The translations under genes and the position numbers were made by a program. DNA of 54,960 nucleotides from Candidatus Heimdallarchaeota archaeon. Lineage in GTDB: Archaea; Asgardarchaeota; Heimdallarchaeia; Hodarchaeales; Hodarchaeaceae. The DNA is taken from positions 2,624,298 through 2,679,257 of the forward strand of contig CP070760.1 in assembly GCA_020348965.1 (NCBI GenBank), given 5' to 3'. Positions 1 to 54,960 of the stretch are shown here, piece after piece. Below the pieces are notes generated by a model that saw only the letters and a list, made by a program, of their open reading frames with translations, searched no databases and was not told the DNA's origin. How positions within the stretch are numbered: the stretch's first letter is position 1; every line of letters starts with the position of its first letter.

Positions 1-64
1 GATGGCATAATATTATAAATCTAAACCTTCTTGAGCGCCTCGCTATAAAAAACTGTATTAAAAA

Positions 65-247
65 GCCACTGTGGCTTAGTTTTTGGTAGATGACTGGGAT
101 TCTAGTGTCTACCAGACAGAGTAGCCGGGTTATAGCGCCTCCTTGGTAATTTTCTTCCCTATTTCGGGAGAGAAACAATCAGGAGGATGTCGTGGGTTCA
201 AAATACGGTAACCTTGCGGGGTATCTATGAAATTCCCACCAGTGGCT
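65..247 (+). tRNA. tRNA-Thr (anticodon GGT) with three putative introns (approx 91-134 in D-arm, 149-180 at canonical 37/38, 203-233 in T-loop)
   Basis: Acceptor stem GCCACTG (65-71) pairs with CAGTGGC (240-246), discriminator T247. D-stem GCTT/GAGC forms only after removing 91-134. Anticodon stem CCTCC (138-142)/GGAGG (182-186) with loop TTGGTA..A. T-stem GTGGG (192-196)/CCCAC (235-239) with T-loop TTCAAA..T. Spliced length is 76 nt. The canonical intron folds as a relaxed bulge-helix-bulge with a 9-bp helix 150-158/166-174. Confidence 0.7.
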
Positions 248-250
248 CTA

Positions 251-257
251 TTTTTTT
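251..257 (+). terminator. Oligo-T tract directly after the tRNA, likely archaeal terminator
   Basis: Seven consecutive T 4 nt after the discriminator base. Archaeal RNAP terminates at oligo-T tracts. Confidence 0.4.
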
Positions 258-293
258 CCTTCCTTCACTTATAAAAAGGATCGAGGCGATCAT

Positions 294-923
294 TTGGATT
301 ACAAAGCCTTGTTTGAATTATGGTTGAAAGAAAGGGCGAGTCTACCACTTCTTGAGATACCTGGAGATTTTTATATTTCCATGGATGGGAAATTAGCAAA
401 ACTTTATCGAAAATCTCAGAAACAAGAATGGAGAGAGCTAGCAGCAGAAATTATAGAAAGAATGGAGTTCCTTAGAAAGGATCTAGCACAGGTTCGATTA
501 TCAAAAATTCTTAACTCGGTAATTTACAATGTTCCTATTGATACAAAGGTTCTTACGTGGGGTGAACGTCGATTAATCAATAATTTAAAGAAATCTATCG
601 AAATGCTTGGTGTGGAGATACCAAACATTTTAGATACTCAGCAAATTTCTCCAGAAACGAATCATTTAGGAAATTCAGAAGTAGAACCAGCTCAAATTGA
701 GGAGAATAGCGATTTTTTATCCGTTCCTCAAGTGAGTTTGATAATTAGGATTCTTGATGATGTCGAAGCCTTTGTTGGGCTGGATAATAAGCGATATGGG
801 CCGCTAGTAAAACATGATGTTGTAAGTTTACCCGCAGGTAATGCTAAAGCTTTAATTGCAAAAGGAGTGGCAAGAGTAATAGAAACAAAGATAGACAAAT
901 TAATTTCAGGTGAAAAATTGTGA
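294..923 (+). CDS. gins51: GINS complex subunit Gins51 (Gins15 family)
   Basis: A-domain pattern (LFELWLKERASLPLLEIPGDFY, LAQVRLSKIL). C-terminal B-domain (IIRILDDVEAFVGLDNKRYGPLVKHDVVSLPAGNAKALI). TTG start. GTGA overlap with S27e, which is the conserved archaeal gene order. Confidence 0.7.
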   Translation: MDYKALFELWLKERASLPLLEIPGDFYISMDGKLAKLYRKSQKQEWRELAAEIIERMEFLRKDLAQVRLSKILNSVIYNVPIDTKVLTWGERRLINNLKKSIEMLGVEIPNILDTQQISPETNHLGNSEVEPAQIEENSDFLSVPQVSLIIRILDDVEAFVGLDNKRYGPLVKHDVVSLPAGNAKALIAKGVARVIETKIDKLISGEKL

Positions 924-1108
924 AGAGAAGTTATATACCTCAACCGCGCTCACATTTCTTGAGAATAACTTGTGAATGTGGGAATGTTCAAGAGGTTTTT
1001 TCCCACGCCACAACAAATGTGGTTTGTCGAGTTTGTGGAAAAACACTGGCTGAACCTAGTGGGGGAATAGCTAAAATTTATGGTTCTGTAATAGAGGTTC
1101 TAGACTGA
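920..1108 (+). CDS. rps27e: 30S ribosomal protein S27e
   Basis: 62 aa with a C4 zinc ribbon (CECG...CRVCG) and S27e signatures PRSHFLRITC and LAEPSGGIAKI. GTG start. Confidence 0.9.
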   Translation: MKRSYIPQPRSHFLRITCECGNVQEVFSHATTNVVCRVCGKTLAEPSGGIAKIYGSVIEVLD

Positions 1109-1123
1109 GATAGGTGAGAGTAA

Positions 1124-1909
1124 ATGGAGTTAAATTTTCCACGCGTGGGTGAACTTGTCATCGGAACATGTACTAAGTTAACACCCCATGGGGCATATTT
1201 TGAAATCTTTGATTATGAAAAGCTCGGTTCAGAAGCAGGATTTGTTCATATCTCGGAATTAAGTCGGACTTGGGTACGAAATATTCGGAGTCACATCCGA
1301 GAGGGACAGAGAGCTGTATCGAAAATACTTCGAGTTGATACAGCACGCGGAGAGATAGATATGTCCATCCGAAGAGTATCAGAGCCTCAACGTAGAATGA
1401 AGCTTAATGAATTCAAACAGGAGAATCGTGCTCGTGGGATTGTGGCAGTTGCCTGTGAAAATGTCGATATTTCAGCTGAATCCGTTGAGGAGACGCTATT
1501 GGGGAATTTTAACTCAATATATGAGGGGTTGATAAAAGCAAGAGAAGGAGAAGTGGCATTACTTACTGAGATCGGAATTCCTGAAGTGGCAGCAAAGAAA
1601 ATCCATCAATTAGCTGTGAAAGAACTACAACCTCCTACTGTTCAATTAGCGGGACTTGTGACAATAACATGCTACGAATCAAATGGTGTTGAAATTCTAA
1701 AAGAATTCTTCAAAACTTATAATAAAAGCTTTAATAAAAAGCATAAAGGTTCTAAGATTAATATTCAAATTATTTCCCCTCCTGAGTATCGTTGCATGAT
1801 CGAAAGTGGGGATTGGAAAACAGCCGAAGGCATTTGGAAAGAAATACAGGAAGAATCAAACCAATTCTTTAGTCCTTATGATGCTGAATGTTCTTTTGAA
1901 CGACAATAA
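1124..1909 (+). CDS. eif2a: Translation initiation factor aIF2 alpha subunit
   Basis: N-terminal S1 fold (PRVGELVIGTCTKLTPHGAYFEI...GFVHISELS..WVRNIRSHIREGQ) and typical length. GGTGA Shine-Dalgarno upstream. Confidence 0.9.
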   Translation: MELNFPRVGELVIGTCTKLTPHGAYFEIFDYEKLGSEAGFVHISELSRTWVRNIRSHIREGQRAVSKILRVDTARGEIDMSIRRVSEPQRRMKLNEFKQENRARGIVAVACENVDISAESVEETLLGNFNSIYEGLIKAREGEVALLTEIGIPEVAAKKIHQLAVKELQPPTVQLAGLVTITCYESNGVEILKEFFKTYNKSFNKKHKGSKINIQIISPPEYRCMIESGDWKTAEGIWKEIQEESNQFFSPYDAECSFERQ

Positions 1910-1934
1910 GTTTCAAACTGCTGTTGGGACACAT

Positions 1935-2111
1935 ATGCGATTGTTAAGAAAGTGTAAATGTAGCTACACCATGGATCAATCTAAAGAATTGTGTGACAAA
2001 TGCGGTTACAGATTTCACAGTGCCTATCCTCCAAAATATTCTCCTCATGACAAATATGCTGATTATCGGAGAAAAATGAAGGAGCATGCCAAGCAGCAGG
2101 GATTGTTATGA
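1935..2111 (+). CDS. nop10: H/ACA RNP protein Nop10
   Basis: 58 aa MRLLRKCKC..YT...CDKCG...SAYPPKYSPHDKYADYRR. The track ORF (1806-2111) is trimmed to the internal ATG because its upstream part overlaps the eIF2alpha 3' end. Confidence 0.9.
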   Translation: MRLLRKCKCSYTMDQSKELCDKCGYRFHSAYPPKYSPHDKYADYRRKMKEHAKQQGLL

Positions 2112-2611
2112 CAGAACAGTCGTCTGTAATATTCCGAAGGTTTGAACTTAAGGATCTCGACCAAGTAATGGAGATTAATAAACAAACTTTACCCGAAAAC
2201 TATCCAGAAAGATTCTTTCGGACTATTTTTTCCGAATTGCCTTCTGCGTTCCTGATTTGCGAGATCAATGGAGATGTAGTCGGGTACACTATGGCTCGTT
2301 TAGAGAAAGGATTAAGTCATTATTCTATTTTTCATCGTGCGAAAAAGGGACATACCGTAAGTGTGGCAGTAAAACCAGAATATCGAAGGAGGGGCTTAGC
2401 AACAAAACTTTTAAAGGGATCTATTAATGCTATGATCGAACATGGAGCTACCGAACTCTTCCTTGAAGTTCGAGTCTCAAATTCAGCCGCAGTTAACCTT
2501 TACAAATCTTTAGGTTATGAAATCTTGAAAGAAATTCGCCATTATTATCGAAATTATGAAAGTGCTTATTTAATGGTTCAGAAAATCACTAAGAACTCAA
2601 AAAAGGGTTAA
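2108..2611 (+). CDS. N-alpha-acetyltransferase, Ard1/Naa10 (RimI-like) GNAT family
   Basis: GNAT acetyl-CoA motif (VAVKPEYRRRGLATKLL), plus LPENYP and LEVRVSNSAAVNLYKSLGY. ATGA overlap with nop10. Confidence 0.8.
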   Translation: MTEQSSVIFRRFELKDLDQVMEINKQTLPENYPERFFRTIFSELPSAFLICEINGDVVGYTMARLEKGLSHYSIFHRAKKGHTVSVAVKPEYRRRGLATKLLKGSINAMIEHGATELFLEVRVSNSAAVNLYKSLGYEILKEIRHYYRNYESAYLMVQKITKNSKKG

Positions 2612-3034
2612 TTATCAAAAATTAAAGGAGGAAATGTCTTAGGACATTAGGATCGGGAGAAATGCTAAGAGTAATGCACATTCAAGTAAGACGCAGTTCA
2701 AACCAATAGATGCAATAACAACGACCACATTAATCTTCTTAATCTCTAAGCAAAATACTTCTCAGATTGTTTCTAAATAACTATGGAATTTAACATTTTT
2801 CTCAACGGTCAATTCTCATCCTCATAGCTCCTTTAATGATGAGGGTTTACAAGTTAGAGAAGGAGAAATAACCTAAGCAAACGTTAAAAAACGCCCAAAC
2901 ATAAAGCTTTAAAAGGACAGAAAACGTGGCTAGTGTAAATAGGAAAAGAAAGTCTGGTTTAAAGGACTTAATACCTATATACTAATGGTACCTTCCTGAA
3001 ACTAGCAATATTTCCAACGATGGTGGTTTAATTC

Positions 3035-4021
3035 TTGAAAGAATACTTCATAAAGGCTAGCGATGCCTTAACAGGGTTGAATAATAGTGTTTCGACCAAT
3101 GCCCGAAGTGTTGCTGATATAACGATCAAAATTTATACAAAATTTGAAGAAATCCGATACATGAGTGAATCTATTCCTGACTACATTCTTCATCCTGATC
3201 AAACTAAGTCCAATTTGAAAGCGAGTGGCGAGATCAGAGTCGCCCAACTCCTTTCCTCAATCCTATGTGAACGAATTGCTGATCACTCAAAACGATTAGC
3301 CGAAGATCTAGATTTCGGGGAAGAGGGTCTGAATGTTCGCGAGGAAATACGCGAAATTCAAGATCAAATTAACCGATTGAACGAAGTTGTTCAAGTTCAA
3401 AAGAAATTAGCTGATGGTGCTCCTGTTTCAACCGAGAGTATTAAGGATCTGCAGAAAAAATATAATACTCGAATAAATCAGTTGGAAGAAGAACTTCTTC
3501 GAAAGGAAGGTCGTGCATTAACTATAACTGCTTTAGATGCCACAAAGAAACCCAGACTATTCGGAAAAAAGAAGTTTGAGGAAAACTTAGGTGATCTTGT
3601 GTTAGAATATGGAAAAAATCTTCGTGCAAGTTCTGGAGGATATATCTCGCTTGCACATTTATATACGGCACTCAAGGACCAAGTTCCAGATATCGAGTTT
3701 TCAGCCAAAGATCTTGAAAACGCATGTAAACGTCTCAAAAAACAATCTCTTATTGAAGGAATTACGAAAAGATCAGGAGTTAAGATAGTTGAATTTGTTC
3801 CAGTCACTCTCGGAAGTGATGCAAGGAAAGTTTTTGACTTAGCGGTTAGTAAAGGATATGTTACCTTAGAAGAAGTTGTTTTGGGGACAAAATGGGATCA
3901 ACAACGCGTGATCCGCGTTCTTGAAAGCCTTGTATCACAGAAGGTTGCACGAAAGGTTTCTTCTCTTGATACAGGAGATCAATATTATTTTCCAGGATTA
4001 TATGGAGACAGTGATTGGTAG
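3035..4021 (+). CDS. ESCRT-II Vps22/Snf8-like EAP30-domain protein with N-terminal coiled-coil extension
   Basis: The C-terminal about 150 aa align by eye with the tandem winged helices of Snf8/Vps22 (SGGYISLAHLY, SAKDLENACKRLKK, GYVTLEEVVLGTKWDQQRVIRVLESLV, QYYFPGLY). Start is uncertain: TTG at 3035 or ATG at 3161. Confidence 0.75.
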   Translation: MKEYFIKASDALTGLNNSVSTNARSVADITIKIYTKFEEIRYMSESIPDYILHPDQTKSNLKASGEIRVAQLLSSILCERIADHSKRLAEDLDFGEEGLNVREEIREIQDQINRLNEVVQVQKKLADGAPVSTESIKDLQKKYNTRINQLEEELLRKEGRALTITALDATKKPRLFGKKKFEENLGDLVLEYGKNLRASSGGYISLAHLYTALKDQVPDIEFSAKDLENACKRLKKQSLIEGITKRSGVKIVEFVPVTLGSDARKVFDLAVSKGYVTLEEVVLGTKWDQQRVIRVLESLVSQKVARKVSSLDTGDQYYFPGLYGDSDW

Positions 4022-4026
4022 GTGAA

Positions 4027-4917
4027 ATGATGGCAGAAGTAGAGAAATTTGGTGGATTATTTCACAGGATAGGAGACGCAGTTCATATTGGAACTAAAAA
4101 ATTCAAAGGAAAAGCGATTTTAAGCTCAGATTTCAGTGACGATGCAGAAAGTTCTTTAATTAATCGCTTAAAATCCGAGGATTATGATAGTTTTCGGAAG
4201 TTCGATGGTTTCATTGTTAAAGATCCAGAGAATGCAATTCTATTACAATCTGGAAGTCTAGTAGGTGTTGCTGGTAGCGGTATTTATGAACTTGACAAAC
4301 CAGCAAAACGTCCTGGTAGTGAGATAATTTGGGTAACTAAGCGTGAATTCATAATCAAATGGGGTTCACCAGGAATATACACATCTGATAATATCATGGT
4401 TGGATGTTATGGTATTTCACGCATGAGGGTTGTGAATCCTCGTAATTTTATAATGAATGTTGTTTCACACAAACAATATTATTCGGGAGAAGAATTGAAG
4501 AATTGGGTAAAACAAACTATAATTGCAGCAGTAAAGCACGTAATGTCACGTTATACGGTTCCCGAGTTATTAAAAGAACGTCGAAGTCTAGAAATACAAA
4601 CCCGTTCTGAATTAGGTCCTGAAACGTCCCGTTGGGGTTTAGAACTTGTTGGATTGGACATTGGGGGTTTTAAAGTGCCTGATGAATATCAAGCGCTCCT
4701 ATCCTATGAGGTCGAGAAACAAGTTTTAGCACAACAGCGAGAATTAGCGGAAGAGAGAAAGGAAATCGATGATGTTGCAGAGAAAGTGACGAAATACGAA
4801 CGAATGCTTGAACAAGCTGATGAGATGTTTCTCAGTGGTAAGATTTCCGAAGAAAAATACAAAAAGCTCACAGATAAATATTCTAAGAAGTTAGCACAAT
4901 TTAAGTCACAAATCTGA
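4027..4917 (+). CDS. SPFH/band-7-like protein (YdjI-type) with C-terminal coiled coil
   Basis: Pattern typical of the SPFH 'Band_7_1' family (IIWVTKREFIIKWGSPGIYTSDN..GCYGISRMRVVNPRNFI), then a heptad-rich tail. ATG 4027 is preferred over TTG 4015, which overlaps the end of the Vps22-like gene. Confidence 0.6.
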   Translation: MMAEVEKFGGLFHRIGDAVHIGTKKFKGKAILSSDFSDDAESSLINRLKSEDYDSFRKFDGFIVKDPENAILLQSGSLVGVAGSGIYELDKPAKRPGSEIIWVTKREFIIKWGSPGIYTSDNIMVGCYGISRMRVVNPRNFIMNVVSHKQYYSGEELKNWVKQTIIAAVKHVMSRYTVPELLKERRSLEIQTRSELGPETSRWGLELVGLDIGGFKVPDEYQALLSYEVEKQVLAQQRELAEERKEIDDVAEKVTKYERMLEQADEMFLSGKISEEKYKKLTDKYSKKLAQFKSQI

Positions 4918-4937
4918 TGAGGAGTATCTTTGGTTTA

Positions 4938-6689
4938 TTAGGTCTCTTCTGTCAGATTCCCACCACATTCAGGACAAAAAGCCATTCCAACTGCACTTAT
5001 TTCTTCGTAACACTCACTACACACTTTTTTTGCACAAGACATGCATGAGAAACTAATAGTGTTGGATCGAGGAAGTTCACAGACACCACAAAGAAACCCT
5101 ACTTGACGTTTTTTTAGTTGAAACGTCAGATCACGAATATTTATCTTCCCCTGGATCGTTCCATGCAATATATATTGTTCTAGCAATTCAATTGTATCAC
5201 TATCCGAATAGTTCGAAAGTGAAATAATCCTTTTAAGAGGAATATCGGTTTCGACTGTTTGATCAAAAAATTCCGATAATCTTGGATCTAATTGCAAGGT
5301 TTCCAGTGCAATGGGTTCGTATTCCGTCCATCCCATTTTAAGGGGACCTTTTTTACAGAAATAACATTCTTCTGTATCTGTTAAGTTAAAGGAATGAGTG
5401 TAATTAACCTTACAATGTGGACAGAACCTTGGAAGATCGATTATAAAGGCTGATATATTACCGCAAAAAGGACATTCATGTTTACTTCCTGTTGAACGGC
5501 AATTGGAACACATAACCCGCCTGCAATTTTGGCATTCAAAATAAAGATGAGGATCAGTATAATCAGAAGTATCTACTTGACAAAAAATGTTAAAGTGTCT
5601 TACTCCCTTAACTAAAAACGGATTAGAAAATTCTCCAGCAATAAGTCGAAGTCTGAGAAGTTTTGCCAACTTCTGAATTTGATCTAAGAGTTGAAGTGGA
5701 TATAGATTCAGTTTTAATGCTAGACCCTCAATGTCAATTCCATTCTCAAACCAATCATTTAAGGAGGGAGCAATAAAATCTTCCGATGTCAAGGTTCCTT
5801 CTAAGCTCTGGTTTAATACATTCAACAAGTTGATAAAGTCAGCTCTATCTACATCAAGCCGATGAAGCCAGAATTCAATAGGAATGCTTTGGTAAACAAA
5901 GATATCCTTTAGAACTTGGTTAATAATATTCAATGTCAGGTACAGGTATTCATAATTGCTAGAGAAGATGAAGTTGATTTCACTTCGGTGTCTTTCCAGA
6001 AGTTCCAAACATTCGTCTTTAGGAAGTTTGGTTAATTTACTTACATGGATTAGTGCAACTTCTGATTCTAATTGAAAACTTGTATTCATGAAACGAACAA
6101 GAAATTGGACATTTTTCTTCTCATCAGCGGAAGAATCGAAGTTTAAAGAAGTTAAATTATAAATACGTTGTTTAAGTGGATCAATGTAACCGATAAATTG
6201 ATTATTTTGAGCCATGAAGTCCAATATACCTTCCAAGTGGTCTTCAGTCCAATATAGCTGGTTTAAAAGAAATTTCAAATCGATCGCTGTTGTTGTGCCT
6301 AATTTCTGTTTAATTTCTGACATTGCTCCACGTAAAGTGAAGAATTTTCGAGGAATCACATCAAAAAATCCTTCAACATCTTGTACATTCAAGACAATTT
6401 GGCGTTCTAGCAGCTTACCTGGTAAATTGGTAATATCAATTAGATCACATATGTCTACAAAGCCTTTAGTTGCCAATTCGCGGGAGATTAAACGTTGGAG
6501 GAATCTAGTTGGGATAAACAATTCATCATCGACGCTGACAAAACCATATATTTCTTTTGTACCGATTTTAGAACGTAAAAATGTAGCGATTTCATCTGAT
6601 CTCCCTCTTGGAGTCATTTCACGCAATGGGAGCGGCTGCTCTGCTGCTTGGGCTTTCACGAGCCACTGTTGATTCTTTCTCCCAAACAT
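4938..6689 (-). CDS. Large helical/winged-helix-like protein with two Cys-rich zinc modules; C-terminal C4C4 RING-like; candidate E3 ligase
   Basis: C-terminal C-x2-C-x11-C-x2-C-x4-C-x2-C-x11-C-x2-C (nt 4965-5090). Central cluster of five CxxC pairs (approx nt 5345-5537). Sits next to the E1/Ubl/E2 genes. The function is inferred only. Confidence 0.5.
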   Translation of the reverse strand: MFGRKNQQWLVKAQAAEQPLPLREMTPRGRSDEIATFLRSKIGTKEIYGFVSVDDELFIPTRFLQRLISRELATKGFVDICDLIDITNLPGKLLERQIVLNVQDVEGFFDVIPRKFFTLRGAMSEIKQKLGTTTAIDLKFLLNQLYWTEDHLEGILDFMAQNNQFIGYIDPLKQRIYNLTSLNFDSSADEKKNVQFLVRFMNTSFQLESEVALIHVSKLTKLPKDECLELLERHRSEINFIFSSNYEYLYLTLNIINQVLKDIFVYQSIPIEFWLHRLDVDRADFINLLNVLNQSLEGTLTSEDFIAPSLNDWFENGIDIEGLALKLNLYPLQLLDQIQKLAKLLRLRLIAGEFSNPFLVKGVRHFNIFCQVDTSDYTDPHLYFECQNCRRVMCSNCRSTGSKHECPFCGNISAFIIDLPRFCPHCKVNYTHSFNLTDTEECYFCKKGPLKMGWTEYEPIALETLQLDPRLSEFFDQTVETDIPLKRIISLSNYSDSDTIELLEQYILHGTIQGKINIRDLTFQLKKRQVGFLCGVCELPRSNTISFSCMSCAKKVCSECYEEISAVGMAFCPECGGNLTEET

Positions 6690-6873
6690 TGGTTTCGACC
6701 ATAATTCTAACTATTTCTTAACTGAAAGTTCTAAAAGTTCTGCATCTTCAGCTGATAAATTATCAATGGCATTTAACAATTATTGACGAGTTCGTGTTAA
6801 ACTTATTAAAGTGAGTGTTATTAACTATTATGAAAGAGTAAAAGGTCAATCAAAAACTAGAGGAAAATGATCA

Positions 6874-7191
6874 ATGAGTCACCAAAACATTAAGTGTTCA
6901 AAATGCGGCTATATTCCACGAGATCAACCTGTTTCTGGGGCTTGGTATTGCCCTAAATGTGGAAAGCGTATGACAATTGGGTCTTCTCGTCCTAAAACAA
7001 CCCGAAAATTCTATCGAAAACCTGTTACCGTTCAGAAATCACGAGATCAAGTCACAAGTCAGATTTATAGGAAGTTAGCTGTTGATAAACCAACAGATCT
7101 CGGTTTAAAAGAATCTTACATAAATCCAAAGGTTGATCCAATCTTTCCTAAGCGTAGAGATAAAATGCGATTATTCTATAAAAAGGATTAA
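6874..7191 (+). CDS. Small zinc-ribbon protein with a basic tail, function unknown
   Basis: CSKCG-x16-CPKCG ribbon at the N-terminus, then a Lys/Arg-rich tail. GAGGA Shine-Dalgarno upstream of the ATG. Confidence 0.5.
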   Translation: MSHQNIKCSKCGYIPRDQPVSGAWYCPKCGKRMTIGSSRPKTTRKFYRKPVTVQKSRDQVTSQIYRKLAVDKPTDLGLKESYINPKVDPIFPKRRDKMRLFYKKD

Positions 7192-7229
7192 AGTCTCACT
7201 AAGTAATATTGTACTAAAAGGGAGATTAC

Positions 7230-8459
7230 CTACTTCTGGAATTTAATTTGCAATCGAATTTCCTCATCACCAACCAATGAGCTTAAAGTTATCCGATCAC
7301 CATCCGAGAGAAAGTCTGCTATGATTCCATCTTCAGGGAGAAGTTTATTGCCAAGAAATCCAACAGTATCTTTACTTTTCTTAGGTTGAGTTTTCTCAAA
7401 TAAAGTCTTGAATTTTGAGGATGGATCAACCTCTACTTCAAAAAATGTTTGAGAATCAATTGTGGGTTGACCACAAACAAGACAATTAGGATCAGGAACC
7501 ATCTCAAAAGTGTTTATTGACCCAGTCAAGGCTGAATAAATAAAAAGCGAAGGGATTCTAAATCTGTGAGTATCAATCAAGAAATCTAGTCTTTTCATTT
7601 CGTTTTTTTTAAAAGACGTTCTCTTTTCTAGAAAAAGAGCTTTCAGGATTTCTTGGGATTGTATTCCACTGGTTACTGCATTAACAGTTATTAAACTAGG
7701 TACACGGAAAAGTATTAGTTGCAGGAGTTCTTTTTCGTCGAAATTACTATAGTTATATTTTTTAGCATATTTATTAGCAAAATTCGTGAGTATGGAAAGA
7801 TCCTCTTGAGAGGTTTCTAATGGTTCGCGATCATATGACGTGTTGAAGTCGTAGAGTGCTTTCCATGCACAATGTTCTCTTTGGCGGGGAGCCCCCACGA
7901 GTGTACATGGAGCTGTCAATATACGAGTTTCGTCCGGAGGAGCCGGATTATCACAGGCAAGACAGGCTGTTTTTCTAGGATTAATATATTGTACTTGGCC
8001 AAAAAAACCATCTGTAGCAGAATCGATCAGCGGTTTATTCAATTCAACCGCCATCGCATTAATAAATTGCCTTGCCAAGAAATTATCAACACACCCAGCA
8101 ATGATATCTACCTCCCGAAAAGCTCTTTGAGGGATTCTTTGAAGAATATCAGGAAAACTCTCAATTTTAATATCGGGATTATATTGTTCCTGAATTCTCA
8201 TTCTTGCGATTTCTGACTTTTTCTCGCCAACATCTTCTTCTCTGAATAACATTTGACGATTTAAGTTTGAAAACTCAATGGTGTCCGCGTCGACCAAAAT
8301 TAATTTCCCAGTGCCTAAAAGAGCTAAATTTTTTGCTACCTCGCTGCCTGTCCCCCCAACTCCTGCAATTAAAATTTGACTGTCTTCAATAATTTGCTGA
8401 TCCCAAAGAGACAATCTTTTTTGACGGTCATATTTAGAAGAAGGAAGATCTTGTGACAT
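7230..8459 (-). CDS. Ubiquitin-activating enzyme E1-like (ThiF/MoeB/UBA fold with C-terminal ubiquitin-fold-like domain)
   Basis: Nucleotide loop GVGGTGSEVAKNLALLG and DADTIEFSNLNRQ. Eukaryote-like catalytic-Cys segment TAPCTLVGAPRQREHCAWKA. Zn pairs CLAC and CLVC. Confidence 0.85.
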   Translation of the reverse strand: MSQDLPSSKYDRQKRLSLWDQQIIEDSQILIAGVGGTGSEVAKNLALLGTGKLILVDADTIEFSNLNRQMLFREEDVGEKKSEIARMRIQEQYNPDIKIESFPDILQRIPQRAFREVDIIAGCVDNFLARQFINAMAVELNKPLIDSATDGFFGQVQYINPRKTACLACDNPAPPDETRILTAPCTLVGAPRQREHCAWKALYDFNTSYDREPLETSQEDLSILTNFANKYAKKYNYSNFDEKELLQLILFRVPSLITVNAVTSGIQSQEILKALFLEKRTSFKKNEMKRLDFLIDTHRFRIPSLFIYSALTGSINTFEMVPDPNCLVCGQPTIDSQTFFEVEVDPSSKFKTLFEKTQPKKSKDTVGFLGNKLLPEDGIIADFLSDGDRITLSSLVGDEEIRLQIKFQK

Positions 8460-8520
8460 ATCATTGAATTTTCCTTTTGAAAATCTTTGGGATCAGAGAG
8501 TCAGTCTTAAAGAACGAGGT

Positions 8521-8841
8521 CTAACCCCCTTTAATCTGATCAGGAACGATCATGAGGATCGCATTCTGTTCTATTCCATAAGAGGAAAGATTATTCGAGG
8601 GATTCATTCGCCGACCTTTGAATAATAGGGCGATGGGTACTACTTCTGGAATGTTGAAAGCATCTCTAGCCGCATTGATAGCTTGAAATACTGTCCCGTT
8701 GATATTGATGTATTTTTCCCGAATATTTTGATCTGGGGGGAGTTGTGGATCTTTAAATCGTACTTTTATCATTTTTTCAATACCACTATCAGGAGCTTTT
8801 CCTGGAGTAGTAGAATCCCAAATGACATCCTTTTTACTCAT
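8521..8841 (-). CDS. Ubiquitin-like beta-grasp modifier ending in Gly-Gly-stop
   Basis: C-terminus ...MIVPDQIKGG followed directly by the stop. Beta-grasp-sized core from MIKVRFKD. ATG 8841 is preceded by AGGTGA, so it is preferred over GTG 8850. Confidence 0.8.
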   Translation of the reverse strand: MSKKDVIWDSTTPGKAPDSGIEKMIKVRFKDPQLPPDQNIREKYININGTVFQAINAARDAFNIPEVVPIALLFKGRRMNPSNNLSSYGIEQNAILMIVPDQIKGG

Positions 8842-8858
8842 ATTTTTCACCTTTCTGT

Positions 8859-9644
8859 TTAAGTATAAAACATTCGTTCAATTTCTGAGAGCGTGGAGAG
8901 AAGGTCTATCCGTCCCTTAACATAATCCTCCAAAGGCCCTCGTATCAGTGGATATTTAGTTAAAACCTCACTATCTAATCCAATCGGAAAATTCTTTTTA
9001 CGCTTGACGATTAAATTTATCACTTCGCCATCCTGAGCATAAAATCGCACAGTAACCTCTTTTTTCCCTGCTGTCGCATCATAGTTCGTCAATATTTGTT
9101 GTATGAGAGGATTGCGTTCAGCTGGTACGGTGGTAGTTTCAGCAGCAACGTGTTCACCCATTACCTGGGGAAGAGCGACTTCAGCTTTTTGATGAATCTC
9201 CTCTAAAACATCTAACACTGAACTTGTTCCAGGAGTCCAATTTTTCATCGTATCTAGGTCATTAATTTCGCAATCTAAAATTTCTCTGAGTTTAGCTGGG
9301 CCGTCGATGTAGGGTCGGTCAGGAAGGTCATCCAACACAAGTAACAGCGGAAAAGCATATTCACTTACTTGCATCTTTATCCTAACCTTACCCACTTCAT
9401 CACCAACTAATTCTCCAAGAAAATTTTCAAGGACTTTCTGCGATTCTTGATAAATGTGATAGTAATCTTCAGCTTCCTCCTCAACCTCAATCGTTTTCGC
9501 TTCCGTTGGCGTTAAAGCAGTCCTCTTCAAGTAATTTGTTAGGTCACAGTATTCACATTTAATAGGGTGATTAAATGTGGGTCTTAAAGCAAGAGGTGCT
9601 CCACAGCCGTTACATTGGGAAACATCAGTTACCATATCGCTCAT
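8859..9644 (-). CDS. Zinc-ribbon protein with two alpha/beta modules, unknown function; first gene of the Ubl-E1 transcription unit
   Basis: N-terminal CNGCG-x17-CEYC ribbon. Same strand as the Ubl gene, which begins 17 nt downstream of its stop (from ATG 8841). Confidence 0.6.
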   Translation of the reverse strand: MSDMVTDVSQCNGCGAPLALRPTFNHPIKCEYCDLTNYLKRTALTPTEAKTIEVEEEAEDYYHIYQESQKVLENFLGELVGDEVGKVRIKMQVSEYAFPLLLVLDDLPDRPYIDGPAKLREILDCEINDLDTMKNWTPGTSSVLDVLEEIHQKAEVALPQVMGEHVAAETTTVPAERNPLIQQILTNYDATAGKKEVTVRFYAQDGEVINLIVKRKKNFPIGLDSEVLTKYPLIRGPLEDYVKGRIDLLSTLSEIERMFYT

Positions 9645-9802
9645 TTTTTTTGATCACCCATTAAGTGAGGAATATTCGTTCGTGATAAGTCAGTCTTTTG
9701 ACCTTAAAAAACTAACTTATTCTGGTGAGAAATTTCCATTTCCCAACCACAGCTTTAAATATCGGCATCGGGTGGAAAACTTAACAGCCATATTGGGCTT
9801 TA
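9645..9802. promoter_or_regulatory. Divergent promoter region between the ZnR-Ubl-E1 and E2-JAMM units
   Basis: 158-bp AT-rich spacer between head-to-head genes, with TATA-like CTTTAAATAT and CTTAAAAAA elements. No transcription start data. Confidence 0.4.
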
Positions 9803-10411
9803 ATGGATATTTCTTTTAAAAACTTGGTTAAATACCTTCTTAAATATATTGTGGATGGTACCAACGTGCAGGATTTACACTCCAGACGGCTAAGAGAAGA
9901 GTTTAAACGGATGTTGAAAACCTATCCGCCAAAAACAAGCTCTATTAAGTGGGTCATTGTAAATAACGACCTACATAATTATAAAGCAACAATTAAAGGG
10001 AAATCAAATACTCCATATGAAAAAGGTGAATGGGAAATCACAGTCGATTTACCACCTGAATATCCCTTTCGTCCTCCCATTATCAATTTCCTAACTCCCA
10101 TCTGGCATCCGAATATCTCTGTTGGTCAAACACGATGGAAGTGGGGGAGTAACGTATGTTTAAGCCTTGTGAATTGGAATAATATGGGGAAATCAGGTGG
10201 TTGGAAAGAAACGATAACTTTGCCAAGTGTATTTGAACACATTGAAATGATGTTGGATGTTTATCGTGCAACAGGGGATGTTGACTTTCCAGAATATCTC
10301 GTGGATCCGAATGATCCATTTAATCCTGAAGCAGGGGAACAGATGAGGAAAAAATTTGATAACTTCTGGCAACAGGCTGTCGAATGGACCGAGAAACACG
10401 CTATTGATTAA
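9803..10411 (+). CDS. Ubiquitin-conjugating enzyme E2 (UBC fold)
   Basis: RRLREEFKRM helix 1, PYEKGEWEITVDLPPEYPFRPP, HPN motif (WHPNIS) and catalytic Cys in NVCLSL. Confidence 0.85.
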   Translation: MDISFKNLVKYLLKYIVDGTNVQDLHSRRLREEFKRMLKTYPPKTSSIKWVIVNNDLHNYKATIKGKSNTPYEKGEWEITVDLPPEYPFRPPIINFLTPIWHPNISVGQTRWKWGSNVCLSLVNWNNMGKSGGWKETITLPSVFEHIEMMLDVYRATGDVDFPEYLVDPNDPFNPEAGEQMRKKFDNFWQQAVEWTEKHAID

Positions 10412-10439
10412 TCATCTGAATTAGCCATGGGAACTTTAA

Positions 10440-11024
10440 ATGTCTAAAGAAAGAAAACAAGAAGAACTATCTAAAGAAGAAACCGGGTCCGAGATCAAAG
10501 ATAACATGAATCCTCAAATAGAAAATCTGGATGAACCTGAAGATTCCACAATTTCTTTGACTTCTAAAGTGAAATCTGTGACCATTTTAGGAAATTTACT
10601 TGATGACATGACTGAATATGCCCACAAAGCAATGCCTAGGGAAGCCATTGGTCTATTGGGCGGAACGGAATTTCGTCCTTCAGAATTAAAAGTGTCAAAA
10701 ATACTGTTTGTAACCGAGGGTGATGAAGTTTCTGTATCCTTCTCGGATGAGGATTTCAACTCATTCCAAGAAATACTCGAAGGCGATCTGTATTGTTGTG
10801 GGTGGTGGCATTCTCATCCTGGATATGGACTATTTCTCTCACAAACGGATATAACAACTCAGATTTACTCCTTTCAGCTTCACAATGATATTTCCGTCGC
10901 CCTTGTGGTTGAACCTACGTCAATCGGTGCTAATGGGCGTGCTGCTTTCCAGTTTTATCAAGTTGTTGGTGAAGAGGGGAAAACTCCTTTTACATACAAA
11001 GAGATTGCTAGTTATATTCAATAG
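10440..11024 (+). CDS. JAB1/MPN/JAMM metalloisopeptidase (Rpn11-like deubiquitinase)
   Basis: Upstream Glu (PREAIGLLGG) and JAMM motif HSHPGYGLFLSQTD. Lies 28 nt downstream of the E2 gene. Confidence 0.85.
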   Translation: MSKERKQEELSKEETGSEIKDNMNPQIENLDEPEDSTISLTSKVKSVTILGNLLDDMTEYAHKAMPREAIGLLGGTEFRPSELKVSKILFVTEGDEVSVSFSDEDFNSFQEILEGDLYCCGWWHSHPGYGLFLSQTDITTQIYSFQLHNDISVALVVEPTSIGANGRAAFQFYQVVGEEGKTPFTYKEIASYIQ

Positions 11025-11213
11025 TAGTGGAACTATTTAATCTCCCAGCATTCTTGAACACAATATTCTGATATGAGAGCTGTTAAGAAAGCGATTAGAT
11101 TTATTCAAGAAATGAATTGCCACTAGGTTTATTCAACAAATAGAAGGGAGATGGATTGAAAGTTCTATCAGACGTAAGAAAAACGATTTAAATTTCTAAA
11201 ATTTTTGTTGTCT

Positions 11214-12014
11214 ATGAGTCTGATGATGAGATCAATTGGTTTTACAGAGTTTTTCTTAAAATATCTTATTCAGATTTTCCTTCAAGACGCATATACCATT
11301 GTTGATATGTTTATAATTTTTTTAGGCCCTGGAACAGTTTTATTTTTTACTTTCTATCTTATGTGGTCTGGAAGACGGAAAAATCACAAAATAATGAAAC
11401 TGACACGAGAAGCCCTTCTAGAAGTCTTTTCAGATGAATTTAGTGATCTTGTAATGGATGAAATGAGTTCAAACGGTGGTTTATTATATCCAAAGTACAA
11501 GAAATCATTCGATTCGCCTTTTAAAGATTTCCGTGTTGTATTTGCATTGGAAGAAAGGCATCTCATGTTATCGGTAATAATCTCTAAGTTTTCAGGTGTA
11601 AATGACTACATTGCTCTGGAAGCCAACTCAAAAAAAGGAAAAATTCCGACTAAAATTCAAATTATACCCAAACATGAAGAAGGTCAGATAAAAAAACACC
11701 AAGATTTACTTTTCACCCTTGATGAAATTCAACTAAGGGTACAAAAATTAGATGATTTCTTTGTACTCAAAGCAACATCACAACGGAGTGGGACCTATTT
11801 TCTTGGTGATAAAGAGCTCCTGAAACTAATCTATACTCTTCGGAAGGTAATCGTTCGAATTTCTATCGATTCTGGGGAAGATCCAGCAATTCGTATCTAT
11901 GCAAGAATTAATGAAGATTTAAATCTCGAAAAATTACATGAATTATTTCTTGTCCTTTGTAAACGGGTTGATGAGGTCTCTGAAAAAGTTGTTATGAAGA
12001 AAAGACGTGGATAA
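11214..12014 (+). CDS. Membrane-anchored hypothetical protein
   Basis: One or two N-terminal hydrophobic helices, then a soluble alpha/beta region. No recognisable motif. Confidence 0.45.
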   Translation: MSLMMRSIGFTEFFLKYLIQIFLQDAYTIVDMFIIFLGPGTVLFFTFYLMWSGRRKNHKIMKLTREALLEVFSDEFSDLVMDEMSSNGGLLYPKYKKSFDSPFKDFRVVFALEERHLMLSVIISKFSGVNDYIALEANSKKGKIPTKIQIIPKHEEGQIKKHQDLLFTLDEIQLRVQKLDDFFVLKATSQRSGTYFLGDKELLKLIYTLRKVIVRISIDSGEDPAIRIYARINEDLNLEKLHELFLVLCKRVDEVSEKVVMKKRRG

Positions 12015-12041
12015 TCCCAGAATGAAGAGAATAAAGAAAAG

Positions 12042-12605
12042 TTACATAAGGTCAAGTTTCTCTGTAACCCTCTGACGTAACCACTCAAGTCCTTCTTCGA
12101 CATTGAAACCCGTTTTAGCAGAGGTAGGAACAATCGCATAAGAGTGAGTAGTGACTTTATGAAGATTAAGGGCTCGAGCCACCTCTCCTGCAGAAGCTGC
12201 ATTTTCTAGATCCTGTTTATTAGCAAGGACTAGAATGGGAATATTTTCAACTCGATCATTGTCGAGGACATATTTCCAAAGCTCTGCTTGGGCTTCTGGA
12301 AATCGGTAATTATCAGCTGAGTCGACAACATATACAATTCCCATAGAACCAGCCATATAACTTTCCCAAAGAGATTCACGGAAGGCTTCTTGGCCTCCTA
12401 TGTCCCAAGAAATGAATCTAACATTTCCTGAGCTAAATTCATCAACATTCATACCCAATGTTCGGAAAGTACTACCATCAAATTCTCCAGAGGTTATCCT
12501 TCTTACAATAGTGGTTTTTCCAGCGTGGTCGAGACCCAACCACGCAATCTTCACTGTTAATTTCTCTTTGGCAATCTTTGCACGGAGCTTTGAAAGAAAA
12601 CTCAT
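12042..12605 (-). CDS. Arf/Arl-family small GTPase
   Basis: P-loop GLDHAGKTT, Arf-type switch II WDIGGQEAFR, NKQDL, SAKTG. N-terminal amphipathic segment MSFLSKLRAKIAK. Confidence 0.85.
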   Translation of the reverse strand: MSFLSKLRAKIAKEKLTVKIAWLGLDHAGKTTIVRRITSGEFDGSTFRTLGMNVDEFSSGNVRFISWDIGGQEAFRESLWESYMAGSMGIVYVVDSADNYRFPEAQAELWKYVLDNDRVENIPILVLANKQDLENAASAGEVARALNLHKVTTHSYAIVPTSAKTGFNVEEGLEWLRQRVTEKLDLM

Positions 12606-12614
12606 TTAGAGCAC

Positions 12615-13166
12615 CTATACGTTTTTCCGTGACATTTGTCTACGGAACTTGTCACTCATCCACTGCCAAGGTTCATCGACACCTTCACCAGTCAGTGCTG
12701 AACAAGGATAAACTGCAAAGGATCTAGGTCTTGCAGCCATCTCTTTTTCAAGGCCTAATGTGTGAATGATGCTTTCAAGAGACATGGCTTCTTCTAAATC
12801 TTGCTTGTTTGCCAAAAAAAGAAAAGCAGAGTCTTCTGGCGACCATTGAATAACATTTTTTAGCCATTTTCCAGCTTTTTCTACCTTAGATCTATCTGCT
12901 GAGTCAAAAACGAATACAATTCCTGAAGCTTTTGATACAAATGGTTCCCATAGGCTGGTGGGGTATGTTGGTTGTCCTCCTAAATCTGCTGCCATTACTT
13001 CAATGTCGCCTATCTTTAGGGTTTCAATATTCATCCCCATCGTTGGTACGGTCTCTAGATTTTCATCTCCCTTAAGTCTTTTTACCAAAGTTGTCTTTCC
13101 TGCATTTGCTAGGCCAACAAAAGCCATTTGATTTTCTATCTCACGTCCGAATAGTTTTGTAGGCAT
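12615..13166 (-). CDS. Arf/Arl-like small GTPase (divergent paralog)
   Basis: GLANAGKTT, DLGGQ, NKQDL, CSALTG. Lies 9 nt upstream of the other Arf-like gene. Confidence 0.8.
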   Translation of the reverse strand: MPTKLFGREIENQMAFVGLANAGKTTLVKRLKGDENLETVPTMGMNIETLKIGDIEVMAADLGGQPTYPTSLWEPFVSKASGIVFVFDSADRSKVEKAGKWLKNVIQWSPEDSAFLFLANKQDLEEAMSLESIIHTLGLEKEMAARPRSFAVYPCSALTGEGVDEPWQWMSDKFRRQMSRKNV

Positions 13167-13362
13167 TCGATTTCCCTTTAAGGAGTTGTCTTTGATTTGT
13201 GGTTATTTAATAAGAGAAATATATGTTCATAATGTTAGGTGTTTAACTTAAGGGTCTATCCGTTCCATTCTGCTTTATTTCAAGATTGCACAGGTAAATT
13301 CAACATAAAGAAATTACTATTAGTGTTTGTTTGAAGAATTGTGTGAATGATTAAAACTGTTT

Positions 13363-15255
13363 CTAAAGTCCCCATATTGGTTGAGAAGACACATATTTTG
13401 GGAAGGCACGTGGGAATATAGGTTTATTCGCAGTATTTTCATTGATATATGCTATTATATCCTCTAGTATTTGAAATTCTTGAGTTTCTTCAGTTCGATA
13501 GCGAACACTTATTTTATCGTGCTTAACTTCTTTTTCTCCAATTACAAATATCAAAGGGATCCATGCTTTTTCGGCAGCACGAATTTTCTTGGCGAGAGAA
13601 AGATCACGGTCATCGATCTCAACACGAATATCTTCCTGTTCGAGTTCTTCAGCAATTTTTTCAGAGTAAGGTAATACTTCATCATTGATCGGTAAAATTC
13701 GGACTTGTATTGGGGACAACCAGAGTGGTAATTGAGGTTTAAGCCCTTTTTTCATTCGCTTGAGTTGTTCTTCAAGAATCCCATAGATAACACGTTCAGT
13801 TGATCCTGATAAAGAGCAATGTAAAAGTAATGGGTACATTTCTTGACCTTGGTTATTAATATATTTAATATTAAACCGTTCAGAGTTTTCTACATCAATT
13901 TGAACCGTAGATAGAGCAGCTGCTTTTTTCTGAGCATCAACAACATTAAATTCAAATTTTAAAATGAAGTATGCGTATCTACGATCGAATAATTCAAGGA
14001 GGATGGGTTTTTCAAGGTTCTTTATTAAAGAGATTAACCAATCCTTATTCTCTTCATAAAAATCTGTTGTCATTCGGAACGCAGTTTCAAAATTAACATC
14101 AATATCCCGCATATACTGCGCCGAAAGTCTGAACTGAGCCTCAAATTCTTTTTTAGCCATATTCAGATCTATTGCAGCAGTATGTAAATCGGGCATGGTG
14201 AAGGCACGAAGACGACGGATACCAGCCAGTTCACCGCGTTGCTCGCGACGAAAAGAAGCTGACATCTCGAATATTTTGAGAGGAAGTTGTCGGTAACTAA
14301 TTATCGCGTCCGAAATTGTAAGAAACTGGCCAAAGCAAGCTGAAAATCTAAGAAAATACTCTTTGGAACCAGATCTCACTACATATTGTCGTGCTGGGAA
14401 ACGTTCCAAATATTTCTTAAGAGAAGGGTGCTCATAGGAATACATTAAGGGAGTTTCAACAACCATGGCTCCATATCTGATTGCCATGTCGACAACATGT
14501 TTTTCAATCAAGTGTTTGACAATAAAACCTTTCGGAAGAATACGAAAATTTCCTGCATCGCTTCCCTCTTCGTAATCAACTAATTCTAATCGTTTCATGA
14601 GTTCAACATGCTCTGGGGGTGAACTTACCGTTCTATCCTTTGCAGTTTCATAATTAACAAAAGTTTGCAGGTCTTTAAAGTCTCCATATGAATAGGTATC
14701 ATAAGGCGTTAATTCTCCAGCTTGGGTAAGAATGAAGAAGTTGGATTTAGTTTCATCCTCAGCTTTAATTGCAGTAGTTATTTCTGTGTCCAGTTCTTCT
14801 TTGACATCTTCTCTCACACTTAAAATTTCCTTGGAACGCTCTGCAAGGGCATGTCCCTTACACTTTAGAGCGAAGCCTTTATAATAACCAAAAGGAGCCC
14901 GAAGAATATGAAAATCTGGAAATTTTTCCATTAACTGTTCTTGTATTGATTGCAGAATACGTAAGGCATCAGCTGGTTTTGCTGGTGTTGTTTTAACAAG
15001 GTGCACCCATGGGTAAAGAATAACATTAGTCTCTTTGACGTCTTGTAGTGCCCGTTGAATCTCTAAAATAGTTTTATTAAGTAATTGAGAAGTATTATTT
15101 GTATCAGTATTCTCCACGCCAATAAAAATAATCATTACAGAATCAGCTGTTTCATACTCACCCAATATAATATCCGATAGCGATTCTGGGTTACTTACTG
15201 CTTTATCGTTGACTTTCCAGCTAAATCCATCTGAATGAATTAATAATAATTGCAT
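13363..15255 (-). CDS. thrS: Threonyl-tRNA synthetase, archaeal type with N-terminal editing domain
   Basis: MQLLLIHSDGF start typical of the archaeal ThrRS editing domain. Class II core motifs (FRREQRGELAGIRRLRAFTMPD). C-terminal anticodon-binding domain. Trimmed to ATG 15255. Confidence 0.9.
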   Translation of the reverse strand: MQLLLIHSDGFSWKVNDKAVSNPESLSDIILGEYETADSVMIIFIGVENTDTNNTSQLLNKTILEIQRALQDVKETNVILYPWVHLVKTTPAKPADALRILQSIQEQLMEKFPDFHILRAPFGYYKGFALKCKGHALAERSKEILSVREDVKEELDTEITTAIKAEDETKSNFFILTQAGELTPYDTYSYGDFKDLQTFVNYETAKDRTVSSPPEHVELMKRLELVDYEEGSDAGNFRILPKGFIVKHLIEKHVVDMAIRYGAMVVETPLMYSYEHPSLKKYLERFPARQYVVRSGSKEYFLRFSACFGQFLTISDAIISYRQLPLKIFEMSASFRREQRGELAGIRRLRAFTMPDLHTAAIDLNMAKKEFEAQFRLSAQYMRDIDVNFETAFRMTTDFYEENKDWLISLIKNLEKPILLELFDRRYAYFILKFEFNVVDAQKKAAALSTVQIDVENSERFNIKYINNQGQEMYPLLLHCSLSGSTERVIYGILEEQLKRMKKGLKPQLPLWLSPIQVRILPINDEVLPYSEKIAEELEQEDIRVEIDDRDLSLAKKIRAAEKAWIPLIFVIGEKEVKHDKISVRYRTEETQEFQILEDIIAYINENTANKPIFPRAFPKYVSSQPIWGL

Positions 15256-15463
15256 TATTAACCACAATGTCCTGTTTTGACGTATTCTAGGTCATGACAT
15301 CCGAAATTTTACTCTTCAAAAGTACTTTTCCCACTACTTTGAAAATACAGAAAGATGTCGGATAGTCGTTCCCCCGTTGGCCATGTTTGAAAAACTGGTT
15401 AGAAAGTAAACAAATTCAAGTGATTCTAGGATTATTGTAACAGATTAAGAACGGACAGTAAAA

Positions 15464-16066
15464 TTAAGACAAAAAGTTCTCAACAAAAAAAGAAACGGAT
15501 GAATCAGGAATGCCTATCTTTACAAAAGTTGCCCACGCTTCTGCTTTATTATATCCTTCTGAAATGGTTCGTTCTGTCATAAATTCATAATATTCATGAG
15601 GAAAAACTACCCATTTTGTTGTTTCTTCTACATAATAATGGGGTATGATTTTAGACCAAGGTTTACAGAGAAATGTGGCTATTTTAACGTTTTTAGGATT
15701 CTTTGGGTTAAGATAGTCAAGTGCACATTGAAGGCTAGCACCAGTATCTGCAAGGTCATCTACTAAAAGGATTTTTTTCTGATTAATCGGCGTGGTAACA
15801 TCCTGTTCAACCAAAGGTTGAGTATGGGTCTCTGCTATTCCAGTATAGAACTTTATTTGCATTGTAGCAAGGATAAATTTTGTTTTTTCATTTTTAAACG
15901 GGATTTCTGCTTCGAACATATCACTTAATAATCTAGCAGGAATAGTACCTCCTCTACTTATTCCTAATATGATTTCAGGAGCATAATCGTCATTTTTGAC
16001 AAGGTGAAAAAGATTTTGTGCTAACTGGTCTATTTCTCGCCATGTGACGATCCTAAACTTATCCAT
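15464..16066 (-). CDS. Purine phosphoribosyltransferase family protein
   Basis: PRPP-binding motif KILLVDDLADTGASL and Gpt-like length. Confidence 0.75.
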   Translation of the reverse strand: MDKFRIVTWREIDQLAQNLFHLVKNDDYAPEIILGISRGGTIPARLLSDMFEAEIPFKNEKTKFILATMQIKFYTGIAETHTQPLVEQDVTTPINQKKILLVDDLADTGASLQCALDYLNPKNPKNVKIATFLCKPWSKIIPHYYVEETTKWVVFPHEYYEFMTERTISEGYNKAEAWATFVKIGIPDSSVSFFVENFLS

Positions 16067-16323
16067 CTTATCAGCTCAAGATTCTAGATATAAATTTCGT
16101 ATGAAACTAACTTTTCAAGGAAAGATTTTAAGAAAACCTATTCGTTGGAATCAATGCTTATTTCTAATGGAGAGTTGTTTAAATAACCCAGTACATTCTT
16201 GAAAAAGTTAATAATTCATGGCTTTTAGTATTTACTGGAACCCTTGAGACGAAGCTAGATCCTTCGAAAATTGGGGAGATTATAAACCGCATTTCATCGA
16301 AATTCGATTTAATAGCAACTCAA

Positions 16324-16743
16324 TTGCTAGAAAATCGCTATATTTGGGGTTATCGTCATCTTTATTCTGCAACATGGCATGCTTTAATGGCAATGAAAAC
16401 TAAGAGAATGATCTCTAAAACACTTTCTATGGAGGTTCTTCTTTATTCATCTGGCCAACGGCAAATAAAGAAAGCCATCGCCCTCTTAGGAGTGAAAGAA
16501 AACACAGAAGAAGTTGTTGGAATGCTTCTTGGGAAGACAGAACAATTTCTGATTGATGCATTTACCCAGGTCAAAGAAGATCTTCACCTAAAAGTGAATC
16601 TCGATCTTCTAGAGGATTACTCGTCGAAAAGTCAAGATGTTACCCGAATGCTTGCTAACGATGGATTTAAAGCATCAAAATTCACATTTTCAGAAATTGA
16701 AAAAGCTATCCTTCAAAGAGTCGCTCTTCTGGCCTTAGAGTGA
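16324..16743 (+). CDS. cgi121: KEOPS complex subunit Cgi121 (5' end unresolved)
   Basis: Signature LLYSSGQRQIKKAIALLGVK, matching Cgi121 (ASGQRQI...AI..G). The reading frame stays open and protein-like back to 16183 (see findings). Confidence 0.75.
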   Translation: MLENRYIWGYRHLYSATWHALMAMKTKRMISKTLSMEVLLYSSGQRQIKKAIALLGVKENTEEVVGMLLGKTEQFLIDAFTQVKEDLHLKVNLDLLEDYSSKSQDVTRMLANDGFKASKFTFSEIEKAILQRVALLALE

Positions 16744-16757
16744 GAGTTAAAACTTAA

Positions 16758-17279
16758 TTAAGTTGAACTACTCAGTTTAAGTTCAAAATGTGGTTGCATC
16801 ACAGAAATCCCTGTTAGATCTCTAACAATTTCGATTCTGATCTCAAAGTCTGGATGGGTAAGATTAACTGTTCCCCAATCTATTCGATTTGCTACGGCCT
16901 CCACTACTTGAAATGTTCTTAAAGTGGTTTGTCGTTTCCGTACATGGACTTTCCATGAATGTGTTGGAAGAATCTTAGCCTTTGCAAGTGAGGCTGCATT
17001 TTCAACAATTTTTATGAGATCAGTTTTTATCAACTTCTCAAGTGGAACAATTTTGAGGCATGCGACCAAAGGACCTCTCTCCTCAATAAATTGACGGATT
17101 TCCTCAATCACATCAAATGGTTTGGTATCGCCCATTAACCGCAAAATTGCTAAACCAGGCACACGAGCTTTCAACGGCCGAACTCCATGCCCCAGAACAT
17201 CTGACACAACATAATAAGCTTCAGAAAGAGCATCGCGTTCGAAAGTTCGCTTTGAGCTGATCAAAAAGCTCATGACCAT
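16758..17279 (-). CDS. THUMP-domain RNA-binding protein
   Basis: Ferredoxin-like plus THUMP pattern (WKVHVRKRQTTL, NLTHPDFEIRIEIVRDLTGISV). About 170 aa archaeal stand-alone type. Confidence 0.7.
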   Translation of the reverse strand: MVMSFLISSKRTFERDALSEAYYVVSDVLGHGVRPLKARVPGLAILRLMGDTKPFDVIEEIRQFIEERGPLVACLKIVPLEKLIKTDLIKIVENAASLAKAKILPTHSWKVHVRKRQTTLRTFQVVEAVANRIDWGTVNLTHPDFEIRIEIVRDLTGISVMQPHFELKLSSST

Positions 17280-17297
17280 GGGGCCTCGATATTGGTA

Positions 17298-17474
17298 CTA
17301 TTCTTCTTCTCTAAGTAACCAAGCAGAGGAGATCAGATCCGTGGTGCCGCATTTCGGACAACTGGGTTTTGTTATGTAAACCCCATCTTCTTCCACAGTA
17401 ATAAATTTTGTTTTCTGGAAACGATTGCCGCATTCTGGATTTTGGCAGATATAGACATCAGGTTTCTCTACCAC
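17298..17474 (-). CDS. 58-aa zinc-ribbon protein (absent from the ORF track, below its size cutoff)
   Basis: Hand translation gives MVEKPDVYICQNPECGNRFQKTKFITVEEDGVYITKPSCPKCGTTDLISSAWLLREEE. GTG start preceded by AAAGGAG. Fills the gap between the GTPase and THUMP genes on the same strand. Confidence 0.55.
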   Translation of the reverse strand: MVEKPDVYICQNPECGNRFQKTKFITVEEDGVYITKPSCPKCGTTDLISSAWLLREEE

Positions 17475-17557
17475 AAGGTTCTACTCCTTTGTTAGATCGA
17501 TACTAAGATAGATATTGATAATTTATTTTCTTTTTATTATTTAATTATATCCACTAT

Positions 17558-18259
17558 TTAAAATTGTTTGTGCCCGAACTCCAAAATATCTAGAATTTGG
17601 GAAACCCCTCTTGGTAAGCTGAATCGCTGGTTGTCCCAATCAGCAATTATGAGACGTCTCCAAGAGGCGAATTGAAGCTGGGAATAAACTTCTTCTTGGG
17701 GTTGTTGAATGTTCTTAGCAATCTCAATGAGTTCTCCATTCGATTTTTTTACAGCTAAAAGAATGTGATAGTATTCCTTAATCGCGTTAAGCACAATTAA
17801 GCCCAAGGCATGCTCAATTTTTTCCCCAGTTCTCGCTGATGTCCCTACTACTGAAATTTTATCCTTATTTTTCCCTAGAACTGCTTCTGCTACTTCCTTG
17901 GGGCTTTTCGCACCTCGAATGTCCTGTTTGTTTGCACAGAGGACAAGAGGAACACCTGGCAGGATATCATAAACTTCTTCCAGGAGTCTTTCAGCCTCTT
18001 CGAAAGAGGCAATATTTACAGAATCAACAATAAAAAGAATCCCATCGGCTCCTTTACTGAGAATTTTTCGGATAACTTCAAATCGTTGGAGCCCCGGTGT
18101 ACCAAATAGGAAGATTTCAACTCCATAAATTTGTGTTCGGCAGTGATCTAAAGCAACAGTTGTTCCGCCATAATCGATAGAGATTGCAGAGTCACTGCAT
18201 ATCATGTGAACAGTTGTTGTTTTGCCAGAATTGTAAGGTCCTAATAAAACTATCTTCAT
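17558..18259 (-). CDS. Small GTPase of the archaeal MglA-like/COG2229 type with a C-terminal extension of about 75 aa
   Basis: GPYNSGKTT, FGTPGLQRF, NKQD, TSARTG. The tail has a helix-rich, winged-helix-like pattern. Confidence 0.7.
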   Translation of the reverse strand: MKIVLLGPYNSGKTTTVHMICSDSAISIDYGGTTVALDHCRTQIYGVEIFLFGTPGLQRFEVIRKILSKGADGILFIVDSVNIASFEEAERLLEEVYDILPGVPLVLCANKQDIRGAKSPKEVAEAVLGKNKDKISVVGTSARTGEKIEHALGLIVLNAIKEYYHILLAVKKSNGELIEIAKNIQQPQEEVYSQLQFASWRRLIIADWDNQRFSLPRGVSQILDILEFGHKQF

Positions 18260-18635
18260 TTTTTTCAGACCTCAATGATTGGAGTTTCTTTTTGGCTGTT
18301 GAAGATTTTAGCCTAGTTGAAACATTGGTTAAGGCAAGAGTTACTTTTATTCTGTTAATCTTTCTGTTTGAGCTGCTAAACACTCATGAGACACTGGTTT
18401 CAAAGGGAGGAATGACCATATTCCATACTTTCGTCACCTTCCTCCTAATTGATCACTTTATAAACATTAGCTTTTATTTTAGCTTTGTCTTTCTGATTCT
18501 CTCCTTTAAGTGTGAATAGAATAAAAGGAGGATTATTCGGGCGAGTACTTTCAAAAGATCTCAGAAAAACAAAAAATTAAAAACTTAACACAAATTCCGC
18601 TCATCCTGAGAACCTAAAATGGAGCTGGAAAAAGA

Positions 18636-19064
18636 ATGGCTAAATATCTCTACCGAAACGTGTGGGAACCTGAAGAAATACGCACAATAATCATGGGCAC
18701 TTTAGTTGTTTCAATTTGTTTCTTATTAGAGCTGCTATTTCTATTCCCAGAACTTGGGATTGAGAAATCTTTTCTTGCATTTCTGTTTTGGGAACTTGAT
18801 CTGGGAGGGTTAGGAATTTTTACCCCTCTTCTCACTATTTTTCATCTAATTGTGTGGGGAATAATGTTTTTTTCTACCCTAATGGTATATACGATGATAC
18901 GAGAGTATACAGGAGGAAGAACGGGATTGCTTGAAATTGCTGGGATAACTCTTTTTTTTGCGGTGTTTTGTTTGATTATGTTTGATGAATGGTTCGCGTT
19001 ATTCTTTCTTGGGGTCGCTGCATTACTGCTAGCTTATTTGTATCTTTCATTGGCTGAAAGATAA
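18636..19064 (+). CDS. Integral membrane protein, unknown function
   Basis: Four predicted hydrophobic helices. No motif recognised. Confidence 0.45.
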   Translation: MAKYLYRNVWEPEEIRTIIMGTLVVSICFLLELLFLFPELGIEKSFLAFLFWELDLGGLGIFTPLLTIFHLIVWGIMFFSTLMVYTMIREYTGGRTGLLEIAGITLFFAVFCLIMFDEWFALFFLGVAALLLAYLYLSLAER

Positions 19065-19067
19065 TTG

Positions 19068-19382
19068 TCAAGATAGAAGAGAGAATAAGAACCTATCAAA
19101 ATCAATAGTATCATTTTCATCGAAAACCACTCCCTCTTTCTCCAACAACTCTTTCTGAAGCTCATAACCCCGATCCCGTGGTAATGAAATTTTTCCTTTG
19201 CTATTAATCACTCTATGCCATGGTAAGTCATCTTTTCGAGAAGAAGAATGTAGAATCCACGCTACCTGACGGGAACCACGCGGATTACCCGCATATGTTG
19301 CAATTTGGCCATAGGTCGCGACTTTGCCTACTGGGATCATTTTAATAATGTTTTTTACCTTCTGAGAAAAGTTTTGACTCAT
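19068..19382 (-). CDS. Alkyltransferase-like (ATL) protein, MGMT DNA-binding domain without the acceptor Cys
   Basis: IPVGKVATYGQIA and NPRGSRQV, with LPWHRVI in place of the PCHRV active site. Trimmed to ATG 19382. Confidence 0.8.
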   Translation of the reverse strand: MSQNFSQKVKNIIKMIPVGKVATYGQIATYAGNPRGSRQVAWILHSSSRKDDLPWHRVINSKGKISLPRDRGYELQKELLEKEGVVFDENDTIDFDRFLFSLLS

Positions 19383-19460
19383 ATATTTTTCCAAGCCTTT
19401 TTTTAAATTCTGAATCGGATTATGAGATTTTCTTATACAATATTAGGACTATCCTCTCTC

Positions 19461-20531
19461 CTAAAGGTCTTCTGGTAGGTAAATAGCGAATTTGCATAAA
19501 TCGTCGCCGTTGAGAATTGACTTGACGATTTCAATTCGCACTGGTTTTCCGATAGTACCTTCCCATTGTCGTCGGTACCACCCAGCACCACAATAACAAA
19601 ATGTTTTAGGAACCCCCTTATCTAGATGGTTACGAACAAGGGGACAGAAACAATATGCCTTTCTCTTTTCAGATTCATTGGTCGCTTCTTCATATTTTTT
19701 GGGGTCACGTGGCATTTTAGATGAATAAATGATATTTCCACTTCTGAAAGGTGGCTTAGGCCAGGCGGGATCCTTTTCCATGAATTCTATTACAGCATCA
19801 ATTGCCTTCAGAGGGTCTTTCGTCTGTTCTTCTATATTCTCATAGATCTTTCTGGCCTTTTCAATGGGTTCACTCGGAAAGACATGAGCGCAGCTCGATA
19901 GGATATCATACTTCTGATCTTCAGTAGCCAACTTATCTAGACTCTCCATTACTCTTCTTAGCCACTGGACTCGTTCATCAAGAGGAGAATCAAGAGAAAG
20001 TTGATTATTCTCTTGCATAATCTCTTGCTTCTTTTCTTCACCGAGAACACGCTCTAAATTTTTGGCAAGTAACTGATTCCAATTATGGATGATGAATTGT
20101 AACTCAACCTTTTTTCCTACTGGATTATTGGAGTCAATAAAGACTTCTCGAGAAAACTCATCAGAAACCACTCCCTGCTCTGTTGCATGGCTATAGAGCT
20201 TTCTGGTGCTCTCCCCAATTTTTTCCACTGTGCCTTCGTGGATCATCGATAAAACTTCAATTTGAGGTAACATTCTGGTCTTAATCTCACCAGTTTCTAC
20301 AGTATGACTTATTGGAAACCCTACCTCAACATCAAATCCTTCTTTTACACTGGATACAAAGTGATAGATACAGAACGCAGGGCCTAAGATGTACTCTTGA
20401 GGAATACTTTGAGATAACTCATTGATGACTGAATGCAATTCTTTTCTGCCTTTAAGATTAAACCGAATGGTAGCAATAAGTGAATTTGGGATTATTTTAT
20501 ACTCAATTCCCTGTTCTTTTAGTATCATCAT
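19461..20531 (-). CDS. GyrI-like ligand-binding domain fused to a Cys-rich C-terminal domain
   Basis: N-terminal about 150 aa show a GyrI/SOUL-like beta-alpha pattern. The C-terminus has CFCP...CYCGAGWY...DLCKF. Confidence 0.55.
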   Translation of the reverse strand: MMILKEQGIEYKIIPNSLIATIRFNLKGRKELHSVINELSQSIPQEYILGPAFCIYHFVSSVKEGFDVEVGFPISHTVETGEIKTRMLPQIEVLSMIHEGTVEKIGESTRKLYSHATEQGVVSDEFSREVFIDSNNPVGKKVELQFIIHNWNQLLAKNLERVLGEEKKQEIMQENNQLSLDSPLDERVQWLRRVMESLDKLATEDQKYDILSSCAHVFPSEPIEKARKIYENIEEQTKDPLKAIDAVIEFMEKDPAWPKPPFRSGNIIYSSKMPRDPKKYEEATNESEKRKAYCFCPLVRNHLDKGVPKTFCYCGAGWYRRQWEGTIGKPVRIEIVKSILNGDDLCKFAIYLPEDL

Positions 20532-20922
20532 TTTCTTCTCTCTGTTAAAGAGTTTGAATACTGGCTCCTTATGATTGTATTGGAAATGAATAGTGTTGTT
20601 TAATCCTAAGCTATTAGAAAATCATATTATTCTACTTGCTTTTAAAATTGTATTTTTCTTCATAAAATAATTTATTGTTGAGGCAAAAATGTAGATTCAT
20701 TGAAAAAAGATTGGCTATTCTTTTAAGGATTCTTTATTCCTTTACTTATACTTTTTTTCGGTAAATCACTGAAAACCCAACAAAACCAAAAAAGCAAAAA
20801 TATATGGATTTGTCACGAAACCTGAATAGGAATCTAATAAGGCGCTATATTTAGAAAATAATATACTACAACAATAAAATCATCTATCGAATAGATTTAC
20901 TAATACTGATTTGATTTTCCAC

Positions 20923-20940
20923 GGATAAATCGATTTATCC
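20923..20940. repeat. Perfect 18-bp palindrome GGATAAATCGATTTATCC
   Basis: Read directly from the sequence. A second inverted repeat ATCTAT-cga-ATAGAT lies at 20882-20896 in the same 637-bp non-coding region. Confidence 0.6.
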
Positions 20941-21168
20941 CAGTTAATCGTCTCTAATTACAACTACATATCCTCTTCCCATACAGGTTAAGTCCATATC
21001 ATATTTTATTAACTGTTCATAGTACCCTGTTCCTTTTAGATGTGTTTTTTTGTTCACTCAACTGTTAGAGATTGATAAGCTTCGGATTCAATCTCCAAGA
21101 GTTTCTTTGGAATCCTTAATACTACTTCTCAGACTGGGACGGTTTCAACATCTAGTTCAGTTTAGTAT

Positions 21169-21558
21169 CTAATCATCATCGAAGTGGTGATCCCAACTGT
21201 GTTTGAGTAATTTTTGAAGGTTTTGGTACCGTGTGACATGTTTTGAGCTTAATAGTAGTGTTTTTGCTTTCTTCAAAGATCCACTGAGATTTTCTGAATA
21301 TAGAAACAGAGGAGATTGATGACGTGAGTGAATAAAGCATAAACAGGTTCTAACTCGATGGACATATTTATGAGAAGTTCTAAAAATTCCTCCTTGATTA
21401 GAGTTATCAAAATAGGAGAGAAATAATCCGATTTCTGCTGCTCCATCTATCCCAAAGATTCGTCTTACTTCAGACGATACAATAAACCATGCGTCTTTCT
21501 CTTGGAGCTGGATGGGAGAAATAAATCGAATGTTGAGGTATCGTGTCCGTTCACTCAT
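21169..21558 (-). CDS. rnp2: RNase P protein component 2 (Pop5/Rpp14)
   Basis: RYLNIRF..., RRIFGIDGAAEIGLFLSYFD..GGIFRTSHKYV pattern. Trimmed to ATG 21558, 4 nt after the Rpp30 stop. Confidence 0.75.
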   Translation of the reverse strand: MSERTRYLNIRFISPIQLQEKDAWFIVSSEVRRIFGIDGAAEIGLFLSYFDNSNQGGIFRTSHKYVHRVRTCLCFIHSRHQSPLFLYSENLSGSLKKAKTLLLSSKHVTRYQNLQKLLKHSWDHHFDDD

Positions 21559-21562
21559 TGGA

Positions 21563-22294
21563 TTATTCTTCCTCCTGTTGTGATGGTAGTGGGACTTTAA
21601 ATACCCCTGGAGCAAGGTAATTCGGAGTTATTTTAATAAGGTTCTGTTGTAATAACCGTTGTGGAATAATGCTTAGAGAGTCAAGTGGTAGGATGGACTC
21701 AGACAATAACATTTGACCCAATGAAGCCAATTCTCGTGGAGAGCGCATCTGATCTGCTCGACTACTTCCTGAGGTGAAAAGAATTGGAACTTTTTTCCGA
21801 ATGGCGTTCTCCAATGCCGCACGAATCTGGCGGATCACTGAAATCTGTTGGTGTTCAGCGAGGGAATATAAGTGTGCCAGTGGAATTTCTAGATGTTTAT
21901 CGAATTTTACCATTAGCTTTGCGATAGATCTGGTCATCAGTTTTCCTGTCTGAAAAACAGGAAATTTCAGAATATCAACCCGATTGTCTTGTGCCGCCCA
22001 AGCAGTGAGTTCAGGGGTCAAACACGTAATCGCAATAATCGGAATTTTTCGTCTTCGTTGTCGTAGAATTGAAATTATTTCTGCTTTCGATTCTTTGGTT
22101 GATCCTATGTCTAGGCGCTCATAGATTCGTAACCGAGAAGAGAACTGTTTACTGACATTCTTCCCTATTTTACTAGGGTTACTAATCCAAATTTCTGAAA
22201 AGCCTAAATGGTAAGCAATATCTAGGCACGTAGATAGCTGTGATTCGGATCGAGAGCTGAGTGAATCAATGAAATGACGAGTCATTTTCTTCAC
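21563..22294 (-). CDS. rnp3: RNase P protein component 3 (Rpp30)
   Basis: IAKLMVKFDKHLEIPLAHLY and FTSGSSRADQMRSPRELASLG resemble archaeal Rpp30 as recalled from Pyrococcus. Conserved L15e-Rpp30-Pop5 gene order. Confidence 0.7.
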   Translation of the reverse strand: MKKMTRHFIDSLSSRSESQLSTCLDIAYHLGFSEIWISNPSKIGKNVSKQFSSRLRIYERLDIGSTKESKAEIISILRQRRRKIPIIAITCLTPELTAWAAQDNRVDILKFPVFQTGKLMTRSIAKLMVKFDKHLEIPLAHLYSLAEHQQISVIRQIRAALENAIRKKVPILFTSGSSRADQMRSPRELASLGQMLLSESILPLDSLSIIPQRLLQQNLIKITPNYLAPGVFKVPLPSQQEEE

Positions 22295-22363
22295 TTCAGG
22301 AGCTTAATTGGAGCTCTATTTGCAAATATCTTACCATTTAACACGATTTTGGTATCAAAGTAG

Positions 22364-22927
22364 TTAGCGATCATAACTGGGCCTGATGTGTTCAGCTCCT
22401 TTCCCACGACGACGTAATCCGCGACTTTTTTGACCAGCTGAAGTCTTACCTCTTGCAACACGTCCTCTGCTGCTTCTGTTGCAGATCCAGTTGATTTTAG
22501 GATCGGAGATGATTTCAGGGGCATAGGGGTCAACCAAGACCACTTCAAACCAACGATGTAAACCATCTTCAAGTACAGGATAACTGTTGAGTACTTCTAG
22601 ATTTGGAAAACGGCGCCAACAGCGTTCCTCAGCAATCCATTGTCTGGATTTTTTGGGAGTGATACGTCTTACCCCCATTCTTCTCGAACGTCTGCCACTT
22701 TTCGGCCGAGATTTCCTTCGTCCACCACGGGGTACACGGACTCTTGCTAGGATATACCCCTTCTTACGACGGTAACCAAGAGCACGAGCCCGGTCAATCC
22801 TCGTTGGATTTTCAATTCGAATAACACTGGGTTCCCGCCTCCATTGGACTAGTCTGGAAATTCTGAGTTGCTTAAATTCTTGATTTCTCTCTTTCCAAAA
22901 TTTGGATACATATTTGTAAGCATTCAT
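22364..22927 (-). CDS. rpl15e: 50S ribosomal protein L15e
   Basis: [12 protein letters not shown]..., [29 protein letters not shown] Shine-Dalgarno upstream. Confidence 0.9.
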
Positions 22928-23107
22928 CTATATTACCTCCTATAGGTTCTGCGGAAATGAATTTCTAATTCACTCAGCAACATTCCAACACGGAGATACT
23001 TGAGAAAGACGTTTTCTGTAAGGTATAAAACGGTTGTCAAAAATTGTTAGATTTCTATTCTTGAAAAAAAGGACAGTCAAAACTGGTTCAATCTTACAGA
23101 TCTACTA

Positions 23108-24076
23108 TCAATTCGGAAAATAGGATTTTTTAACAATGAAATCAGGCTGTTGTCCTGTTAAAGCCTTTTTAATCTGCTTAACAATAACTTTTCCAACTCG
23201 TTTTTGAGCTTCAGTTGTTGTGGCTCCAATATGGGGGGAAACATAGATGTTTTCGAGCTCAAATAATTTGTTATTTCTTACAGGTTCGTCAGCAAACACA
23301 TCGAGTGCTGCTCCTGCAATCTTATTTTTTTTCAAGGCATTATAAAGGGCATCTTCGTCAATGATACCTCCTCGGGCACAGTTTATTAGGTAAGCGGTTG
23401 TTTTCATGAGTTCTAACTCTCGTCTGCCAATCAAACCTTGAGTCTCTGCTTTTAGTTTTGTATGAATTGTAACAAAATCCGATACTTGAAGTAGATAATC
23501 AAGATCATCAGTTCTTTCCACTTTCATTTTTTCAGTGACTTCAGGAGGAACGTTAGGAGAGTAAATTAGACATTTCATCCCAAAAACTTTTGCCCTTGTA
23601 ATTACTTCAGTACCAATTTTTCCACAGCCTATACACCCTAATATTTTGTCATGTAATTCTGTACGTCTTAACCATTTTTTCGGATTCTTATTTGACTTAG
23701 TTTCATTTGTTACATTGACTAGACGACAGCTGAGAGCAAGCATGTATGTCAATGTCAGTTCTGCGACAGAAATAACAGAAGATTGTGGCGCGTTTACGAC
23801 TAGAATCCCTCTTTCTGTGGCAGCCTTCACATCAATGTTATCGACCCCAATTCCAGCTCGGCCAATCACTTTTAGCTGGGTGCCTCTTTCTATAGCCTCC
23901 CGTGGAAGCTTGGTAGCACTACGGACAATAATTGCATGGTATTTACCTATTTCATTTAATAATTCGGTTGGAGAGTAGTGTTGTTCCGTTACTTCAAACT
24001 CTTTTTGTAATTCTGCTATTGCAGAAGGTGCTATTGGATCAGTTACCAAAATTTTTATGTTTTGTTCAGAGTTCAT
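23108..24076 (-). CDS. D-isomer-specific 2-hydroxyacid dehydrogenase (3-phosphoglycerate dehydrogenase-like, no ACT domain)
   Basis: GRAGIGVDNID, NAD loop GCIGCGKIG, NCARGG, DVFADEP, SPHIG. Confidence 0.8.
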   Translation of the reverse strand: MNSEQNIKILVTDPIAPSAIAELQKEFEVTEQHYSPTELLNEIGKYHAIIVRSATKLPREAIERGTQLKVIGRAGIGVDNIDVKAATERGILVVNAPQSSVISVAELTLTYMLALSCRLVNVTNETKSNKNPKKWLRRTELHDKILGCIGCGKIGTEVITRAKVFGMKCLIYSPNVPPEVTEKMKVERTDDLDYLLQVSDFVTIHTKLKAETQGLIGRRELELMKTTAYLINCARGGIIDEDALYNALKKNKIAGAALDVFADEPVRNNKLFELENIYVSPHIGATTTEAQKRVGKVIVKQIKKALTGQQPDFIVKKSYFPN

Positions 24077-24312
24077 AATCCTATTTCACCTCAATCTCTA
24101 ATAATCATACCTTTCAAGCTTGTTTGAACTAGAAATCTCAATTTATTGATCTAGAAGTGAAATTGTTAATAAGAATAGAATATCCTACGGATTCTCGGAA
24201 TGACTACTCCACGAAAGAAAAAATCAAAAAAAAATGGAATTCAATTGGCTTGCTGAATCATATAAAAAAACAATTTTATTGCCATGATGGATTCAATTTT
24301 TACCAATTAGAT

Positions 24313-27300
24313 TTAAATGAATTGCTCTTTTTCCTTAGCTCGTCTTATAGAAAGTTCTAGCGCGCTTTTCAAGATTTTTAAAAAAGATATTCCTTTAGAT
24401 GTAATAATGTAGTGCCGATATCGTCCATCATGAAGAACTTGAGGGGTAACATGAAAATCAAGGTAGTTAAGTTTTATTAGTTTTTTTAATTCATCCGAAA
24501 GAGTTGATGCGGGGATATCTAGGGCTTGAGACAACTTAGTAAGATTAGCGTCCTCTGAATACTGGAAAGCTATTTCTATCAATGTTAGTATGGTTCTTCC
24601 TTTTAATTTTGTTTTTAATTCCACACGATAATCATCTGGAAACCACGTAACTAAGCTTGTGGGCATTGTTGGTTCTTCTAAAAGTGGAGTTACCACAGAT
24701 TCAGGCAAAATCGTGGTTTGTATGCTTTCCAGACCAACAATCACTTTATGGTATATCGGCTTTAGGAATTCAATTCTATCTGATTGGAAGTATTCAATGA
24801 AACTCGGGGCTCTAAATTTTGTGTTCACAAGGTAGTATCCTGCTGCTATGGAGCACACAGTCAGTAGAAAAGCCAATATCCACACTCCAATTCCACCTGA
24901 AGGTGAAGAGAGTTGATGAGAGTTGACAATAAGAAATGTCTCTGTAGAAACAGATTTCGTAACGAAACCAACAGAATCAATGGTATGTATTTTGAACGAA
25001 ATATTCGTTCTATCTACGATTGTGGTTGTATCAAATGTATAATTTGTTGAAGTTAACCCCGAGGCAAGCATTGTCCAATTTATTCCCTCTTCTGTTGAGT
25101 AAAAGAGGGAATAAGTAAGGGAATGCCCAAATGTATCGATTGAGGAAGTCCATTGAATGGTCACATTATTTGATAATGTCGAAGAATCGTGTGTTGGGGA
25201 CGTAATGACAGGTGCTAATAGGTGATAGGGATTTGTTAAGGGGGAGGAATCTTGATTCTCCGTCGTACCATCAATGAGATATGTTCCTGTACCCGTCCAA
25301 TCACTCCAATAGTTGTGTGCGAAGACATTATTGGAACCATTATCAACTGCCTGAGAGCCTTCAGCATTATTCCTACTAAAATCATTGAACTGCACGAAGT
25401 TATATTTACTGAGTTCATCGGTAATAATTCCATCTTTTAAATTGTCAAAGATAATATTCTGAGCAATCGTGTTATTCTCTGCTCCCCAGAGGTGAATTCC
25501 ATGTAAATTGGTCTTGAAAACAATATTATTTGAAATTGTCGTATTCTCCGAGGCTTCAAGAGTAATGCCATATAGACTATTATTACCAACTCTATTATTA
25601 CAAACCATGTTGTCATAAGTTAAGTATAGAAAGATATCTCCACGGTTATTATAACCAGTATTATTAATTAGAGTGGTTTTATTGGTGTAGTGATGAAGGT
25701 TAATACCCCATCGGTTATCATGAAGAGTATTATTACTTATAGTTAAATGAGAACAGAAAACAGCTGATACCCCCATATAGGTGTTAGATATAGTCTGGTC
25801 AGCAATGAGTACATTTGTACAATTGAACAAAAAAACCTGGCCAGCTCCTTGCGGAACGGTTCCCCCATTTGTATCTTCCCAATAGATAAATGGTTTCCCA
25901 TTTATGGAGTTATTCGCAACTATTTTTTGTTTATAATTCTTAATGTTTGGACCCACAAAGCCAATTCCCTTATTTGTAAGAGAATTATTTTCGATAGAAT
26001 TATGCTTTGAATCATCAACAAGTATTCCATGTCTGTTATGGTCTACTATTTCAGTAGCGTGAACGGTATTCTTGATTATGATAGTATTACTGGATTTTTC
26101 GACCCAAATCCCATATTTATTGTTATACACACTGTTCTTAATCAGATTGTTATAGCTACTATTCCAAAGCCAGATACCTGCCCAGAAGTTACTGTAAGCT
26201 GTATTATTGATAATAGAATTATTCTCAGATAATGATAGTTCAATCCCATGTATGTTATTATTATAGATATCATTACGTGTAATTGTATTGTTATCACTAT
26301 TACGATTGATCCCTAGATCATCAAATGGACTTAAGGAAATCCCAGTTATCATATTATTGTAGATTGAATTATTGAGAACAGAGTTATTAATAGAACCGAA
26401 AAGATGAATTCCATCATTGGTATTATCAAACACTTCGTTGTTAGTAACTATTGTAGTATTAGCTAATGTTACGCTAATTCCATGCCTACCGTTATTTCTG
26501 ATAATATTATTTGAAACAACCGTATTCTTGGAAACATATATTAGCATTCCATTGTCAAAATTATCGATCACAGTGTTATTGGATATAATAGCGGAGGAAT
26601 TACTCAGACTAATACCACTTGTCCAATAATCCGAGATACCCGACCCCGAGACGTTTCGGCTATTATTGAAACAGGTATTATTGATAATGGTATTGAAAAT
26701 ATCTAGATTGACTTGAGATAGTGAGACGAGAATTCCACTCCCTCCACTATTATAAATGGTATTTGAATAAAGGGTGTTATTATTGGAATCAGCCTCCCCT
26801 ACGCCAATTCCACGTGTACCGTGATTATACACAGTATTATGGGAAAGGATGTTATCACTGGAGGAGAAGAGTAAAATTCCCGTGTACGGGTGATCGTGAA
26901 TGGAGTTATTAGAAATAAAGTTGTTACTAGATTCTCTTAGACCGATTCCATTCCAATCATTCTCATGAATAGAATTATTGAATATTTTGTTATTGTCAGC
27001 ATCCTCAATAGCAATACCACTTCCATTATTACAATAAGCTTGATTCCTAATGATAAAACAATTATTTGAACCTGATTCAATGTTAATTCCCGCTCCACCT
27101 GAATTATAAATGGTATTGGATTCAATTGTATTGTTTTCAGATGCCGAAACCAGAATACCATTCCAGCTATTGTCATAGATCGTATTATTGACAATAGTAC
27201 CATGACTGACATCATCAAAATAGATCCCATTCCCTATAGTTCCTAATCCATTGACAAGACAATTTGCAACATGGAAATGATAAGTCGTGTCACTAATAGA

Positions 27301-27741
27301 AATGAGTGTTCCACTTGAAGCAGTGATATTGTACCCTTCAATCCGAATAGGATCATCAATGGTGCCATTGCCTTGAAATCCCGAATTATTTAATTGAAAA
27401 TCCGAGGCAATGATAATCGGTCCGCGTTCGATATACGATTGAGTACTAGAGATTTTATGGATAGGGTGTTGAGAGTGTTTTTCCCTCGTATTCGTGTGTT
27501 TCTCCTCACTTATAGGTTGAAATTCCCGCAGATTTACCTGATCATTCTTCTCACCCCCAATAAACGATCCTGTTGTACTACCCACCAAAATTTTTATATC
27601 AGAGGAAGGTGTTAATTTTTTATTTTGATCTCTGTAGATATTATCTGCAAAACAAAGAGTAGAGTAATTTATAAACACAAATATCAGAATTAAAATAAAA
27701 AAAACAGTTTTATGGTTCATTCGATGTTTTTTATGCCCCAT
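24313..27741 (-). CDS. Giant type I membrane protein: signal peptide, about 30 parallel beta-helix (PbH1/NosD-like) repeats, Ig-like domain, TM helix, cytoplasmic winged-helix (ArsR/MarR-like) domain
   Basis: N-terminal HKTVFFILILIFVFINYSTLCFA. Repeated N-N-[ST]-[IV]-x-x-N...GI units. TM GGIGVWILAFLLTVCSIAAGYYLV (nt 24826-24897) followed by NTKFR. wHTH-like LTKLSQALDIPASTLSDELKKLIKLNYLD...DGRYRHYIITSKG (nt about 24370-24597). Confidence 0.7.
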   Translation of the reverse strand: MGHKKHRMNHKTVFFILILIFVFINYSTLCFADNIYRDQNKKLTPSSDIKILVGSTTGSFIGGEKNDQVNLREFQPISEEKHTNTREKHSQHPIHKISSTQSYIERGPIIIASDFQLNNSGFQGNGTIDDPIRIEGYNITASSGTLISISDTTYHFHVANCLVNGLGTIGNGIYFDDVSHGTIVNNTIYDNSWNGILVSASENNTIESNTIYNSGGAGINIESGSNNCFIIRNQAYCNNGSGIAIEDADNNKIFNNSIHENDWNGIGLRESSNNFISNNSIHDHPYTGILLFSSSDNILSHNTVYNHGTRGIGVGEADSNNNTLYSNTIYNSGGSGILVSLSQVNLDIFNTIINNTCFNNSRNVSGSGISDYWTSGISLSNSSAIISNNTVIDNFDNGMLIYVSKNTVVSNNIIRNNGRHGISVTLANTTIVTNNEVFDNTNDGIHLFGSINNSVLNNSIYNNMITGISLSPFDDLGINRNSDNNTITRNDIYNNNIHGIELSLSENNSIINNTAYSNFWAGIWLWNSSYNNLIKNSVYNNKYGIWVEKSSNTIIIKNTVHATEIVDHNRHGILVDDSKHNSIENNSLTNKGIGFVGPNIKNYKQKIVANNSINGKPFIYWEDTNGGTVPQGAGQVFLFNCTNVLIADQTISNTYMGVSAVFCSHLTISNNTLHDNRWGINLHHYTNKTTLINNTGYNNRGDIFLYLTYDNMVCNNRVGNNSLYGITLEASENTTISNNIVFKTNLHGIHLWGAENNTIAQNIIFDNLKDGIITDELSKYNFVQFNDFSRNNAEGSQAVDNGSNNVFAHNYWSDWTGTGTYLIDGTTENQDSSPLTNPYHLLAPVITSPTHDSSTLSNNVTIQWTSSIDTFGHSLTYSLFYSTEEGINWTMLASGLTSTNYTFDTTTIVDRTNISFKIHTIDSVGFVTKSVSTETFLIVNSHQLSSPSGGIGVWILAFLLTVCSIAAGYYLVNTKFRAPSFIEYFQSDRIEFLKPIYHKVIVGLESIQTTILPESVVTPLLEEPTMPTSLVTWFPDDYRVELKTKLKGRTILTLIEIAFQYSEDANLTKLSQALDIPASTLSDELKKLIKLNYLDFHVTPQVLHDGRYRHYIITSKGISFLKILKSALELSIRRAKEKEQFI

Positions 27742-28124
27742 CAACACCCTAGCCCCTTATCTTGATTGCATTCTGTCATTCGATCCGTTACTTCATTAAT
27801 AGCAGAATAATACTCAAATCTTGAATAGTTGTTTTGGAGATCATCAATTATTATTACTTTTCCATTTTTAAATGAAATCTACTTATTCACCATCGTTAAA
27901 ATACCAAAGAGAATTTAGTTTACATATTAGATTCAATAGTTTTAATTTCTTCCTCCATAAAATTGCTGAATCTAAATCGGAACTTTAATACTGTTCAGTT
28001 TATCAGCTTTCAATCACAATTAAACATGATTTTGACGCATCTATGAACCCTTTATCGCTTATAACCACAAATAAAAGGAAAATCCCCCAACACCATCTGT
28101 CACATTCAAAGGAAACAAGTAAAA

Positions 28125-29072
28125 ATGAAAATATTGATAGCAGATTCGATTGCAGCTTCTGCAGTAGCAGAACTAGAAAAAGAGTTCGAAGTAATAGAAC
28201 ATCACTACTCCACAACCGAATTGGTAAATGAGATAAGTAAATACGACGCGATTATCGTCCGAAGTGCTACAAAAATTACCCCTGAGGTTATTGAGAAAGC
28301 ATCATTACTGAAAGTAATTGGAAGGGCTGGGATTGGAGTAGACAACATTGATGTGAGTGCTGCTACAGAACGAGGAATATTTGTTGTAAACTCCCCTCGT
28401 GCTTCTACAATTTCTGTCGCGGAAATGACAATAGCTTTTATCCTCGCTCTGAGTCGCAAAATTATCCAAGCTTCCAGTCGAACTAAGAAGGGTGAATGGC
28501 CTAAAAAACAGCTTATGGGAATGGAACTATTTGGTAAAACATTAGGATTTGTCGGTTGTGGGAGGATAGGAGCCGAGGTAGTGAAAAGAGCCAAAGCTTT
28601 CGGATTGAAATGTTTGGTTTATGATCCATATCTTCCTGATGAAGCTTTCCATAAGATCGGAGCCGAAAAAGTAGAAGATCTTAAACTTATATTACAAAAG
28701 TCTGATTTTATCACGATTCATGCCTTATTAACGGATGAAACTCGTGGGATGATCAGTAAGGACGAATTGGATCAAATGAAGCCTTCTGCATTCATCATAA
28801 ATTGTGCACGGGGAGGTATTATTGATGAAGATGCTTTATATGATGCCTTAAAAGAAAACAAGATTGCGGGAGCAGCCCTGGATGTATTTGCAGTTGAACC
28901 TGTGAAAAATAACAAGTTGTTTGAACTTGAAAATGTTTACGTCTCTCCCCACATAAGTGCCTCTACAAAAGAAGCACAAGAAAGGGCAGGACAGATTACA
29001 GCTGAGCAAGTTCGATTGGTTTTAAAAGGCCAGAAACCTGAATTTAGTGTCAATGCTCACCTACTAGAATGA
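28125..29072 (+). CDS. D-isomer-specific 2-hydroxyacid dehydrogenase (paralog of 23108-24076)
   Basis: Same motif set (GRAGIGVDNID, GFVGCGRIG, NCARGG, DVFAVEP, SPHIS). Roughly 60 percent identical by eye to the other copy. Confidence 0.8.
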   Translation: MKILIADSIAASAVAELEKEFEVIEHHYSTTELVNEISKYDAIIVRSATKITPEVIEKASLLKVIGRAGIGVDNIDVSAATERGIFVVNSPRASTISVAEMTIAFILALSRKIIQASSRTKKGEWPKKQLMGMELFGKTLGFVGCGRIGAEVVKRAKAFGLKCLVYDPYLPDEAFHKIGAEKVEDLKLILQKSDFITIHALLTDETRGMISKDELDQMKPSAFIINCARGGIIDEDALYDALKENKIAGAALDVFAVEPVKNNKLFELENVYVSPHISASTKEAQERAGQITAEQVRLVLKGQKPEFSVNAHLLE

Positions 29073-29092
29073 CCTTTATTGAGAGAATTTAA

Positions 29093-29587
29093 ATGGATGA
29101 AAAATCCCCAAAAAACGTGAATCAAGATCAAAAAAAGAAAGATTTAATTAAAGCCATCGAAATTGATCAAAACCTTACAGACGATGAAATTCGAGAAAAA
29201 TTTCCCGCCTTATACAAAGAACTCACTGATAAGAAGATGAATATCAGAATAGATGAGGTTAAAAGTGATTCACAGATATCTTCATTTCAGGAGGGGAACA
29301 CTGACCAAGATCCCTTTAGTAACTATGACCCCAATATTTATGATTTTTTAGCTAGAGCGAGAACTGATGAGGAGGGGCAAGAGATCATTGATTTTTTAGC
29401 CAATCAGGGTCAAATCTCCCCTGAAACTGCAAAAGATCTGACTAAAAAATTAAAAAAATCAGGCATACGATCTTTTGGGCCTATGCGTCCTTCCAACTAT
29501 TATTATCGGAAGTCTGAAGAAATAAAGAGACAGAAACTAATTCAAAAGAGATATCCCTCTCAGTTTATTGATGAAACACAGGATTAG
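29093..29587 (+). CDS. Hypothetical acidic/basic helical protein
   Basis: Coding-like ORF with no motif I can assign confidently. Confidence 0.4.
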   Translation: MDEKSPKNVNQDQKKKDLIKAIEIDQNLTDDEIREKFPALYKELTDKKMNIRIDEVKSDSQISSFQEGNTDQDPFSNYDPNIYDFLARARTDEEGQEIIDFLANQGQISPETAKDLTKKLKKSGIRSFGPMRPSNYYYRKSEEIKRQKLIQKRYPSQFIDETQD

Positions 29588-30783
29588 GCTGCAGCTACGA
29601 TTTTAACAACATCACCAAATTGTAATTCGTGTTTTTCAGATATTCTACGGTTTGTACGAGCATCAATACCATGAATGAAGTTTTTGTAAAGATCTTGATG
29701 AATAATTCCCGCGAATTCTTTAATGGTTGTCCCTTTTTTGACGAGGAAGACATCAGGAAGTATTAGTCCATCATTATCACTAAAACGATTTGTATCTGCT
29801 ACAGGATAAATTGGTTGAAGTTCAAGTACATCGAAGACCGCTTTGTTTAATGTTTCAAAGATTCCTGTTGTCCCATATATATCTAGAATTTCTGATTGGA
29901 TTTTGTCAATGATTGGCTCTTCTTTTGATGATAAGCCACTTTTCGGAATTAAGCGTCCACTGGCAGAGATGTATTCTACTTTATCTTGCAGAGTAAGATT
30001 TCGGAGTACAATATCTGTAAGAGCAGATGTAGGAACGATTTTGCCACCGAATTCTTGCTCTAAACGTTCATAATTACCTTTTGCTGTTGGTCGATCAATT
30101 TTATTTGCTGCAAGGATGATAGGCTTCCCTACTTTTTGAATTTCGTGACAAAGTTGTAGTAAGTCATCATCATTCCAGTCCTTTACTGTGGAGGTGTCTA
30201 ATTTTGCTGAATTTATTGCCCTCATTATGTGTACTTTTGTAATTTTCAATCCAGTCATTTTTTCGGAAATAAAATCAACAATATCTTTTCTTTCGGTGTC
30301 TGCTTTCCGTACAGCACGAACCCAATCTTTTTGCAAGATTCCACGCATCCAGGCAGCTATTTCGTTTTCTAGAAAGCTGACATCTTTCATTGGGTCGTGA
30401 CTCCCAGGATCTACGGACTCTCCTTCCTCATTGAGTGATCCCGAAATATCTACTACATGGATAAGGATATCTGCCTGAGCAAGATCCGATAAAAACTGGT
30501 TTCCCATACCTTTCCCCTCGTATGCCCCAGGTACTAATCCAGCAACATCAATGATTTTTATAGGAATCTTTCTGACGTGATCAACACATTCTGAATTTCG
30601 AGGATGACATGTCACCCCAAGTTCTTGACACACACAAGGAGTGGTTACAAATCCTACTCCTTGGTTTGGATTAATTGTAGTAAACGGGTAATCCGCCGTT
30701 TTAGCCGACGTGCCACAAAGAGCATTGAGAAAAGTAGTCTTTCCTGATGATGGCTTTCCAACGATTCCTATTAATATTGACAC
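29584..30783 (-). CDS. Obg-family GTPase (YchF/Drg-like) with C-terminal TGS domain
   Basis: GKPSSGKTT, YPFTTINPNQG, DVAGLV, NKID. TGS-like C-terminus (LQFGDVVKIV). GTG start with AAGGAG upstream. Confidence 0.8.
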   Translation of the reverse strand: MSILIGIVGKPSSGKTTFLNALCGTSAKTADYPFTTINPNQGVGFVTTPCVCQELGVTCHPRNSECVDHVRKIPIKIIDVAGLVPGAYEGKGMGNQFLSDLAQADILIHVVDISGSLNEEGESVDPGSHDPMKDVSFLENEIAAWMRGILQKDWVRAVRKADTERKDIVDFISEKMTGLKITKVHIMRAINSAKLDTSTVKDWNDDDLLQLCHEIQKVGKPIILAANKIDRPTAKGNYERLEQEFGGKIVPTSALTDIVLRNLTLQDKVEYISASGRLIPKSGLSSKEEPIIDKIQSEILDIYGTTGIFETLNKAVFDVLELQPIYPVADTNRFSDNDGLILPDVFLVKKGTTIKEFAGIIHQDLYKNFIHGIDARTNRRISEKHELQFGDVVKIVAAA

Positions 30784-30937
30784 ATTTTTTCACTCCTTAT
30801 TATAGGGAAGAACTAAGATAACTCCATTTTTCCTCGAAGTTATTCAGCATTGCATTTACAATTGTAGATACATGAAAGTTTTTATCCTCAATTTTGTCAT
30901 CTTAAATTTGAATTAGATCATCTAAAGTGAATTATTT

Positions 30938-32683
30938 ATGGATTTTCCTCCAGAACTAGCGATCTTTAAAGGACGCCTCAATAATCATTGGATTACAAAG
31001 CTGACAGACAGTTTGATGAATTTTCAGGAAAAAGACTCTGTTCCAACTTTGAGTAACTGGTATGTCCATGTTAGAAATCTTCTTAAGAAAGAAGAACAGC
31101 CTCACTCTGAACTTTGGGGGCTCTTTTCGAAACTAGCTTGGATACAAGCAGATGTAGATTTAATTATTAGAAATTTAGATCTTCTTATCAAAAATGCACG
31201 AAGCCAAAAAGATTATTTGCTTTTGTTTTATGTTGGAGCAGGAATTTCAGAGTTTATGAATACTTGGAATGGCCTGAAAATTATGGAAGAGAGCTTTCTC
31301 CATTTGAAGGCTTCTAAAGATTGGGATGCCTTACTTGATATTGCATTACCTTATATTCTTATTTTAAGCAACGTAGATGACAATGAGACATTTAAAAATG
31401 TATACAATGAAGTTAAACGGATTTTTAAAGAGAATTTAAACTCAAAATCGGAATATAACTATTTATTTTTTCCTGTGAGACTTTTTGCCTCCAAAAAAGA
31501 TATTGAAAAAGATCAAGTAAATCAAGCAGAGGTCATCAAGGTTTGCGAGGAATCAGGTCATCATTTTAATACAGGCGTGGCCTACACCTTATTATCTCAC
31601 CAGACAGAGACTAAAAAACCTTTCAAAGATCATTTGGAAGATGCTATTCTGCAATTTCAAGAGATAAATGCTAGAAATCGGTTAATTATTGCCTACGCGA
31701 ATTTAGCAAAACAGTTTGCCTCGAAAGCAAAGCATGAGAAAGCTTCTGATGCTTTTTCAAAAGCATTTTCAATTGTAAATGAAATCTCACGAAGCAGAGA
31801 AAGAATTGTTAGGGAGTCTGTCTCAGTATACCCGTTGTCACTAAAAGCTTGGCTTTTCGTTGAGAATGGACAATTAACGGAGGCCAGGAACGCCTACGAA
31901 GAAGCTGCACGACTTTCTCATTCCTGCAACCACACTCTCTATCAGATAAAAGCAGAATTTGGTCTAGCTTCTGTCTTTTTTCTAGAGTCACAAGATGAGC
32001 TTGCTTTGACACATGCTCAGAAAGCTCTTTCAATATTTAATGAAGGGAAAATAAAGAACAAGGAGCTTCAAAATTCCCTCCAATTAAAATATGCGGAGCT
32101 GCTGACAGATCTTAACAAACTTGATGAGGTACCAGGAATTCTTGAGAAAGTAGACAGAAATAATTTGAATAAGTGTTCAAAAGTATATTATGATTATATC
32201 AATGGAAAATTTGAGTTAAATCGTCATAACATTGGTACAGCAAAAATTTTCTTACTTGATGCCATGAAAAAAGTTGAAAAATGTTCTAGTTTACGACCAA
32301 CTCTTCTAATCACATTAGCTGAAGGATTTTTACATGAATACCGAATTTCAGAAGATACGAAAATCCTGCAAGAAGCACAAGAAATGGTCAGTGATAGTCT
32401 AGAGAGCATTGTTGACATTCCCAATCGTGCGAAGGGAAAATGTCTTTCAGCTATTCTCCTATCAGCTCAAGGACGAGACGAGGAAGCCGAAAAACTTCTT
32501 GAAACTCTTACAGATTCCTCATCAAATACAATACCACGATTTCAGAGTTTAGCTGAGAAAATTTTAGAGAATATACGTGATAATCGAATCGGAAGAGTAA
32601 ATATTACACCCATAACGAATATCAGAGATGTCCTGAGGTATCTTCAAGACGCAAAGACGATGATAGATACACAACCACGGTAA
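30938..32683 (+). CDS. TPR-like helical repeat protein, unknown function
   Basis: Long all-helical sequence with repeated A/L/Y-rich 34-aa-like units. Confidence 0.45.
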   Translation: MDFPPELAIFKGRLNNHWITKLTDSLMNFQEKDSVPTLSNWYVHVRNLLKKEEQPHSELWGLFSKLAWIQADVDLIIRNLDLLIKNARSQKDYLLLFYVGAGISEFMNTWNGLKIMEESFLHLKASKDWDALLDIALPYILILSNVDDNETFKNVYNEVKRIFKENLNSKSEYNYLFFPVRLFASKKDIEKDQVNQAEVIKVCEESGHHFNTGVAYTLLSHQTETKKPFKDHLEDAILQFQEINARNRLIIAYANLAKQFASKAKHEKASDAFSKAFSIVNEISRSRERIVRESVSVYPLSLKAWLFVENGQLTEARNAYEEAARLSHSCNHTLYQIKAEFGLASVFFLESQDELALTHAQKALSIFNEGKIKNKELQNSLQLKYAELLTDLNKLDEVPGILEKVDRNNLNKCSKVYYDYINGKFELNRHNIGTAKIFLLDAMKKVEKCSSLRPTLLITLAEGFLHEYRISEDTKILQEAQEMVSDSLESIVDIPNRAKGKCLSAILLSAQGRDEEAEKLLETLTDSSSNTIPRFQSLAEKILENIRDNRIGRVNITPITNIRDVLRYLQDAKTMIDTQPR

Positions 32684-32722
32684 AAATCAATCTCAAATTC
32701 GCACTCTGCAATGCGTATGATT

Positions 32723-34189
32723 TTAACGCTTAAATTTTTCTATGTAGTAGTCGTTTGGTTCTTTTTCCAGTATTTTTTTCCATGCCTGATAAGCTCCTCC
32801 CAACTCTGCAACTTTAACCATTTTCGGGGCTAAATCACGCCCACCAATGGAAAGAATAGCTTGGATTGCTGCCCAATGGATTGGAAATGATTTATATCGA
32901 ACAGTTCTCACTAAATGCTGTTTCAAGACATTAAATCCTAATTGTATTTCTTTGTAATTCACCCATTTGTTTTCTAGCTTAGTTCCGCGTTTTGGAATGA
33001 GGGGGGTTACAGATATTGTGAATTTTATAGTAGGAAATGATGCAGCTAAGTTATTAACAAACTTAACTATTTCATGTGCTTCTGAGACAATTTCAGATGT
33101 TAAGCCCAAAATAAAGTAAAGCCTTATTTCTTGAATTTTGTATTGATCAGCTCTTTGAATAAACTCATTAAGTTGGGAATTACTAATTTTTTTTCCAATT
33201 CCAAATCGAACGTCTTCAAAAGCAGTCTCTGGGGCAATACTAAGACTTCTCAATCCTGCTTGCTTAATCGAATCGAGAACATCTATTCCTGAATCTATTC
33301 TGATACTTGGAAGGGTAAACTTTAATTCATTTTCAATAAAATAATCTATTAACTCCTGAATTTGACTGTAATCTGCCACACTTGATCCAATGAGAGAAAA
33401 AAAATCAGTTTTTGTATCTTTAGCCCCATTCGTTATTAAATCCTTTAATACAGGGAGAGATCTTTCCCTCTGTGGACGAAAATACTTTCCAATTAGGCAG
33501 AAATGGCACCCATGGGTGCACCCTCTTGAGATTTGAAGAAAATAGCCATTTAAAATCCCTTTTTTCCGAGGTTTAATTGGTCGGACTTGAGCTGTGGGAT
33601 AGTTCACCTCATCAAGATTAGATGTTATCTTTAGCGATATTTGAGACTCTGTGGCTTGAGGAGTATAAAAACCAGGGACAGTTAGAATTGTATCTCTTAA
33701 TATACCATGTTTACTAGAGATAAAAGCCTCAAGGAAAATCTCTGCGACTGACTCAAATTCGCCAGAAAAAAATATGTCAAAAATTTCAAATAACGGTTCA
33801 GGATTGGTAGTAACTGTAGGACCTCCAGCTAACAATAAGGGATGATCTGGAGTCCTGTTTTTTTGATATGCAGGGATACCAGATCGGAGTAACATCCTGA
33901 TTGCATTAATATAATCAAGTTCAAACTGAAAAGTGAAAGCTAGGAGATCAAATTCTACTAATGTCTTTCCTGTTTCAACTGATCTTGGAGGTCCTGGGAG
34001 GTCTGCTGAGAAGAAGATTCGTTCAGCAGCAATATTTTGATGTTGATTCAAAAGATGGTATAACAGTTTAACTGTTAGTCCTGACATACCTATAGAATAA
34101 GAGTTTGGATACACTAATCCAATGCGCCACTGTACATCATGAGTCGGTTTTTGTATAACATTAATCTCTCTTAGACGTCTCCTTCTCAT
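32723..34189 (-). CDS. Radical SAM enzyme with B12-binding-like N-terminal domain
   Basis: CxxxCxxC cluster in SRGCTHGCHFC. N-terminal Rossmann-like segment. Confidence 0.8.
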   Translation of the reverse strand: MRRRRLREINVIQKPTHDVQWRIGLVYPNSYSIGMSGLTVKLLYHLLNQHQNIAAERIFFSADLPGPPRSVETGKTLVEFDLLAFTFQFELDYINAIRMLLRSGIPAYQKNRTPDHPLLLAGGPTVTTNPEPLFEIFDIFFSGEFESVAEIFLEAFISSKHGILRDTILTVPGFYTPQATESQISLKITSNLDEVNYPTAQVRPIKPRKKGILNGYFLQISRGCTHGCHFCLIGKYFRPQRERSLPVLKDLITNGAKDTKTDFFSLIGSSVADYSQIQELIDYFIENELKFTLPSIRIDSGIDVLDSIKQAGLRSLSIAPETAFEDVRFGIGKKISNSQLNEFIQRADQYKIQEIRLYFILGLTSEIVSEAHEIVKFVNNLAASFPTIKFTISVTPLIPKRGTKLENKWVNYKEIQLGFNVLKQHLVRTVRYKSFPIHWAAIQAILSIGGRDLAPKMVKVAELGGAYQAWKKILEKEPNDYYIEKFKR

Positions 34190-34207
34190 ACTCCTTCGTA
34201 CCTTGAA

Positions 34208-35485
34208 TTATCGGAGAGGTTTCTGGATAAGTCCTTTCTTGGGGTCATAATAGTATAGAGTATTAGGAGGAACATCTTGGTTGACTAATGTATGAGCTCC
34301 AATTCGAGAATTTTCACCAATCAAGATTCCTGGCATTAAGGAGACATTTATCCCTGTATTTACATTATCGCCCATAAAAACACCCAGTTTTTTTAGTCCT
34401 GTAGAAAGGAGTTCTCCTTTAATTGTCATCTTGATTTCGTTTTTTTCCAGTTTCAAATTAGCGACCTTGGTTCCTGCTCCAAAATTACAGTTTCTCCCAA
34501 TAATTGAATCTCCTACGTATGATAGATGACCTAGTATAGTACTATCCAAGATTACACTGTTTTTTATCTCTACACCATTGCCAATTCTGACGTCTTTTCC
34601 TAGGTAGGTTCCTGGCCGAATAAAACAATTTGGGCCTACAACAACATTCTCGTCGATTATGACAGGGCCTTGGATAAATGTGCCTGGTCGTAATACTACG
34701 TTGTCTGCAACTTTAATTGAACCTTCTATCGTTACAGCAGGGGGAGGAGAAGGAATAGTTGTGAATTCCGTTTGCTGTATTCCAATCTCGTTTGCCTCTA
34801 ACAAATTCCAAGGATAACCAATATCAATCCAATGTTCTTTAATATAATAAACAGAGAATTGGGTTCCCTCCTGGATTAACATGTTGATGCTGTCAGTAAT
34901 TTCTATTTCTCCACGATTTGATTTGGGTGTTGAACTTAAAGAATCGAATATTGATAAGGGTAATACCATAATACCAGCATTGATAAAGTTACTTGGTGGA
35001 GTAGAGTTTTTTTCGAGGATTTCAACTAGAAAGTCATTTTCTATTTTAAGACAACCATATTTTTCTGGATTATTTACATCCTTAGCTGCGAACACTCCTT
35101 TTGTATGATTATTAAGTTGTCCTAATTTTAAAATATCTTTTATAACCTGTGGTGTCGTGAAAATATCTCCATACATCATGAAGAAATGAGTGTTACGACT
35201 GTCAATCTGTTTTTTACATATTTGTATTGCATGTCCAGTACCAAGCTGTTCTTGCTGAATAACCCATTTTATGTCGAAAGTATACCTTTTGTCATTTATT
35301 GCCTCTTCAATTTGTTTTGATTCGTGACTAATGACAATTAAAACACGATCTATATTTTCTTCTAAAGAATCAAGGATATGAAACAGTAGTGGCCTCCCTG
35401 CAATTGGAATTAATGGTTTAGGAGTAGTTTTTGTTAATGGATGAAGACGGGTTCCTTTACCAGCAGTAAGTATAATTGCTTCCAT
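34208..35485 (-). CDS. Bifunctional sugar-1-phosphate nucleotidylyltransferase/acetyltransferase (archaeal GlmU-like)
   Basis: LTAGKGTRLHPLT nucleotidyltransferase loop and C-terminal left-handed beta-helix hexapeptide repeats. Confidence 0.8.
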   Translation of the reverse strand: MEAIILTAGKGTRLHPLTKTTPKPLIPIAGRPLLFHILDSLEENIDRVLIVISHESKQIEEAINDKRYTFDIKWVIQQEQLGTGHAIQICKKQIDSRNTHFFMMYGDIFTTPQVIKDILKLGQLNNHTKGVFAAKDVNNPEKYGCLKIENDFLVEILEKNSTPPSNFINAGIMVLPLSIFDSLSSTPKSNRGEIEITDSINMLIQEGTQFSVYYIKEHWIDIGYPWNLLEANEIGIQQTEFTTIPSPPPAVTIEGSIKVADNVVLRPGTFIQGPVIIDENVVVGPNCFIRPGTYLGKDVRIGNGVEIKNSVILDSTILGHLSYVGDSIIGRNCNFGAGTKVANLKLEKNEIKMTIKGELLSTGLKKLGVFMGDNVNTGINVSLMPGILIGENSRIGAHTLVNQDVPPNTLYYYDPKKGLIQKPLR

Positions 35486-35794
35486 TTATTGGACCTCTGA
35501 GCAGAATTCGTAAAGGTTTCGAGTTGAATAAATATGAGGGATCAAATGAATATTGTGTTTCTTCTATTCCTTTCTTTAACGTAAAAACAGAAATCAAATT
35601 TAAATCAATCTATTTTCAACGAGAAATGTGTTAATGTCGGTTTTTAATAATTGTACAATTAAAAATCTATACTCCTGAACTCAAAATCATTTCTAGATCA
35701 TGTGAACTTCATGTTTTAAGAATTTAAATCAAAGATTTGATCTTTCATTAGGAATGAAAAGAATTTAACGGCTATTAATAGGAAGTATTCAACT

Positions 35795-37717
35795 TTGACT
35801 GGAAAGATACATGATTACAAAGCATTGGGCTTTAAAGCAGGAATTGAAATCCATGCACAGCTATCAACCAAGAGGAAGTTATTTTGTCACTGTCCTGCAG
35901 TCTTGTCTCAAGATGACCCCCAATCGTTTGTTCAAAGAAAATTCAGGCCTGTCTTAGGAGAGATGGGAATTTTTGACCCTGCCTTATTAGTTGAGTTTGA
36001 AAAAGGACATACAATTTTTTATGAAGTTTTTGATAGTGTATGCACCTATGAATTAGACGAAACTCCACCGTTTAAGATTAATGAAGATGCACTCTATGCT
36101 AGTGTGAAATTAGCTAAAATGCTGAATTGTCATATCGTTGAAGAAACTTCTATTTGTAGAAAAAACTACTTAGATGGATCTGTTCCCTGTGGATTTCAAA
36201 GAACAGCCCTTGTTGGTTATGATGGATACATTTCGTTAAAAAAAGAACAGACTGAACTTGAAGAAAAGAAATTAGTGATATCTTGGATCTATATTGAAGA
36301 AGACGCTGCTCGTAAAGATAATGATCGAAGTAAGGATAAAAACATTTTTTTCAAGTTAGATCGTCTTGGTATACCATTGATTGAGATTGTAACAGATCAC
36401 AATTTATATTCTCCAACAGAAGTAGTATCTGCAGCAAGAACATTAGGAATGCTAATCAAATCATCAGGTATCGTACGGAAGGGGTTAGGGACTTTACGTC
36501 AGGATATTAATGTAAGTATAGCAAAAGGAGACCGAGTTGAGCTAAAAGGGATTCAACTATTGGATTTGATCCCCAATGCTATTGATCTCGAAATTCAAAG
36601 ACAGAAAGGATTGATATCCATTCAAGAGGAACTTTCCAAACGAAATATTCAACCTAAAGATATCCTTTTACAAATTTTAGATGCAACAGAAATTTTTTCT
36701 AATTCTTCTTCAAAAATGGTGCAATCTGCCTTTAAAAGAGAACAGAGAGTGTTTCTACTTCCAATAGCTGGATTTAATGGACTATTAGGAAGAAAACTAC
36801 AACCAAATAAGCGATTTGGAACAGAGCTCTCTGATCGTGTGAAGGCATTCACTAATCTAAAAGGGATAATCCATTCTGATGAAGATTTGATGAAATATAA
36901 TTTCTCTGAGAAAGAAATTCAAAAATTATCACGATATATACGGGAAGAAGATGCCTATGTCATTGTTATAGGAAAGAAAGAAGAGGCTGAAAAAGCACTT
37001 ACTTGTGTTCATGAAAGAATAATTGCAGCTATTCAAGGAGTTCATCCAGAGACACGGCAAGTTGACTCTGAGGGTATCTCTACGTTTACACGAGATTTAC
37101 ATGGTAGAAGTAGATTATACCCAGATACAGATCTTCCCCCGTTAGTAATTGATCCAAAGAGAGTCAAAATCATTCAAGAAAGCCTCCCTGAACATTTTTG
37201 GGATCGCATTGATAAAATTTCTAAGAAATATTCCATTACTGAAAGTGTTGCCGAGGACTTAGTATATAAAGATAGAGCTGATGTTTTTGAAAAATTAATG
37301 CAAAAAAAGGCTCCCTTAAAGACAGTTATAACAACATTGACCCAAACGCTGACTGCTATTTCGAGAGAGGGCGTTAATATCGATGAAATAACAGACGACC
37401 ACTTAATGGAAATCTTTAGGGAATTAAGGTCCAAGAGAGTTGCTAAGGAAGCAATTCCTGAAATTATTATCCAATTAGGAACCGATTCCAGGAGATCTGT
37501 CAAAGAAATTGTAAGTAAATTCGGTGGAGGGATGTCTGAAGAGGAACTGAACCAATTAATTGTTAAAATTCTTAATAAATCTCGATCTCTGATTAAGGAA
37601 CGTGGAATGGATGCTTTTTCTCCTTTGATGGGTTTAGTAATGAAAGATGCCCGTGGAAAAATAGACGGTAAGATTGTAAGTGATACATTGCGTAAATTAT
37701 TGAAAGAAAGAGTTTAA
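35795..37717 (+). CDS. gatE: Glu-tRNA(Gln) amidotransferase subunit E
   Basis: DYKALGFKAGIEIHAQL start, GatB/E core, archaeal insertion domain. TTG start. Followed by gatD. Confidence 0.9.
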   Translation: MTGKIHDYKALGFKAGIEIHAQLSTKRKLFCHCPAVLSQDDPQSFVQRKFRPVLGEMGIFDPALLVEFEKGHTIFYEVFDSVCTYELDETPPFKINEDALYASVKLAKMLNCHIVEETSICRKNYLDGSVPCGFQRTALVGYDGYISLKKEQTELEEKKLVISWIYIEEDAARKDNDRSKDKNIFFKLDRLGIPLIEIVTDHNLYSPTEVVSAARTLGMLIKSSGIVRKGLGTLRQDINVSIAKGDRVELKGIQLLDLIPNAIDLEIQRQKGLISIQEELSKRNIQPKDILLQILDATEIFSNSSSKMVQSAFKREQRVFLLPIAGFNGLLGRKLQPNKRFGTELSDRVKAFTNLKGIIHSDEDLMKYNFSEKEIQKLSRYIREEDAYVIVIGKKEEAEKALTCVHERIIAAIQGVHPETRQVDSEGISTFTRDLHGRSRLYPDTDLPPLVIDPKRVKIIQESLPEHFWDRIDKISKKYSITESVAEDLVYKDRADVFEKLMQKKAPLKTVITTLTQTLTAISREGVNIDEITDDHLMEIFRELRSKRVAKEAIPEIIIQLGTDSRRSVKEIVSKFGGGMSEEELNQLIVKILNKSRSLIKERGMDAFSPLMGLVMKDARGKIDGKIVSDTLRKLLKERV

Positions 37718-37739
37718 TGTATATTTTGAGGCGATATTG

Positions 37740-39077
37740 ATGAAATCAGAAGAGACATTCATTGGCTATAAAGGTACTACTTTAAAATGGATGAAAAATC
37801 AGAGCTTAAAGGTCTGGGATGAAATAGAGATCATTAAAGAGGGAACTTCTTTGAAAGGAGTGATTTTACCTAGAAGTGAACTTGCAGATCCAAATTTCAT
37901 AAGTCTAAAATTGCCCACTGGTTACAATATCGGATTCGATCCTATAAAAACCAAGAAGATCAAAAAAATAGGGCATTTTGAGGCCAAATACCGAATTCCA
38001 AAAACGGAGATTAGCCAAAAACCTAATTTGCCATTAATTCCTATATTGGGTTGTGGAGGGACAATAGCGTCCCGATTAGATTATCAGACTGGAGGCACAA
38101 TTCCTGCTTTGAGTCCTGAGGAGCTCTTCTCCTCATTTCCAGAAATTGCAGACCTAGCTCGGGTCGAAACACACCTTCTTTTTGAGATTTTTTCAGAGAA
38201 CCTTAATTTTGATCATTACGAGAGAATTTTAAAAGCAATTGACGATATAATCAAGACTAGGAGTCCACAAGGAATTGTTTTAACACATGGCACTGACACA
38301 ATGGCATTTACCGCCTCCGCTCTTACTTTTGCTATCAACAATCCTCCTATTCCAATTGTGATCACTGGGTCACAAAGATCTTCGGATCGTCCTTCTTCAG
38401 ACGCTTTTTTCAATCTATATAATTCTGTTTTATATGCAGCTTCTCCCAGAGCCAGAAAACAAGTAGTTATTATTATGCATGAAGAATCCTCAGACACTTC
38501 ATGCACCATTCATACGGGTACTCGGGTTCGCAAAATGCATAGCAGCCGACGTGACACCTTTAAGACGATTGGCGAGAGCCCATTGGGTAGAATAATCAAT
38601 GGTAAGATCCAATATTCAAGAAAAGATAAGGTCATTGAATCAAAAGATAGTCATTATCATGTAAGCACGAAGTTCGAAAGAATGGTGGGATTGATCAACC
38701 ATTATCCAGGTATCCAATCCGATGTGATAGATTTCTATGTTAATGCTGGATATAAAGGGCTAGTTCTAGCAGGAACGGGCCTTGGCCACTTTTCCTCAAA
38801 TTTGATCCCAGTTATCAGAAAAGCTGTTAATAATGGCTTGATTGTTGTAATGACCACACAATGTTTACAAGGTTTTACAGGTTTATCCGTTTATGAGAAC
38901 GGAAGACAACTCCAAAAAGCAGGTGTCATTCCTTTATCGAATATTCTCCCCGAAATTGCATATATTAAACTTGCTTATCTCTTAGGAAACTACCGAGAAA
39001 GTGAAAAAATTAAGGAATTGATGAAGATGAACCTGAAAGGGGAAATTAAATCTCGTGAAAGATTTTGCGAGTTTTGA
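37740..39077 (+). CDS. gatD: Glu-tRNA(Gln) amidotransferase subunit D (asparaginase-like)
   Basis: GCGGTIAS and HGTDTM asparaginase motifs. Confidence 0.9.
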   Translation: MKSEETFIGYKGTTLKWMKNQSLKVWDEIEIIKEGTSLKGVILPRSELADPNFISLKLPTGYNIGFDPIKTKKIKKIGHFEAKYRIPKTEISQKPNLPLIPILGCGGTIASRLDYQTGGTIPALSPEELFSSFPEIADLARVETHLLFEIFSENLNFDHYERILKAIDDIIKTRSPQGIVLTHGTDTMAFTASALTFAINNPPIPIVITGSQRSSDRPSSDAFFNLYNSVLYAASPRARKQVVIIMHEESSDTSCTIHTGTRVRKMHSSRRDTFKTIGESPLGRIINGKIQYSRKDKVIESKDSHYHVSTKFERMVGLINHYPGIQSDVIDFYVNAGYKGLVLAGTGLGHFSSNLIPVIRKAVNNGLIVVMTTQCLQGFTGLSVYENGRQLQKAGVIPLSNILPEIAYIKLAYLLGNYRESEKIKELMKMNLKGEIKSRERFCEF

Positions 39078-39227
39078 TAGAACGAATTAAGATGATTTTT
39101 GAGTACTAACAATACCTCTATTATGAAAAGGTTTTTATTTTTACACGGATGAGGATATAATTGAAATCTTACGGTGTTTAAAGACAATCACAAGTTTCAC
39201 TCAATAAGCTTGATTTAGGGCTTATTT

Positions 39228-39782
39228 TTGACTAAACCGAAAGGAGATATTAAATTGAACAACACCGAATTTCGTACTTCTACTTCTATTGCCTCCGAGA
39301 TAAATAGGTTGGTACGCGAAATAGAAAACCGTCGTTCCCTTGCCTCGGATTTTTACGAGGAATTACGGGAGCATGCTTCATACTTGAAGACCGTTACCAG
39401 TGGGTCTGATAGTGTGGATGAGAAAAAAAGACGATTCAAAAGAATTGGTGCGCTCCTTGAAGAACTCAAAGAGTATTATTGGGACCTGACGGATTTACTT
39501 ACAGAGTTGAATGGAATTGAAATTCTTGAATCAAATCTAATTGAACATGGAGCTCAATTATCTCGAGATCTCGTTGGGATTCTCAAACAAATGGAACCCA
39601 TAGCACGGAATACCTATAAATCACTGCATTCCAATGAACTTGGATCCGTCGGTAATGAACTCTCTTCGGTTATAGAGAACTCGAAATTTTTGGAATTAAA
39701 TGAGGTGTTGACAAAGTTATTTATCGAGATTGATCAGAGATCAAGTCAGCTTAAGGATCTAAAACACAAAAGAATTTTATAA
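39228..39782 (+). CDS. Hypothetical helical/coiled-coil protein
   Basis: ORF only, with a TTG start. No motif. Confidence 0.35.
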   Translation: MTKPKGDIKLNNTEFRTSTSIASEINRLVREIENRRSLASDFYEELREHASYLKTVTSGSDSVDEKKRRFKRIGALLEELKEYYWDLTDLLTELNGIEILESNLIEHGAQLSRDLVGILKQMEPIARNTYKSLHSNELGSVGNELSSVIENSKFLELNEVLTKLFIEIDQRSSQLKDLKHKRIL

Positions 39783-39853
39783 GGTATTTTTGTAAGATAG
39801 TTTGAGACAAAAGTACCTTTTTATTTATCTTTTCACGAAGTCCAATTATTTTA

Positions 39854-40453
39854 TTATTCAATGACTGGTTCGCCACATGATGGACATGAAAATGCACCTG
39901 GTGGTATACTAGCTCCACAACGGTTGCAGGTCCATACCTCTTTAGTTTTTGAGGCATCCCAGGCTTTTCTTGTTGGTTTTGGTTTAACAGTTTCCTTCAC
40001 TTTTGTAGCACTACCAGTTGCATAAGCAGCTATGCATGCTGCTAAGGCACATGCTGCAGTTCCCAAAATAAATTGTGATAACGCAGTTGATTCTTCCAAT
40101 AAGCTCAGATTAAAAATTGATAGGAATCCTGCTCCTATAATCGTTCCAAAAACCCCTGCCACAGCACCCCAGAAACCATTTTTAGCCCTAACTCCAGCAA
40201 TCAAACCTGAAAGTAACCAAGCAACCAAGACGGCCATAAAGGATACTAAAGTATCAGCAGATAAAAACATGCCTTCAAACATGCTCGTTACGACCCCATT
40301 AACATCTAAAGTAGTTAACGAAGCAGCATTTCTGGGATCAAGTATCAACTGAGAAAGTTCTAACACCGATAAACCGACAGTAATTACAAGAAAAGTATTA
40401 TAAATGGGATTGGTCTGTTTTGCTGAATGCTCTCTATACCTTCTACTTGACAT
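39854..40453 (-). CDS. Multi-pass membrane protein with C-terminal zinc ribbon
   Basis: Gly/Ala-rich TM helices, then CNRCG-x10-CPSCG. Trimmed to ATG 40453. Confidence 0.5.
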   Translation of the reverse strand: MSSRRYREHSAKQTNPIYNTFLVITVGLSVLELSQLILDPRNAASLTTLDVNGVVTSMFEGMFLSADTLVSFMAVLVAWLLSGLIAGVRAKNGFWGAVAGVFGTIIGAGFLSIFNLSLLEESTALSQFILGTAACALAACIAAYATGSATKVKETVKPKPTRKAWDASKTKEVWTCNRCGASIPPGAFSCPSCGEPVIE

Positions 40454-40646
40454 AATAATCCATCCTAGCAAGTATAAAAATCAATATTGTTTCCTTTTTA
40501 TGGTTTTTTAGCTTGAATGCTTAAAAGAGATTAAGACTACGATCATTAATAAATATACCTAGATTGGCTTGATAGTCAGAAGATAGGGTTCTATTATAGA
40601 ATTACGATTCAACTGAGAAAGGAGCCGTTGTTTAGGCTTGAATAAA

Positions 40647-42701
40647 ATGTCTAGTTTAGATATTTATGCCATTTCAAAAGAGCTACAGGGAATAATAGGG
40701 TACAGAGTAGATAATGTCTATCGTGATTTATCAGATACCTTATTTCTTTTCAAATTCAAAGGAAAAGGCCCATATAAGAGTCCATTTCTTCTTATCGAAC
40801 CAGGAATACGATTACATCTGACAGAGGTGAAATATCAAGTTCCTGAACGGCCCTCCGACAAGATTGTAGGAATGAGAAGCCACCTCAAGGGAGCTGAAGT
40901 GACTGGGATACGTCAAATCGATTTTGATCGAATAGTGGAGATTTCATTAAGAGGAAAACAACAATATCAAATTTTTATTGAGATATTTGGGAACCGTCCA
41001 AATTTAGTGATTGTTGGGGATCAAAACAGAGTAATATCAGCACTTTGGTATAAAAAAATGCGTCATCGTGATTTATTACCAGGGAAAGAATTCGAACTAC
41101 CTCCTAGTCGGGGAAAATCAATTCTAGATATGAATAATGAAGAAATTAAACAGATTGTTAAAATGAAAGAAATCGAAAAAGAGAAAATCATAAGGACATT
41201 AGCTCAAAAGGCAGGAGGAGGAGGAAGATTAATGGAGGAAGTGCTAGCACGAGCCAACATTCCCAAAGATAAAATGAATGAAGATATTCGTGAGGAAGAA
41301 TTTAATAGGATCAAAAAAGCCACAATGGGAATTAAAAGGGACTTAGAGAAATTAAAGCCTTCAGTAGCTTTTGATTCCAATGAAAAACCAATATCTTTTC
41401 AACCAATTGACCTGATTACAATTTCAGGACAAGTTCAATATTTTGAGAGCTTCTCATTAGCAATGGATTATTATTATACAAATATTACCCCTAAAACGTC
41501 TGCAGACCTTAAACGGTATGATCAGAAGAAAAAAAGGCTTCTTAAAGTGTTAGAGGCTCAAAAACAGACTATTGAAGGTTTTGAAATAAAGAAAAAGTAT
41601 TATAAGGAGCTAGGAGACAAGATTTACCTTCAATTAAATGAAATGGACGAATTATTATCTACAATCTTGACAGCAAGGAAAAAAAATATTGATTGGCCCG
41701 AAATTCAGAATAAATTAGCACATGCGAAAGAAAATGGAGTACCATCGGCAAGAATTCTTGAAAAAATTTTTCCAGAAAGAGGTGTTATTCGTCTCAATCT
41801 AGATTCGGAAATAATCGAAGTAGATTTCAGAAAACCTGCAAGCGAGATTGCAAATGGGTATTACCAGCGTGCAAAAAAAGCTGCGAGAAAAATTGCACCT
41901 GCTAAGGAGGCAATACTTGAAACTGAAAGAAAAATTGATCTCCTATCTAAGGACATAACTGTACAGCGAAAAGAAGAAAGCATTTCTTTGAAACGAAGAA
42001 AACGAAAATGGTATGAGAAATATCATTGGACAAAAACTCAAAACAGATTTCTAGTAATAGGTGGTAGGGATGTTAATAGCAATGTAGAAATAGTAAAACG
42101 ACGAATGAAGGAGGAAGATTTCTTCTTTCATGCAGAAATACGTGGAGCTCCATATACCATTTTAATTCGTGACAGTAGTGATCAAAAACCTGAAGATCTA
42201 GACCTTAATGAAGCTGCACTTCTTGCAGCTACATTTTCTAGTGGATGGAAAGAAGGTTACGGAGCAGTAGATGTATATTATGTACCAGCCAGAAATACCA
42301 GTTTTACAGCTCCAAGTGGAGAATACATACCGAAGGGAGGAATAATGGTTCGAGGGACCCGAAAATATGTTCGGGGAGTAGAAATGGCTTTAACACTTGG
42401 GATTCAGCTAAATAAGTTTAACGCATCAGTTATATATGGGTCTGAAGAAACCATACGATCACAAAGTCCGATTACTATTACTATCAAGCCTGGTTCTGTA
42501 AGTAAAGGGAAAATAGCTAAACATATTCGTCACATTTTCATTGAAAAAACAGAAATCCCAGAGAACAAAGCTAAAATCAAAGCAATTGACCTAAATGAAT
42601 TTGTACACGCAATTCCCCATAATTCTGAAATTATTAAAGTAGAATATGGATTGATAAAGGAAAATTCGATAGATTACATGAAATCGTCTTCAGAAGATTG
42701 A
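40647..42701 (+). CDS. NFACT-family protein (Rqc2/NEMF/FbpA homolog, ribosome quality control)
   Basis: NFACT-N start (SSLDIYAISKELQ), central coiled coil, NFACT-R/DUF814 (FFFHAEIRGAPYTILIR). Confidence 0.85.
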   Translation: MSSLDIYAISKELQGIIGYRVDNVYRDLSDTLFLFKFKGKGPYKSPFLLIEPGIRLHLTEVKYQVPERPSDKIVGMRSHLKGAEVTGIRQIDFDRIVEISLRGKQQYQIFIEIFGNRPNLVIVGDQNRVISALWYKKMRHRDLLPGKEFELPPSRGKSILDMNNEEIKQIVKMKEIEKEKIIRTLAQKAGGGGRLMEEVLARANIPKDKMNEDIREEEFNRIKKATMGIKRDLEKLKPSVAFDSNEKPISFQPIDLITISGQVQYFESFSLAMDYYYTNITPKTSADLKRYDQKKKRLLKVLEAQKQTIEGFEIKKKYYKELGDKIYLQLNEMDELLSTILTARKKNIDWPEIQNKLAHAKENGVPSARILEKIFPERGVIRLNLDSEIIEVDFRKPASEIANGYYQRAKKAARKIAPAKEAILETERKIDLLSKDITVQRKEESISLKRRKRKWYEKYHWTKTQNRFLVIGGRDVNSNVEIVKRRMKEEDFFFHAEIRGAPYTILIRDSSDQKPEDLDLNEAALLAATFSSGWKEGYGAVDVYYVPARNTSFTAPSGEYIPKGGIMVRGTRKYVRGVEMALTLGIQLNKFNASVIYGSEETIRSQSPITITIKPGSVSKGKIAKHIRHIFIEKTEIPENKAKIKAIDLNEFVHAIPHNSEIIKVEYGLIKENSIDYMKSSSED

Positions 42702-43327
42702 TCTTCTTCTGGTTGTAACTCCATACATGCTGGACAAAGCGTATAACCATTAGTTGTTTTGAGGTTATCTGAATAATTGCTGCAATCATCACAAAAACCT
42801 TGAAACTTGATAGAAGATCGGTTTGCTTCGTTCGGGGGCATTTTTTTGATGGTTTCAATGAGAAGACGTTCTCTATGAATTCGGAGGAGCCCTGGAGCAA
42901 ATTTTAGTATATCATTTGTTGAAACAATTCCCAACGGTTGTGAAAGGTCACTCCCTTCAACAACTAAAATTCTTTCAATATTTTCTTGAGCCATTATGAG
43001 CATTGTATTCTCTAGGGTTTCATCTTCAGAGACAAATGTAACTGGTTTACTCATGACATCATCAACTAAAACGATTCCAGGATCTAATGCACGACTCACG
43101 ACACGATTAATTATGTCTCCTTTTGTTATTATTCCTTCAATTTCTTTATTTTTAATTATTATTGAACCAACCTGATTCTTTAACATCAACTTTGCCGCTT
43201 CTGTTACAGGACGATTAGATGGCATTGATATTATTTCTTTACTTTGTTTAGAGACAATCGCCATATTAGTCTTGAGTAGATTCCCTATTAAAACTTCTTT
43301 TCCGTTATCAATCAACCCTAGATTCAC
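42674..43327 (-). CDS. CBS-domain pair protein with C-terminal zinc ribbon
   Basis: Two CBS repeats, then CDDC...CPAC. Convergent 28-nt overlap with the NFACT gene. Confidence 0.7.
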   Translation of the reverse strand: MNLGLIDNGKEVLIGNLLKTNMAIVSKQSKEIISMPSNRPVTEAAKLMLKNQVGSIIIKNKEIEGIITKGDIINRVVSRALDPGIVLVDDVMSKPVTFVSEDETLENTMLIMAQENIERILVVEGSDLSQPLGIVSTNDILKFAPGLLRIHRERLLIETIKKMPPNEANRSSIKFQGFCDDCSNYSDNLKTTNGYTLCPACMELQPEEDQSSEDDFM

Positions 43328-43462
43328 CTGAAGAAATTAATTCAAATTTCGTTCTCTGTTCTTCGTGAAGATGTTTTAATCTAAGTTCTATCTTCTTTTC
43401 AACTAAAAAAACCTTTGCATTAGTGATAGTTGAATTTTCTTCTTTCTGGAAGAAGACATTGT

Positions 43463-46069
43463 TTATGCAAGTTTTGTTGGACGTGGCCCCTTGTCAAATA
43501 ATAATCGTTTATTTAGTTCAATAAGTTCAACCCAGGATTGGCAATACTCCGAGATATCGGAATTATATTTATCTTTCAACTGGTTAATGATCTGTAAATA
43601 TCTTAAAACCCATCCTTTTGATAATGTCAGTCCTAGTGTTTGACGGTGACATACAGGACAATTCGTGAGAGGTACACGTCTAAATGTTGTGTTACAGGTG
43701 TTACAGCGTACAGGTTGAAGGAAAAAACGATTTATTGAAGAGGTAATTTTTGGGAGGAAATCATTTTCCAATATATTATCAACAAACTCCCCTTCCTTTA
43801 CTCCACGAATTCGGCCGAGAACTCGCAATTCTGTCTCGATTTTAGATACTATCTTGCTTTCACGGAAACGGTTTTCAAAGCTATAACGAGTGATATTATC
43901 AATTGTATGTAAGAAGGATAAAGAGGGTGTTAGATATGACAAATTATAAGATAATAATTCTTCTACTAGCGGATTATCGTTTAGAGTCTGATAAAACAGA
44001 AGATTCATTGATATTGAACTGTAATTAGCAAAAAAAGAAAGTTCTTCCCATTTGTCAGTAAAATTAATTATAGAAGGAACATCCATTCCCCCTCCTCTTG
44101 CTGCTGGAATGAATTCAGATGAAAAATTGAGAAAAACATCTAAAAGGAGTGTTATTGAATCAATGTCTCCATTACAATTTCGAGTTTTTAACAGATGCCA
44201 GAGCGGATGGGCATAAGCAACATTATTTTCAGTAAAACCAATAATCCTACCCAAAATAGCAACCATTGAAAATGGTGAAAGTCCCACTATCAAAGAACCA
44301 ATAAGATTATTCAGTGATTTTTTTCCATAATAGGGAGAAAGGCCGTATAACAGATCCAATTCATCATCAATGAACTTGGATAATTTAATCAGATATTTTC
44401 CTGCTGTTTTACTAATTATTGTATCATATGGATAGATTTCTATCAATTGATCTTCTTGAGTTAAATCTTCTCCAAAAATATCGTGAGAATAACCAAGGCG
44501 GCGAAGTTTCTTAAGAGAGGTTTGAATTTCCTTAGGAGTAAAATGGGTTAAAGGCGCGTTAGTTAGATCAAAACGAGTAGTCCCATCTTTGTACACAAAA
44601 ATCTCATGCTTCGCCCGTAATATTCCTTTTATAAGATGTTCTGGAATACGGTTCTTACTATTTAAAAAGGAAACGCCTTTAATCTTCTTCAAATCCAGAG
44701 GACCAGTATTTTGGAACCCAGATTCTAGTAAACCTGAAATATCAATAGGTTTATTTCTTGCCGAGTATGCATATTGTCCACATTCGCTACATTCTCTTGT
44801 TTCAGAAATGTGGCCCTTCTTACAGACATATTTTTGTACTGTTTTTTGATGACACTTAGGACAATAAGAAACAAAGATGAAATTATCACATGAAGAACAG
44901 TACCTTTCTGAAATTTGAATATTAACTGTCCTTTCTTTTTTAGCTTTTAAAAGATCTTTCTGAGGTCCCCCATAAGATCCAATAGGAAAAAGAACATGAG
45001 CTGGAGGATTTATGTGGCGAGCTTCGGCTTTTTCTACTCGAATGATCTTTAGACCCATTCGTCGATGGCATAATGATCTTACAGGTATTTTTGTAAGTTC
45101 ATGAATGATTTCTTCAATTTGCATTGATGATTTCGATAGTAGATGAGTTAATTGATCTTCTTTTCCTCTCAAACTGAATGTAAAGGGTTGAAATCGTATT
45201 GCTTTAACTTCATTATTGACAATAGAAAATGGAACCCCTAGCTGTCTTAAAATGTTCTTCAAGGCTTCATTATTTGGTAGTACGTCATCTTTCGTGTCGT
45301 TTATCTTTTGGATTAGTCTTATTAAATCACTTATGGCAATTTCGTTCCAATTAAACGAATAATACGGATGAATGGGTACGGCAGTTATGCTACATAAAGC
45401 GAGAGCTGTTTCAGGAGAAGGATGATAAAGGGTTGGTTCTTCTAATATTTGTGTAAGGTCTTTAAAAGAAATATCAATATTTTTAGCAAGACTCTCAAGT
45501 GTTCCTAATTTTAGAAGGGCGGCATATTTTGTTTCTTGGACCCACCATTCCTCTGTCCATCCTGATAGTTCAATAGTCTCAGTTGTAGGAATATCATCTG
45601 GTGAAAGTAAAATATCTCCCATTTCCCAAATCTGAACTATTTGATTTTCTAATTCATATAATCTTGTTAATGATTCTATTCTTTCCGTTGATCCGTCTCT
45701 TAGTTCTACGAAAGGACCTGTTAACGTGGAAACAGGAAAAATTGTGATAGGTCGATCCATAACGTCTATTTTTATACTAGTACCTGGAGAAAGCATTTCC
45801 GAAATATACATTGTGGCAGGATGCATACCTGCAGCACCTAATCCAGTATTACGTGAAGAACCATATCTTAATCGAAATCCTCCTGGTTTTCTTGATTTTG
45901 ATAGCAGGGGTTGTGTTCCACGCACTTCCATTGAACCAAATTCATGTTTTTCTCTTATGACCCTTTCAAAAGGAGGTTTTAACCAATCCCATTCGGGAAT
46001 TCCTGAAATCAATCGTCTATGCGAGATTGAATTTATGTTTTCTACTACTCTTTCGAGAGCTACACACAT
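43463..46069 (-). CDS. polC: DNA polymerase D large subunit DP2, C-terminal 868-aa portion
   Basis: KPGGFRLRYGSSR, VLFPIGSYGG, DP2 Zn fingers (CSSC..CPKC, CSECG, CNTC..CPVC), AHPLWHLLKTRNCNGDIDSITLLLDVFLNFS...RGGGMD. Confidence 0.85.
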   Translation of the reverse strand: MCVALERVVENINSISHRRLISGIPEWDWLKPPFERVIREKHEFGSMEVRGTQPLLSKSRKPGGFRLRYGSSRNTGLGAAGMHPATMYISEMLSPGTSIKIDVMDRPITIFPVSTLTGPFVELRDGSTERIESLTRLYELENQIVQIWEMGDILLSPDDIPTTETIELSGWTEEWWVQETKYAALLKLGTLESLAKNIDISFKDLTQILEEPTLYHPSPETALALCSITAVPIHPYYSFNWNEIAISDLIRLIQKINDTKDDVLPNNEALKNILRQLGVPFSIVNNEVKAIRFQPFTFSLRGKEDQLTHLLSKSSMQIEEIIHELTKIPVRSLCHRRMGLKIIRVEKAEARHINPPAHVLFPIGSYGGPQKDLLKAKKERTVNIQISERYCSSCDNFIFVSYCPKCHQKTVQKYVCKKGHISETRECSECGQYAYSARNKPIDISGLLESGFQNTGPLDLKKIKGVSFLNSKNRIPEHLIKGILRAKHEIFVYKDGTTRFDLTNAPLTHFTPKEIQTSLKKLRRLGYSHDIFGEDLTQEDQLIEIYPYDTIISKTAGKYLIKLSKFIDDELDLLYGLSPYYGKKSLNNLIGSLIVGLSPFSMVAILGRIIGFTENNVAYAHPLWHLLKTRNCNGDIDSITLLLDVFLNFSSEFIPAARGGGMDVPSIINFTDKWEELSFFANYSSISMNLLFYQTLNDNPLVEELLSYNLSYLTPSLSFLHTIDNITRYSFENRFRESKIVSKIETELRVLGRIRGVKEGEFVDNILENDFLPKITSSINRFFLQPVRCNTCNTTFRRVPLTNCPVCHRQTLGLTLSKGWVLRYLQIINQLKDKYNSDISEYCQSWVELIELNKRLLFDKGPRPTKLA

Positions 46070-46780
46070 TCACATTCGGAGCTGGTTTGTAATATTAGGT
46101 AAATTTCGGAATTTTTTTACTTCTATTCGTTCATAAGCTTCCCCAGAAATTTCTACTCCAATATTTTGAACAAGATATCTTATTAAATCCTTCCGTAAGT
46201 CCTGAAGTCGATCGTTCAATGTAAGAAAAATCTCGATTTCCTCAACATATCTGTTAATTAGCTCTGGGGAAGGACTAAAGCGATTTAGGTGAAGTATATG
46301 TCGAATATAATCAGCAATTAGGATGACAAGACCAATAGTTTCTCCTGTAGAATAACGAATAGTGTTGGAAAAGAAAATGGTCAAATGATTAGATTTAGCT
46401 CCAATAGAGATCTTTGGAATACTTTCATGTGGAACAGAAATCAATCCTTGACTGATAATCACTAAAGTGCTATGTAAGGCAAGTAATATCAAGTCCTCAC
46501 GAGATTTCTTAATAAATCTTCCATTGACAATCTGTTTGGCGATATCTGCAGCTAGAAGAAGCGGGCTGTCATGGCGAGCAAGATTTTGAGGGAGGTATTC
46601 CTCTAATCCAGGAATATTTAGAATAGCAGCAATCTTAGACTTGGAAGAATAAGTTAGTTTTGTCTCAATAGATGAGCTAGGATCTAACTTAAAAGCCCGA
46701 GCTTGCGATGCAATTTTAAATTGAGTTTCAAGATCTCTTTTTAAATTTTGGATATATTCTTGAAACTCACTTTTGATCAT
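46070..46780 (-). CDS. polC: DNA polymerase D large subunit DP2, N-terminal 236-aa portion ending at an in-frame TGA
   Basis: KLDPSSSIE, the motif region aligned to GPIRSxGGT (NTIRYSTGET), RFSPSPELINRYVEEIEIF, ITNQLR. Same frame as 43463-46069, separated by a single TGA (46070-46072). Confidence 0.8.
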   Translation of the reverse strand: MIKSEFQEYIQNLKRDLETQFKIASQARAFKLDPSSSIETKLTYSSKSKIAAILNIPGLEEYLPQNLARHDSPLLLAADIAKQIVNGRFIKKSREDLILLALHSTLVIISQGLISVPHESIPKISIGAKSNHLTIFFSNTIRYSTGETIGLVILIADYIRHILHLNRFSPSPELINRYVEEIEIFLTLNDRLQDLRKDLIRYLVQNIGVEISGEAYERIEVKKFRNLPNITNQLRM

Positions 46781-46786
46781 TTTGCT

Positions 46787-47503
46787 TCACGATAGAACAT
46801 GAACCCCGTTCATTAATGTGACATTGAGAATTCCAAGATCGTCGAGATACGATTCATCCTCAAAATAATAAACGCCAGTTTGTTCTCGGTTAACATAAGG
46901 AACGAGGGTAGTACTGCCATTTAAAATGTAGATTGATGAAACCTGAACATGTTCAAACGTATCTCCAGTAGATTGTTGCACAATGATCTTATTATCTCGG
47001 ATTTCAACACGAGCGGTAAAATTTATGGAAAAGGATTCATCTAATGAGATTGAGGACGAAATTGCACTCATATGTAAGGTGAATTCTGCATAGATTTGAC
47101 TAATATATACGGCACCGTCAAAAGTGTTTTCATAAGGGGGTTTATTTGCTGAAAGAAGGAAACTATTTGTGTCAAATTGAAAGTTTGTAGTTACCCCTCT
47201 TACAGAGTTAAGGACTTCTATAGATGCCATAAATTCCTCTATTTCAGTAAGAACATTGGCAGGAGGTGTGATGGCCCCATTTTTTGAATATTCAGCCAAT
47301 ACTAGTTCCAAATATAGCTGAAGTTCGCGTTTTGAATCTAAGTAAGGTTCTCGTAATGTTTCACATTCAACTTCAATTCTTTCACCCCCAAGATTGATTA
47401 AAATTGCTGCCATCGCTACAATGTAGACCGCTATTAACATCGTGGCTAAAATAAACATTTGTCCTTGATGTCTTTTTGAAGATATGAATCCTAGAAACCT
47501 CAT
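46787..47503 (-). CDS. Pilin-like protein with class III (type IV prepilin-like) signal
   Basis: KRHQGQ then hydrophobic MFILATMLIAVYIVAMAAILI. Its ATG overlaps the upstream stop as ATGA. Confidence 0.5.
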   Translation of the reverse strand: MRFLGFISSKRHQGQMFILATMLIAVYIVAMAAILINLGGERIEVECETLREPYLDSKRELQLYLELVLAEYSKNGAITPPANVLTEIEEFMASIEVLNSVRGVTTNFQFDTNSFLLSANKPPYENTFDGAVYISQIYAEFTLHMSAISSSISLDESFSINFTARVEIRDNKIIVQQSTGDTFEHVQVSSIYILNGSTTLVPYVNREQTGVYYFEDESYLDDLGILNVTLMNGVHVLS

Positions 47504-48012
47504 GAGAATTTCTCCCATAAATATAATTGAACTAAGTATTGTGAGTGAAACTGTCCAAAAGTTGAAGAGGAGAATGATCCCAAGTGATAATTTGCTACAA
47601 TCCCCTCTCCTCCTTGTTGTAATGATGCGATATGTCCTGAGGAACCAAGGAGAGTGAAATAGATCTGATCAGGGGTTCCATTATGCACTTCGTGGGCAAT
47701 CAACGTATAATCAATATTATTTGGGAGGATTGAAGAGATAAAATCATCTAATTGGTCTTGATATGTAGAAAATTCAGCATAATATTTGCCATTTCCATGA
47801 AGATAGACTACAGGTCGTAGTAGGCCTGTTTCGTCTGCTGCCAGTAGAATATCTGTCGCTGTTTGATCCAAGCTCATAAGGTTAGCATAGGGTGTTCTTG
47901 TTTGACTCGCTGCGTTTATTAAGAGGAGAGCTAAGACTAACATTAAGGCTACAGAAATAAGTGTTTCTGCGATTTGTAGTTGTCCTCTGTGAGTATTCTT
48001 TTGCCTTTGCAT
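47500..48012 (-). CDS. Pilin-like protein with class III signal peptide
   Basis: MQRQKNTHRGQ / LQIAETLISVALMLVLALLLI matches the archaeal [KR]GQ prepilin cleavage context. Confidence 0.55.
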   Translation of the reverse strand: MQRQKNTHRGQLQIAETLISVALMLVLALLLINAASQTRTPYANLMSLDQTATDILLAADETGLLRPVVYLHGNGKYYAEFSTYQDQLDDFISSILPNNIDYTLIAHEVHNGTPDQIYFTLLGSSGHIASLQQGGEGIVANYHLGSFSSSTFGQFHSQYLVQLYLWEKFS

Positions 48013-48016
48013 TCTT

Positions 48017-49186
48017 CTAGCTACTCCACATGGTTACTTGGCACCTCATCAAAGTCCCTCTGACAACGACGGGATAAGTCTTTGATACCATAGATTTTAC
48101 CCTTTCACCAGGATCTAGTGATCCAAACACTTGGTAGAATATCCCACTGGTCAGATCACGATCCAAAATTGCTGGGTAAGATCCCACTCCTACTTTGTAG
48201 GAATTGCCAAACCTCGCAATACTAAAAAAAGCAACGAGGCCCTCATTTGGAATCGTGAAGGAAATATTCCCCCTATCGCTGGTTCCAAGGTCAACTGTTT
48301 GAAAAGAATAATCTGAAGTAGTATTTTGGTAGATGATAGAGAGAAAGTGGTTATCTAGAGACTCAACCACTCCAAAAATATCTGAAAGTAAAAGAGTTGA
48401 GGAATTAGTACCTCCTCCCCAGATTGTTGTATCTGAAGAGGCTCCGATAACAATTAGTTCATTCGGTAAACTCCCCCAGTTCATGCTCCAAAGTTCTCCC
48501 TTTCTCACAATGACAAAAATAAAGTGTTCTGCGTCAGGATCATCGATATGAGGTATTTCATAAATTAAAGAAGTGCTTCCTCTTGAGTCCGTCGGACTGG
48601 TACCTGCAAGAGTCACGGCTCCATAAGTTAGATCAATCACGAAAAAATGAACTTGAGCATTGAAAATAGGAGAATTATGGGGATTCATAACATCAACCGT
48701 AACAATATTTGATGTAAAATCGAATGATTGAACAGTCACATTAATCTCTAAACAAGGAAAGAAGGCCAATTGAAATTCATAATCACTTTCTAAATTAATT
48801 TTTTTTGTCAGCGTGTCATAATCATATGTCTCATACCCAGATATACTCGAAATAGAGTAAGAGGTTCCAGTAACGATACGAGCCATCTTCGATGCGTCTA
48901 GAGTAAAAACTGTCTCAGATTTCGAATCTGAAAGTCCAAAGGTTGAAGGTAGTTCCTGAAGATACCCCCAATTAATGTCACCCTCTTCCAACAGTAGTTG
49001 GCGTCCAAAGATGTCTAATTTCTCATAGGTTAATTCTCCTACTATTCCTGTCTGAATTCCTGATTGGACGTTGATGATGATTAAAATCAACTGTGTCATC
49101 ATGATTATAAAGAGAAAAAGACTCACAATAAAGTCAACTGCTCTAATCTGTCCACGTCGTCGTTTTTTGAGTCTTGAAAAAACCAT
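48017..49186 (-). CDS. Large pilin-like/pilus-associated protein with class III signal peptide
   Basis: KKRRRGQ / IRAVDFIVSLFLFIIMM, followed by a beta-rich region. Confidence 0.55.
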   Translation of the reverse strand: MVFSRLKKRRRGQIRAVDFIVSLFLFIIMMTQLILIIINVQSGIQTGIVGELTYEKLDIFGRQLLLEEGDINWGYLQELPSTFGLSDSKSETVFTLDASKMARIVTGTSYSISSISGYETYDYDTLTKKINLESDYEFQLAFFPCLEINVTVQSFDFTSNIVTVDVMNPHNSPIFNAQVHFFVIDLTYGAVTLAGTSPTDSRGSTSLIYEIPHIDDPDAEHFIFVIVRKGELWSMNWGSLPNELIVIGASSDTTIWGGGTNSSTLLLSDIFGVVESLDNHFLSIIYQNTTSDYSFQTVDLGTSDRGNISFTIPNEGLVAFFSIARFGNSYKVGVGSYPAILDRDLTSGIFYQVFGSLDPGERVKSMVSKTYPVVVRGTLMRCQVTMWSS

Positions 49187-49228
49187 CTATCACACATTCA
49201 CATGATTAGAATTTACTGTTTAAGCTCA

Positions 49229-49684
49229 CTAAGATGATACTTCATCACTTGATGAACCAACATTAGCAACCTCGAATTGTACAATAATTTCTTCTAGACG
49301 ATCTTTTAATTCTAGCATTGTTGTTTCTAATTCCGTTAATTGGAGTCCCCTTTCTAATAAAGTCGTGGCTTGAGCAATTAATTCGTCAGCTTTCTGTGTC
49401 TTTTCGCTCTTTAAACCTGAAGTTAATTCAGCTAACGAATTAAGTTTTTTCATTAAGTCCGAAACACTATCTTCTATTGTAGAAATTCGAGTTTCAAGAG
49501 GTGCTAAATCAACCTCAACGGGACCAGTTTTAGGAGCAGTTGCAGAACTAATAGCTGGAGTTATGGGAACCGAACCTCCTGAGCCCATACCCTGAACGAG
49601 TAAAAACTCCATATTTGTCAATTTGTCCTCTAAAGCAGAAACTTTCTCTATTAATTCCATCAACATTTTTTCTTCTTTTCCCAT
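49229..49684 (-). CDS. Coiled-coil protein of the pilus operon
   Basis: Trimmed to ATG 49684, preceded by GGAGG. Heptad-rich ends flank a Pro/Ser/Ala linker. Confidence 0.45.
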   Translation of the reverse strand: MGKEEKMLMELIEKVSALEDKLTNMEFLLVQGMGSGGSVPITPAISSATAPKTGPVEVDLAPLETRISTIEDSVSDLMKKLNSLAELTSGLKSEKTQKADELIAQATTLLERGLQLTELETTMLELKDRLEEIIVQFEVANVGSSSDEVSS

Positions 49685-49706
49685 AAATATTAACCTCCAT
49701 AGATTA

Positions 49707-50723
49707 TCAGATATTTGGTACAATAGGAAAAACAAAGATTGTTATTTTGAAAAATACGTAACAAATCATTAATAAGATGCAGGAGTGGCGCAAACCAATT
49801 TTGGCGTCACCTTCACCCATTTTACCCGCAATAAGACCAGCAAAGACAGCTTCAATCATCATCATATGGAAAAATACTAATTGCAAGCCAGCTACATTGA
49901 ATGGTAAACCTGATTGAGGTTCTTGATCTTGCCTTACAGCATCTACAATTTGTACTGCTAATCTCTGAAAGAAAGTAAGGAGTAAGATAATTATAACCAA
50001 AGAAAATATGATGAAGGAGGCATAGATAATCCAAGTATACGGCTTCATTGCTGTAAGACGTTCCCTTTTCAGGCCTAAAATTTCTGAAACGTGTGTATGA
50101 GCAGATTCAAACACATCTTCAATAGCTCCACCTGATCGTTCTGCTTCTAGAATTAACAACGACGTTCTCTTCATCAGTGGAGTATCCGCTACTTCCGTTA
50201 AACTCCGAAGAGTCTTACTAAAAGGGATTCCCCAACTGATCTTTGCTGCCATCTTCTTTAATTCAGGTGTTAACGCCCCATATTGATGCTTTGAAGCCTC
50301 CAAGATAGCTCTCGGTAATGGAAGTCCAGTCTTCTGAGCATCAGAAATCTCACGTAACAAAGATGGAATGTGGTCCTCAATATTATCACGCCATTTTCGA
50401 TCAGAATTGTAAGCCCAAGCTGGGAGAATTAATAATGCAAGAACAGTTACTAAAGTCATATCTAAAATGTCGAAAAAACCAAGAAGAGGATTAATATCAG
50501 AAAGAGAGCTCACATCATTTACAGAGTAAAGAAATGGATGCAGTTTATCCTCGGTAAGTTTCTCTATGTCTTCTCTAATGACCTCAATGTCACCAGTTTT
50601 TGATTCTATATGAGTAAGAGTTGGAATATAGAATACCAGTAATGCGATAATTAAAGCTGAGAGAAATAATATTGACGACAAAATCCACATAAGTTGTTCT
50701 CGTTTTTGTGTTAACTTTCCCAA
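49707..50723 (-). CDS. Type II secretion system F-domain membrane protein (second half of a split FlaJ/PilC/TadC-like platform)
   Basis: Cytoplasmic helical T2SSF-like domain flanked by TM helices. Adjacent to the ATPase and the other half. Confidence 0.65.
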   Translation of the reverse strand: MGKLTQKREQLMWILSSILFLSALIIALLVFYIPTLTHIESKTGDIEVIREDIEKLTEDKLHPFLYSVNDVSSLSDINPLLGFFDILDMTLVTVLALLILPAWAYNSDRKWRDNIEDHIPSLLREISDAQKTGLPLPRAILEASKHQYGALTPELKKMAAKISWGIPFSKTLRSLTEVADTPLMKRTSLLILEAERSGGAIEDVFESAHTHVSEILGLKRERLTAMKPYTWIIYASFIIFSLVIIILLLTFFQRLAVQIVDAVRQDQEPQSGLPFNVAGLQLVFFHMMMIEAVFAGLIAGKMGEGDAKIGLRHSCILLMICYVFFKITIFVFPIVPNI

Positions 50724-50745
50724 AATCTTGGAACCTCCATAACTT

Positions 50746-51666
50746 TTAGATTTCTCTCGAGATGGTTGAGATAAGTAAATTCATGATTACGAGTAGAATA
50801 GGCATTATGAAGTAAGCAAGCGCTAACATTAGAATAGTAGCCGCCTCAACTGCATCTTTAGCAATAACTGCTACAATTGCTAGAATAACTACAAAGAATA
50901 ATGGAGCGACAACACCTACAATCATAAAAATTTCTGCCAGAACACCTAATTGGGCTATAAATTCTTTTGTTTCTTCTTCTTTTAGTTTCATTAAAGCTTT
51001 TGATTCAGCAGACATGAAAAATGTAAGGTCTCCTCCACTAGTTATAGTAGCGGACATACCGTCTAAGAATTTGGAGAATCGTTCAGAGGGAGACCGTGTA
51101 CTGGCAGTTCGTAATGCTTTTAAAATATCATATCCAAAAATCTCAATGTCCCGAGTAATTCGCTTGCTCTCATTAGATATTTCTGGTGCAACAGAGGCTT
51201 CTCCTGCCAGTGAATAGAATAATCTATCAGGTGGAACTCCTGAACTTGACATGGCAGAGAGATAAGATGCTGTTGATGGTAAGCCTGCCTCAATCAATAT
51301 TTTGCGATCAGTTGCTTTCATTTGGGGCCAATATAAAAATGGTAGATATGTTAAGATGCCACATATTACTCCAACGAATACCCCCACCATTACAGCCATT
51401 GGTACTTGGTTTTCAGAAATATTTGGGTCATTCTGAAGGATGAGAGCAACAGTTCCTGTTGTTATAACAAAAGAAAGCACACCAACAAGTATGGAACAAA
51501 AAATTGCACTTCCTAAGTAAGCTCGGACTGAAATATCCATACCAGCTTTTTTCAGACTTGTATTAAGCCTTTCAAAGCGGCCTTTTTCGATCCAAGGTTC
51601 TAAGAACCTACCAAATCTGAGATAACCTACCCTTCGAATAGCTTTACTCACGAATAAACGCTCCAA
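50746..51666 (-). CDS. Type II secretion system F-domain membrane protein (first half of a split FlaJ/PilC/TadB-like platform)
   Basis: LKKAGMDISVRAYLG start typical of FlaJ/TadB, plus TM helices. Lies 10 nt downstream of the ATPase. Confidence 0.65.
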   Translation of the reverse strand: MERLFVSKAIRRVGYLRFGRFLEPWIEKGRFERLNTSLKKAGMDISVRAYLGSAIFCSILVGVLSFVITTGTVALILQNDPNISENQVPMAVMVGVFVGVICGILTYLPFLYWPQMKATDRKILIEAGLPSTASYLSAMSSSGVPPDRLFYSLAGEASVAPEISNESKRITRDIEIFGYDILKALRTASTRSPSERFSKFLDGMSATITSGGDLTFFMSAESKALMKLKEEETKEFIAQLGVLAEIFMIVGVVAPLFFVVILAIVAVIAKDAVEAATILMLALAYFIMPILLVIMNLLISTISREI

Positions 51667-51676
51667 GTGATTTTGT

Positions 51677-53188
51677 TTAAATTGACTTCAATTCGCGCTT
51701 TGCACGATCTACAGTCTCAAGAGCATTTTGATAATAACTAGAAATAACTTCAGAAACTTGGGTGAAATGAGCTAACTTCTTTTTTACCATCCATCGCAAA
51801 ATGGTTTTCCTTCGTTCGAGTTCGTCAAAAACCTGAGCTTCTGTCAATCCTTGCGACTCTTGAATCCCCTCTAATGCATAAGAACGCCCATAATTAATGA
51901 ATGCATCCTCACGGGCATTCCAACCGAAAACTTTGTTGGTTATTAGCTCAGTAGTCACAGGATCAATTCCTACAATTTCCGTACATTCAATCACTCGTCG
52001 TACTTGTTTATCACCTCTACGAATTTTTCTTTCGACAAGAATGATGTTCAATGTTTGGATTAGAGTTCGTGGAATGTTCATTGGTTCATTTTCTAAGCGT
52101 CTGATCGTGCCAGTGACACTGTCTCCATGGATTGTACCCATTCCTGTATGTCCTGTGGCCATAGCTTGAAAGAGGTTATACGCCTCTGAACCTCTAACTT
52201 CTCCAACAAATAGATAATCAGGTCTTTGACGAAGTGCTGCCCTTAGAAGGTCATACATCGAAACTTCTCCTCTCCGGGATCCGTCAGCTTCACGTCCGCC
52301 ATAACCCTCCCGTGCGACTGCAGGGATCCAATTCTCATGGGGGAGATTAAGTTCTGCTGTGTCTTCAATGGAAACGATTTTCATCCCAGGCCGAATGAAC
52401 ATAGCTAAACTATTCAGTAACGATGTCTTACCCGCTGCAGTGCCTCCTGCAATAACAATAGAATTTCTATTTTCTAAAACATACCATAAGAATGCTGATA
52501 AATCTTCGTCTATTGTGTTAAAGATAACCATGTCTGTAATAGTTAAAGGATCAGATTTAAACTTACGAATTGTAAATGTGCTCCCTCGTTGAGTCACCTC
52601 CCTGCCATAAGTCAGCTGAAGGCGACTACCATCTGGTAAAGCGGCATCAAGCAAGGGACGCGCCACACTAATGTGACGTCCTGATCGCTGAGCTAACTTT
52701 ATAATAAAGGCATCTAACGCATCTTCCTCCTCGAATTTTATGTTTGTTTGGATGCTCTCAAATTTTCGATGCCAGATATAGACAGGAATCCCTACACCAT
52801 CACAAGAAATGTCTTCAACATTGTGATCCTTTAACATGGCGTCTATAGGTCCAAATCCAACAAAATCGCGAGCAATATGGTAATTAATCTTATCAAAAGT
52901 TTTTTCATCTAGTTTTAACCCGTAGTTCTTGGCAATTCCGATTACTTTCGACCGAAGGTAATCACGTGCTATTTCAGGTGTTTTTAAAACATTAAAATCA
53001 ACATCTAGTTCTTCTTCGAGAATATTCTTAATCATATCCAATATGTCTTTCTCTTTTGTGCTTAAAGGAACTTCAACTACAGTATATTTAGTTTGTTTTG
53101 ACTCTGGATCGGTTGCTACCAATGCGTAACTGAATGGGGGGATTAATGGATATGTTTCCCGAATTAAACTGCTGCTCGGTTCGGACAT
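51677..53188 (-). CDS. FlaI/PilB/VirB11-family secretion ATPase
   Basis: Walker A GGTAAGKTSLLNSL, Walker B/Asp box (IVSIEDTAEL), His box (GHTGMGTIHG). Confidence 0.85.
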   Translation of the reverse strand: MSEPSSSLIRETYPLIPPFSYALVATDPESKQTKYTVVEVPLSTKEKDILDMIKNILEEELDVDFNVLKTPEIARDYLRSKVIGIAKNYGLKLDEKTFDKINYHIARDFVGFGPIDAMLKDHNVEDISCDGVGIPVYIWHRKFESIQTNIKFEEEDALDAFIIKLAQRSGRHISVARPLLDAALPDGSRLQLTYGREVTQRGSTFTIRKFKSDPLTITDMVIFNTIDEDLSAFLWYVLENRNSIVIAGGTAAGKTSLLNSLAMFIRPGMKIVSIEDTAELNLPHENWIPAVAREGYGGREADGSRRGEVSMYDLLRAALRQRPDYLFVGEVRGSEAYNLFQAMATGHTGMGTIHGDSVTGTIRRLENEPMNIPRTLIQTLNIILVERKIRRGDKQVRRVIECTEIVGIDPVTTELITNKVFGWNAREDAFINYGRSYALEGIQESQGLTEAQVFDELERRKTILRWMVKKKLAHFTQVSEVISSYYQNALETVDRAKRELKSI

Positions 53189-53324
53189 TCATCTGTCGCT
53201 CCTATTATTTTAAATTCGTCTTGTTATTTTTGACTGCTGTCCTATTTATTTAATTATCTACCTAGGATGATATTTAGATTTTTCTATCCACTTGATTATT
53301 CATCGATTGGTTTGCATTTTTTTC

Positions 53325-53777
53325 TTATGAGATCGTTATGGTTATTTCATTTACATTCTTTTCAATGAGTAGTTTTAGTATTAGGTTTGTACTTTCAAAT
53401 GAGGAGTCAGTAATTCTAATAATGTATTTTTCCCCCAATGAAAAGGATACTGATTTGTAAATGTCATTATTACTTGATACTCCATAAAGTATTATTTGAT
53501 TTCTAGTTGAATTGGTAATTTCAATAGAATATTTGTATCTTTGACCTATCTGAGGTGGTAACTCGAATTGTTGTTCAATAGTCTGATTAGAATCAGAGTA
53601 AAATAGCATGGTCTGTTGGATTTGCATTTGTATCAATTCTAAAATCTGTGTCAATTCAATTTCTGCAACATTCAGTCGAAATTGGTCACTAATGGTCTGA
53701 AACATGTTGTTTGTGATAATGACCATGCTTAAACCCAATGTAAAGATGATCATATAGGTAATATACTGAGAAGGCAT
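53325..53777 (-). CDS. Small protein with N-terminal hydrophobic helix, possible minor pilin
   Basis: MPSQYITYMIIFTLGLSMVIITNNMF, then a beta-rich domain. Assigned from operon context only. Confidence 0.4.
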   Translation of the reverse strand: MPSQYITYMIIFTLGLSMVIITNNMFQTISDQFRLNVAEIELTQILELIQMQIQQTMLFYSDSNQTIEQQFELPPQIGQRYKYSIEITNSTRNQIILYGVSSNNDIYKSVSFSLGEKYIIRITDSSFESTNLILKLLIEKNVNEITITIS

Positions 53778-53801
53778 TAATATCTACCTTTTTCGTTTTC
53801 G

Positions 53802-54737
53802 TTAGGATGTAGAAAGACCAATTTCATATTTAAACACCTGAACAACGATATTAAAATACTGGGTATCAAATCCTTGAATAGTTTTAGTACTCCAGATCAG
53901 GTTGGTGTCAATCTGTGGTACTTGCCCCCAAATAAAGCCAGAATTATCCCAAACTAGTTTTAACTCACCTATTGATGCATTTTTGGGAAGAATATGGGGT
54001 TCTGAAACAATGCTTTGCGAGTGAATGTTGATTTGTTCATATTGACTGTGAATTGTCGAAAAATCCCCTGAAAGTAATATCAGAAAGAGCTCGAAACGTA
54101 ATTCTGGTTCAGGTTGAGTAGAGATTGTTACATAAATAGATATTCTGTAATTTAAAGTTATATGGTGCAATCTATCGTCAAGATGACTTAAAGTCAGATT
54201 TGTTAGATCTTGATAATCCGTCGAACCAAAGATTCCTGTTAAAAAAACAGGATCTCGGATTTTATAAGGATCAGGTCCAGTTAAGTATCTCGTTGTGCCA
54301 CGCGGAAGAATTGATTGTGGACTATTATAAGCCCAATCTAGAACACCAATTCCTTGGTTCTCGATTATGTTGTAGACAAGTTTGTCGTCTTGATCAAACA
54401 AGCGTAAGGAAAAATGAGAGGAATCAGAAATATAATCTATCTTTCCTGCCGGTTTTGTTATAAGGACTGTTCGGAACCCTCCAGGACTTCCACTTTCGCT
54501 AAGTAGAGATTTTATAGTTGTGTCGAGCTCTAGAAAGCTATTACTTGTAATAGCTATAGCTTCTTCGCTCTGGGCATGCTCGATGTAAGGGAGTACCTGA
54601 ATATAAGTGATCATGACTCCTGTGATTATTAGGCCAAAGATTATCACAGTAGCCAATACAGGGGAAACACCCTGATGTTTTCCTTTGAAAATTCTATGAT
54701 AAAAAGCTTTTAATTTGGTGAAAGATGGGTGACTCAA
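53802..54737 (-). CDS. Archaeal type IV pilin-like protein (DUF1628-type N-terminus)
   Basis: KHQGVSPVLATVIIFGLIITGV matches the archaeal pilin/archaellin-type class III signal. TTG start. Confidence 0.6.
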   Translation of the reverse strand: MSHPSFTKLKAFYHRIFKGKHQGVSPVLATVIIFGLIITGVMITYIQVLPYIEHAQSEEAIAITSNSFLELDTTIKSLLSESGSPGGFRTVLITKPAGKIDYISDSSHFSLRLFDQDDKLVYNIIENQGIGVLDWAYNSPQSILPRGTTRYLTGPDPYKIRDPVFLTGIFGSTDYQDLTNLTLSHLDDRLHHITLNYRISIYVTISTQPEPELRFELFLILLSGDFSTIHSQYEQINIHSQSIVSEPHILPKNASIGELKLVWDNSGFIWGQVPQIDTNLIWSTKTIQGFDTQYFNIVVQVFKYEIGLSTS

Positions 54738-54960
54738 GTTGAATCCCTTTCTATCAAATTGATCAATCTACAGTTCTAAAGTAAAGGTCAAGTCTCAGGG
54801 ATTTATGATCATCAAATCATTAATTTAAGGATTTTTGTATTCCCAGAAATCATCTCTTTTTCTCGAAAAATCTAGCTCCAAGGTAAAGGTAATTCGAAAA
54901 CCTTCGATATAAAATGATTAAAACAAAGAGTTTCGGATGAATAGATAGCAAAAAGTATTG

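Follow-up and report, generated by a model that had tools for sequence, protein, structure and literature searches.

A Heimdall-group (Hodarchaeales-type) Asgard chromosome carries a complete gene cluster for ubiquitin-like tagging, consisting of nine open reading frames (Table 1), in the 54,960-nucleotide stretch analysed here (the window). The type of cluster is already known in Asgard archaea; of its three 'unknown' partners, one is a UFL1-like scaffold carrying a RING-like domain and another a tandem E2-fold protein that resembles FANCL. We interpret the locus, with a probability of about 60%, as a chromosomal eukaryote-type ubiquitin-like conjugation system in which the additional proteins take the roles proposed below. 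An earlier note on this DNA had listed the nine ORFs, and an ORF check finds them at the coordinates and on the strands given there; its domain assignments were all borne out by profile or structure comparison.

Table 1. Features of the cluster (window coordinates), including a gene beyond the originally noted range (p269).
Feature	Position	Strand	Basis
Vps22-like EAP30 protein, 328 aa	3035..4021	+	Pfam EAP30 E 3e-11
SPFH/Band-7 protein, 300 aa	4015..4917	+	Pfam Band_7 1e-16, Band_7_1 2e-11
UFL1-like protein, 583 aa, candidate E3	4938..6689	-	PDB profile, AF2 model, Foldseek
ZnR105, basic zinc-ribbon protein, 105 aa, pI 10.2	6874..7191	+	CxxC-x14-CxxC ribbon
E1, canonical type, 409 aa	7230..8459	-	Pfam ThiF E 2e-54
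Ubl, ubiquitin/SUMO-like modifier	8521..8850	-	Pfam Rad60-SLD/ubiquitin E 2e-6
Zinc ribbon + tandem E2/RWD-fold protein, 261 aa	8859..9644	-	AF2 model, Foldseek
Divergent intergenic spacer, 158 bp, between the 261aa-Ubl-E1 and E2-JAB units	9645..9802	.	ORF coordinates and sequence
E2, UBC-type, 202 aa	9803..10411	+	Pfam UQ_con E 1e-23
JAMM isopeptidase (JAB), Rpn11/CSN5-type, 194 aa	10440..11024	+	Pfam JAB E 8e-9
p269, single-pass membrane protein, 269 aa, downstream of JAB	11205..12014	+	transmembrane segment at 29-47

The conjugation core and its layout

The cluster is not one operon; at least five transcription units alternate across it. The 158-bp spacer that had been pointed out between the divergent units is confirmed (261-aa gene start 9644, E2 start 9803). 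It contains A/T-rich TATA-like stretches, e.g. 'ctttaaatat' ~40-50 bp 5' of the E2 ATG, and a bidirectional promoter is presumed to lie in it.

The E1 is built from an adenylation domain, a short PCTL...HC segment with the catalytic Cys185, and two CxxC pairs, and its C-terminal region is probably a ubiquitin-fold domain; related archaeal E1s have a precomputed PF00240 ubiquitin-family match. A profile search of the PDB returns UBA1 (5e-38), SAE2 (5e-30), UBA3 (5e-28) and UBA5 (3e-19), and APCTLVGAPRQREHCAWKA of the E1 (residues 183-201) aligns to the UBA1 catalytic ICTLKNFPNAIEH. By sequence comparison the enzyme is of the canonical type, closest to UBA1/2/3 and not to UBA5.

The Ubl has 106 residues if read from the ATG at 8841, which is the start in the aligned orthologues, and 109 with the GTG at 8850 as the start. 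It ends ...IKGG-stop and would need no processing, because the GG directly precedes the stop codon. The GG-stop is found in 11 of 13 aligned Ubls (the window and 12 loci), while those of L028 and L029 are extended by one residue. All 15 family members match Pfam Rad60-SLD and ubiquitin, and none of the 15 matches Ufm1; among the best 60 matches listed from the PDB profile search there is only ubiquitin. Identity between orthologues is 77-95%.

In the E2, HPN102-104 and the catalytic Cys119 are separated by a conserved 14-residue spacer and align with the HPN and Cys of UBE2T, the E2 of FANCL, which is also the most similar solved structure (5e-19), followed by UBE2K and UBE2D. An equally long HPN-to-Cys spacing appears for an Asgard E2 class in the supplement of Hatano et al. 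2022 (PMC9192718). The JAB protein, in which the JAMM motif E68 ... H-S-H-x7-S-x2-D is readable, matches Rpn11 (5e-11), the Caldiarchaeum Rpn11-like structure (4e-10), CSN5 (2e-9) and AMSH (7e-4). Cys185 and both CxxC pairs of the E1, HPN and Cys119 of the E2 and Glu68 of JAB are 100% conserved among orthologues. The E1, GG-stop Ubl, HPN/Cys E2 and JAMM enzyme that had been read from the letters are thus verified by profile searches.

The partner proteins

The 583-aa protein opens with some six winged helices in tandem (~20-351), followed by a zinc region with 11 Cys (360-460); a PCI-like winged helix (469-525) comes next, and a C4C4 RING-like domain (530-583) closes the chain. Its family profile finds human UFL1 in the PDB (5.7e-6 to 2.8e-5), UFL1 takes all top five places in a Foldseek search with the AF2 model (pLDDT 86.8; E 8e-10 to 2e-8), and one paralogue exceeds the Pfam E3_UFM1_ligase threshold. 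There are 19 invariant Cys in the family, the eight at the C-terminus forming the pattern C-x2-C-x11-C-x2-C-x4-C-x2-C-x11-C-x2-C, and the model gives this end a beta-beta-alpha fold. RING models match it repeatedly, several over nearly their full length, never at a curated threshold; B-box, C1 and double-zinc-ribbon models reach similar scores. Profile and structure comparison therefore uphold the 'WH+RING-like' description of the earlier note, with the RING matches sub-threshold, and on sequence and model the protein is a UFL1-like winged-helix array with a RING-like C-terminus. Profile (5.7e-6) and fold (8e-10) both show the array to be homologous to that of the eukaryotic UFL1-DDRGK1 complex (the UFM1 E3); human UFL1 (794 aa PDB chain) is the longer protein by ~200 residues. 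Eukaryotic UFL1 lacks RING and zinc domains, and its partners are UBA5, UFC1, UFM1 and UFSP cysteine proteases, whereas the neighbours here are a UBA1/3-like E1, a UBC-type E2, a Ub/SUMO-like Ubl and a JAMM enzyme. Because the eukaryotic protein needs no RING and acts with UFC1/UFM1, homology to its scaffold is not enough to establish E3 activity here.

The gene for the 261-aa protein is the first in the 261aa-Ubl-E1 unit. Its AF2 model (pLDDT 78) contains two alpha-beta-alpha modules, and Foldseek places FANCL chains first (1.6e-4 to 8e-4, TM-scores ~0.3, 0.31 for the best), then Ubc13, UEV and Vps37A. A Pfam search with the window protein gives no sequence-level match; distant relatives have UQ_con, RWD and UBC_like domains. 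Judged from the model, the protein consists of two E2/RWD-fold modules with FANCL as the closest fold. Unlike FANCL (ELF + DRWD + RING), it carries a zinc ribbon at the N-terminus and lacks a RING at the C-terminus, and there is no sign of a FANCD2/FANCI-like substrate. In two relatives (P0263, P0271) UQ_con/RWD-type modules occur together with a weak Prok-RING_1 match below threshold, and another relative, P0265, has a weak FANCL_d1 match. The protein is apparently non-catalytic, a catalytic role being formally possible because Cys125 is near-invariant in the family.

ZnR105, whose gene is convergent with that of the E1, gives only weak matches, to L37ae-type zinc ribbons, and has a conserved C-terminal motif (invariant G77, K79, Y82, P85, P92 and R95). 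The three 'zinc-finger unknowns' of the earlier note are thus resolved in part, the 583-aa and 261-aa proteins being assigned and the 105-aa protein staying a basic zinc-ribbon protein.

The EAP30 protein has two winged helices (~145-328) preceded by a ~130-residue N-terminal helical region that is extra to the tandem winged-helix core of ESCRT-II Vps22/SNF8. Its family profile matches human SNF8/Vps22 (6.4e-17) and yeast Vps22 (3e-6) better than Vps36 (6.5e-3), in agreement with the original 'Vps22-like' call. Also different from Vps22/SNF8 are the coupling to SPFH and the lack of adjacent Vps25, ESCRT-III and Vps4 genes. The EAP30 stop and the SPFH start overlap by 7 nt, and by this overlap the two genes are translationally coupled, as read from the sequence. 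The SPFH protein has a C-terminal coiled-coil tail and weak PDB matches (stomatin 2.7e-4, flotillin-2 2.6e-3).

Gene linkage and the extent of the functional unit

The same gene set, additional genes included, is present in 26 of 26 related loci, and because of this recurrence the co-occurrence is not chance. The earlier note had named a lack of synteny of the extra genes as what would refute it; synteny is found throughout, and the three zinc proteins also adjoin E1/Ubl where the locus is rearranged or paralogous. The 261-aa gene stands upstream of Ubl-E1 in L027, L028, L029, L030 and L033, the trio being retained in a rearranged (L027), two paralogous (L028/L030) and a distant locus (L029). 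A UFL1-like paralogue is directly 3' of E1 in L028/L030. In L034 the UFL1-like, Ubl, JAB, E2, E1 and ZnR105 genes are reshuffled yet together; ZnR105 adjoins E1 in that different arrangement, as it does in L033. Loki-type loci contain E1-E2-JAB only, with none of the extras.

All 26 clade loci are collinear from GINS to a phosphoribosyltransferase, and collinearity is as strong in the housekeeping flanks (GINS, eIF2-alpha, ThrS and others) as in the EAP30/SPFH-cascade block. This fits a narrower reading, which we hold to be less probable: that the functional unit is the core (261aa-Ubl-E1, E2-JAB and probably the UFL1-like gene), that the Vps22-like/SPFH pair, perhaps with ZnR105 and p269, are neighbours kept by regional collinearity, and that the locus has neither a ubiquitin-ESCRT nor a membrane function. 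EAP30-SPFH forms a transcription unit of its own, convergent with the 583-aa gene, and neither EAP30 nor SPFH is beside the cascade in paralogous system B, Loki-type or Ranarchaeia-labelled loci. No ESCRT-III, Vps4, Vps25 or ESCRT-I gene occurs in the 55-kb window or in the 10 kb past its left end in relatives (for Vps25, ESCRT-III and Vps4, up to 44 kb on one side of the Vps22-like gene and up to ~13 kb on the other); the 'sorting system' of the earlier note therefore depends on the EAP30 gene alone. Its 'membrane-targeted' label likewise lacks direct sequence support, since a transmembrane segment is predicted in 0 of the nine proteins and SPFH has no N-terminal anchor.

Against the narrower reading, EAP30, SPFH and the UFL1-like gene run in one direction as a unit of overlapping ORFs in L027, where the UFL1-like gene is inverted and still directly 3' of SPFH (13-nt overlap). 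This locus is only partly independent evidence, because EAP30-SPFH there adjoins the same GNAT block. Few proteins of the block are as conserved as EAP30 and SPFH (orthologue identity 66-86% and 78-91%), the position of ZnR105 beside E1 in the reshuffled L034 argues for its membership, and significant ubiquitin/ESCRT gene co-location has been published for Heimdall and Hel genomes. The EAP30-SPFH link is nevertheless weaker than those of the zinc proteins, because it is limited to the collinear clade and one partly rearranged genome.

Relation to known systems and proposed mechanism

The suggestion that the set is 'not a described module' was overstated. A UFL1-like 'E3' and ESCRT co-location have already been published for ubiquitin clusters of Asgard archaea (PMC9192718), and the cluster is therefore of a known kind: Hatano et al. 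2022 used IPR018611 'E3 UFM1-protein ligase 1' as the Asgard E3 diagnostic, report ubiquitin and ESCRT genes co-located in Heimdallarchaeota, and plotted B3_Heim, which falls in the clade of the window (as L019). Shared with the published clusters (Spang 2015, Zaremba-Niedzwiedzka 2017 as cited in PMC9192718; Lu et al. 2023, 10.1101/2023.07.25.550441) are the Ubl, ThiF-type E1, long-spacer UBC E2, JAB, IPR018611 'E3' and a Vps22-like neighbour. Here, by comparison, the Vps22-like gene is apart from Vps25, ESCRT-III and Vps4, encodes the N-terminal extension and has an SPFH partner gene, the UFL1-like protein has an internal zinc cluster and the C-terminal RING-like domain, and a zinc-ribbon/tandem-RWD gene precedes Ubl-E1. 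A literature search returned no description of the Vps22-like extension/SPFH pairing, the UFL1-like zinc cluster with RING-like end, or the zinc-ribbon/tandem-RWD gene before Ubl-E1.

The E1/E2/small-RING/Ub/Rpn11 operon of Caldiarchaeum subterraneum (PMC5654768, PMC6043591) is likewise a minimal eukaryote-like archaeal cascade. The window E1 is 33-38% identical to Nitrososphaerota/Caldarchaeales E1s, and the JAB similarity is given above. In Caldiarchaeum a small RING protein on its own is the E3, whereas the RING-like domain here ends a 583-aa UFL1-like scaffold; the window Ubl also differs in needing no C-terminal processing. To our knowledge the operon has no tandem-RWD protein, ZnR105, Vps22-like or SPFH gene. 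Activity in vitro is documented for the Caldiarchaeum cascade (PMC5654768) and for a Helarchaeia E1/E2/RING E3 cascade (bioRxiv 10.1101/2023.07.25.550441, Lu et al. 2023).

The resemblance to UFL1 raises a further, rather improbable alternative, a proto-UFMylation-like ribosome-associated quality control. The UFL1-like array would sit on the large subunit, as human UFL1/DDRGK1 does, RING and E2 would tag a ribosomal or translocon-proximal target with the ubiquitin-type Ubl, and p269 and ZnR105 would be membrane and ribosome adaptors. UFL1 in 60S-bound complexes indeed heads both the structural and the profile matches of the 583-aa protein, and ZnR105 is very basic with its L37ae-type ribbon. 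Ribosome binding of the 583-aa protein is putative, and the weak alignment of its residues 465-523, in the PCI-like winged helix, with the winged helix of DDRGK1 is not significant alone. The membrane-anchored p269, a possible extra cluster member, is kept in all collinear loci and its family matches Pfam CCDC47 repeatedly (8 of 14 members, best 3.4e-4), but always below threshold; a PDB profile search with p269 gave no match, and p269 was not found beside E2-JAB in loci outside the collinear clade. An Asgard origin of UFL1 and DDRGK1 is stated by Picchianti et al. 2023 (PMC10183829), who propose that both are older than UFM1 and had a UFM1-independent role. The E1, E2 and Ubl, however, are not of UBA5, UFC1 and UFM1 types, and the protease at the locus is a JAMM enzyme, with no UFSP-type protease present. 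That a mobile defence island here carries a bacterial-type anti-phage ubiquitin-like conjugation system (Bil or CBASS Cap2/Cap3-like) is very improbable: domain-level PADLOC matches (E1 adenylation domain to 'E1-E2' 1.5e-17, JAB protein to 'JAB' 1.5e-6) and weak NCBIfam cap2_3 matches of the same two are set against an E1 far nearer UBA1/2/3 (5e-38), E1 and E2 as separate proteins and not a Cap2-like fusion, no PADLOC match for the E2, Ubl, 261-aa and 583-aa proteins, the same site between housekeeping genes in 26 of 26 clade loci, and a base composition with no island signature.

In the eukaryote-type conjugation system that we favour, the E1 would adenylate the modifier and carry it as a thioester at Cys185, all residues for this being present in its sequence. 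By sequence, the modifier is produced with its GG terminus pre-exposed, the E2 has HPN and Cys119, and the Rpn11-type JAMM enzyme can reverse the modification. The 583-aa protein is the candidate E3; its C4C4 RING-like domain would dock the charged E2, with its winged-helix array serving as a substrate- or partner-binding scaffold. By analogy with UEV proteins and the ELF/DRWD domains of FANCL, the 261-aa protein, always encoded just upstream of Ubl-E1, may be a non-catalytic E2-fold cofactor that binds modifier, E2 or substrate. ZnR105 could be an adaptor or a dedicated substrate, and the Vps22-like/SPFH pair a downstream reader or platform for modified targets. The presence of a UFL1-like scaffold in a ubiquitin-type cluster may hint at the job of UFL1 before UFM1 existed.

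The E1–E2–Ubl–JAMM set and its chromosomal setting

All nine open reading frames claimed for the cluster by the earlier note are present as described; they encode an EAP30 (Vps22-like) protein, an SPFH protein, a 583-aa UFL1-like protein, a 105-aa zinc-ribbon protein (ZnR105), an E1, a ubiquitin-like modifier (Ubl), a 261-aa protein, an E2 and a JAB protease. The cluster is divided into at least five transcription units that alternate in direction. The E1 has a ThiF adenylation domain (Pfam, 2e-54) and its nearest solved structures are UBA1 (5e-38), then SAE2, UBA7 and UBA3, with UBA5 far weaker (3e-19). Its catalytic cysteine lies within a canonical PxCT...HC segment, where PCTL lines up with the catalytic ICTL of UBA1, and Cys185 is 100% conserved among orthologues. 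The E2 is a UBC-fold protein (Pfam UQ_con, 1e-23) closest to UBE2T in PDB profile matches (5e-19), with the HPN motif and the catalytic cysteine both aligned and both 100% conserved among orthologues; its long HPN-to-Cys spacer is also found in an Asgard E2 class (Hatano et al. 2022 supplement). The Ubl is a Gly-Gly-ending beta-grasp modifier whose family profile matches ubiquitin in the PDB profile search. Rad60-SLD and ubiquitin Pfam matches are found in all 15 family members and Ufm1 in none of the 15, and Gly-Gly directly precedes the stop in the window and in 10 of 12 other aligned sequences. The JAB protein (Pfam, 8e-9) matches Rpn11 at 5e-11 and AMSH only at 7e-4 (PDB profile), and is thus of the Rpn11/CSN5 type. 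The JAMM motif (E ... HxH-x7-S-x2-D) is legible in the window protein; Glu68 is conserved across orthologues, the HxH...S..D part having been read in the window sequence alone. Judged by sequence, the E1–E2–Ubl–JAMM set is complete, predicted to be catalytically intact and of the canonical eukaryote-like type. Cascades from Caldiarchaeum (PMC5654768) and Helarchaeia (10.1101/2023.07.25.550441) have been reconstituted in vitro.

The window is archaeal DNA of about 36-38% G+C in which base composition marks no island. Its other genes include GINS, S27e, eIF2-alpha, L15e, RNase P subunits, PolD, GatDE, NFACT and several Arf-family GTPases; scans for tRNAs and Rfam families found nothing. NCBI entries JSV04_13075 and JSV04_13095 (Candidatus Heimdallarchaeota archaeon MAG, 3.16-Mb contig) match the 583-aa and 261-aa proteins exactly, and the homologues of these two proteins come only from MAGs, mostly labelled Hodarchaeales, Hodarchaeota or Heimdallarchaeota.

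Several neighbouring features were observed in passing (see table). Two Arf-family GTPases in tandem abut the cluster, one of which is ~90% identical clade-wide and more conserved than most neighbours, and 4 kb beyond the pair comes a third small GTPase. The PolD large subunit DP2 is read as two abutting same-frame ORFs with one stop between them (...NQLRM*MCVAL...), which may reflect a split gene, read-through of the stop or a mistake in the assembly. The C-terminal part of a mechanically called 101-aa ORF probably hides a Nop10 gene of ~56 aa; in relatives the matching position, between eIF2-alpha and a GNAT gene, is occupied by a called Nop10p gene. An NFACT (NEMF/RqcH-type) ribosome quality-control factor is encoded 30 kb from the cluster, a proximity that is probably coincidental; a solved structure (PDB 9gy4) shows human UFL1 with NEMF and LTN1 on the 60S subunit.

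Coordinates of features in the window and in related loci
Feature	Sequence	Position	Strand
101-aa mechanical ORF	window	1806-2111	+
Nine-gene cluster	window	3035-11024	
EAP30 protein, residues 1-135	window	3035-3440	+
583-aa UFL1-like protein	window	4938-6689	-
ZnR105	window	6874-7191	+
261-aa protein	window	8859-9644	-
p269, 269-aa membrane protein	window	11205-12014	+
Tandem Arf-family GTPases	window	12042-13166	-
Third small GTPase	window	17558-18259	-
NFACT	window	40638-42701	+
PolD DP2, two ORFs	window	43463-46780	-
Two ZnR105-like ORFs	L034	6737-7246	
System B	L028	1870-13139	
System B	L030	1-12039	

The UFL1-like, tandem-RWD and small zinc proteins

A 39-member family profile of the 583-aa protein matches human UFL1 in the PDB (5.7e-6 to 2.8e-5). 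In the AlphaFold model (pLDDT 86.8) about six winged helices are followed by a zinc-rich stretch, a further winged helix and a beta-beta-alpha zinc domain, and the five best PDB fold matches (Foldseek) are all UFL1 [8e-10 to 2e-8, 264-365 aligned columns]. The N-terminal tandem winged-helix array is homologous to that of UFL1. The window protein itself falls below the Pfam cutoff for E3_UFM1_ligase (PF09743), and a 600-aa paralogue in the related locus L028 exceeds it narrowly (23.9 bits vs 23.2 curated cutoff). Residues 465-523 match the DDRGK1 part of PDB entry 8b9x, and also 8c0d_B, weakly, with non-significant domain E-values, and a Pfam PCI match (2.8e-4) is below its cutoff.

The 583-aa family has 19 invariant cysteines. 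The last eight (C534, C537, C549, C552, C557, C560, C572 and C575) are arranged as C-x2-C-x11-C-x2-C-x4-C-x2-C-x11-C-x2-C, giving eight putative zinc ligands with cross-brace-type spacing; we take this C4C4 spacing to be NOT4-like. The domain matches zf-RING_5, zf-RING_4, zf-RING_2, zf-C3HC4 and Prok-RING_4 below threshold, several of them over nearly the full length, and B-box, C1_2 and DZR models match about as well, likewise below threshold. Residues 522-582 match RING fingers in the PDB weakly (UHRF1, MAT1, BRE1 and NOT4; 0.015-0.2). Because the RING models always stay below threshold and the B-box, C1 and double-ribbon scores are similar, we describe the C-terminal domain as RING-like and not as a proven RING. 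Searches with the middle, 11-cysteine region found no family match.

The 261-aa protein consists of an N-terminal CxxC...CxxC ribbon, its sole zinc site, and two alpha-beta-alpha modules (AF2 topology). Its best Foldseek fold matches are FANCL chains (1.6e-4 to 8e-4), followed by Ubc13, Ube2V1, VPS37A and the Vps23 UEV, and the modules are predicted to be two consecutive UBC/RWD folds. The protein ends in the helices of the second module, with neither the C-terminal RING of FANCL nor the steadiness box of Vps23, and it lacks HPN; in at least 90% of the family position 125 is cysteine, with R, N or S instead in three of 36 members. Pfam returns only zinc-finger noise for the family itself, and an exhaustive HMMER search identified only 24 relatives among 1.84 billion representatives. 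Among the more distant relatives, which bear Pfam UQ_con, RWD and UBC_like domains, P0263 and P0271 have a weak, sub-threshold Prok-RING_1 match beside UQ_con/RWD-type modules, and P0265 has a weak FANCL_d1 match. The 261-aa family is a rare E2/RWD-fold family, and some of its relatives may be FANCL-like in architecture. Its genes consistently stand ahead of Ubl-E1.

ZnR105 is basic (pI 10.2) and has a zinc ribbon; Lys79, within its conserved C-terminal motif, is invariant. Downstream of the JAB gene and on the same strand lies the gene for p269, a single-pass protein (transmembrane segment, residues 29-47) that is conserved in all collinear loci; when it was checked together with the nine cluster proteins, p269 alone had a transmembrane segment. 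Eight of 14 members of the p269 family match Pfam CCDC47 below threshold (best 3.4e-4). CCDC47 is a subunit of the ER PAT complex. The matches are repeated, but all are sub-threshold and PDB profiles gave none, so CCDC47 identity stays a lead.

The EAP30–SPFH pair and linkage across loci

The EAP30 protein (Pfam EAP30, 3e-11) has a tandem winged-helix core, and its family profile is closer to human SNF8/Vps22 (6.4e-17) than to Vps36 (6.5e-3). Unlike eukaryotic Vps22, it carries ~130 extra N-terminal residues, which are helical. This region (residues 1-135) weakly matches the ESCRT-III-superfamily protein Vipp1/IM30; with an E-value of only 0.015 the match is probably coiled-coil noise, and an ESCRT-III-like N-terminus was set aside. 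No ESCRT-III, Vps4, Vps25 or ESCRT-I gene was found within the 55-kb window or an extra 10 kb in two related loci (L001 and L004), and within these limits the EAP30 gene is not associated with Vps25, ESCRT-III or Vps4. The SPFH protein contains an SPFH domain (Pfam Band_7, 1e-16; Band_7_1, 2e-11) and distantly resembles stomatin/flotillin, its PDB matches being weak. It has no N-terminal membrane anchor or hairpin (best 19-residue hydrophobic window 1.16 vs a threshold of 1.6).

Hatano et al. 2022 (PMC9192718) describe ubiquitin genes lying close to ESCRT genes in Heimdall genomes and plot B3_Heim (L019 in our comparison), and Liu et al. report that the ESCRT neighbourhood often includes ubiquitin-system components, as well as fusions with E3 UFM1-ligase domains. 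All 26 loci of the clade that shares the gene set of the window have the same gene order. The housekeeping flanks are equally collinear, so synteny within this clade proves little by itself. Rearranged and paralogous contexts were located with the E1 as anchor; a contig scan for the 583-aa family with zinc-motif patterns returned only the same clade. In L027 the 261aa-Ubl-E1 unit has been displaced across the GNAT...GINS block, and the EAP30, SPFH and UFL1-like genes are co-directional, the latter two ORFs overlapping by 13 nt. L028 and L030 hold a paralogous system of 261aa-like, Ubl, E1 and UFL1-like genes, with no E2, JAB, EAP30 or SPFH gene nearby. L029 (labelled Ranarchaeia) has 261aa-like, Ubl, E1, E2 and JAB genes; in L034 the UFL1-like, Ubl, JAB, E2 and E1 genes and two ZnR105-like ORFs are reshuffled within ~7 kb; the Loki-type loci L031 and L032 have E1, E2 and JAB only.

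Two side observations concern these contexts. The ZnR105-like ORFs of L034 stand back to back directly after the E1 gene. Upstream of the paralogous system of L028 and L030 (system B), in which the UFL1-like protein has 600 aa, are conserved unknown genes for proteins of 1153-1257 aa, 348-390 aa (with a double zinc ribbon), 46 aa and 508-517 aa.

The earlier note had called for a gene-neighbourhood comparison of the additional genes. For the three zinc proteins the association holds: by the contexts of L027, L028/L030, L029 and L034, more than one independent arrangement ties them to the cascade. For the EAP30–SPFH pair it holds in part, in the collinear clade and in L027, and the pair was found with the cascade in none of the other contexts examined. 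L027 also retains the pair beside the same GNAT block as the collinear clade. That EAP30–SPFH, and perhaps other genes, are mere neighbours kept by collinearity is a tenable though doubtful explanation; it fits the restricted distribution of the pair, and the rearranged contexts of the zinc proteins speak against extending it to them.

Function, alternatives and evolutionary meaning

A ribosome-directed, proto-UFMylation-like system is improbable; the UFM1 pathway partners UBA5, UFC1, UFM1 and UFSP are absent from among the gene neighbours of the 583-aa protein. A UFM1-type cascade proper, suggested by the UFL1-like protein and by a by-eye resemblance between the Ubl and UFM1, was rejected for this locus since the E1 resembles UBA1/2/3 far more than UBA5, the E2 is of the UBC/HPN type, the Ubl family is ubiquitin/Rad60-SLD-like throughout and the protease is a JAMM enzyme. 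Asgard Ufm1 homologues have been reported (Koestlbacher et al. 2026), but the window Ubl is not of that type by sequence. Anti-phage Ubl conjugation (CBASS Cap2/Cap3, Bil) on a defence island was rejected: PADLOC gives only generic E1 and JAB domain matches and none for the E2, the Ubl or the accessory proteins, and the locus has a fixed place on the chromosome within collinear surroundings.

In the mechanism that we consider more likely than not, the RING-like domain of the UFL1-like protein would bring in the charged E2 and the winged-helix array of that protein would hold the target; the 261-aa protein would be a non-catalytic E2-fold cofactor, ZnR105 an adaptor or a substrate, and the Vps22-like/SPFH pair would act downstream. 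Some phylogenies place Hodarchaeales-type archaea close to eukaryotes. A more far-reaching proposal, with a probability of about 0.3, is that in these archaea an ancestor-like UFL1, whose chain also contains a DDRGK1-like winged helix, serves as a RING-bearing E3 scaffold for a ubiquitin-type and not a UFM1-type cascade, with a FANCL-like tandem-RWD cofactor and coupled to the Vps22-like/SPFH pair.

Parts of this picture have precedents. 'E3 UFM1-protein ligase 1' (IPR018611) is the Asgard E3 marker of Hatano et al. 2022, and UFL1 and DDRGK1 have been traced to Asgard archaea, with a UFM1-independent role suggested (Picchianti et al. 2023; PMC10183829). In the literature searched, we found no description of the RING-like and zinc additions to the UFL1-like protein, of the tandem-RWD gene upstream of Ubl-E1, of ZnR105 or of the Vps22-like/SPFH pairing. 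A 2025 preprint (10.1101/2025.02.26.640444) describes two strains isolated from the order proposed to be closest to the archaeal ancestor of eukaryotes, so the predictions may be open to tests in cells and not only in vitro.

If the proposal is true, the locus would retain the role that UFL1 had before UFM1, as well as an early connection of ubiquitin-like tagging with ESCRT-II-like readers. The zinc-ribbon/tandem-RWD family is a possible prokaryotic root of FANCL-kind E3s. Asgard ubiquitin systems offer the best available view of how eukaryotic ubiquitin signalling arose, and this locus is a concrete, testable candidate in which a UFL1-like scaffold with a RING-like end is genomically tied to a canonical E1/E2/Ubl/JAMM set.

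Follow-up and report, generated by a model that had tools for sequence, protein, structure and literature searches.

The locus examined here encodes, close together, an E1, an E2, a ubiquitin-like modifier and a putative deconjugating protease, which raises the question of which protein serves this set as an E3. The window, a stretch of 54,960 nucleotides from a Hodarchaeales archaeon (Heimdallarchaeia, Asgard), also contains an open reading frame for a 583-aa protein (4938-6689, minus strand), identical to the MAG protein JSV04_13075, whose name at NCBI is "hypothetical". We lean towards reading it as an E3-type ligase or adaptor of the adjacent ubiquitin-like conjugation system, with a confidence slightly better than even. 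We infer the E3 activity itself from genomic context only.

Searches with this sequence alone against Pfam, NCBIfam and PDB gave marginal matches only (PCI, zinc ribbons, L37ae), so family profiles were needed. The homologue set comprised 43 proteins of 42-86% identity, and the family, a UFL1-like protein with zinc modules, is spread throughout Hodarchaeales. The homologues align from residue 1, which supports the start codon. Nine CxxC motifs are present, whereas none of 100,000 shuffled versions of the sequence had more than six. Each of the 43 homologues retains all eight C-terminal cysteines, all ten in the middle pairs and C370. When the frames of 50 aa or longer in the window were screened with a relaxed RING regular expression, only this protein matched, in line with the claim of a preliminary description that no other RING candidate lies near the E1 and E2 genes.

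Gene neighbourhood

One side of the gene is occupied, in outward order, by a basic-tailed zinc-ribbon protein of 105 aa (6874..7191, plus strand), which is divergent from our gene and conserved in synteny, the E1 (7230..8459, minus strand), the ubiquitin-like modifier (8521..8850, minus strand), a conserved 261-aa protein (8859..9644, minus strand), the E2 (9803..10411, plus strand) and a JAB/MPN metalloprotease (10440..11024, plus strand), the putative deconjugating enzyme. On the other side lie an SPFH/Band-7 protein (4015..4917, plus strand), convergent with our gene, and an EAP30 protein (Vps22/36-like, ESCRT-II; 3035..4021, plus strand). The E1 has a ThiF fold, and its closest solved relatives are the adenylation domains of Uba1, SAE2 and NAE, not UBA5 (against PDB, 5e-38 for Uba1/SAE2-like entries versus 3e-19 for UBA5). 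The modifier, 109 aa long, ends in GG directly before the stop codon and matches Rad60-SLD and ubiquitin. The E2 is of the canonical UBC type, with the HPN motif, the catalytic Cys and the F62 equivalent. It is of the UBE2T/K/D types, Pfam UFC1 scores only 0.038, and the SPA loop is replaced by K-E/K-T; the true start is probably located about 20 codons further downstream. The 261-aa protein carries an N-terminal zinc ribbon, and its gene was always found between the E2 and ubiquitin-like genes in the loci compared; a profile-PDB search with it found nothing. A hint of CCDC47 in the ORF at 11205-12014 received no support from the same type of search.

All parts of the proposed cascade lie within about 8 kb, and their known sequences would allow it to be reconstituted in vitro. 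The gene order around our protein is kept across Hodarchaeales, in orthologues of only 42-50% identity, and an orthologue in a Thor-labelled MAG also adjoins E2, JAB and ubiquitin-like genes. No match to UFM1 or UFC1 and no separate DDRGK gene was seen in the ORFs searched.

A winged-helix scaffold homologous to that of UFL1

The N-terminal part (residues 1-363; 5601..6689, minus strand) consists of about six tandem winged-helix domains, as judged from the AF2 model, Foldseek, profile-PDB and Pfam results. The array was modelled with a pLDDT of 89, and its top five Foldseek matches were all UFL1, with E values of 6.7e-10 to 4.2e-8. The UFL1 structures among the matches were 8ohd_A (6.7e-10), 8qfc_B, 8b9x and 9gy4_E. 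In PDB, the family profile likewise matched UFL1 best (E 4e-6 to 2e-5), with an alignment that is collinear starting at the N-terminus. Thus, the weak impression of a UFL1-type ligase in the preliminary description was borne out both by sequence profile and by fold. Pfam PF09743 (E3_UFM1_ligase) matched 24 of the 43 homologues, one of which (P0037) reached 27.5 bits against a gathering cutoff of 23.2; the protein of the window itself gave no match to it at E<=0.1. An exhaustive profile search of representative proteins retrieved no eukaryotic UFL1 at E<=1e-3. The relationship shows up only in searches of the small PDB set, via Pfam or by fold, and the identity to UFL1 is only about 11%.

The array is preceded by a helix formed by residues 2-15 (6645..6686, minus strand). 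In the homologue alignment K5 and W9 of this region are nearly invariant and P19 is invariant. In human UFL1, the stretch collinear with it lies ahead of the aligned winged helices and is the UFC1-binding helix. The arrangement of an N-terminal helix followed by a tandem winged-helix scaffold is that of the solved UFL1 structures, and at the level of prediction and homology this part of the protein is homologous to the eukaryotic UFL1 scaffold.

A further winged helix, of the PCI type, stands directly before the C-terminal zinc module (residues 469-525; 5115..5285, minus strand). Pfam PCI matched 36 of the 43 homologues (best E 1.6e-8), the AF2 secondary structure contains the same element, and a profile-PDB search gave a weak match to the winged helix of DDRGK1. 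Other Foldseek matches to the winged-helix part were ESCRT-II (3cuq, 2zme), the RNA-binding winged helices of SelB, and Nse1. After the scaffold the order is module 1, zinc ribbon, winged helix and module 2. Prediction and homology show two copies of one unit, in which a winged helix leads into a binuclear cross-brace zinc module.

The cysteine-rich modules

The C-terminal module (module 2; residues 532-579; 4953..5096, minus strand) has the C4C4 type of ligand set and is predicted to form a beta-beta-alpha cross-brace or treble-clef domain. The spacing given in the preliminary description is exact: C-x2-C-x11-C-x2-C-x4-C-x2-C-x11-C-x2-C at nt 5090-4965, with the pairs C534/C537, C549/C552, C557/C560 and C572/C575. 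AF2 placed the module in a single compact domain in both the full-length and the isolated models (pLDDT 83-89). The nine-residue helix 558-566, which begins at the third pair, C557-x2-C560, is a treble-clef signature in the AF2 model. In a Foldseek search with the last 60 aa, about 45 of the best 50 matches were ZZ or RING/U-box domains, including the p62 ZZ and the RINGs of Bre1, TRIM proteins and RING1B. Probabilities were mostly >0.8 and query-normalised TM-scores ranged from 0.44 to 0.64. The top match was the p62 ZZ, with an rmsd of 2.1-2.9 Å compared with 4-5 Å for most RINGs, and a target-normalised TM-score of 0.7. The model of this segment thus resembles cross-brace domains, as the preliminary description had proposed, and not two zinc ribbons; the predicted pairing of the ligands is taken from fold similarity alone.

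The profile comparisons placed module 2 among several cysteine-rich families. Its best profile-PDB match was the KKT2 CL domain (6tly, E 2e-4). The matches that span all four Cys pairs were mostly RINGs (MAT1, TRIM32, BRE1, RNF31, TRIM56 and NOT4), whereas the ZZ, B-box and C1 alignments reached only the first three. Matches to C4C4 RINGs were marginal, with E values of 1e-3 to 0.4. Pfam RING models matched 31-36 of the 43 homologues, with E values no better than 3e-5 to 4e-4, and no curated RING profile reached its cutoff for the domain of the window protein (zf-RING_5 16.2 bits against 27.9, zf-RING_4 13.0 against 27, zf-RING_2 12.4 against 27.3). The double-zinc-ribbon, C1_2, NOB1 and B-box models scored as well as the RING models on this domain: DZR_2 matched all 43 C-terminal domains (best E 4e-6) and DZR 36, both below cutoff for the window domain, and C1_2 (PF03107) matched 39, with 15.7 bits against a cutoff of 26 for the window domain. 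Pfam ZZ matched one of the 43. Because cysteine-rich models cross-hit, Pfam cannot separate RING from DZR, C1, B-box and NOB1. The description of the module as RING-like therefore held for its cross-brace fold matches, but a RING could not be told from ZZ- or C1-like domains, and no Pfam RING model exceeded its cutoff.

The individual positions were compared with the RING pattern C-x2-C-x(9-39)-C-x(1-3)-[HC]-x(2-3)-C-x2-C-x(4-48)-C-x2-C. All eight ligands are present and invariant, in a domain whose mean column identity is only 47% over the 43 homologues. The spacing fits except between ligands 4 and 5, where it is 4 instead of 2-3; a spacing of 4 also occurs in the C4C4 RINGs of CNOT4 and p44. 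At the three positions that contact the E2 in RINGs, the residues are kept hydrophobic or Pro: C1+2 is Val in 30 and Ile in 11 of the 43, C6+4 is Met in 38 and Ile in 4, and C7+1 is Pro in 37. The basic "linchpin" residue after the last Cys was absent from the homologue alignment.

Membership in other families was considered as well. Module 2 was not assigned to the ZZ zinc fingers, given its Cys-x2-Cys last pair, its unconserved acidic positions and the single Pfam match. For the C1/DC1 family, we tested the ligand set H-x12-C-x2-C-x13-C-x2-C-x4-H-x2-C-x7-C; the core spacing is shared, but module 2 lacks both the flanking His and the lone Cys that ends the set, and the score is below cutoff. 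A double zinc ribbon (DZR, DZR_2) was rejected on the predicted fold, which is a single helix-containing, cross-brace-like domain.

The second cluster of five CxxC pairs noted earlier was found at nt 5534-5355, with pairs at residues 386, 394, 406, 423 and 442 plus the lone C370, and no other part of the protein is as well conserved. Its first portion, module 1 (residues 368-411; 5457..5588, minus strand), has the pattern C370-x2-D373-x12-C386-x2-C389-x4-C394-x2-C397-x8-C406-x2-C409. In an hhalign comparison with module 2, the conserved ligands were in register (probability 93%, E 3e-7). On this sequence evidence, module 1 is a duplicate of the C-terminal module, homologous to it, in which Asp is the predicted ligand 2; D373 is replaced by Cys in P0068 and by Glu in P0074. 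It gave weak in-register matches to the TRIM32, CesA and MAT1 RINGs. H404 was rejected as a zinc ligand, being absent in P0066, P0068, P0074 and one close homologue. That the middle cluster starts with a second, better-conserved copy of the C-terminal module had escaped the preliminary description.

The remaining pairs of the cluster probably form a zinc ribbon (residues 421-447; 5349..5429, minus strand), assigned by the spacing C423-x2-C426-x15-C442-x2-C445 alone; these four cysteines are invariant among the homologues. An RBR ligase (RING1-IBR-RING2 with a catalytic Cys) was also considered and rejected: a winged helix lies between the modules, the modules are homologous to each other, and the IBR matches are marginal.

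Possible functions and known systems

A UFL1 relative with two RING-like modules stands here beside a complete set of E1, E2, modifier and protease, and is therefore the likely E3 of the set. In the mechanism we propose, the E1 would adenylate the modifier, encoded with a terminal GG, and pass it to the canonical UBC-type E2. The charged E2 would dock on one or both RING-like modules, possibly together with the UFL1-like N-terminal helix, and the winged-helix array may hold a substrate or partner. Candidate partners are the neighbouring EAP30 (ESCRT-II-like) and SPFH membrane proteins or, by analogy with UFL1, the ribosome. The JAB protease would reverse the modification. We count in favour of this reading the UFL1 homology, the cross-brace fold matches, the hydrophobic or Pro residues at the E2-contact positions, the duplicated module, the conserved gene neighbourhood, the canonical E1 and E2 and the lack of a second RING-like ORF in the window. 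Counting against it are the sub-threshold Pfam RING and UFL1 scores of the window protein, the equally good scores of other cysteine-rich models, the closer p62 ZZ and KKT2 CL matches, the spacing of 4 between ligands 4 and 5, the missing basic linchpin, the altered SPA loop of the E2 and a locus (L005) where the orthologue has neither E1 nor E2 within 8 kb.

Instead of recruiting an E2, the zinc modules might be readers of the ZZ, C1 or CL type that bind a peptide end, the ubiquitin-like protein or a partner, a reading that we consider rather unlikely. In that case the N-terminal helix and the winged-helix scaffold, both UFL1-like, would supply any ligase activity, as in eukaryotic UFL1, which functions without a RING. 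The C-x2-C-x4-C-x2-C core of module 2 is the spacing of C1 domains, the profile also retrieves proteins with strong Pfam C1_2 (DC1) matches, and two homologues are labelled "DC1 domain-containing" by NCBI. The closest superposition was with the p62 ZZ, and the best PDB sequence match, the KKT2 CL domain, belongs with the C1-like domains (PMC8178753) and is reported in a 2026 preprint to read the free N-terminus of histone H3. However, the ZZ, B-box and C1 alignments stop at the third Cys pair and most that reach the fourth are with RINGs, Pfam ZZ falls far behind the RING models in the number of homologues matched, and the module closes, like MAT1 and CNOT4, with a Cys-x2-Cys pair preceded by 11 residues and not with His-x3-His. 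In the p62 ZZ, the acidic residues that hold the N-degron lie after C1 and between C4 and C5, and these positions are not conserved here.

The NZF fingers of Vps36 bind ubiquitylated cargo, and the protein could likewise be an ESCRT-II-related membrane-trafficking scaffold and not a ligase, acting with its EAP30 and SPFH neighbours, with winged helices that work like Vps22/25/36 and zinc fingers that bind such cargo. EAP30, SPFH and our gene are adjacent at every locus seen; at one of them (L005) the orthologue is co-directional with the SPFH gene and overlaps it, with EAP30 alongside, and no E1 or E2 lies within 8 kb. ESCRT-II was among the winged-helix fold matches, and Vps28 fusions occur among other UFL1-like proteins of Asgard archaea (P0144; bioRxiv 10.1101/2020.10.19.343400). 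This reading seems improbable to us: UFL1 is a far stronger match than ESCRT-II (Foldseek E 7e-10 versus 1e-2), the zinc modules are binuclear domains of about 45 residues, unlike NZF fingers, and a distant orthologue is again linked to an E2, a JAB and a ubiquitin-like gene. We give still less credence to a nucleic-acid-binding winged-helix regulator whose C-terminal 50 residues form two independent zinc ribbons. The ubiquitous DZR_2 and frequent DZR matches, the ribbon-like C-x2-C-x11-C-x2-C spacing in each half, the SelB winged helices among the fold matches and the weak L37ae matches are in its favour. They are countered by the one compact domain with a helix at the third Cys pair in both AF2 models, by the best 50 Foldseek matches, almost all of them cross-brace domains, and by DZR scores that fall below the cutoffs for the window domain among models that cross-hit freely.

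The UFL1-like "E3" annotation in Asgard archaea is already known; in the literature searched, which covered part of the journals, we found no description of a UFL1-like protein fused to two RING-like cross-brace modules. We offer, as a speculative scenario that may well be wrong, that UFL1 goes back to an Asgard E3 of the RING type, which conjugated a ubiquitin-like modifier with the help of a canonical E1 and E2 and worked on ribosomes or at ESCRT-II/SPFH membrane sites, and that eukaryotic UFL1, together with DDRGK1, lost the zinc modules and switched to UFC1 and UFM1. If true, a RING-bearing ancestor would explain why UFL1 and DDRGK1 predate UFM1, and the "scaffold-type" mechanism of UFL1 would be a derived state. 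The union of a UFL1-like scaffold with RING-like modules in a conserved E1/E2/modifier/JAB cluster makes this ancestral role a testable proposal.

UFL1 is an unusual E3 that has no RING, HECT or RBR domain. Eukaryotic UFL1 (8ohd, 8qfc, 8b9x, 8c0d) shares with our protein the N-terminal helix leading into tandem winged helices, and both are tied, genetically or functionally, to a ubiquitin-like conjugation cascade; the PCI-type winged helix also resembles that of the UFL1 partner DDRGK1. In contrast, UFL1 has no zinc modules, is about 790 aa long and differs in its C-terminal half. It works with UFM1, UBA5, UFC1 and DDRGK1, whereas the locus here provides a Uba1/SAE2-like E1 and a canonical UBC E2, so that our protein differs from UFL1 in its predicted partners. 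Asgard "E3 UFM1-protein ligase 1" homologues (IPR018611/PF09743) serve as a marker of putative Asgard E3s (PMC9192718; PMC10183829; bioRxiv 10.1101/2020.10.19.343400). They resemble our protein in superfamily and in clusters that mix ubiquitin-system and ESCRT genes, and its A1 profile reaches P0144, which combines DDRGK, UFL1, PCI and Vps28 domains; those described differ in being Vps28, adaptin or DDRGK fusions.

Among zinc domains, the C4C4 RINGs of CNOT4 (1e4u/1ur6), TFIIH p44 (1z60) and MAT1 (1g25) share with module 2 an all-Cys or nearly all-Cys pattern of eight ligands, with 4 residues ahead of the third pair and 11 ahead of the final one, and the MAT1 RING also has the CPxCG ending. 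The second ligand pair of the CNOT4 RING is C-x-C, unlike the C3-x2-C4 of module 2. The p62/SQSTM1 ZZ (5ypf/6khz) and KKT2 CL (6tly) domains share the core of C-x2-C, short spacer and C-x2-C, but the ZZ has terminal His ligands and a conserved acidic pocket, and both domains are readers and not E2 recruiters. Nse1, the kite subunit of SMC5/6 (7dg2, 5hvq), likewise has winged helices, two in number, followed by a RING-like domain; of the solved proteins among the matches, it alone resembled the winged-helix part as well as the zinc module (query-normalised TM-score 0.64 for the latter). It differs in its cellular context, no sequence relationship was detected, and its RING is reported to be a eukaryotic addition (bioRxiv 10.1101/2024.01.07.573240). 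The small RINGs of archaeal ubiquitin operons in Caldiarchaeum (PMC5654768) and Helarchaeia (bioRxiv 10.1101/2023.07.25.550441) are proven E3s. They occupy the same slot in E1/E2/ubiquitin/JAB clusters as our protein; those E3s are short, single-RING proteins, whereas the protein described here is a scaffold of 583 aa built from many winged helices, and its all-Cys modules are atypical.

Domain anatomy of the 583-residue protein

The reading frame at 4938-6689 on the minus strand encodes a 583-aa protein, and its translation agreed exactly with the coordinates and the eight-cysteine pattern given in the preliminary description. A script that located all Cys residues placed the C-terminal pairs at C534/537, C549/552, C557/560 and C572/575, giving the pattern C-x2-C-x11-C-x2-C-x4-C-x2-C-x11-C-x2-C (nt 5090-4965). 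The second cluster of five CxxC pairs was also present, at residues 386, 394, 406, 423 and 442 (nt 5534-5355), together with C370. Nine CxxC motifs in one protein compare with a maximum of six in 100,000 shuffles. A relaxed RING expression matched this protein alone among the window frames of at least 50 aa, in line with the earlier statement that no other RING candidate accompanies the E1/E2 genes.

A Candidatus Heimdallarchaeota MAG encodes the identical sequence, annotated as a 'hypothetical protein'. The 63 further relatives shared 42-86% identity with it and were nearly all about 583 aa long; those with organism names belonged to MAGs of Heimdallarchaeota, Hodarchaeales or Promethearchaeota. 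When one genome per species was scanned, 22 carried the gene, most of them under Hodarchaeota or Heimdallarchaeota labels. The homologues align from residue 1, and the start codon is therefore right. All eight C-terminal Cys, all ten Cys of the middle pairs and C370 were invariant in a 43-sequence alignment, where mean column identity in the C-terminal domain was otherwise only 47%.

The weak impression of UFL1-like repeats in the N-terminal part proved well founded. The confident AlphaFold2 model built from the homologue alignment (pLDDT 89, pTM 0.77) predicted a helix at residues 2-15, followed by some six winged helices that extend to residue ~363. The best five Foldseek matches in the PDB were human UFL1 (8ohd_A at 6.7e-10, then 8qfc_B, 8b9x and 9gy4_E), with SelB, ESCRT-II, PCI subunits and Nse1 far below in the list. 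UFL1 chains also took the top four places when the family profile was searched against PDB sequences (E 4e-6 to 2e-5), in a match collinear from the N-terminus (query 22-103 with UFL1 20-102). Pfam E3_UFM1_ligase matched 24 of the 43 family members, and one of these members, P0037, scored above the curated cutoff (27.5 versus 23.2 bits). The 583-aa protein itself gave no match to this model at E<=0.1, so the UFL1 assignment rests on family and fold.

The cysteine modules

Whether modelled within the full-length protein or separately as residues 524-583 (pLDDT 83), the C-terminal region formed a single compact domain. The modelled domain consisted of short strands, with strands ending at C549 and at C557, and a nine-residue helix (558-566) containing C560, after which came the final Cys pair. 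Cross-brace fingers use this treble-clef arrangement, in which a helix begins at one of the Cys pairs; a second ribbon would have a different geometry. Cross-brace domains made up almost all of the best 50 Foldseek matches of the 60-residue model. The ZZ domains of p62, Ada2 and BIG reached a target-normalised TM-score of ~0.7 (rmsd 2.1-2.9 Å), and about 30 chains were RING or U-box domains, including Bre1/RNF20, TRIM37, TRIM21, RING1B, BIRC7, Nse1, TRAF3, RNF213 and Cbl-b. Probabilities were mostly >0.8; the E-values were weak (0.06-0.4), as a query of this length leads one to expect. The preliminary description had set an interleaved cross-brace against two independent ribbons. As far as prediction tells, the fold is one helix-containing domain and thus not two ribbons.

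The class of the module was less sharply defined. In a search of PDB sequences with the domain profile, the alignments that reached the last Cys pair were to the C1-like CL domain of KKT2 (6tly, E 2e-4) and to the RINGs of MAT1 (1e-3), TRIM32, BRE1, RNF31, TRIM56 and NOT4 (0.019), and the alignments to ZZ, B-box, FYVE and C1 domains ended after the third pair. Pfam does not discriminate, since DZR_2, C1_2, NOB1, RING_5, DZR, B-box and RING_4 each matched 36-43 of the 43 C-terminal domains; the protein's own domain fell below the cutoff of all these models. Judging from the models, the assignment of the module goes no further than the RING/ZZ/C1 cross-brace superfamily. The RING-like cross-brace proposed earlier stands as a prediction at this level, and not as specifically an E2-binding RING.

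Residues at functional positions were also compared in the 43 sequences. At the three positions where RINGs such as c-Cbl and CNOT4 usually touch E2, counted from the nth zinc ligand, the conserved residues were Val (30) or Ile (11) at C1+2, Met (38) or Ile (4) at C6+4, and Pro (37) at C7+1. A V-G-M motif ahead of C7 was nearly invariant. The column counts showed no basic residue following the last Cys, nor conservation of the acidic positions that bind N-degrons in the p62 ZZ domain. These counts tilt the reading toward a RING-like role, but the conserved residues could also be structural.

The middle cluster (5349-5588, minus strand; residues 368-447) includes the most conserved part of the protein, residues 368-445. 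Its spacing, C370-x2-D373-x12-C386-x2-C389-x4-C394-x2-C397-x8-C406-x2-C409, mirrors that of the C-terminal module, and the hhalign alignment of both profiles (probability 93%, E 3e-7) was in register, C537 falling on D373. Asp373 replaces the second Cys; P0068, a distant homologue, has Cys at this position, and P0074 has Glu. Profile homology thus indicates that the cluster opens with a second copy of the module, which also gave weak in-register matches to the TRIM32, CesA and MAT1 RINGs. The following C423-x2-C426-x15-C442-x2-C445 is a probable zinc ribbon by spacing alone.

A winged helix precedes each zinc module, that before the C-terminal one being of PCI type (Pfam PCI, 36 of 43 members). 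Many other proteins (P0081-P0143 of the profile searches) likewise end in a winged helix with a C4C4 module, and the PCI-type unit looks like a mobile cassette. Its named carriers came from Asgard MAGs. Some appear to be membrane-anchored, and P0081 has two copies of the unit. P0087 (JSV04_02370), a paralogue in the same MAG as the window, has hydrophobic, probably membrane-spanning stretches.

Conserved linkage to conjugation and ESCRT-II genes

Pfam identified genes for EAP30 (3035-4021, plus strand) and SPFH (4015-4917, plus) on one side of the gene. On the other were E1/ThiF (7230-8459, minus), a ubiquitin-like protein (8521-8850, minus), a UBC-type E2 (9803-10411, plus) and JAB (10440-11024, plus). 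Neighbour order was preserved around orthologues of only 42-50% identity. A Thor-labelled MAG encodes an orthologue of 618 aa, which shares the C-terminal pattern, beside the orthologous ubiquitin-like gene, JAB and E2, and an adjoining paralogue that lacks the last module. At L005, a related locus of another genome, EAP30, SPFH and the orthologue overlap and all run in one direction (6124-9767), SPFH and the orthologue sharing 13 nt, and neither E1 nor E2 was found within 8 kb. The protein may therefore be tied to ESCRT-II/SPFH no less tightly than to the conjugation enzymes.

The E1 was closest to the adenylation domains of Uba1, SAE2 and NAE (5e-38), with UBA5 only at 3e-19, and the E2 to UBE2T, UBE2K and UBE2D. 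Compared with a UBE2D2 sequence, the E2 retains HPN, the catalytic Cys and the F62 equivalent, has K-E/K-T at the UbcH5 SPA-loop site, and carries two ~7-residue insertions around the catalytic Cys. Its translation probably begins further in than listed, since the orthologues start with 'M-x-DLHSRRL' about 20 codons downstream. The modifier has an N-terminal extension of ~30-45 residues ahead of the ubiquitin fold and ends exactly in Gly-Gly before the stop, so no processing is needed; the orthologue in the Thor-labelled MAG (1330-1608 of its locus) ends KGGV.

Several smaller genes accompany the cluster. A 105-aa zinc-ribbon ORF with a long basic tail (6874-7191, plus) lies between the gene and E1, divergent from the former, and is kept in all related loci; it gave weak L37ae-like or ribbon matches only. 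A 261-aa protein (8859-9644, minus), always between the E2 and ubiquitin-like genes, combines an N-terminal C-x2-C-x15-C-x2-C ribbon with two regions of high conservation, 'YAFPLL..DDLPDRPY' and 'KKNYPIGL'; Pfam and PDB searches gave no match. The syntenic gene after JAB (11205-12014, plus) encodes a protein of 269 aa whose N-terminal part includes a hydrophobic stretch and which weakly matched Pfam CCDC47 (PAT complex, E 0.0014); a profile of four sequences gave no PDB match. Arf-like GTPase genes follow (12042-13166 and 17558-18259, minus), two adjacent beside the cluster and a third further on, and a Roadblock/LC7 gene lies near the cluster in related loci. Elsewhere in the window are a NosD/beta-helix protein of 1144 aa (24313-27747, minus), an NFACT protein of the NEMF/Rqc2 ribosome quality control type (40638-42701, plus) and the 868-aa PolD large subunit DP2 with five CxxC (43463-46069, minus).

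Possible roles and relation to known systems

The most economical reading, toward which we lean, is that the protein is the E3 or an adaptor of a canonical ubiquitin-like cascade. A UFL1-type winged-helix scaffold would then carry its own RING-like E2-docking modules. Prediction and homology show the domain anatomy, the relationship to UFL1, the module duplication with its cross-brace-like fold, and the conserved linkage of the genes, whereas E2 binding, ligase activity and the substrate are inferred. The zinc modules might instead be readers of the ZZ, C1 or CL type, with the UFL1-like part responsible for any ligase activity. The ZZ structural matches and the KKT2 alignment favour this possibility and the lack of conserved p62-type acidic positions speaks against it; we regard it as rather unlikely. 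A trafficking scaffold of ESCRT-II type that binds modified cargo would suit the L005 arrangement, and is improbable beside the much stronger fold match to UFL1. Least probable of all is a plain double zinc ribbon, which the eight-Cys spacing might allow and the predicted helix disfavours.

Through IPR018611, UFL1 homologues of Asgard archaea have already been taken as the 'E3' of their ubiquitin systems (PMC9192718), and the archaeal proteins proven to be E3s are small RING proteins (PMC5654768; bioRxiv 10.1101/2023.07.25.550441). An incomplete literature search found no description of a UFL1-like protein with RING-like modules, a negative that is not evidence of absence. An Asgard origin before UFM1, possibly with a UFM1-independent function, has been stated for UFL1 and DDRGK1 (PMC10183829). 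With the present protein, the role of UFL1 before UFM1 existed could be tested directly. The family profile also reached P0144, a metagenomic protein with DDRGK, E3_UFM1_ligase, PCI and VPS28 domains, a type of Asgard UFL1 fusion already described (bioRxiv 10.1101/2020.10.19.343400). In this 787-aa protein from a JGI metagenome, DDRGK lies directly N-terminal to the UFL1 part. This order matches that of the engineered DDRGK1-UFL1 chimera 8b9x, a hint that a single gene may have given rise to both UFL1 and DDRGK1.

Follow-up and report, generated by a model that had tools for sequence, protein, structure and literature searches.

What kind of protein would carry a long parallel beta-helix on the outside of an archaeal cell and a DNA-binding-type winged helix-turn-helix (wHTH) domain on the inside? 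This question is raised by a minus-strand gene in a 54,960-nt stretch of Candidatus Heimdallarchaeota DNA (CP070760.1, positions 2624298-2679257; GCA_020348965.1), here called the window, in which the original prediction had read a signal peptide, a beta-helix, an Ig/Fn3-like domain, a single transmembrane (TM) helix, and a cytoplasmic wHTH, in that order. The ATG at 27741, the start used in that prediction and by NCBI, yields a 1142-aa protein that is 100% identical to UCE13131.1, which comes from a Ca. Heimdallarchaeota MAG and is labeled by NCBI only as a "beta-helix repeat protein"; an alternative GTG start at 27747 would give a 1144-aa ORF (24313..27747, minus strand). UCE13131.1 contains only two hydrophobic segments, at aa 12-32 and aa 950-972, and Pfam and NCBIfam searches, hydrophobicity, and AF2 models compared by Foldseek bore out the domain order, from a signal-like N-terminal segment through beta-helix, Fn3 domain, and one TM helix to a 168-aa tail. 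The features are as follows, with their basis in parentheses.

24313..27741, minus strand: whole gene, 1142 aa plus stop, the stop codon at 24313-24315 (ORF; = UCE13131.1)
27646..27741, minus strand: signal-peptide-like N-terminus, aa 1-32 (basic n-region, 13-aa h-region, then C-F-A|D)
27355..27645, minus strand: N-terminal extracellular region, aa 33-129, no assigned fold (no Pfam or NCBIfam match)
25297..27354, minus strand: right-handed parallel beta-helix of PbH1/NosD-type repeats, aa ~130-815 (Pfam, NCBIfam, coil count)
24922..25233, minus strand: membrane-proximal Fn3-like beta-sandwich, aa 837-940 (AF2, Foldseek, alignment)
24826..24894, minus strand: single TM helix, aa 950-972 (hydrophobicity, family alignment)
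24718..24819, minus strand: basic stop-transfer segment, then juxtamembrane helix, aa 975-1008 (alignment, AF2, Foldseek)
24655..24717, minus strand: variable low-confidence linker with a P-L-L-E-(E)-P motif, aa 1009-1029 (AF2, entropy)
24400..24654, minus strand: wHTH core, aa 1030-1114 (alignment, profile, AF2, Foldseek)
24562-24600, minus strand: most conserved helix of the wHTH core, GRTILTLIEIAFQ
24520-24543, minus strand: HTH helix of the wHTH core, LTKLSQAL
24472-24510, minus strand: recognition helix of the wHTH core, ASTLSDELKKLIK
24400-24471, minus strand: wing, with D-x-R...T-x-K-G
24319..24399, minus strand: long C-terminal helix, aa 1115-1141 (AF2 helix at tail residues 141-167)
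27974..28002, no strand assigned: conserved block of ~30 nt in the divergent intergenic region to a 2-Hacid_dh gene (four orthologous intergenic regions aligned)

The N-terminus of UCE13131.1 has the n-region MGHKKHRMNHK, with CFA|DN after the h-region, and an N-terminal hydrophobic segment is found in 48 of the 69 complete-looking family members. If this putative signal segment stayed uncleaved it would act as an N-terminal anchor, and the tail would be cytoplasmic either way. The beta-helix repeats, tested with PF13229/PF05048 and TIGR03804, scored above curated thresholds throughout (Pfam Beta_helix, 3e-76 and 254.8 bits; NosD, 8e-67 and 225.1 bits; TIGR03804 para_beta_helix, 214 bits over 12 stretches), as in NosD/PbH1 surface proteins. 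They form approximately 29 Asn-rich coils of 22 to 25 aa, covering ~690 aa rather than the ~900 aa first proposed. UCE13131.1 is not equivalent to the NosD of N2O reductase maturation, since it scores 111 bits with the equivalog model TIGR04247 against a cutoff of 300, nosZ and nosFY are absent from the window, and no nos gene lies among the ten flanking genes scanned. The beta-helix likely binds glycan or a surface; it is not a classical small-ligand sensor, and this counts against reading the protein as a sensor. For the Ig/Fn3-like domain, an AF2 model of aa 837-950 (pLDDT 87) displays the seven-stranded Fn3 topology, and its best Foldseek matches are Fn3 domains (3mpc, titin, Robo3, and IL-7R), together with tissue factor (E 1e-4; TM-score up to 0.69-0.77), in agreement with the initial assignment. 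Pfam fn3 did not match this domain, which drew only weak Kre9_KNH, Reelin-B, and Tissue_fac matches. The domain also carries an Asp-box-like S-x-[DE]-x-G-x-x-W hairpin that, judged from the alignment, is kept in most family members.

The single TM helix is present and spans 24826-24894; the original placement was 24826-24897. A small-x-small-[YF] motif (AAGY) is conserved at its cytoplasmic end, and K/R residues then follow. Across the family, the number of K plus R residues averages 3.2 after the helix versus 0.9 before it; 81 of 89 members have more after the helix, and no member has fewer. By the positive-inside rule, the tail therefore lies inside the cell, as had been claimed, and an extracellular tail was rejected. 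N-x-S/T sequons number 35 in the ectodomain of UCE13131.1 versus 1 in the tail. A PGF-CTERM-type anchor was likewise rejected because a conserved 168-aa tail follows the TM helix.

The AF2 model of this tail, built on a 7-sequence alignment (pLDDT 75, pTM 0.76), shows an alpha-alpha-alpha-beta-beta arrangement plus terminal helices. When it was compared with the PDB using Foldseek, the best 50 matches were all MarR-family or related small winged-helix regulators, among them MexR, MepR, ZitR, FabT-DNA, and HpaR-DNA, several of them solved on DNA (probability 1.00; TM-score 0.45-0.6, about 0.5), and alignments to whole MexR protomers extended over 150-159 columns. AF2 and Foldseek thus describe a winged-helix fold flanked by N- and C-terminal helices; of the ArsR/MarR-like wHTH proposed earlier, the DNA-binding-type fold stands, and the AF2, Foldseek, and family-profile results make it MarR-like rather than ArsR-like. 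Counterpoints are a faint sequence resemblance to solved MarR proteins (E about 1e-3 to 1e-2), the narrow 7-sequence basis of the model, and TM-scores to MarR of only about 0.5. Among PDB chains, the family profile matched the MarR protein HsmR and PadR at E = 0.0017, and the tail alone, searched against PDB sequences, matched only PadR 5dym (E about 1). In the profile alignment, D-x-R-x5-T-x-x-G coincides with the wing of MarR and lines up with HsmR position by position, and hhalign to E. coli MarR gives the same register. All 43 aligned tails keep D, R, and G of the wing signature D-x-R-x5-[IL]-T-x-x-G, and no fewer than 90% keep T and K. In MarR proteins, the D-x-R and T-x-x-G positions build and present the DNA-contacting wing.

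UCE13131.1 alone reached no Pfam HTH gathering threshold (best, HTH_27 at 17.2 bits versus 22.2; MarR_2 not reported; MarR-family models PF01047, PF12802, and PF13463), and the wHTH is accordingly confirmed only at the level of family and structure. Among 116 aligned family sequences, 24 match MarR_2 (best 4.3e-7), 18 HTH_27, and 10 HTH_34, and the JGI and NCBI pipelines call several members "DNA-binding MarR family transcriptional regulator." Judged by its sequence, the tail is best described as a divergent MarR relative, not a member by Pfam's rule. The juxtamembrane segment shows the conserved pattern F.E.FQSD.IEFLK.IYHKVIVGLE, with the K of YHK invariant, and its helix, modeled at tail residues 16-34 with a block pLDDT of up to 90, may correspond to alpha-1, the dimerisation helix of MarR. 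The linker behind it has a pLDDT of <50 at tail residues 38-45 and an entropy of 2.87. At the other end, the C-terminal helix aligns with the C-terminal helices of HsmR and may correspond to the alpha-5/6 dimerisation helix of MarR.

Exhaustive HMMER searching was needed to reveal how widely the TM-plus-tail module is distributed: a word-indexed homologue search found 1 protein with the tail alone and 6 with a 43-sequence profile, versus ~115 clusters at 50% identity with HMMER. A genome scan placed the module in two closed genomes and a metagenome scan at four loci. The architecture of UCE13131.1 itself recurs in Asgard genomes within this family, all of whose named members belong to Heimdallarchaeia (Hodarchaeales, Kariarchaeaceae) or are labeled only "Asgard group." The ectodomains mounted on the module are beta-helices (33 members), WD40 (5), NHL (1), ANF_receptor/Peripla_BP_6 (3), or Fn3 alone. 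Of the 120 closest Asgard beta-helix homologues, only 7 have the tail, in addition to UCE13131.1 itself. Between syntenic orthologues, the tail is 51-89% identical versus 28-38% for the beta-helix and Fn3 ectodomain. Soluble paralogues of 116-144 aa consist of the wHTH part only; they begin almost exactly after the linker and have the C-terminal helix in common with the tail. Some MAG members are split by frameshift, and two apparent short forms were dropped as evidence of domain fission: P0039 (233 aa) covers the 3' end of a beta-helix-Fn3-TM-tail gene broken by a frameshift, and P0117 starts inside the beta-helix end. No tandem copies occurred in any locus fetched. The literature searched gave no description of this architecture in Asgard archaea, and the TM-plus-tail family is apparently undescribed so far.

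The family joins extracytoplasmic input to DNA-binding-type cytoplasmic output across a TM helix in one polypeptide, with one output module serving varied inputs, as in membrane-bound one-component regulators. Overall, we judge it somewhat more probable than the opposite that UCE13131.1 is a transcription regulator of this kind, built like a type I receptor and predicted to bind DNA. The occurrence of the TM-MarR module with unrelated ectodomains, including ANF/Peripla_BP_6, and the far stronger conservation of the tail support the one-component transmembrane sensor put forward in the original prediction. On this proposal, the ~690-aa beta-helix and then the membrane-proximal Fn3 domain would stand outside the cell, and the TM helix would run straight into a complete cytoplasmic MarR-like protomer, ordered as alpha-1-like juxtamembrane helix, disordered insert, wHTH with wing, and long C-terminal helix. 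The protein would be, or would become, a homodimer joined by its TM helices and by the N- and C-terminal helices of MarR type. Engagement of a ligand or surface by the ectodomain would alter the TM and juxtamembrane geometry, and with it how far apart, or how accessible, the two recognition helices are; binding to a chromosomal operator would thereby be switched with the protein still in the membrane. Paralogues that differ in their ectodomains nevertheless agree closely in the residues exposed on the recognition helix, S-T-x-S-x-E-x-K-K. Such conservation is unusual for transcription factors with distinct regulons and counts against a DNA regulator; the shared surface could reflect a common operator or a common protein partner.

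The surroundings of the gene suggest one candidate target, the divergent and conserved 2-hydroxyacid dehydrogenase gene. The conserved block at 27974..28002 between the two genes could be a promoter (BRE/TATA-like CGGAAGTTTAATA, plus strand) or an operator, and its place in the system is uncertain. A scan of ten flanking genes showed 2-Hacid_dh, L15e, RNase P subunits, a GTPase, and similar housekeeping genes; no regulon is obvious among these neighbors, which counts against a regulator. In the gene neighborhoods searched for the family, no partner protease or transporter recurs; only 2-Hacid_dh genes repeatedly flank the orthologous locus. An Rfam scan of 24000-28200 gave only sub-threshold matches to SNORD51 (E 0.41) and salivarius-1 (E 0.85), which we attribute to chance, the C/D box order not being proper on inspection.

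It is unlikely, though worth weighing first among the alternatives, that the tail is a MarR-derived module for protein interaction or sequestration and not a DNA binder. In that case the tail might tie the beta-helix protein of the surface to a partner in the cytoplasm; alternatively, it might form heterodimers with soluble MarR-like paralogues and keep these membrane bound, in the style of anti-sigma factors or Mlc-PtsG. Near-invariance of the recognition-helix surface and of the GRTVL.LIEIA.Q helix across paralogues with different ectodomains fits a common partner, and mixed dimers are conceivable given the C-terminal helix shared with the soluble paralogues. No convincing palindromic operator was found upstream, where the flanking intergenic regions hold two weak AT-rich inverted repeats, and this too favors an interaction module. 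Against it, the invariant residues include the classical MarR wing positions, and the structural neighbors are all DNA-binding regulators.

Proteolytic release of a membrane-tethered transcription factor, by the logic of Notch, SREBP, or RsiW, seems less probable again. Ectodomain engagement or shedding would lead to a cut in the TM helix or the P-L-L-E-P linker, and a soluble wHTH of ~115 aa would then bind DNA. The linker, variable and modeled with low confidence, does offer a semi-conserved PLLEP between the juxtamembrane helix and the wHTH, and the soluble paralogues suggest that the freed piece could be an autonomous unit. The analysis nevertheless yielded no evidence for release, which had been an alternative in the original prediction: the TM helix has no conserved helix-destabilising residues other than the small-x-small-[YF] motif at its end, and no site-2 protease, rhomboid, or other protease recurs beside family members. 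Cleavage would also cost the protein its alpha-1 equivalent, a conserved helix that in the model belongs to the MarR-like protomer, and no release step is needed, because archaea have no nuclear envelope. Finally, an ordinary surface or S-layer-associated beta-helix adhesin or enzyme with an incidental or degenerate tail behind its TM anchor, or an artefactual two-gene fusion, might be suspected from the many tailless homologues, the NCBI label, and the frameshift-split MAG genes, but is highly improbable and effectively refuted by the conservation data, since the tail is the best-conserved part (89% versus 33% identity to the closest syntenic orthologue), the module recurs with unrelated ectodomains in the ~115 clusters and two closed genomes, and the frame is continuous from TM helix to tail in every case.

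For the membrane-bound regulator that we prefer, there are precedents in which anchored proteins do bind DNA, namely, ArnR (PMC6396743) and TfoS (PMC3903286). Vibrio cholerae TfoS, which senses chitin oligosaccharides, is built from a large periplasmic domain at the N-terminus, a single TM helix, and an AraC HTH at the cytoplasmic C-terminus (PMC3903286), so that the N-out/C-in topology, flagged initially as unusual for prokaryotic HTH proteins, is uncommon but has a precedent. Its proposed mechanism, a dimerisation or conformational switch in the membrane, resembles that suggested here, and its signal is polysaccharide derived; it differs in being bacterial and AraC-type rather than MarR-type, with an unrelated ectodomain, no Fn3 stalk, and no sequence homology. 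Sulfolobus ArnR and ArnR1, which regulate promoters directly, are archaeal and combine membrane anchor and HTH in a single polypeptide (PMC6396743); their domain order is opposite, however, with an N-terminal HTH, cytoplasmic HAMP-like and sensor domains, two C-terminal TM helices, and no large ectodomain. ToxR, CadC, and TcpP span the membrane once, have their wHTH in the cytoplasm and their sensor on the outside, and engage DNA at the membrane; CadC is additionally activated by proteolysis (PMC11484849). These proteins are bacterial and of type II (N-in/C-out) topology, with an N-terminal OmpR/PhoB-type wHTH and small periplasmic sensor domains, unlike the C-terminal MarR-like wHTH of the N-out/C-in UCE13131.1. 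The predicted tail fold, terminal helices, and wing signature are common to MexR, MepR, ZitR/AdcR, FabT, and E. coli MarR. Soluble MarR repressors are ~140-150 aa and respond at their dimer interface to small ligands or to oxidation; the tail of UCE13131.1 differs in its TM tether, its ~20-aa insert after alpha-1, and its sub-threshold Pfam scores when taken alone. Eukaryotic type I receptors with a membrane-proximal Fn3 (class I cytokine receptors) and Notch share with UCE13131.1 a logic in which a signal peptide and a ligand-binding ectodomain precede the Fn3, a single TM helix, and a cytoplasmic effector. The parallel is purely one of analogy: nothing points to homology apart from the Fn3 fold, which is ubiquitous, and the effector here is a prokaryotic MarR wHTH.

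To our knowledge, signal transduction in Asgard archaea is almost unexplored. It is possible, although we suggest it tentatively, that Heimdallarchaeia, and especially Hodarchaeales, have an expanded family of type I single-pass receptors of their own, in which interchangeable ectodomains (glycan-binding beta-helices, beta-propellers, and periplasmic-binding-protein folds) on an Fn3-TM-MarR cassette would signal directly from surface to DNA, possibly through ligand-induced dimerisation or regulated wHTH release. If so, this family would have no described counterpart in other archaea and would be architecturally the closest prokaryotic analogue of cytokine-receptor/Notch-type signaling, in the lineage nearest eukaryotes. 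The results point to a lineage-restricted modular family in which surface recognition domains are wired directly to a predicted MarR-type DNA-binding domain, and expressing the tail for DNA-binding tests does not require the organism in culture. Confirmation would provide a natural MarR dimer governed through a TM helix and not by a small cytoplasmic ligand, as well as ready-made chimeric receptors, with one output and many inputs, for synthetic biology. It would also offer a concrete way, open to testing, in which the archaea most closely related to eukaryotes may sense surfaces, glycans, or partners and change transcription in response.

The product of the minus-strand open reading frame studied here (the window protein) is best read as a membrane-bound one-component regulator with a receptor-like type I architecture. 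We take as established its domain order, its topology signals, a MarR-like fold with a wing signature, the modularity of the ectodomains, and the strong constraint on the 168-aa C-terminal tail. The 1142-aa product is 100% identical to UCE13131.1, a protein from a Candidatus Heimdallarchaeota MAG whose gene lies on a 3.16-Mb contig; the public record calls it only "right-handed parallel beta-helix repeat-containing protein." Hydropathy analysis gave exactly two hydrophobic segments, and the gene and protein are laid out as follows.

24313-27747, minus strand: intact open reading frame; 1144 aa from a GTG start
27741, minus strand: ATG start giving the 1142-aa product
aa 12-32: N-terminal hydrophobic segment (hydropathy), with basic MGHKKHRMNHK before it and C-F-A|D-N after it
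about aa 130 to 815: beta-helix repeats, ~29 coils
aa 950-972 (nt 24826-24894, minus strand): transmembrane (TM) helix (hydropathy)

The protein matches the Pfam families Beta_helix (3e-76) and NosD (8e-67), and NCBIfam TIGR03804 matches it in 12 stretches; assignment as a NosD equivalog was rejected, as TIGR04247 reached 111 bits where its cutoff is 300. Residues 837-950, modeled from a 12-sequence alignment, form a predicted beta-sandwich (pLDDT 87) whose nearest structural neighbors are Fn3 domains, namely those of a Clostridium Fn3-like protein, titin, Robo3, and the IL-7 receptor. Hydropathy, the Pfam and NCBIfam matches, and the Fn3 model together recovered, at the expected coordinates, every architectural element listed in the original prediction, which had described a beta-helix surface protein with one TM helix and a cytoplasmic winged helix, but the beta-helix, put there at about 900 aa, measures ~690 aa.

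Across 89 family members, Lys plus Arg average 3.2 in the 15-residue stretch following the TM helix and 0.9 in the stretch of equal length preceding it, the count after the helix being higher in 81/89, equal in 8/89, and lower in 0/89. The ectodomain of the window protein carries 35 N-x-S/T sequons and is 15.8% Asn. In its tail there is 1 sequon, Asn makes up 1.2%, and Lys and Glu are abundant, as in cytoplasmic proteins. The tail lies inside the cell whether the N-terminal segment is cleaved off or kept as an anchor.

Searched alone, the tail gave a sub-threshold Pfam match to HTH_27 (E 0.006, 17.2 bits, cutoff 22.2) and, among PDB sequences, PadR 5dym at E about 1. An alignment of 43 TM-plus-tail segments has the following layout, from N to C terminus.

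1: TM helix closing in small-x-small-[YF], then K/R residues
2: F.E..QS..IEFLK.IYHKVIIGLEN
3: variable linker with P-L-L-E-P
4: FP.DI...L.S..KGRTVL.LIEIAYQ
5: L.IP.STLS.EIKKL..L.YI
6: L.D.R...Y.IT.KG..FL..LK.

Compared with solved chains, the family profile matched MarR (HsmR), PadR, ZitR/AdcR, TubR, and FabT at E 0.002-0.02, and the family-invariant D-x-R...T-x-x-G aligned onto the MarR wing. An hhalign comparison with E. coli MarR gave the identical register. An AF2 model of the tail, built on a 7-sequence alignment and of modest confidence (pLDDT 75, pTM 0.76), runs from a juxtamembrane helix through a disordered insert to three helices followed by a beta-hairpin wing, and ends in a long C-terminal helix. 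The best 50 Foldseek matches of this model in the PDB all belonged to the MarR family or to related small winged-helix regulators, among them MexR, MepR, ZitR, and also FabT and HpaR, both solved on DNA; some alignments spanned 150-159 columns, that is, a whole MarR protomer. Among 116 aligned family sequences, Pfam found MarR_2 in 24 (best 4e-7), HTH_27 in 18, and HTH_34 in 10, and several relatives carry, in the JGI and NCBI pipelines, the label "DNA-binding MarR family transcriptional regulator." Profile and model comparisons thus point to the tail being a divergent but complete MarR-like module, called divergent because the window protein falls below the Pfam curated threshold despite its MarR-like fold and signature. 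Of the ArsR/MarR-like winged helix originally proposed, the winged helix and the MarR affinity (more exactly, MarR/PadR) held up in the profile and Foldseek comparisons, but the ArsR affinity did not.

When 1.84 billion cluster representatives were searched exhaustively with HMMER, using the TM helix plus tail as the query, 115 proteins matched at E <= 1e-3, 100 of them below 1e-10, and in almost all of the 115 the match lies at the extreme C terminus. The ectodomains carried by this module are diverse.

33 members: beta-helix/NosD repeats
5 members: WD40 propellers
3 members: ANF_receptor/Peripla_BP_6 ligand-binding domains
1 member (P0026, 935 aa, Hodarchaeales): NHL propeller, with an extra zinc ribbon after the MarR-like tail
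P0118 and P0119: signal peptide and one Fn3 domain only

Free-standing proteins of 116-144 aa with only the winged-helix part also exist, one of which, from Hodarchaeales, is named a MarR family regulator by NCBI. All named sources of the family are Hodarchaeales/Hodarchaeota, Kariarchaeaceae, Heimdallarchaeota, or "Asgard group," and the family is rare in public data, a metagenome scan yielding only 4 loci. Among the 120 closest beta-helix homologues listed, 7 have the tail, in addition to the window protein; the majority of Asgard beta-helix surface proteins do not. Many of these proteins (P0125, P0146, P0148, P0156, P0158, P0162, P0164, and P0185) instead combine the beta-helix with a solute-binding-protein domain (Bmp, SBP_bac_5, SBP_bac_1/8, or ANF_receptor) and have no MarR tail; they represent a separate, recurrent surface architecture. 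Two apparent short forms were rejected, P0039 being the 3' portion of a gene broken by a frameshift and P0117 having its start within the beta-helix end. Split genes were seen in other Hodarchaeales MAGs at L004/L005 (6757-8702), where in L004 the beta-helix frame stops at 7746 and Fn3-TM-tail resumes in another frame, and at L009 (1560-3800), where the called protein begins within the beta-helix end, 13 nt past a 391-aa open reading frame; pseudogenization, faulty assembly, or frameshifting could account for them.

A regulator of this kind would dimerize in MarR fashion via the first and last helices of its tail. The first tail helix starts only about 15 residues past the TM helix, so engagement of the ectodomain could reposition it and thereby switch DNA binding, taking the role played by small ligands at the MarR dimer interface. 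Proteolytic release of the winged helix, the alternative offered in the original prediction, is compatible with the disordered PLLEP linker and with free-standing paralogues that start just past it, but neither a protease nor a cleavage motif was found in its support, and no protease or transporter recurred in the neighborhoods of family members examined. The tail would also fit a protein-interaction or sequestration module, in that the exposed residues of the recognition helix are near-invariant across paralogues with different ectodomains. Such conservation would be expected if the paralogues had an operator or a protein partner in common, and it is the main point that is awkward for a view of them as transcription factors acting independently. 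Syntenic orthologues of 759 to 1142 aa are 51-89% identical to the window protein in the tail; the corresponding values are only 28-33% for the beta-helix and 31-39% for the Fn3 domain. Judged by these identities, the cytoplasmic module is the most constrained part of the protein, which rules out an incidental appendage, and the conservation data exclude both an ordinary surface protein and an artifactual fusion.

The gene for the proposed regulator lies in a conserved Hodarchaeales neighborhood, between two paralogous dehydrogenase genes.

28125-29072, plus strand: 2-hydroxyacid dehydrogenase gene (D-isomer), divergent, upstream
23108-24076, minus strand: paralogous 2-hydroxyacid dehydrogenase gene (D-isomer), downstream

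The two dehydrogenases are 62% identical to each other in the window, and past the downstream one lie L15e and the RNase P subunits p30 and Rpp14. At the orthologous loci, both dehydrogenase genes recur in L002, L006/L007, and probably L008, whereas L003 and L010 have just the downstream one; the two genes could be regulatory targets, or a duplication remnant in which the receptor gene is embedded. A block of ~30 nt at about 27974-28002 (TAAAATGAATAGTATTAAACTTCCG on the minus strand) is kept in four orthologous divergent intergenic regions, the one in the window spanning 27742-28124. Its plus strand resembles a BRE/TATA element (CGGAAGTTTAATA) lying some 120 nt ahead of the dehydrogenase ATG, and from sequence the block could equally be BRE/TATA for that gene or an operator, the two being indistinguishable. 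No convincing palindrome was found in the flanking intergenic DNA. A sub-threshold SNORD51 C/D-box snoRNA match in the 3' intergenic region (24242-24310, plus strand; Rfam 25 bits, E 0.41) has a non-canonical box order and was rejected as probably due to chance. Elsewhere in the window, 19461-20531 (minus strand) encodes a 356-aa protein with a GyrI-like small-molecule-binding domain and DUF6144, with no relation to the receptor. On other Hodarchaeota contigs, an Arf/Ras/Roc-type small GTPase gene (L001, 9885-10472) and a T6SS_HCP-domain gene (L010, 2365-2979) lie near family members, and neither linkage is recurrent.

Archaea have no nuclear envelope, and direct promoter binding by membrane-anchored regulators is known, as for ArnR and ArnR1 of Sulfolobus (PMC6396743). 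TfoS of Vibrio, a chitin oligosaccharide sensor thought to act by dimerization (PMC3903286), shares with the window protein the order outside-TM-inside HTH and is a clear precedent for the N-out/C-in topology, which was fairly described at the outset as unusual among prokaryotic HTH proteins. The functional logic proposed for the window protein is like that of TfoS, ToxR, CadC, and ArnR, but the domain types differ in all four, as does the topology in ToxR, CadC, and ArnR, and the window protein therefore falls outside these families. In literature with partial journal coverage, we found no account of the architecture or the family in Asgard archaea. What is new here is a lineage-restricted, modular family of predicted Fn3-TM-MarR receptors, which matters for the lineage and because the idea can be tested in vitro.

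Follow-up and report, generated by a model that had tools for sequence, protein, structure and literature searches.

How does a Hodarchaeales-like archaeon come to have the catalytic large subunit (DP2) of its family-D DNA polymerase (PolD) encoded in two open reading frames separated by one stop codon? A break of this kind may be an inherited gene split, a recoding signal, a mark of gene decay, a fresh mutation or an error of the consensus. We analysed the break within a window of 54,960 nucleotides, i.e., the whole stretch of DNA under study, which belongs to a contig of 3.16 Mb.

Results

A single in-frame TGA interrupts a complete DP2 gene

The original prediction held that two ORFs on the minus strand share one frame and together make up a DP2 of normal length. 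This was confirmed (Table 1): the frame has 1106 codons counting both stops, it contains a single in-frame TGA followed directly by an ATG, and the hexamer AATGTG does occur twice in tandem across the stop (AATGTGAATGTG, found at 46065-46076). The minus strand from 46083 to 46057 reads CAG CTC CGA ATG TGA ATG TGT GTA GCT and, with the preceding codons ACA AAC, the peptide across the break is T N Q L R M (stop) M C V A. The full DP2 matched the P. abyssi and T. kodakarensis DP2 structures (E ~1e-174, residues 4-1095) and aligned colinearly and without gaps with the 1105-aa homologue P0006/L003. Pfam PF03833, PF24844 and PF24846, corresponding to the N-terminal, central and catalytic domains of DP2, were all found, colinear and in one frame, with PolC_DP2_N in the 236-aa ORF (E=3.8e-39); the 868-aa fragment comprises the remaining KH-like/anchor region, two double-psi beta-barrels, the Zn modules and the DP1-binding C-terminal domain.

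Table 1. Features of the interrupted DP2 locus (coordinates refer to the window).
Feature	Position	Strand	Description
Complete PolD large-subunit (DP2) gene, single interruption	43463..46780	-	1105 sense-codon positions
N-terminal fragment ORF	46070..46780	-	236 aa + TGA; most of the KH-like template-guiding domain; C-terminal end ...TNQLRM
C-terminal fragment ORF	43463..46069	-	868 aa; Pfam PolC_DP2_central and PolC_DP2_cat
In-frame TGA replacing the invariant Gly237 codon	46070..46072	-	changed base 46072, G>T on the coding strand
ATG (Met238) abutting the stop, candidate reinitiation codon	46067..46069	-	conserved residue already in relatives (RMGMC)
Perfect tandem hexamer AATGTG-AATGTG	46065..46076	-	product of G>T on ancestral AATGGG-AATGTG

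The stop replaces an invariant glycine by substitution

As had been proposed, the stop falls on the second Gly in the motif TNQLRGG, since P. abyssi DP2 (6hms_B) aligns TNQLRGGA with TNQLRM-stop-M. This position was occupied by Gly in 95/95 motif-bearing homologues, and never by Cys, its codon was GGA, GGG or GGT in 14/14 related loci examined, and G237 is one of about 62 columns that are invariant among 76 diverse DP2s. All DP2-invariant residues are kept in the window except Gly237, and the window departs from 2 of the 167 clade-invariant columns, by the stop at 237 and by the change of Arg819 to Gly. DP2 is uninterrupted in about 45 relatives of the Heimdall/Hodarchaeales clade (1105-1124 aa); the closest of them (88% identity), present in the samples SRR34261173-77, has a DP2 of exactly 1105 aa, equal to 236+1+868, and reads ATG GGA ATG TGC at the site, so that GGA to TGA is, as predicted, a single substitution. 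A sense codon such as GGA in relatives had been named beforehand as the mark of an assembly or strain-specific artefact, and a Gly codon is what every relative examined has. The stop is therefore a strain-specific change or an artefact, and not a feature of the lineage.

A 6-nt slippage duplication, in which an additional AATGTG broke DP2, had been put forward on account of the perfect tandem hexamer that spans the stop. We rejected it outright on the codon alignment with relatives, in which RM-stop-MC corresponds column for column to RMGMC, with an equal number of codons, and the fused length of 1105 is that of the closest relative. Nothing was inserted: G>T alone turns AATGGG-AATGTG into the "tandem hexamer". 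At the level of the codon alignment, the interruption is thus shown to be a substitution, absent from every relative examined. Among the 9945 possible substitutions in the DP2 gene 28 perfect a tandem hexamer, and the TGA described here is the sole one of the 529 possible nonsense substitutions that does so. Taken as a bare 12-mer with up to one mismatch, the repeat is unremarkable, at least two matches being found in 10/100 shuffles.

The break point was looked for in the about 45 clade proteins and in 31 related loci retrieved by tblastn, and was absent from all of them; only two of these loci were interrupted, at different sites and by different lesions, namely a TAG in L001 and a frameshift in L030, both from metagenome-derived relatives and at positions unrelated to 237. 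For a recurrent natural split at the site, the N fragment was run exhaustively with HMMER against 1.84 billion representatives, which yielded only short fragments with scattered ends, and no fragment starting or ending at the break was present among the 150 best representatives or among the 120 best matches to the C fragment. The short matches P0023 and P0037 were rejected as splits, their sequences ending at contig ends. No same-species copy was found, as the record search for contigs encoding the window protein returned none, the genome-contig search with the window DP2 returned relatives at ≤80% identity only and the protein-guided metagenome scan returned relatives at ≤79% only. A degenerate DNA pattern gave 0 matches against metagenome contigs and also missed L001, so that this collection is evidently without such contigs. 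A split family-D DP2 was not found in the literature searched.

TGA is a genuine terminator in the window

The claim that TGA terminates GINS (921-923), S27e (1106-1108) and Nop10 (2109-2111) held true and could be extended, since TGA ends 11 other genes of the window (these three and 8 more), whose products either extend to the end of the matching Pfam profile or are as long as their orthologues. Programmed recoding of the UGA, either to selenocysteine or to Gly by a reassigned code, has in its favour that the displaced residue is Gly, the amino acid encoded by UGA in genetic code 25. Moreover, selenocysteine is used by some Asgard lineages (PMC9723677, PMC11227280), and their selenoprotein genes resemble the window DP2 as Asgard genes that are intact but for an in-frame UGA. 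They differ from it, however, because the homologues of the window DP2 have Gly at this position and not Cys or Sec, because DP2 is outside the seven Asgard selenoprotein families and because Heimdall/Hodarchaeales are reported to be without Sec usage (PMC11227280). The SECIS-like element that the original prediction proposed to look for in the DP2 3′ UTR was not seen, the fold of 43320-43470 (minus strand) having z = -0.01; Rfam gave no match at E≤1 in two scans, and in the 55-kb window we found no tRNA with ARAGORN and no Pfam matches to SelB, SelD, PSTK or SepSecS. The use of TGA at 11 gene ends, the lack of a SECIS or Rfam match and the lack of a second gene split by an in-frame TGA in the window effectively exclude both selenocysteine and the UGA=Gly code, the latter being rejected on stop usage in itself. 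The TGA in DP2 is thereby shown, as far as stop usage in the window tells, not to be part of a genome-wide recoding, and the probability that we leave to programmed recoding is vanishingly small. Of the interpretation offered in the original prediction, the anatomy of the break stood, the slippage duplication was refuted and the selenocysteine-type recoding was not supported.

The interrupted gene has not decayed

The TGA is the sole lesion in the window DP2. Compared with L003, dN/dS was 0.086 for the N fragment and 0.142 for the C fragment (dS ~0.5), and the lineage-specific amino-acid changes were 27 in the window versus 38 in P0006, with no acceleration of the window lineage. The 13 syntenic neighbours are all unbroken and as long as their orthologues; in-frame stops interrupt no gene of the 55-kb window other than DP2, and there are no frameshifts or further lesions. 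The multiple lesions, raised dN/dS and accelerated lineage by which a decaying pseudogene is recognised were not observed, and a long-standing pseudogene was rejected on dN/dS and the relative-rate test. Judged by its codons, the DP2 gene is, apart from the stop, intact and under purifying selection, and on the same grounds the stop is shown to have neither followed nor caused detectable gene decay.

A freshly inactivated pseudogene, with PolD being lost and the genome replicated by a family-B polymerase, would have precedents in the loss of DP2 in Baldrarchaeia, Aenigmatarchaeota and the eukaryotic stem lineage, and a substitute in the additional Pol-epsilon-like PolB reported in Hodarchaeales (PMC12680538). 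What we observed instead is one lesion, a dN/dS of 0.09-0.14, a rate that is not accelerated and a full DP2 kept by all the about 45 clade relatives. Furthermore, PolD is essential in the archaea where it was tested, and such a pseudogene appears unlikely to us.

The changed base is either a very recent allele or a consensus error

With an inherited split and a recoding signal both excluded, two explanations are left for the lesion, a nonsense allele of very recent date and a base-calling/consensus error. The codon comparisons make it highly probable that one very young G>T, limited to this genome, converted GGA (Gly237) into TGA in a DP2 that is otherwise intact. The G>T makes the two copies of an imperfect tandem repeat, AATGGG AATGTG, identical, which is what a misalignment of one copy on the other is expected to leave behind, whether it arises when DNA is synthesised in the cell or when reads are aligned and a consensus is built.

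If the base is a consensus or base-calling error, the true DNA reads GGA and DP2 is a single normal protein of 1105 aa. Such an error would account for a stop that strikes an invariant residue, Gly in every relative, of a gene essential in the archaea tested and in which no relaxed selection is seen; the site lies in a quasi-repeat that adjoins runs of GGG and TGTGTGT, a setting in which misalignment could conceivably occur, and the sporadic DP2 disruptions at unrelated positions in the metagenome-derived L001 and L030 are also in favour of it. On the other hand, the contig is of 3.16 Mb, no other gene in the 55-kb window is broken, with 13 syntenic neighbours matching orthologue lengths, and the mutation spectrum specific to the window lineage has no excess of G>T (2/74), which speaks against random error and led us to reject a G>T damage signature. 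Consensus errors in repeats are usually indels and seldom substitutions, yet the change here is a substitution, and a context-blind error would adjoin an ATG in 2.6% of cases only. In comparison with the ordinary nonsense mutations, young pseudogenes and assembly errors of metagenome-derived genomes, the window DP2 is alike in having a single-base stop unshared by relatives, in a family with sporadic, non-homologous DP2 disruptions, and it is unlike them in the lack of decay, in being essential in model archaea and in having the stop directly before a conserved Met codon. An error with GGA as the true codon deserves serious weight, at somewhat less than an even chance, and we lean slightly towards the T being present in the cells rather than a consensus artefact. 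In that case the consensus of the population would carry a nonsense allele of a gene essential in the archaea so far tested.

Termination-reinitiation at the abutting AUG as a possible route to expression

If the T is real, ribosomes would terminate at the UGA and reinitiate at the adjoining AUG, and this would be the most plausible route to expression. Its product would be two pieces, of 236 aa and 868 aa or about 27 and 99 kDa, which come together as an active PolD lacking Gly237; a little full-length DP2 may be added when ribosomes read through the UGA or when peptidyl-tRNA-Met makes a +6 hop between the two AUGs. The UGA and the AUG are on the same strand with a gap of 0 nt, i.e., within the stop-start proximity of coupled pairs, and an AUG abuts the stop at only 14/529 (2.6%) of the possible nonsense sites. 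The abutting AUG may also be a by-product of the mutable quasi-repeat and not a sign of selection. In Haloferax volcanii and E. coli, termination-reinitiation requires that the genes overlap or lie very close together (PMC6728339, PMC10666635), which establishes very-short-distance coupling in an archaeon (PMC10666635), and this same genome has -4 overlaps (GTGA and ATGA) in the window. Coupled gene pairs code more often than expected for subunits of the same complex and have, like the window DP2, an essentially gapless stop and start on one mRNA (Huber et al., 2019, 2023: PMC6728339, PMC10666635). The known pairs are, however, conserved gene boundaries and mostly -4 or -1 overlaps, whereas in the window DP2 the boundary is a unique mutation, it falls within a domain of a protein that is normally one chain, its gap is 0 nt and its coupling is putative. 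No Shine-Dalgarno-like motif was found in the 25 nt upstream of the AUG at 46069-46067, which weighs against reinitiation there.

Replicative polymerases with a catalytic chain divided between two neighbouring ORFs, the products of which could reassemble, exist in nature, namely the PolB of Methanothermobacter, in two genes, and the gp43 splits of T4-like phages. Pfu PolB split by termination-reinitiation is fully active and behaves like the wild type (PMC3061061). All these are family-B polymerases cut at surface loops (e.g., the finger tip), lineage-conserved or laboratory-selected, whereas the window DP2 is of family D, is cut in one genome only and, according to the model, at a strand/helix junction. 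In the AlphaFold model of P0006 (pLDDT 90.8), strand 233-235 is directly followed by helix 236-247 and the break falls at their junction; the KH-like domain of P. abyssi spans residues 85-283 (PMC6355029), and both the model and the P. abyssi alignment place the break inside this domain and not at a domain boundary or a surface linker. Reassembly would accordingly have to overcome a predicted cut within a folded domain with no linker, together with the loss of a Gly that is invariant across DP2s. A two-piece DP2 is consistent with the purifying selection on both pieces against the closest relative, although a dS of 0.5 is too deep for dN/dS to show a very recent relaxation, and with the absence of a second DP2 from the 3.16-Mb contig among the 120 best matches; the absence of the break from all relatives and of any fragment with that boundary from the best matches counts against it. 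We regard as possible but doubtful that a real nonsense allele is expressed by termination-reinitiation at UGA-AUG as two pieces of an active PolD. With the same reserve, a Hodarchaeales-like archaeon might replicate with a two-piece PolD catalytic subunit, born from a repeat-templated G>T that placed UGA-AUG in the KH-like template-guiding domain and left chains of 236 and 868 aa without Gly237.

A real stop could otherwise be bypassed, by near-cognate UGA readthrough or by the +6 hop of peptidyl-tRNA-Met from AUG to AUG, whose product would be without Gly-Met. Identical codons, here AUG, flank the stop at only 8/529 possible nonsense sites, and short-range hops from one matched codon to the other across a stop were reportedly described in E. 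coli by Weiss et al. in 1987. As in these hops and in T4 gene 60, the stop stands between take-off and landing codons that match (AUG…AUG), but the window DP2 is without stimulatory structure, nascent-peptide signal or conservation: the fold around the stop is no more stable than those of shuffled sequences (z = -0.78). Since bypass events are usually about 1% efficient, and either product loses or replaces the invariant Gly, we consider a bypass to full-length DP2 very improbable.

Discussion

No new principle would emerge in either outcome, whether the base is an error or real. If it is an error, the DP2 of this 3.16-Mb Asgard genome is to be annotated as a single protein of 1105 aa, and replisome surveys should count it neither as "split" nor as "lost". 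With a real base, the locus would show the birth of a split gene by a single mutation at a place where a Met codon already stands next, and a two-piece PolD, if true, would provide the first case of a family-D polymerase split in nature, observed at the moment of its origin. A real base would also bear on how far PolD can be dispensed with in the archaeal clade nearest to eukaryotes, the latter having lost DP2.

A single in-frame UGA interrupts the DP2 gene

On the minus strand, the gene for DP2, the large subunit of the archaeal replicative DNA polymerase D (PolD), reads ACA AAC CAG CTC CGA ATG TGA ATG TGT GTA GCT (T N Q L R M stop M C V A), which bears out the original prediction in its coordinates, in the common frame of the two ORFs and in the tandem hexamer that spans the stop. 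The fused N and C fragments matched the solved DP2 chains of P. abyssi and T. kodakarensis with E about 1e-174. A six-frame scan of the 54,960 bases for long open segments parted by one stop identified no second interrupted gene, and the remaining same-frame neighbour ORFs are distinct genes by Pfam. The feature is present in the sequence as given.

Coordinates of the DP2 interruption and of other features of the window
Feature	Position	Strand	Basis
In-frame TGA	46072-46070	-	sequence reading
ATG directly after TGA	46069-46067	-	sequence reading
N fragment (236 aa)	46070-46780	-	Pfam DP2 N-terminal domain
C fragment (868 aa)	43463-46069	-	Pfam DP2 central and catalytic domains
Tandem 12-mer AATGTGAATGTG	46065-46076		
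13-mer ATGTGAATGTGTG, DP2 stop	46063-46075	-	
13-mer ATGTGAATGTGTG, second copy	49191-49203	-	
DP2 residue 819	about 44323-44325	-	
Pilus-like operon	46787-53188	-	
T2SSE ATPase	51677-53188		
GTGA overlap, GINS51/S27e	920-923	+	
ATGA overlap, Nop10/next gene	2108-2111	+	
Eukaryotic-signature genes	3035-4021, 7230-8459, 9803-11024, 12042-13166, 17558-18259		

The stop replaces a conserved glycine codon

The N fragment matched three relatives, all uninterrupted at the site (RMGMCVALE or RMGLCVALE), and the C fragment matched, within the Heimdallarchaeia/Hodarchaeales clade, about 45 proteins of 1105-1124 aa that carry the three domains on one chain. The closest among the matches listed, P0006, derives from an independent assembly built from three sequencing runs, is 88% identical and has exactly 1105 aa (236+1+868). 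In a motif scan of 119 homologues, Gly occupied the stop position in 95/95 TNxLRxG-bearing sequences, as RMGMC within the clade and RGGA outside; G237, the residue displaced by the stop, and R235 are among the ~62 invariant columns of a 76-sequence alignment covering many archaeal phyla. In nucleotide sequence, a sense codon (GGA, GGG or GGT) stands at the site in 14 related loci, the closest relative reading ATG GGA ATG TGC; a single G>T, at coding-strand position 46072, therefore accounts for the stop in the window, and the Met after the stop is a conserved, pre-existing residue. An inherited split was rejected, since the relatives are uninterrupted at the site, and the proposed 6-nt slippage duplication is refuted, as no codon was added and the hexamer was made by substitution from AATGGG-AATGTG. 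The stop is thus a single, genome-specific and very young base change, belonging to the known kinds of nonsense mutation/nascent split gene or consensus error. As a separate observation, DP2 of a Hadarchaeota MAG (L014) carries a 1.39-kb in-frame-sized insertion at about 6292-7682, near query residues 868-881, whose size is compatible with an intein.

The stop aligned to G244 of P. abyssi chain 6hms_B, inside the KH-like domain (residues 85-283) that orients the template strand and away from its GG motif, G151/G152 (PMC6355029). In the AlphaFold model of P0006 (pLDDT 90.8), numbered as the fused window protein, residue 237 belongs to the opening turn of helix 236-247, which follows strand 233-235 directly; the cut falls within a folded domain rather than a linker.

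The gene allows 9,945 different single-base substitutions; 28 of them would make an imperfect tandem hexamer perfect, and among the 529 that create a stop only the observed one does so, which points to misalignment of the two AATGxG copies; this may have occurred during in vivo replication or during alignment or consensus building. An ATG directly follows 14, and identical codons flank 8, of the 529 possible nonsense sites; both coincidences are accounted for by the local sequence ATG-GGA-ATG and therefore cannot simply be read as selection for a restart codon. The 13-mer at the stop recurs 3.1 kb upstream, in a spacer of 27 nt immediately preceding the ATG of a 389-aa pilus-operon gene; for this post hoc observation, 100 shuffles gave no match. 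The counterparts of the two sites in L003, the locus of P0006, have only GAATGTG in common, so the likeness arose only in the window genome; ectopic templating between them is speculation.

UGA is a genuine stop in the window

The 51 ORFs end in TAA (28), TGA (12, DP2 stop included) or TAG (11). As originally predicted, TGA terminates GINS, S27e and Nop10; GINS51, GatD (446 aa), NFACT (687 aa) and the 243-aa pilin-like gene directly upstream of DP2, all TGA-ended, are complete by Pfam profile end or orthologue length. The window is free of tRNAs and of Rfam families, the latter even at E<=1 around the DP2 gene, and neither the 3' UTR (SECIS-type check, z = -0.01) nor the junction (z = -0.78) folds more stably than shuffled sequence. 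Cys never occurs at the position among homologues, and a survey of the Asgard selenoproteome lists seven selenoprotein families, no polymerase among them, and records the Sec trait as absent from Heimdall/Hodarchaeales (PMC11227280). On these grounds selenocysteine and a UGA=Gly code were both rejected, and the suggested recoding of selenocysteine type was not borne out.

The DP2 gene and its neighbourhood are otherwise intact

Against L003, the DP2 gene has 87.7% DNA identity and dS of about 0.47, with dN/dS of 0.086 (N fragment) and 0.142 (C fragment). Polarized with six outgroups, 27 lineage-specific amino-acid changes fell to the window and 38 to P0006. Clade-invariant columns deviate in the window at 2/167 (the stop and R819G), and in the other 38 sequences at 0-8. 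G>T accounts for 2/74 lineage-specific nucleotide changes, with no G>T excess, one of the two probably being the stop-creating change itself. All 13/13 neighbouring genes are syntenic with L003, their lengths mostly identical and the others differing by anything from a few to about 19 residues, which uncertain start codons could explain. Given the low dN/dS, the lack of acceleration and the intact neighbours, DP2 looks, one base aside, fully functional; the change is either very recent in evolution, tolerated, or not real. A further possibility, outright loss of PolD function, has precedents in Baldrarchaeia, Aenigmatarchaeota and the eukaryotic stem (PMC12680538), but the lack of decay in this gene speaks against it.

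Residue 819, the one clade-invariant position besides the stop at which the window deviates, is Gly in place of an Arg (PYYR) invariant in 38 other clade DP2s. The DP2 start lies 6 nt beyond the TGA that closes a type-IV-pilus/archaellum-like operon, which includes a T2SSE ATPase, a pair of T2SSF genes and small proteins resembling DUF7261/DUF7262. This layout is kept in L003 and, within the reach of their contigs, in the related loci L001, L002 and L030; it is unusual for the gene of a replicative polymerase to end a pilus operon and to lack its own Shine-Dalgarno motif. Asgard-typical eukaryotic-signature genes form a cluster in the window (ESCRT-II EAP30/Vps36-like, ThiF-type E1, UQ_con E2, JAB deubiquitinase, three Arf-family small GTPases) and are all intact.

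Real allele or consensus error

No second assembly or same-species contig was found in the genome and metagenome collections searched. A consensus error would fit the loss of an invariant residue in a polymerase essential in model archaea, at a site uninterrupted in all relatives, and unrelated DP2 disruptions in the metagenome-derived L001 and L030 show that data of this kind contain scattered lesions. However, the stop lies on a contig of 3.16 Mb, in a window that is clean apart from it, substitutions are rarer than other errors in long-read consensus, and a context-blind error would rarely hit the one site where the change completes a repeat directly next to an ATG. We lean slightly, and with low certainty, towards a real allele.

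In L001 (JGI 3300041079, a 72% relative on a short 3.3-kb contig), an in-frame TAG at DP2 codon 314 (2655-2657) gives NTG*NAAGIHP, the window having NTGLGAAGMHP, and the frame continues after it; this could be an error or variant, and pyrrolysine is unlikely. In L030 (GCA_054389935.1, a Hodarchaeales MAG), DP2 (2670-5887) is called as two ORFs of different frame (452 aa and 628 aa) with a 28-nt overlap, about 57 codons being absent between the EEWW and HP.YSFNWNEI motifs, through frameshift, deletion or misassembly.

Possible expression of a two-piece DP2

If the stop is real, translation would terminate at the UGA and reinitiate on the abutting AUG, in our analysis the best-supported route, with low-level UGA readthrough and a +6 hop across the stop between two identical AUGs as alternatives. 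Coupling of this kind depends, in both Haloferax volcanii and E. coli, on the two genes overlapping or lying very close together; a native +1-nt pair is functional, and by about 20 nt coupling is lost (PMC10666635, PMC6728339). No Shine-Dalgarno motif precedes the AUG after the stop, nor the native DP2 start. The window also holds two four-base stop/start overlaps, the classic layout of translationally coupled pairs. Splitting a Pfu family-B polymerase by termination-reinitiation left it behaving like the wild type (PMC3061061). That we have caught a natural two-piece family-D polymerase at birth seems to us rather unlikely; if true, it would be moderately interesting.
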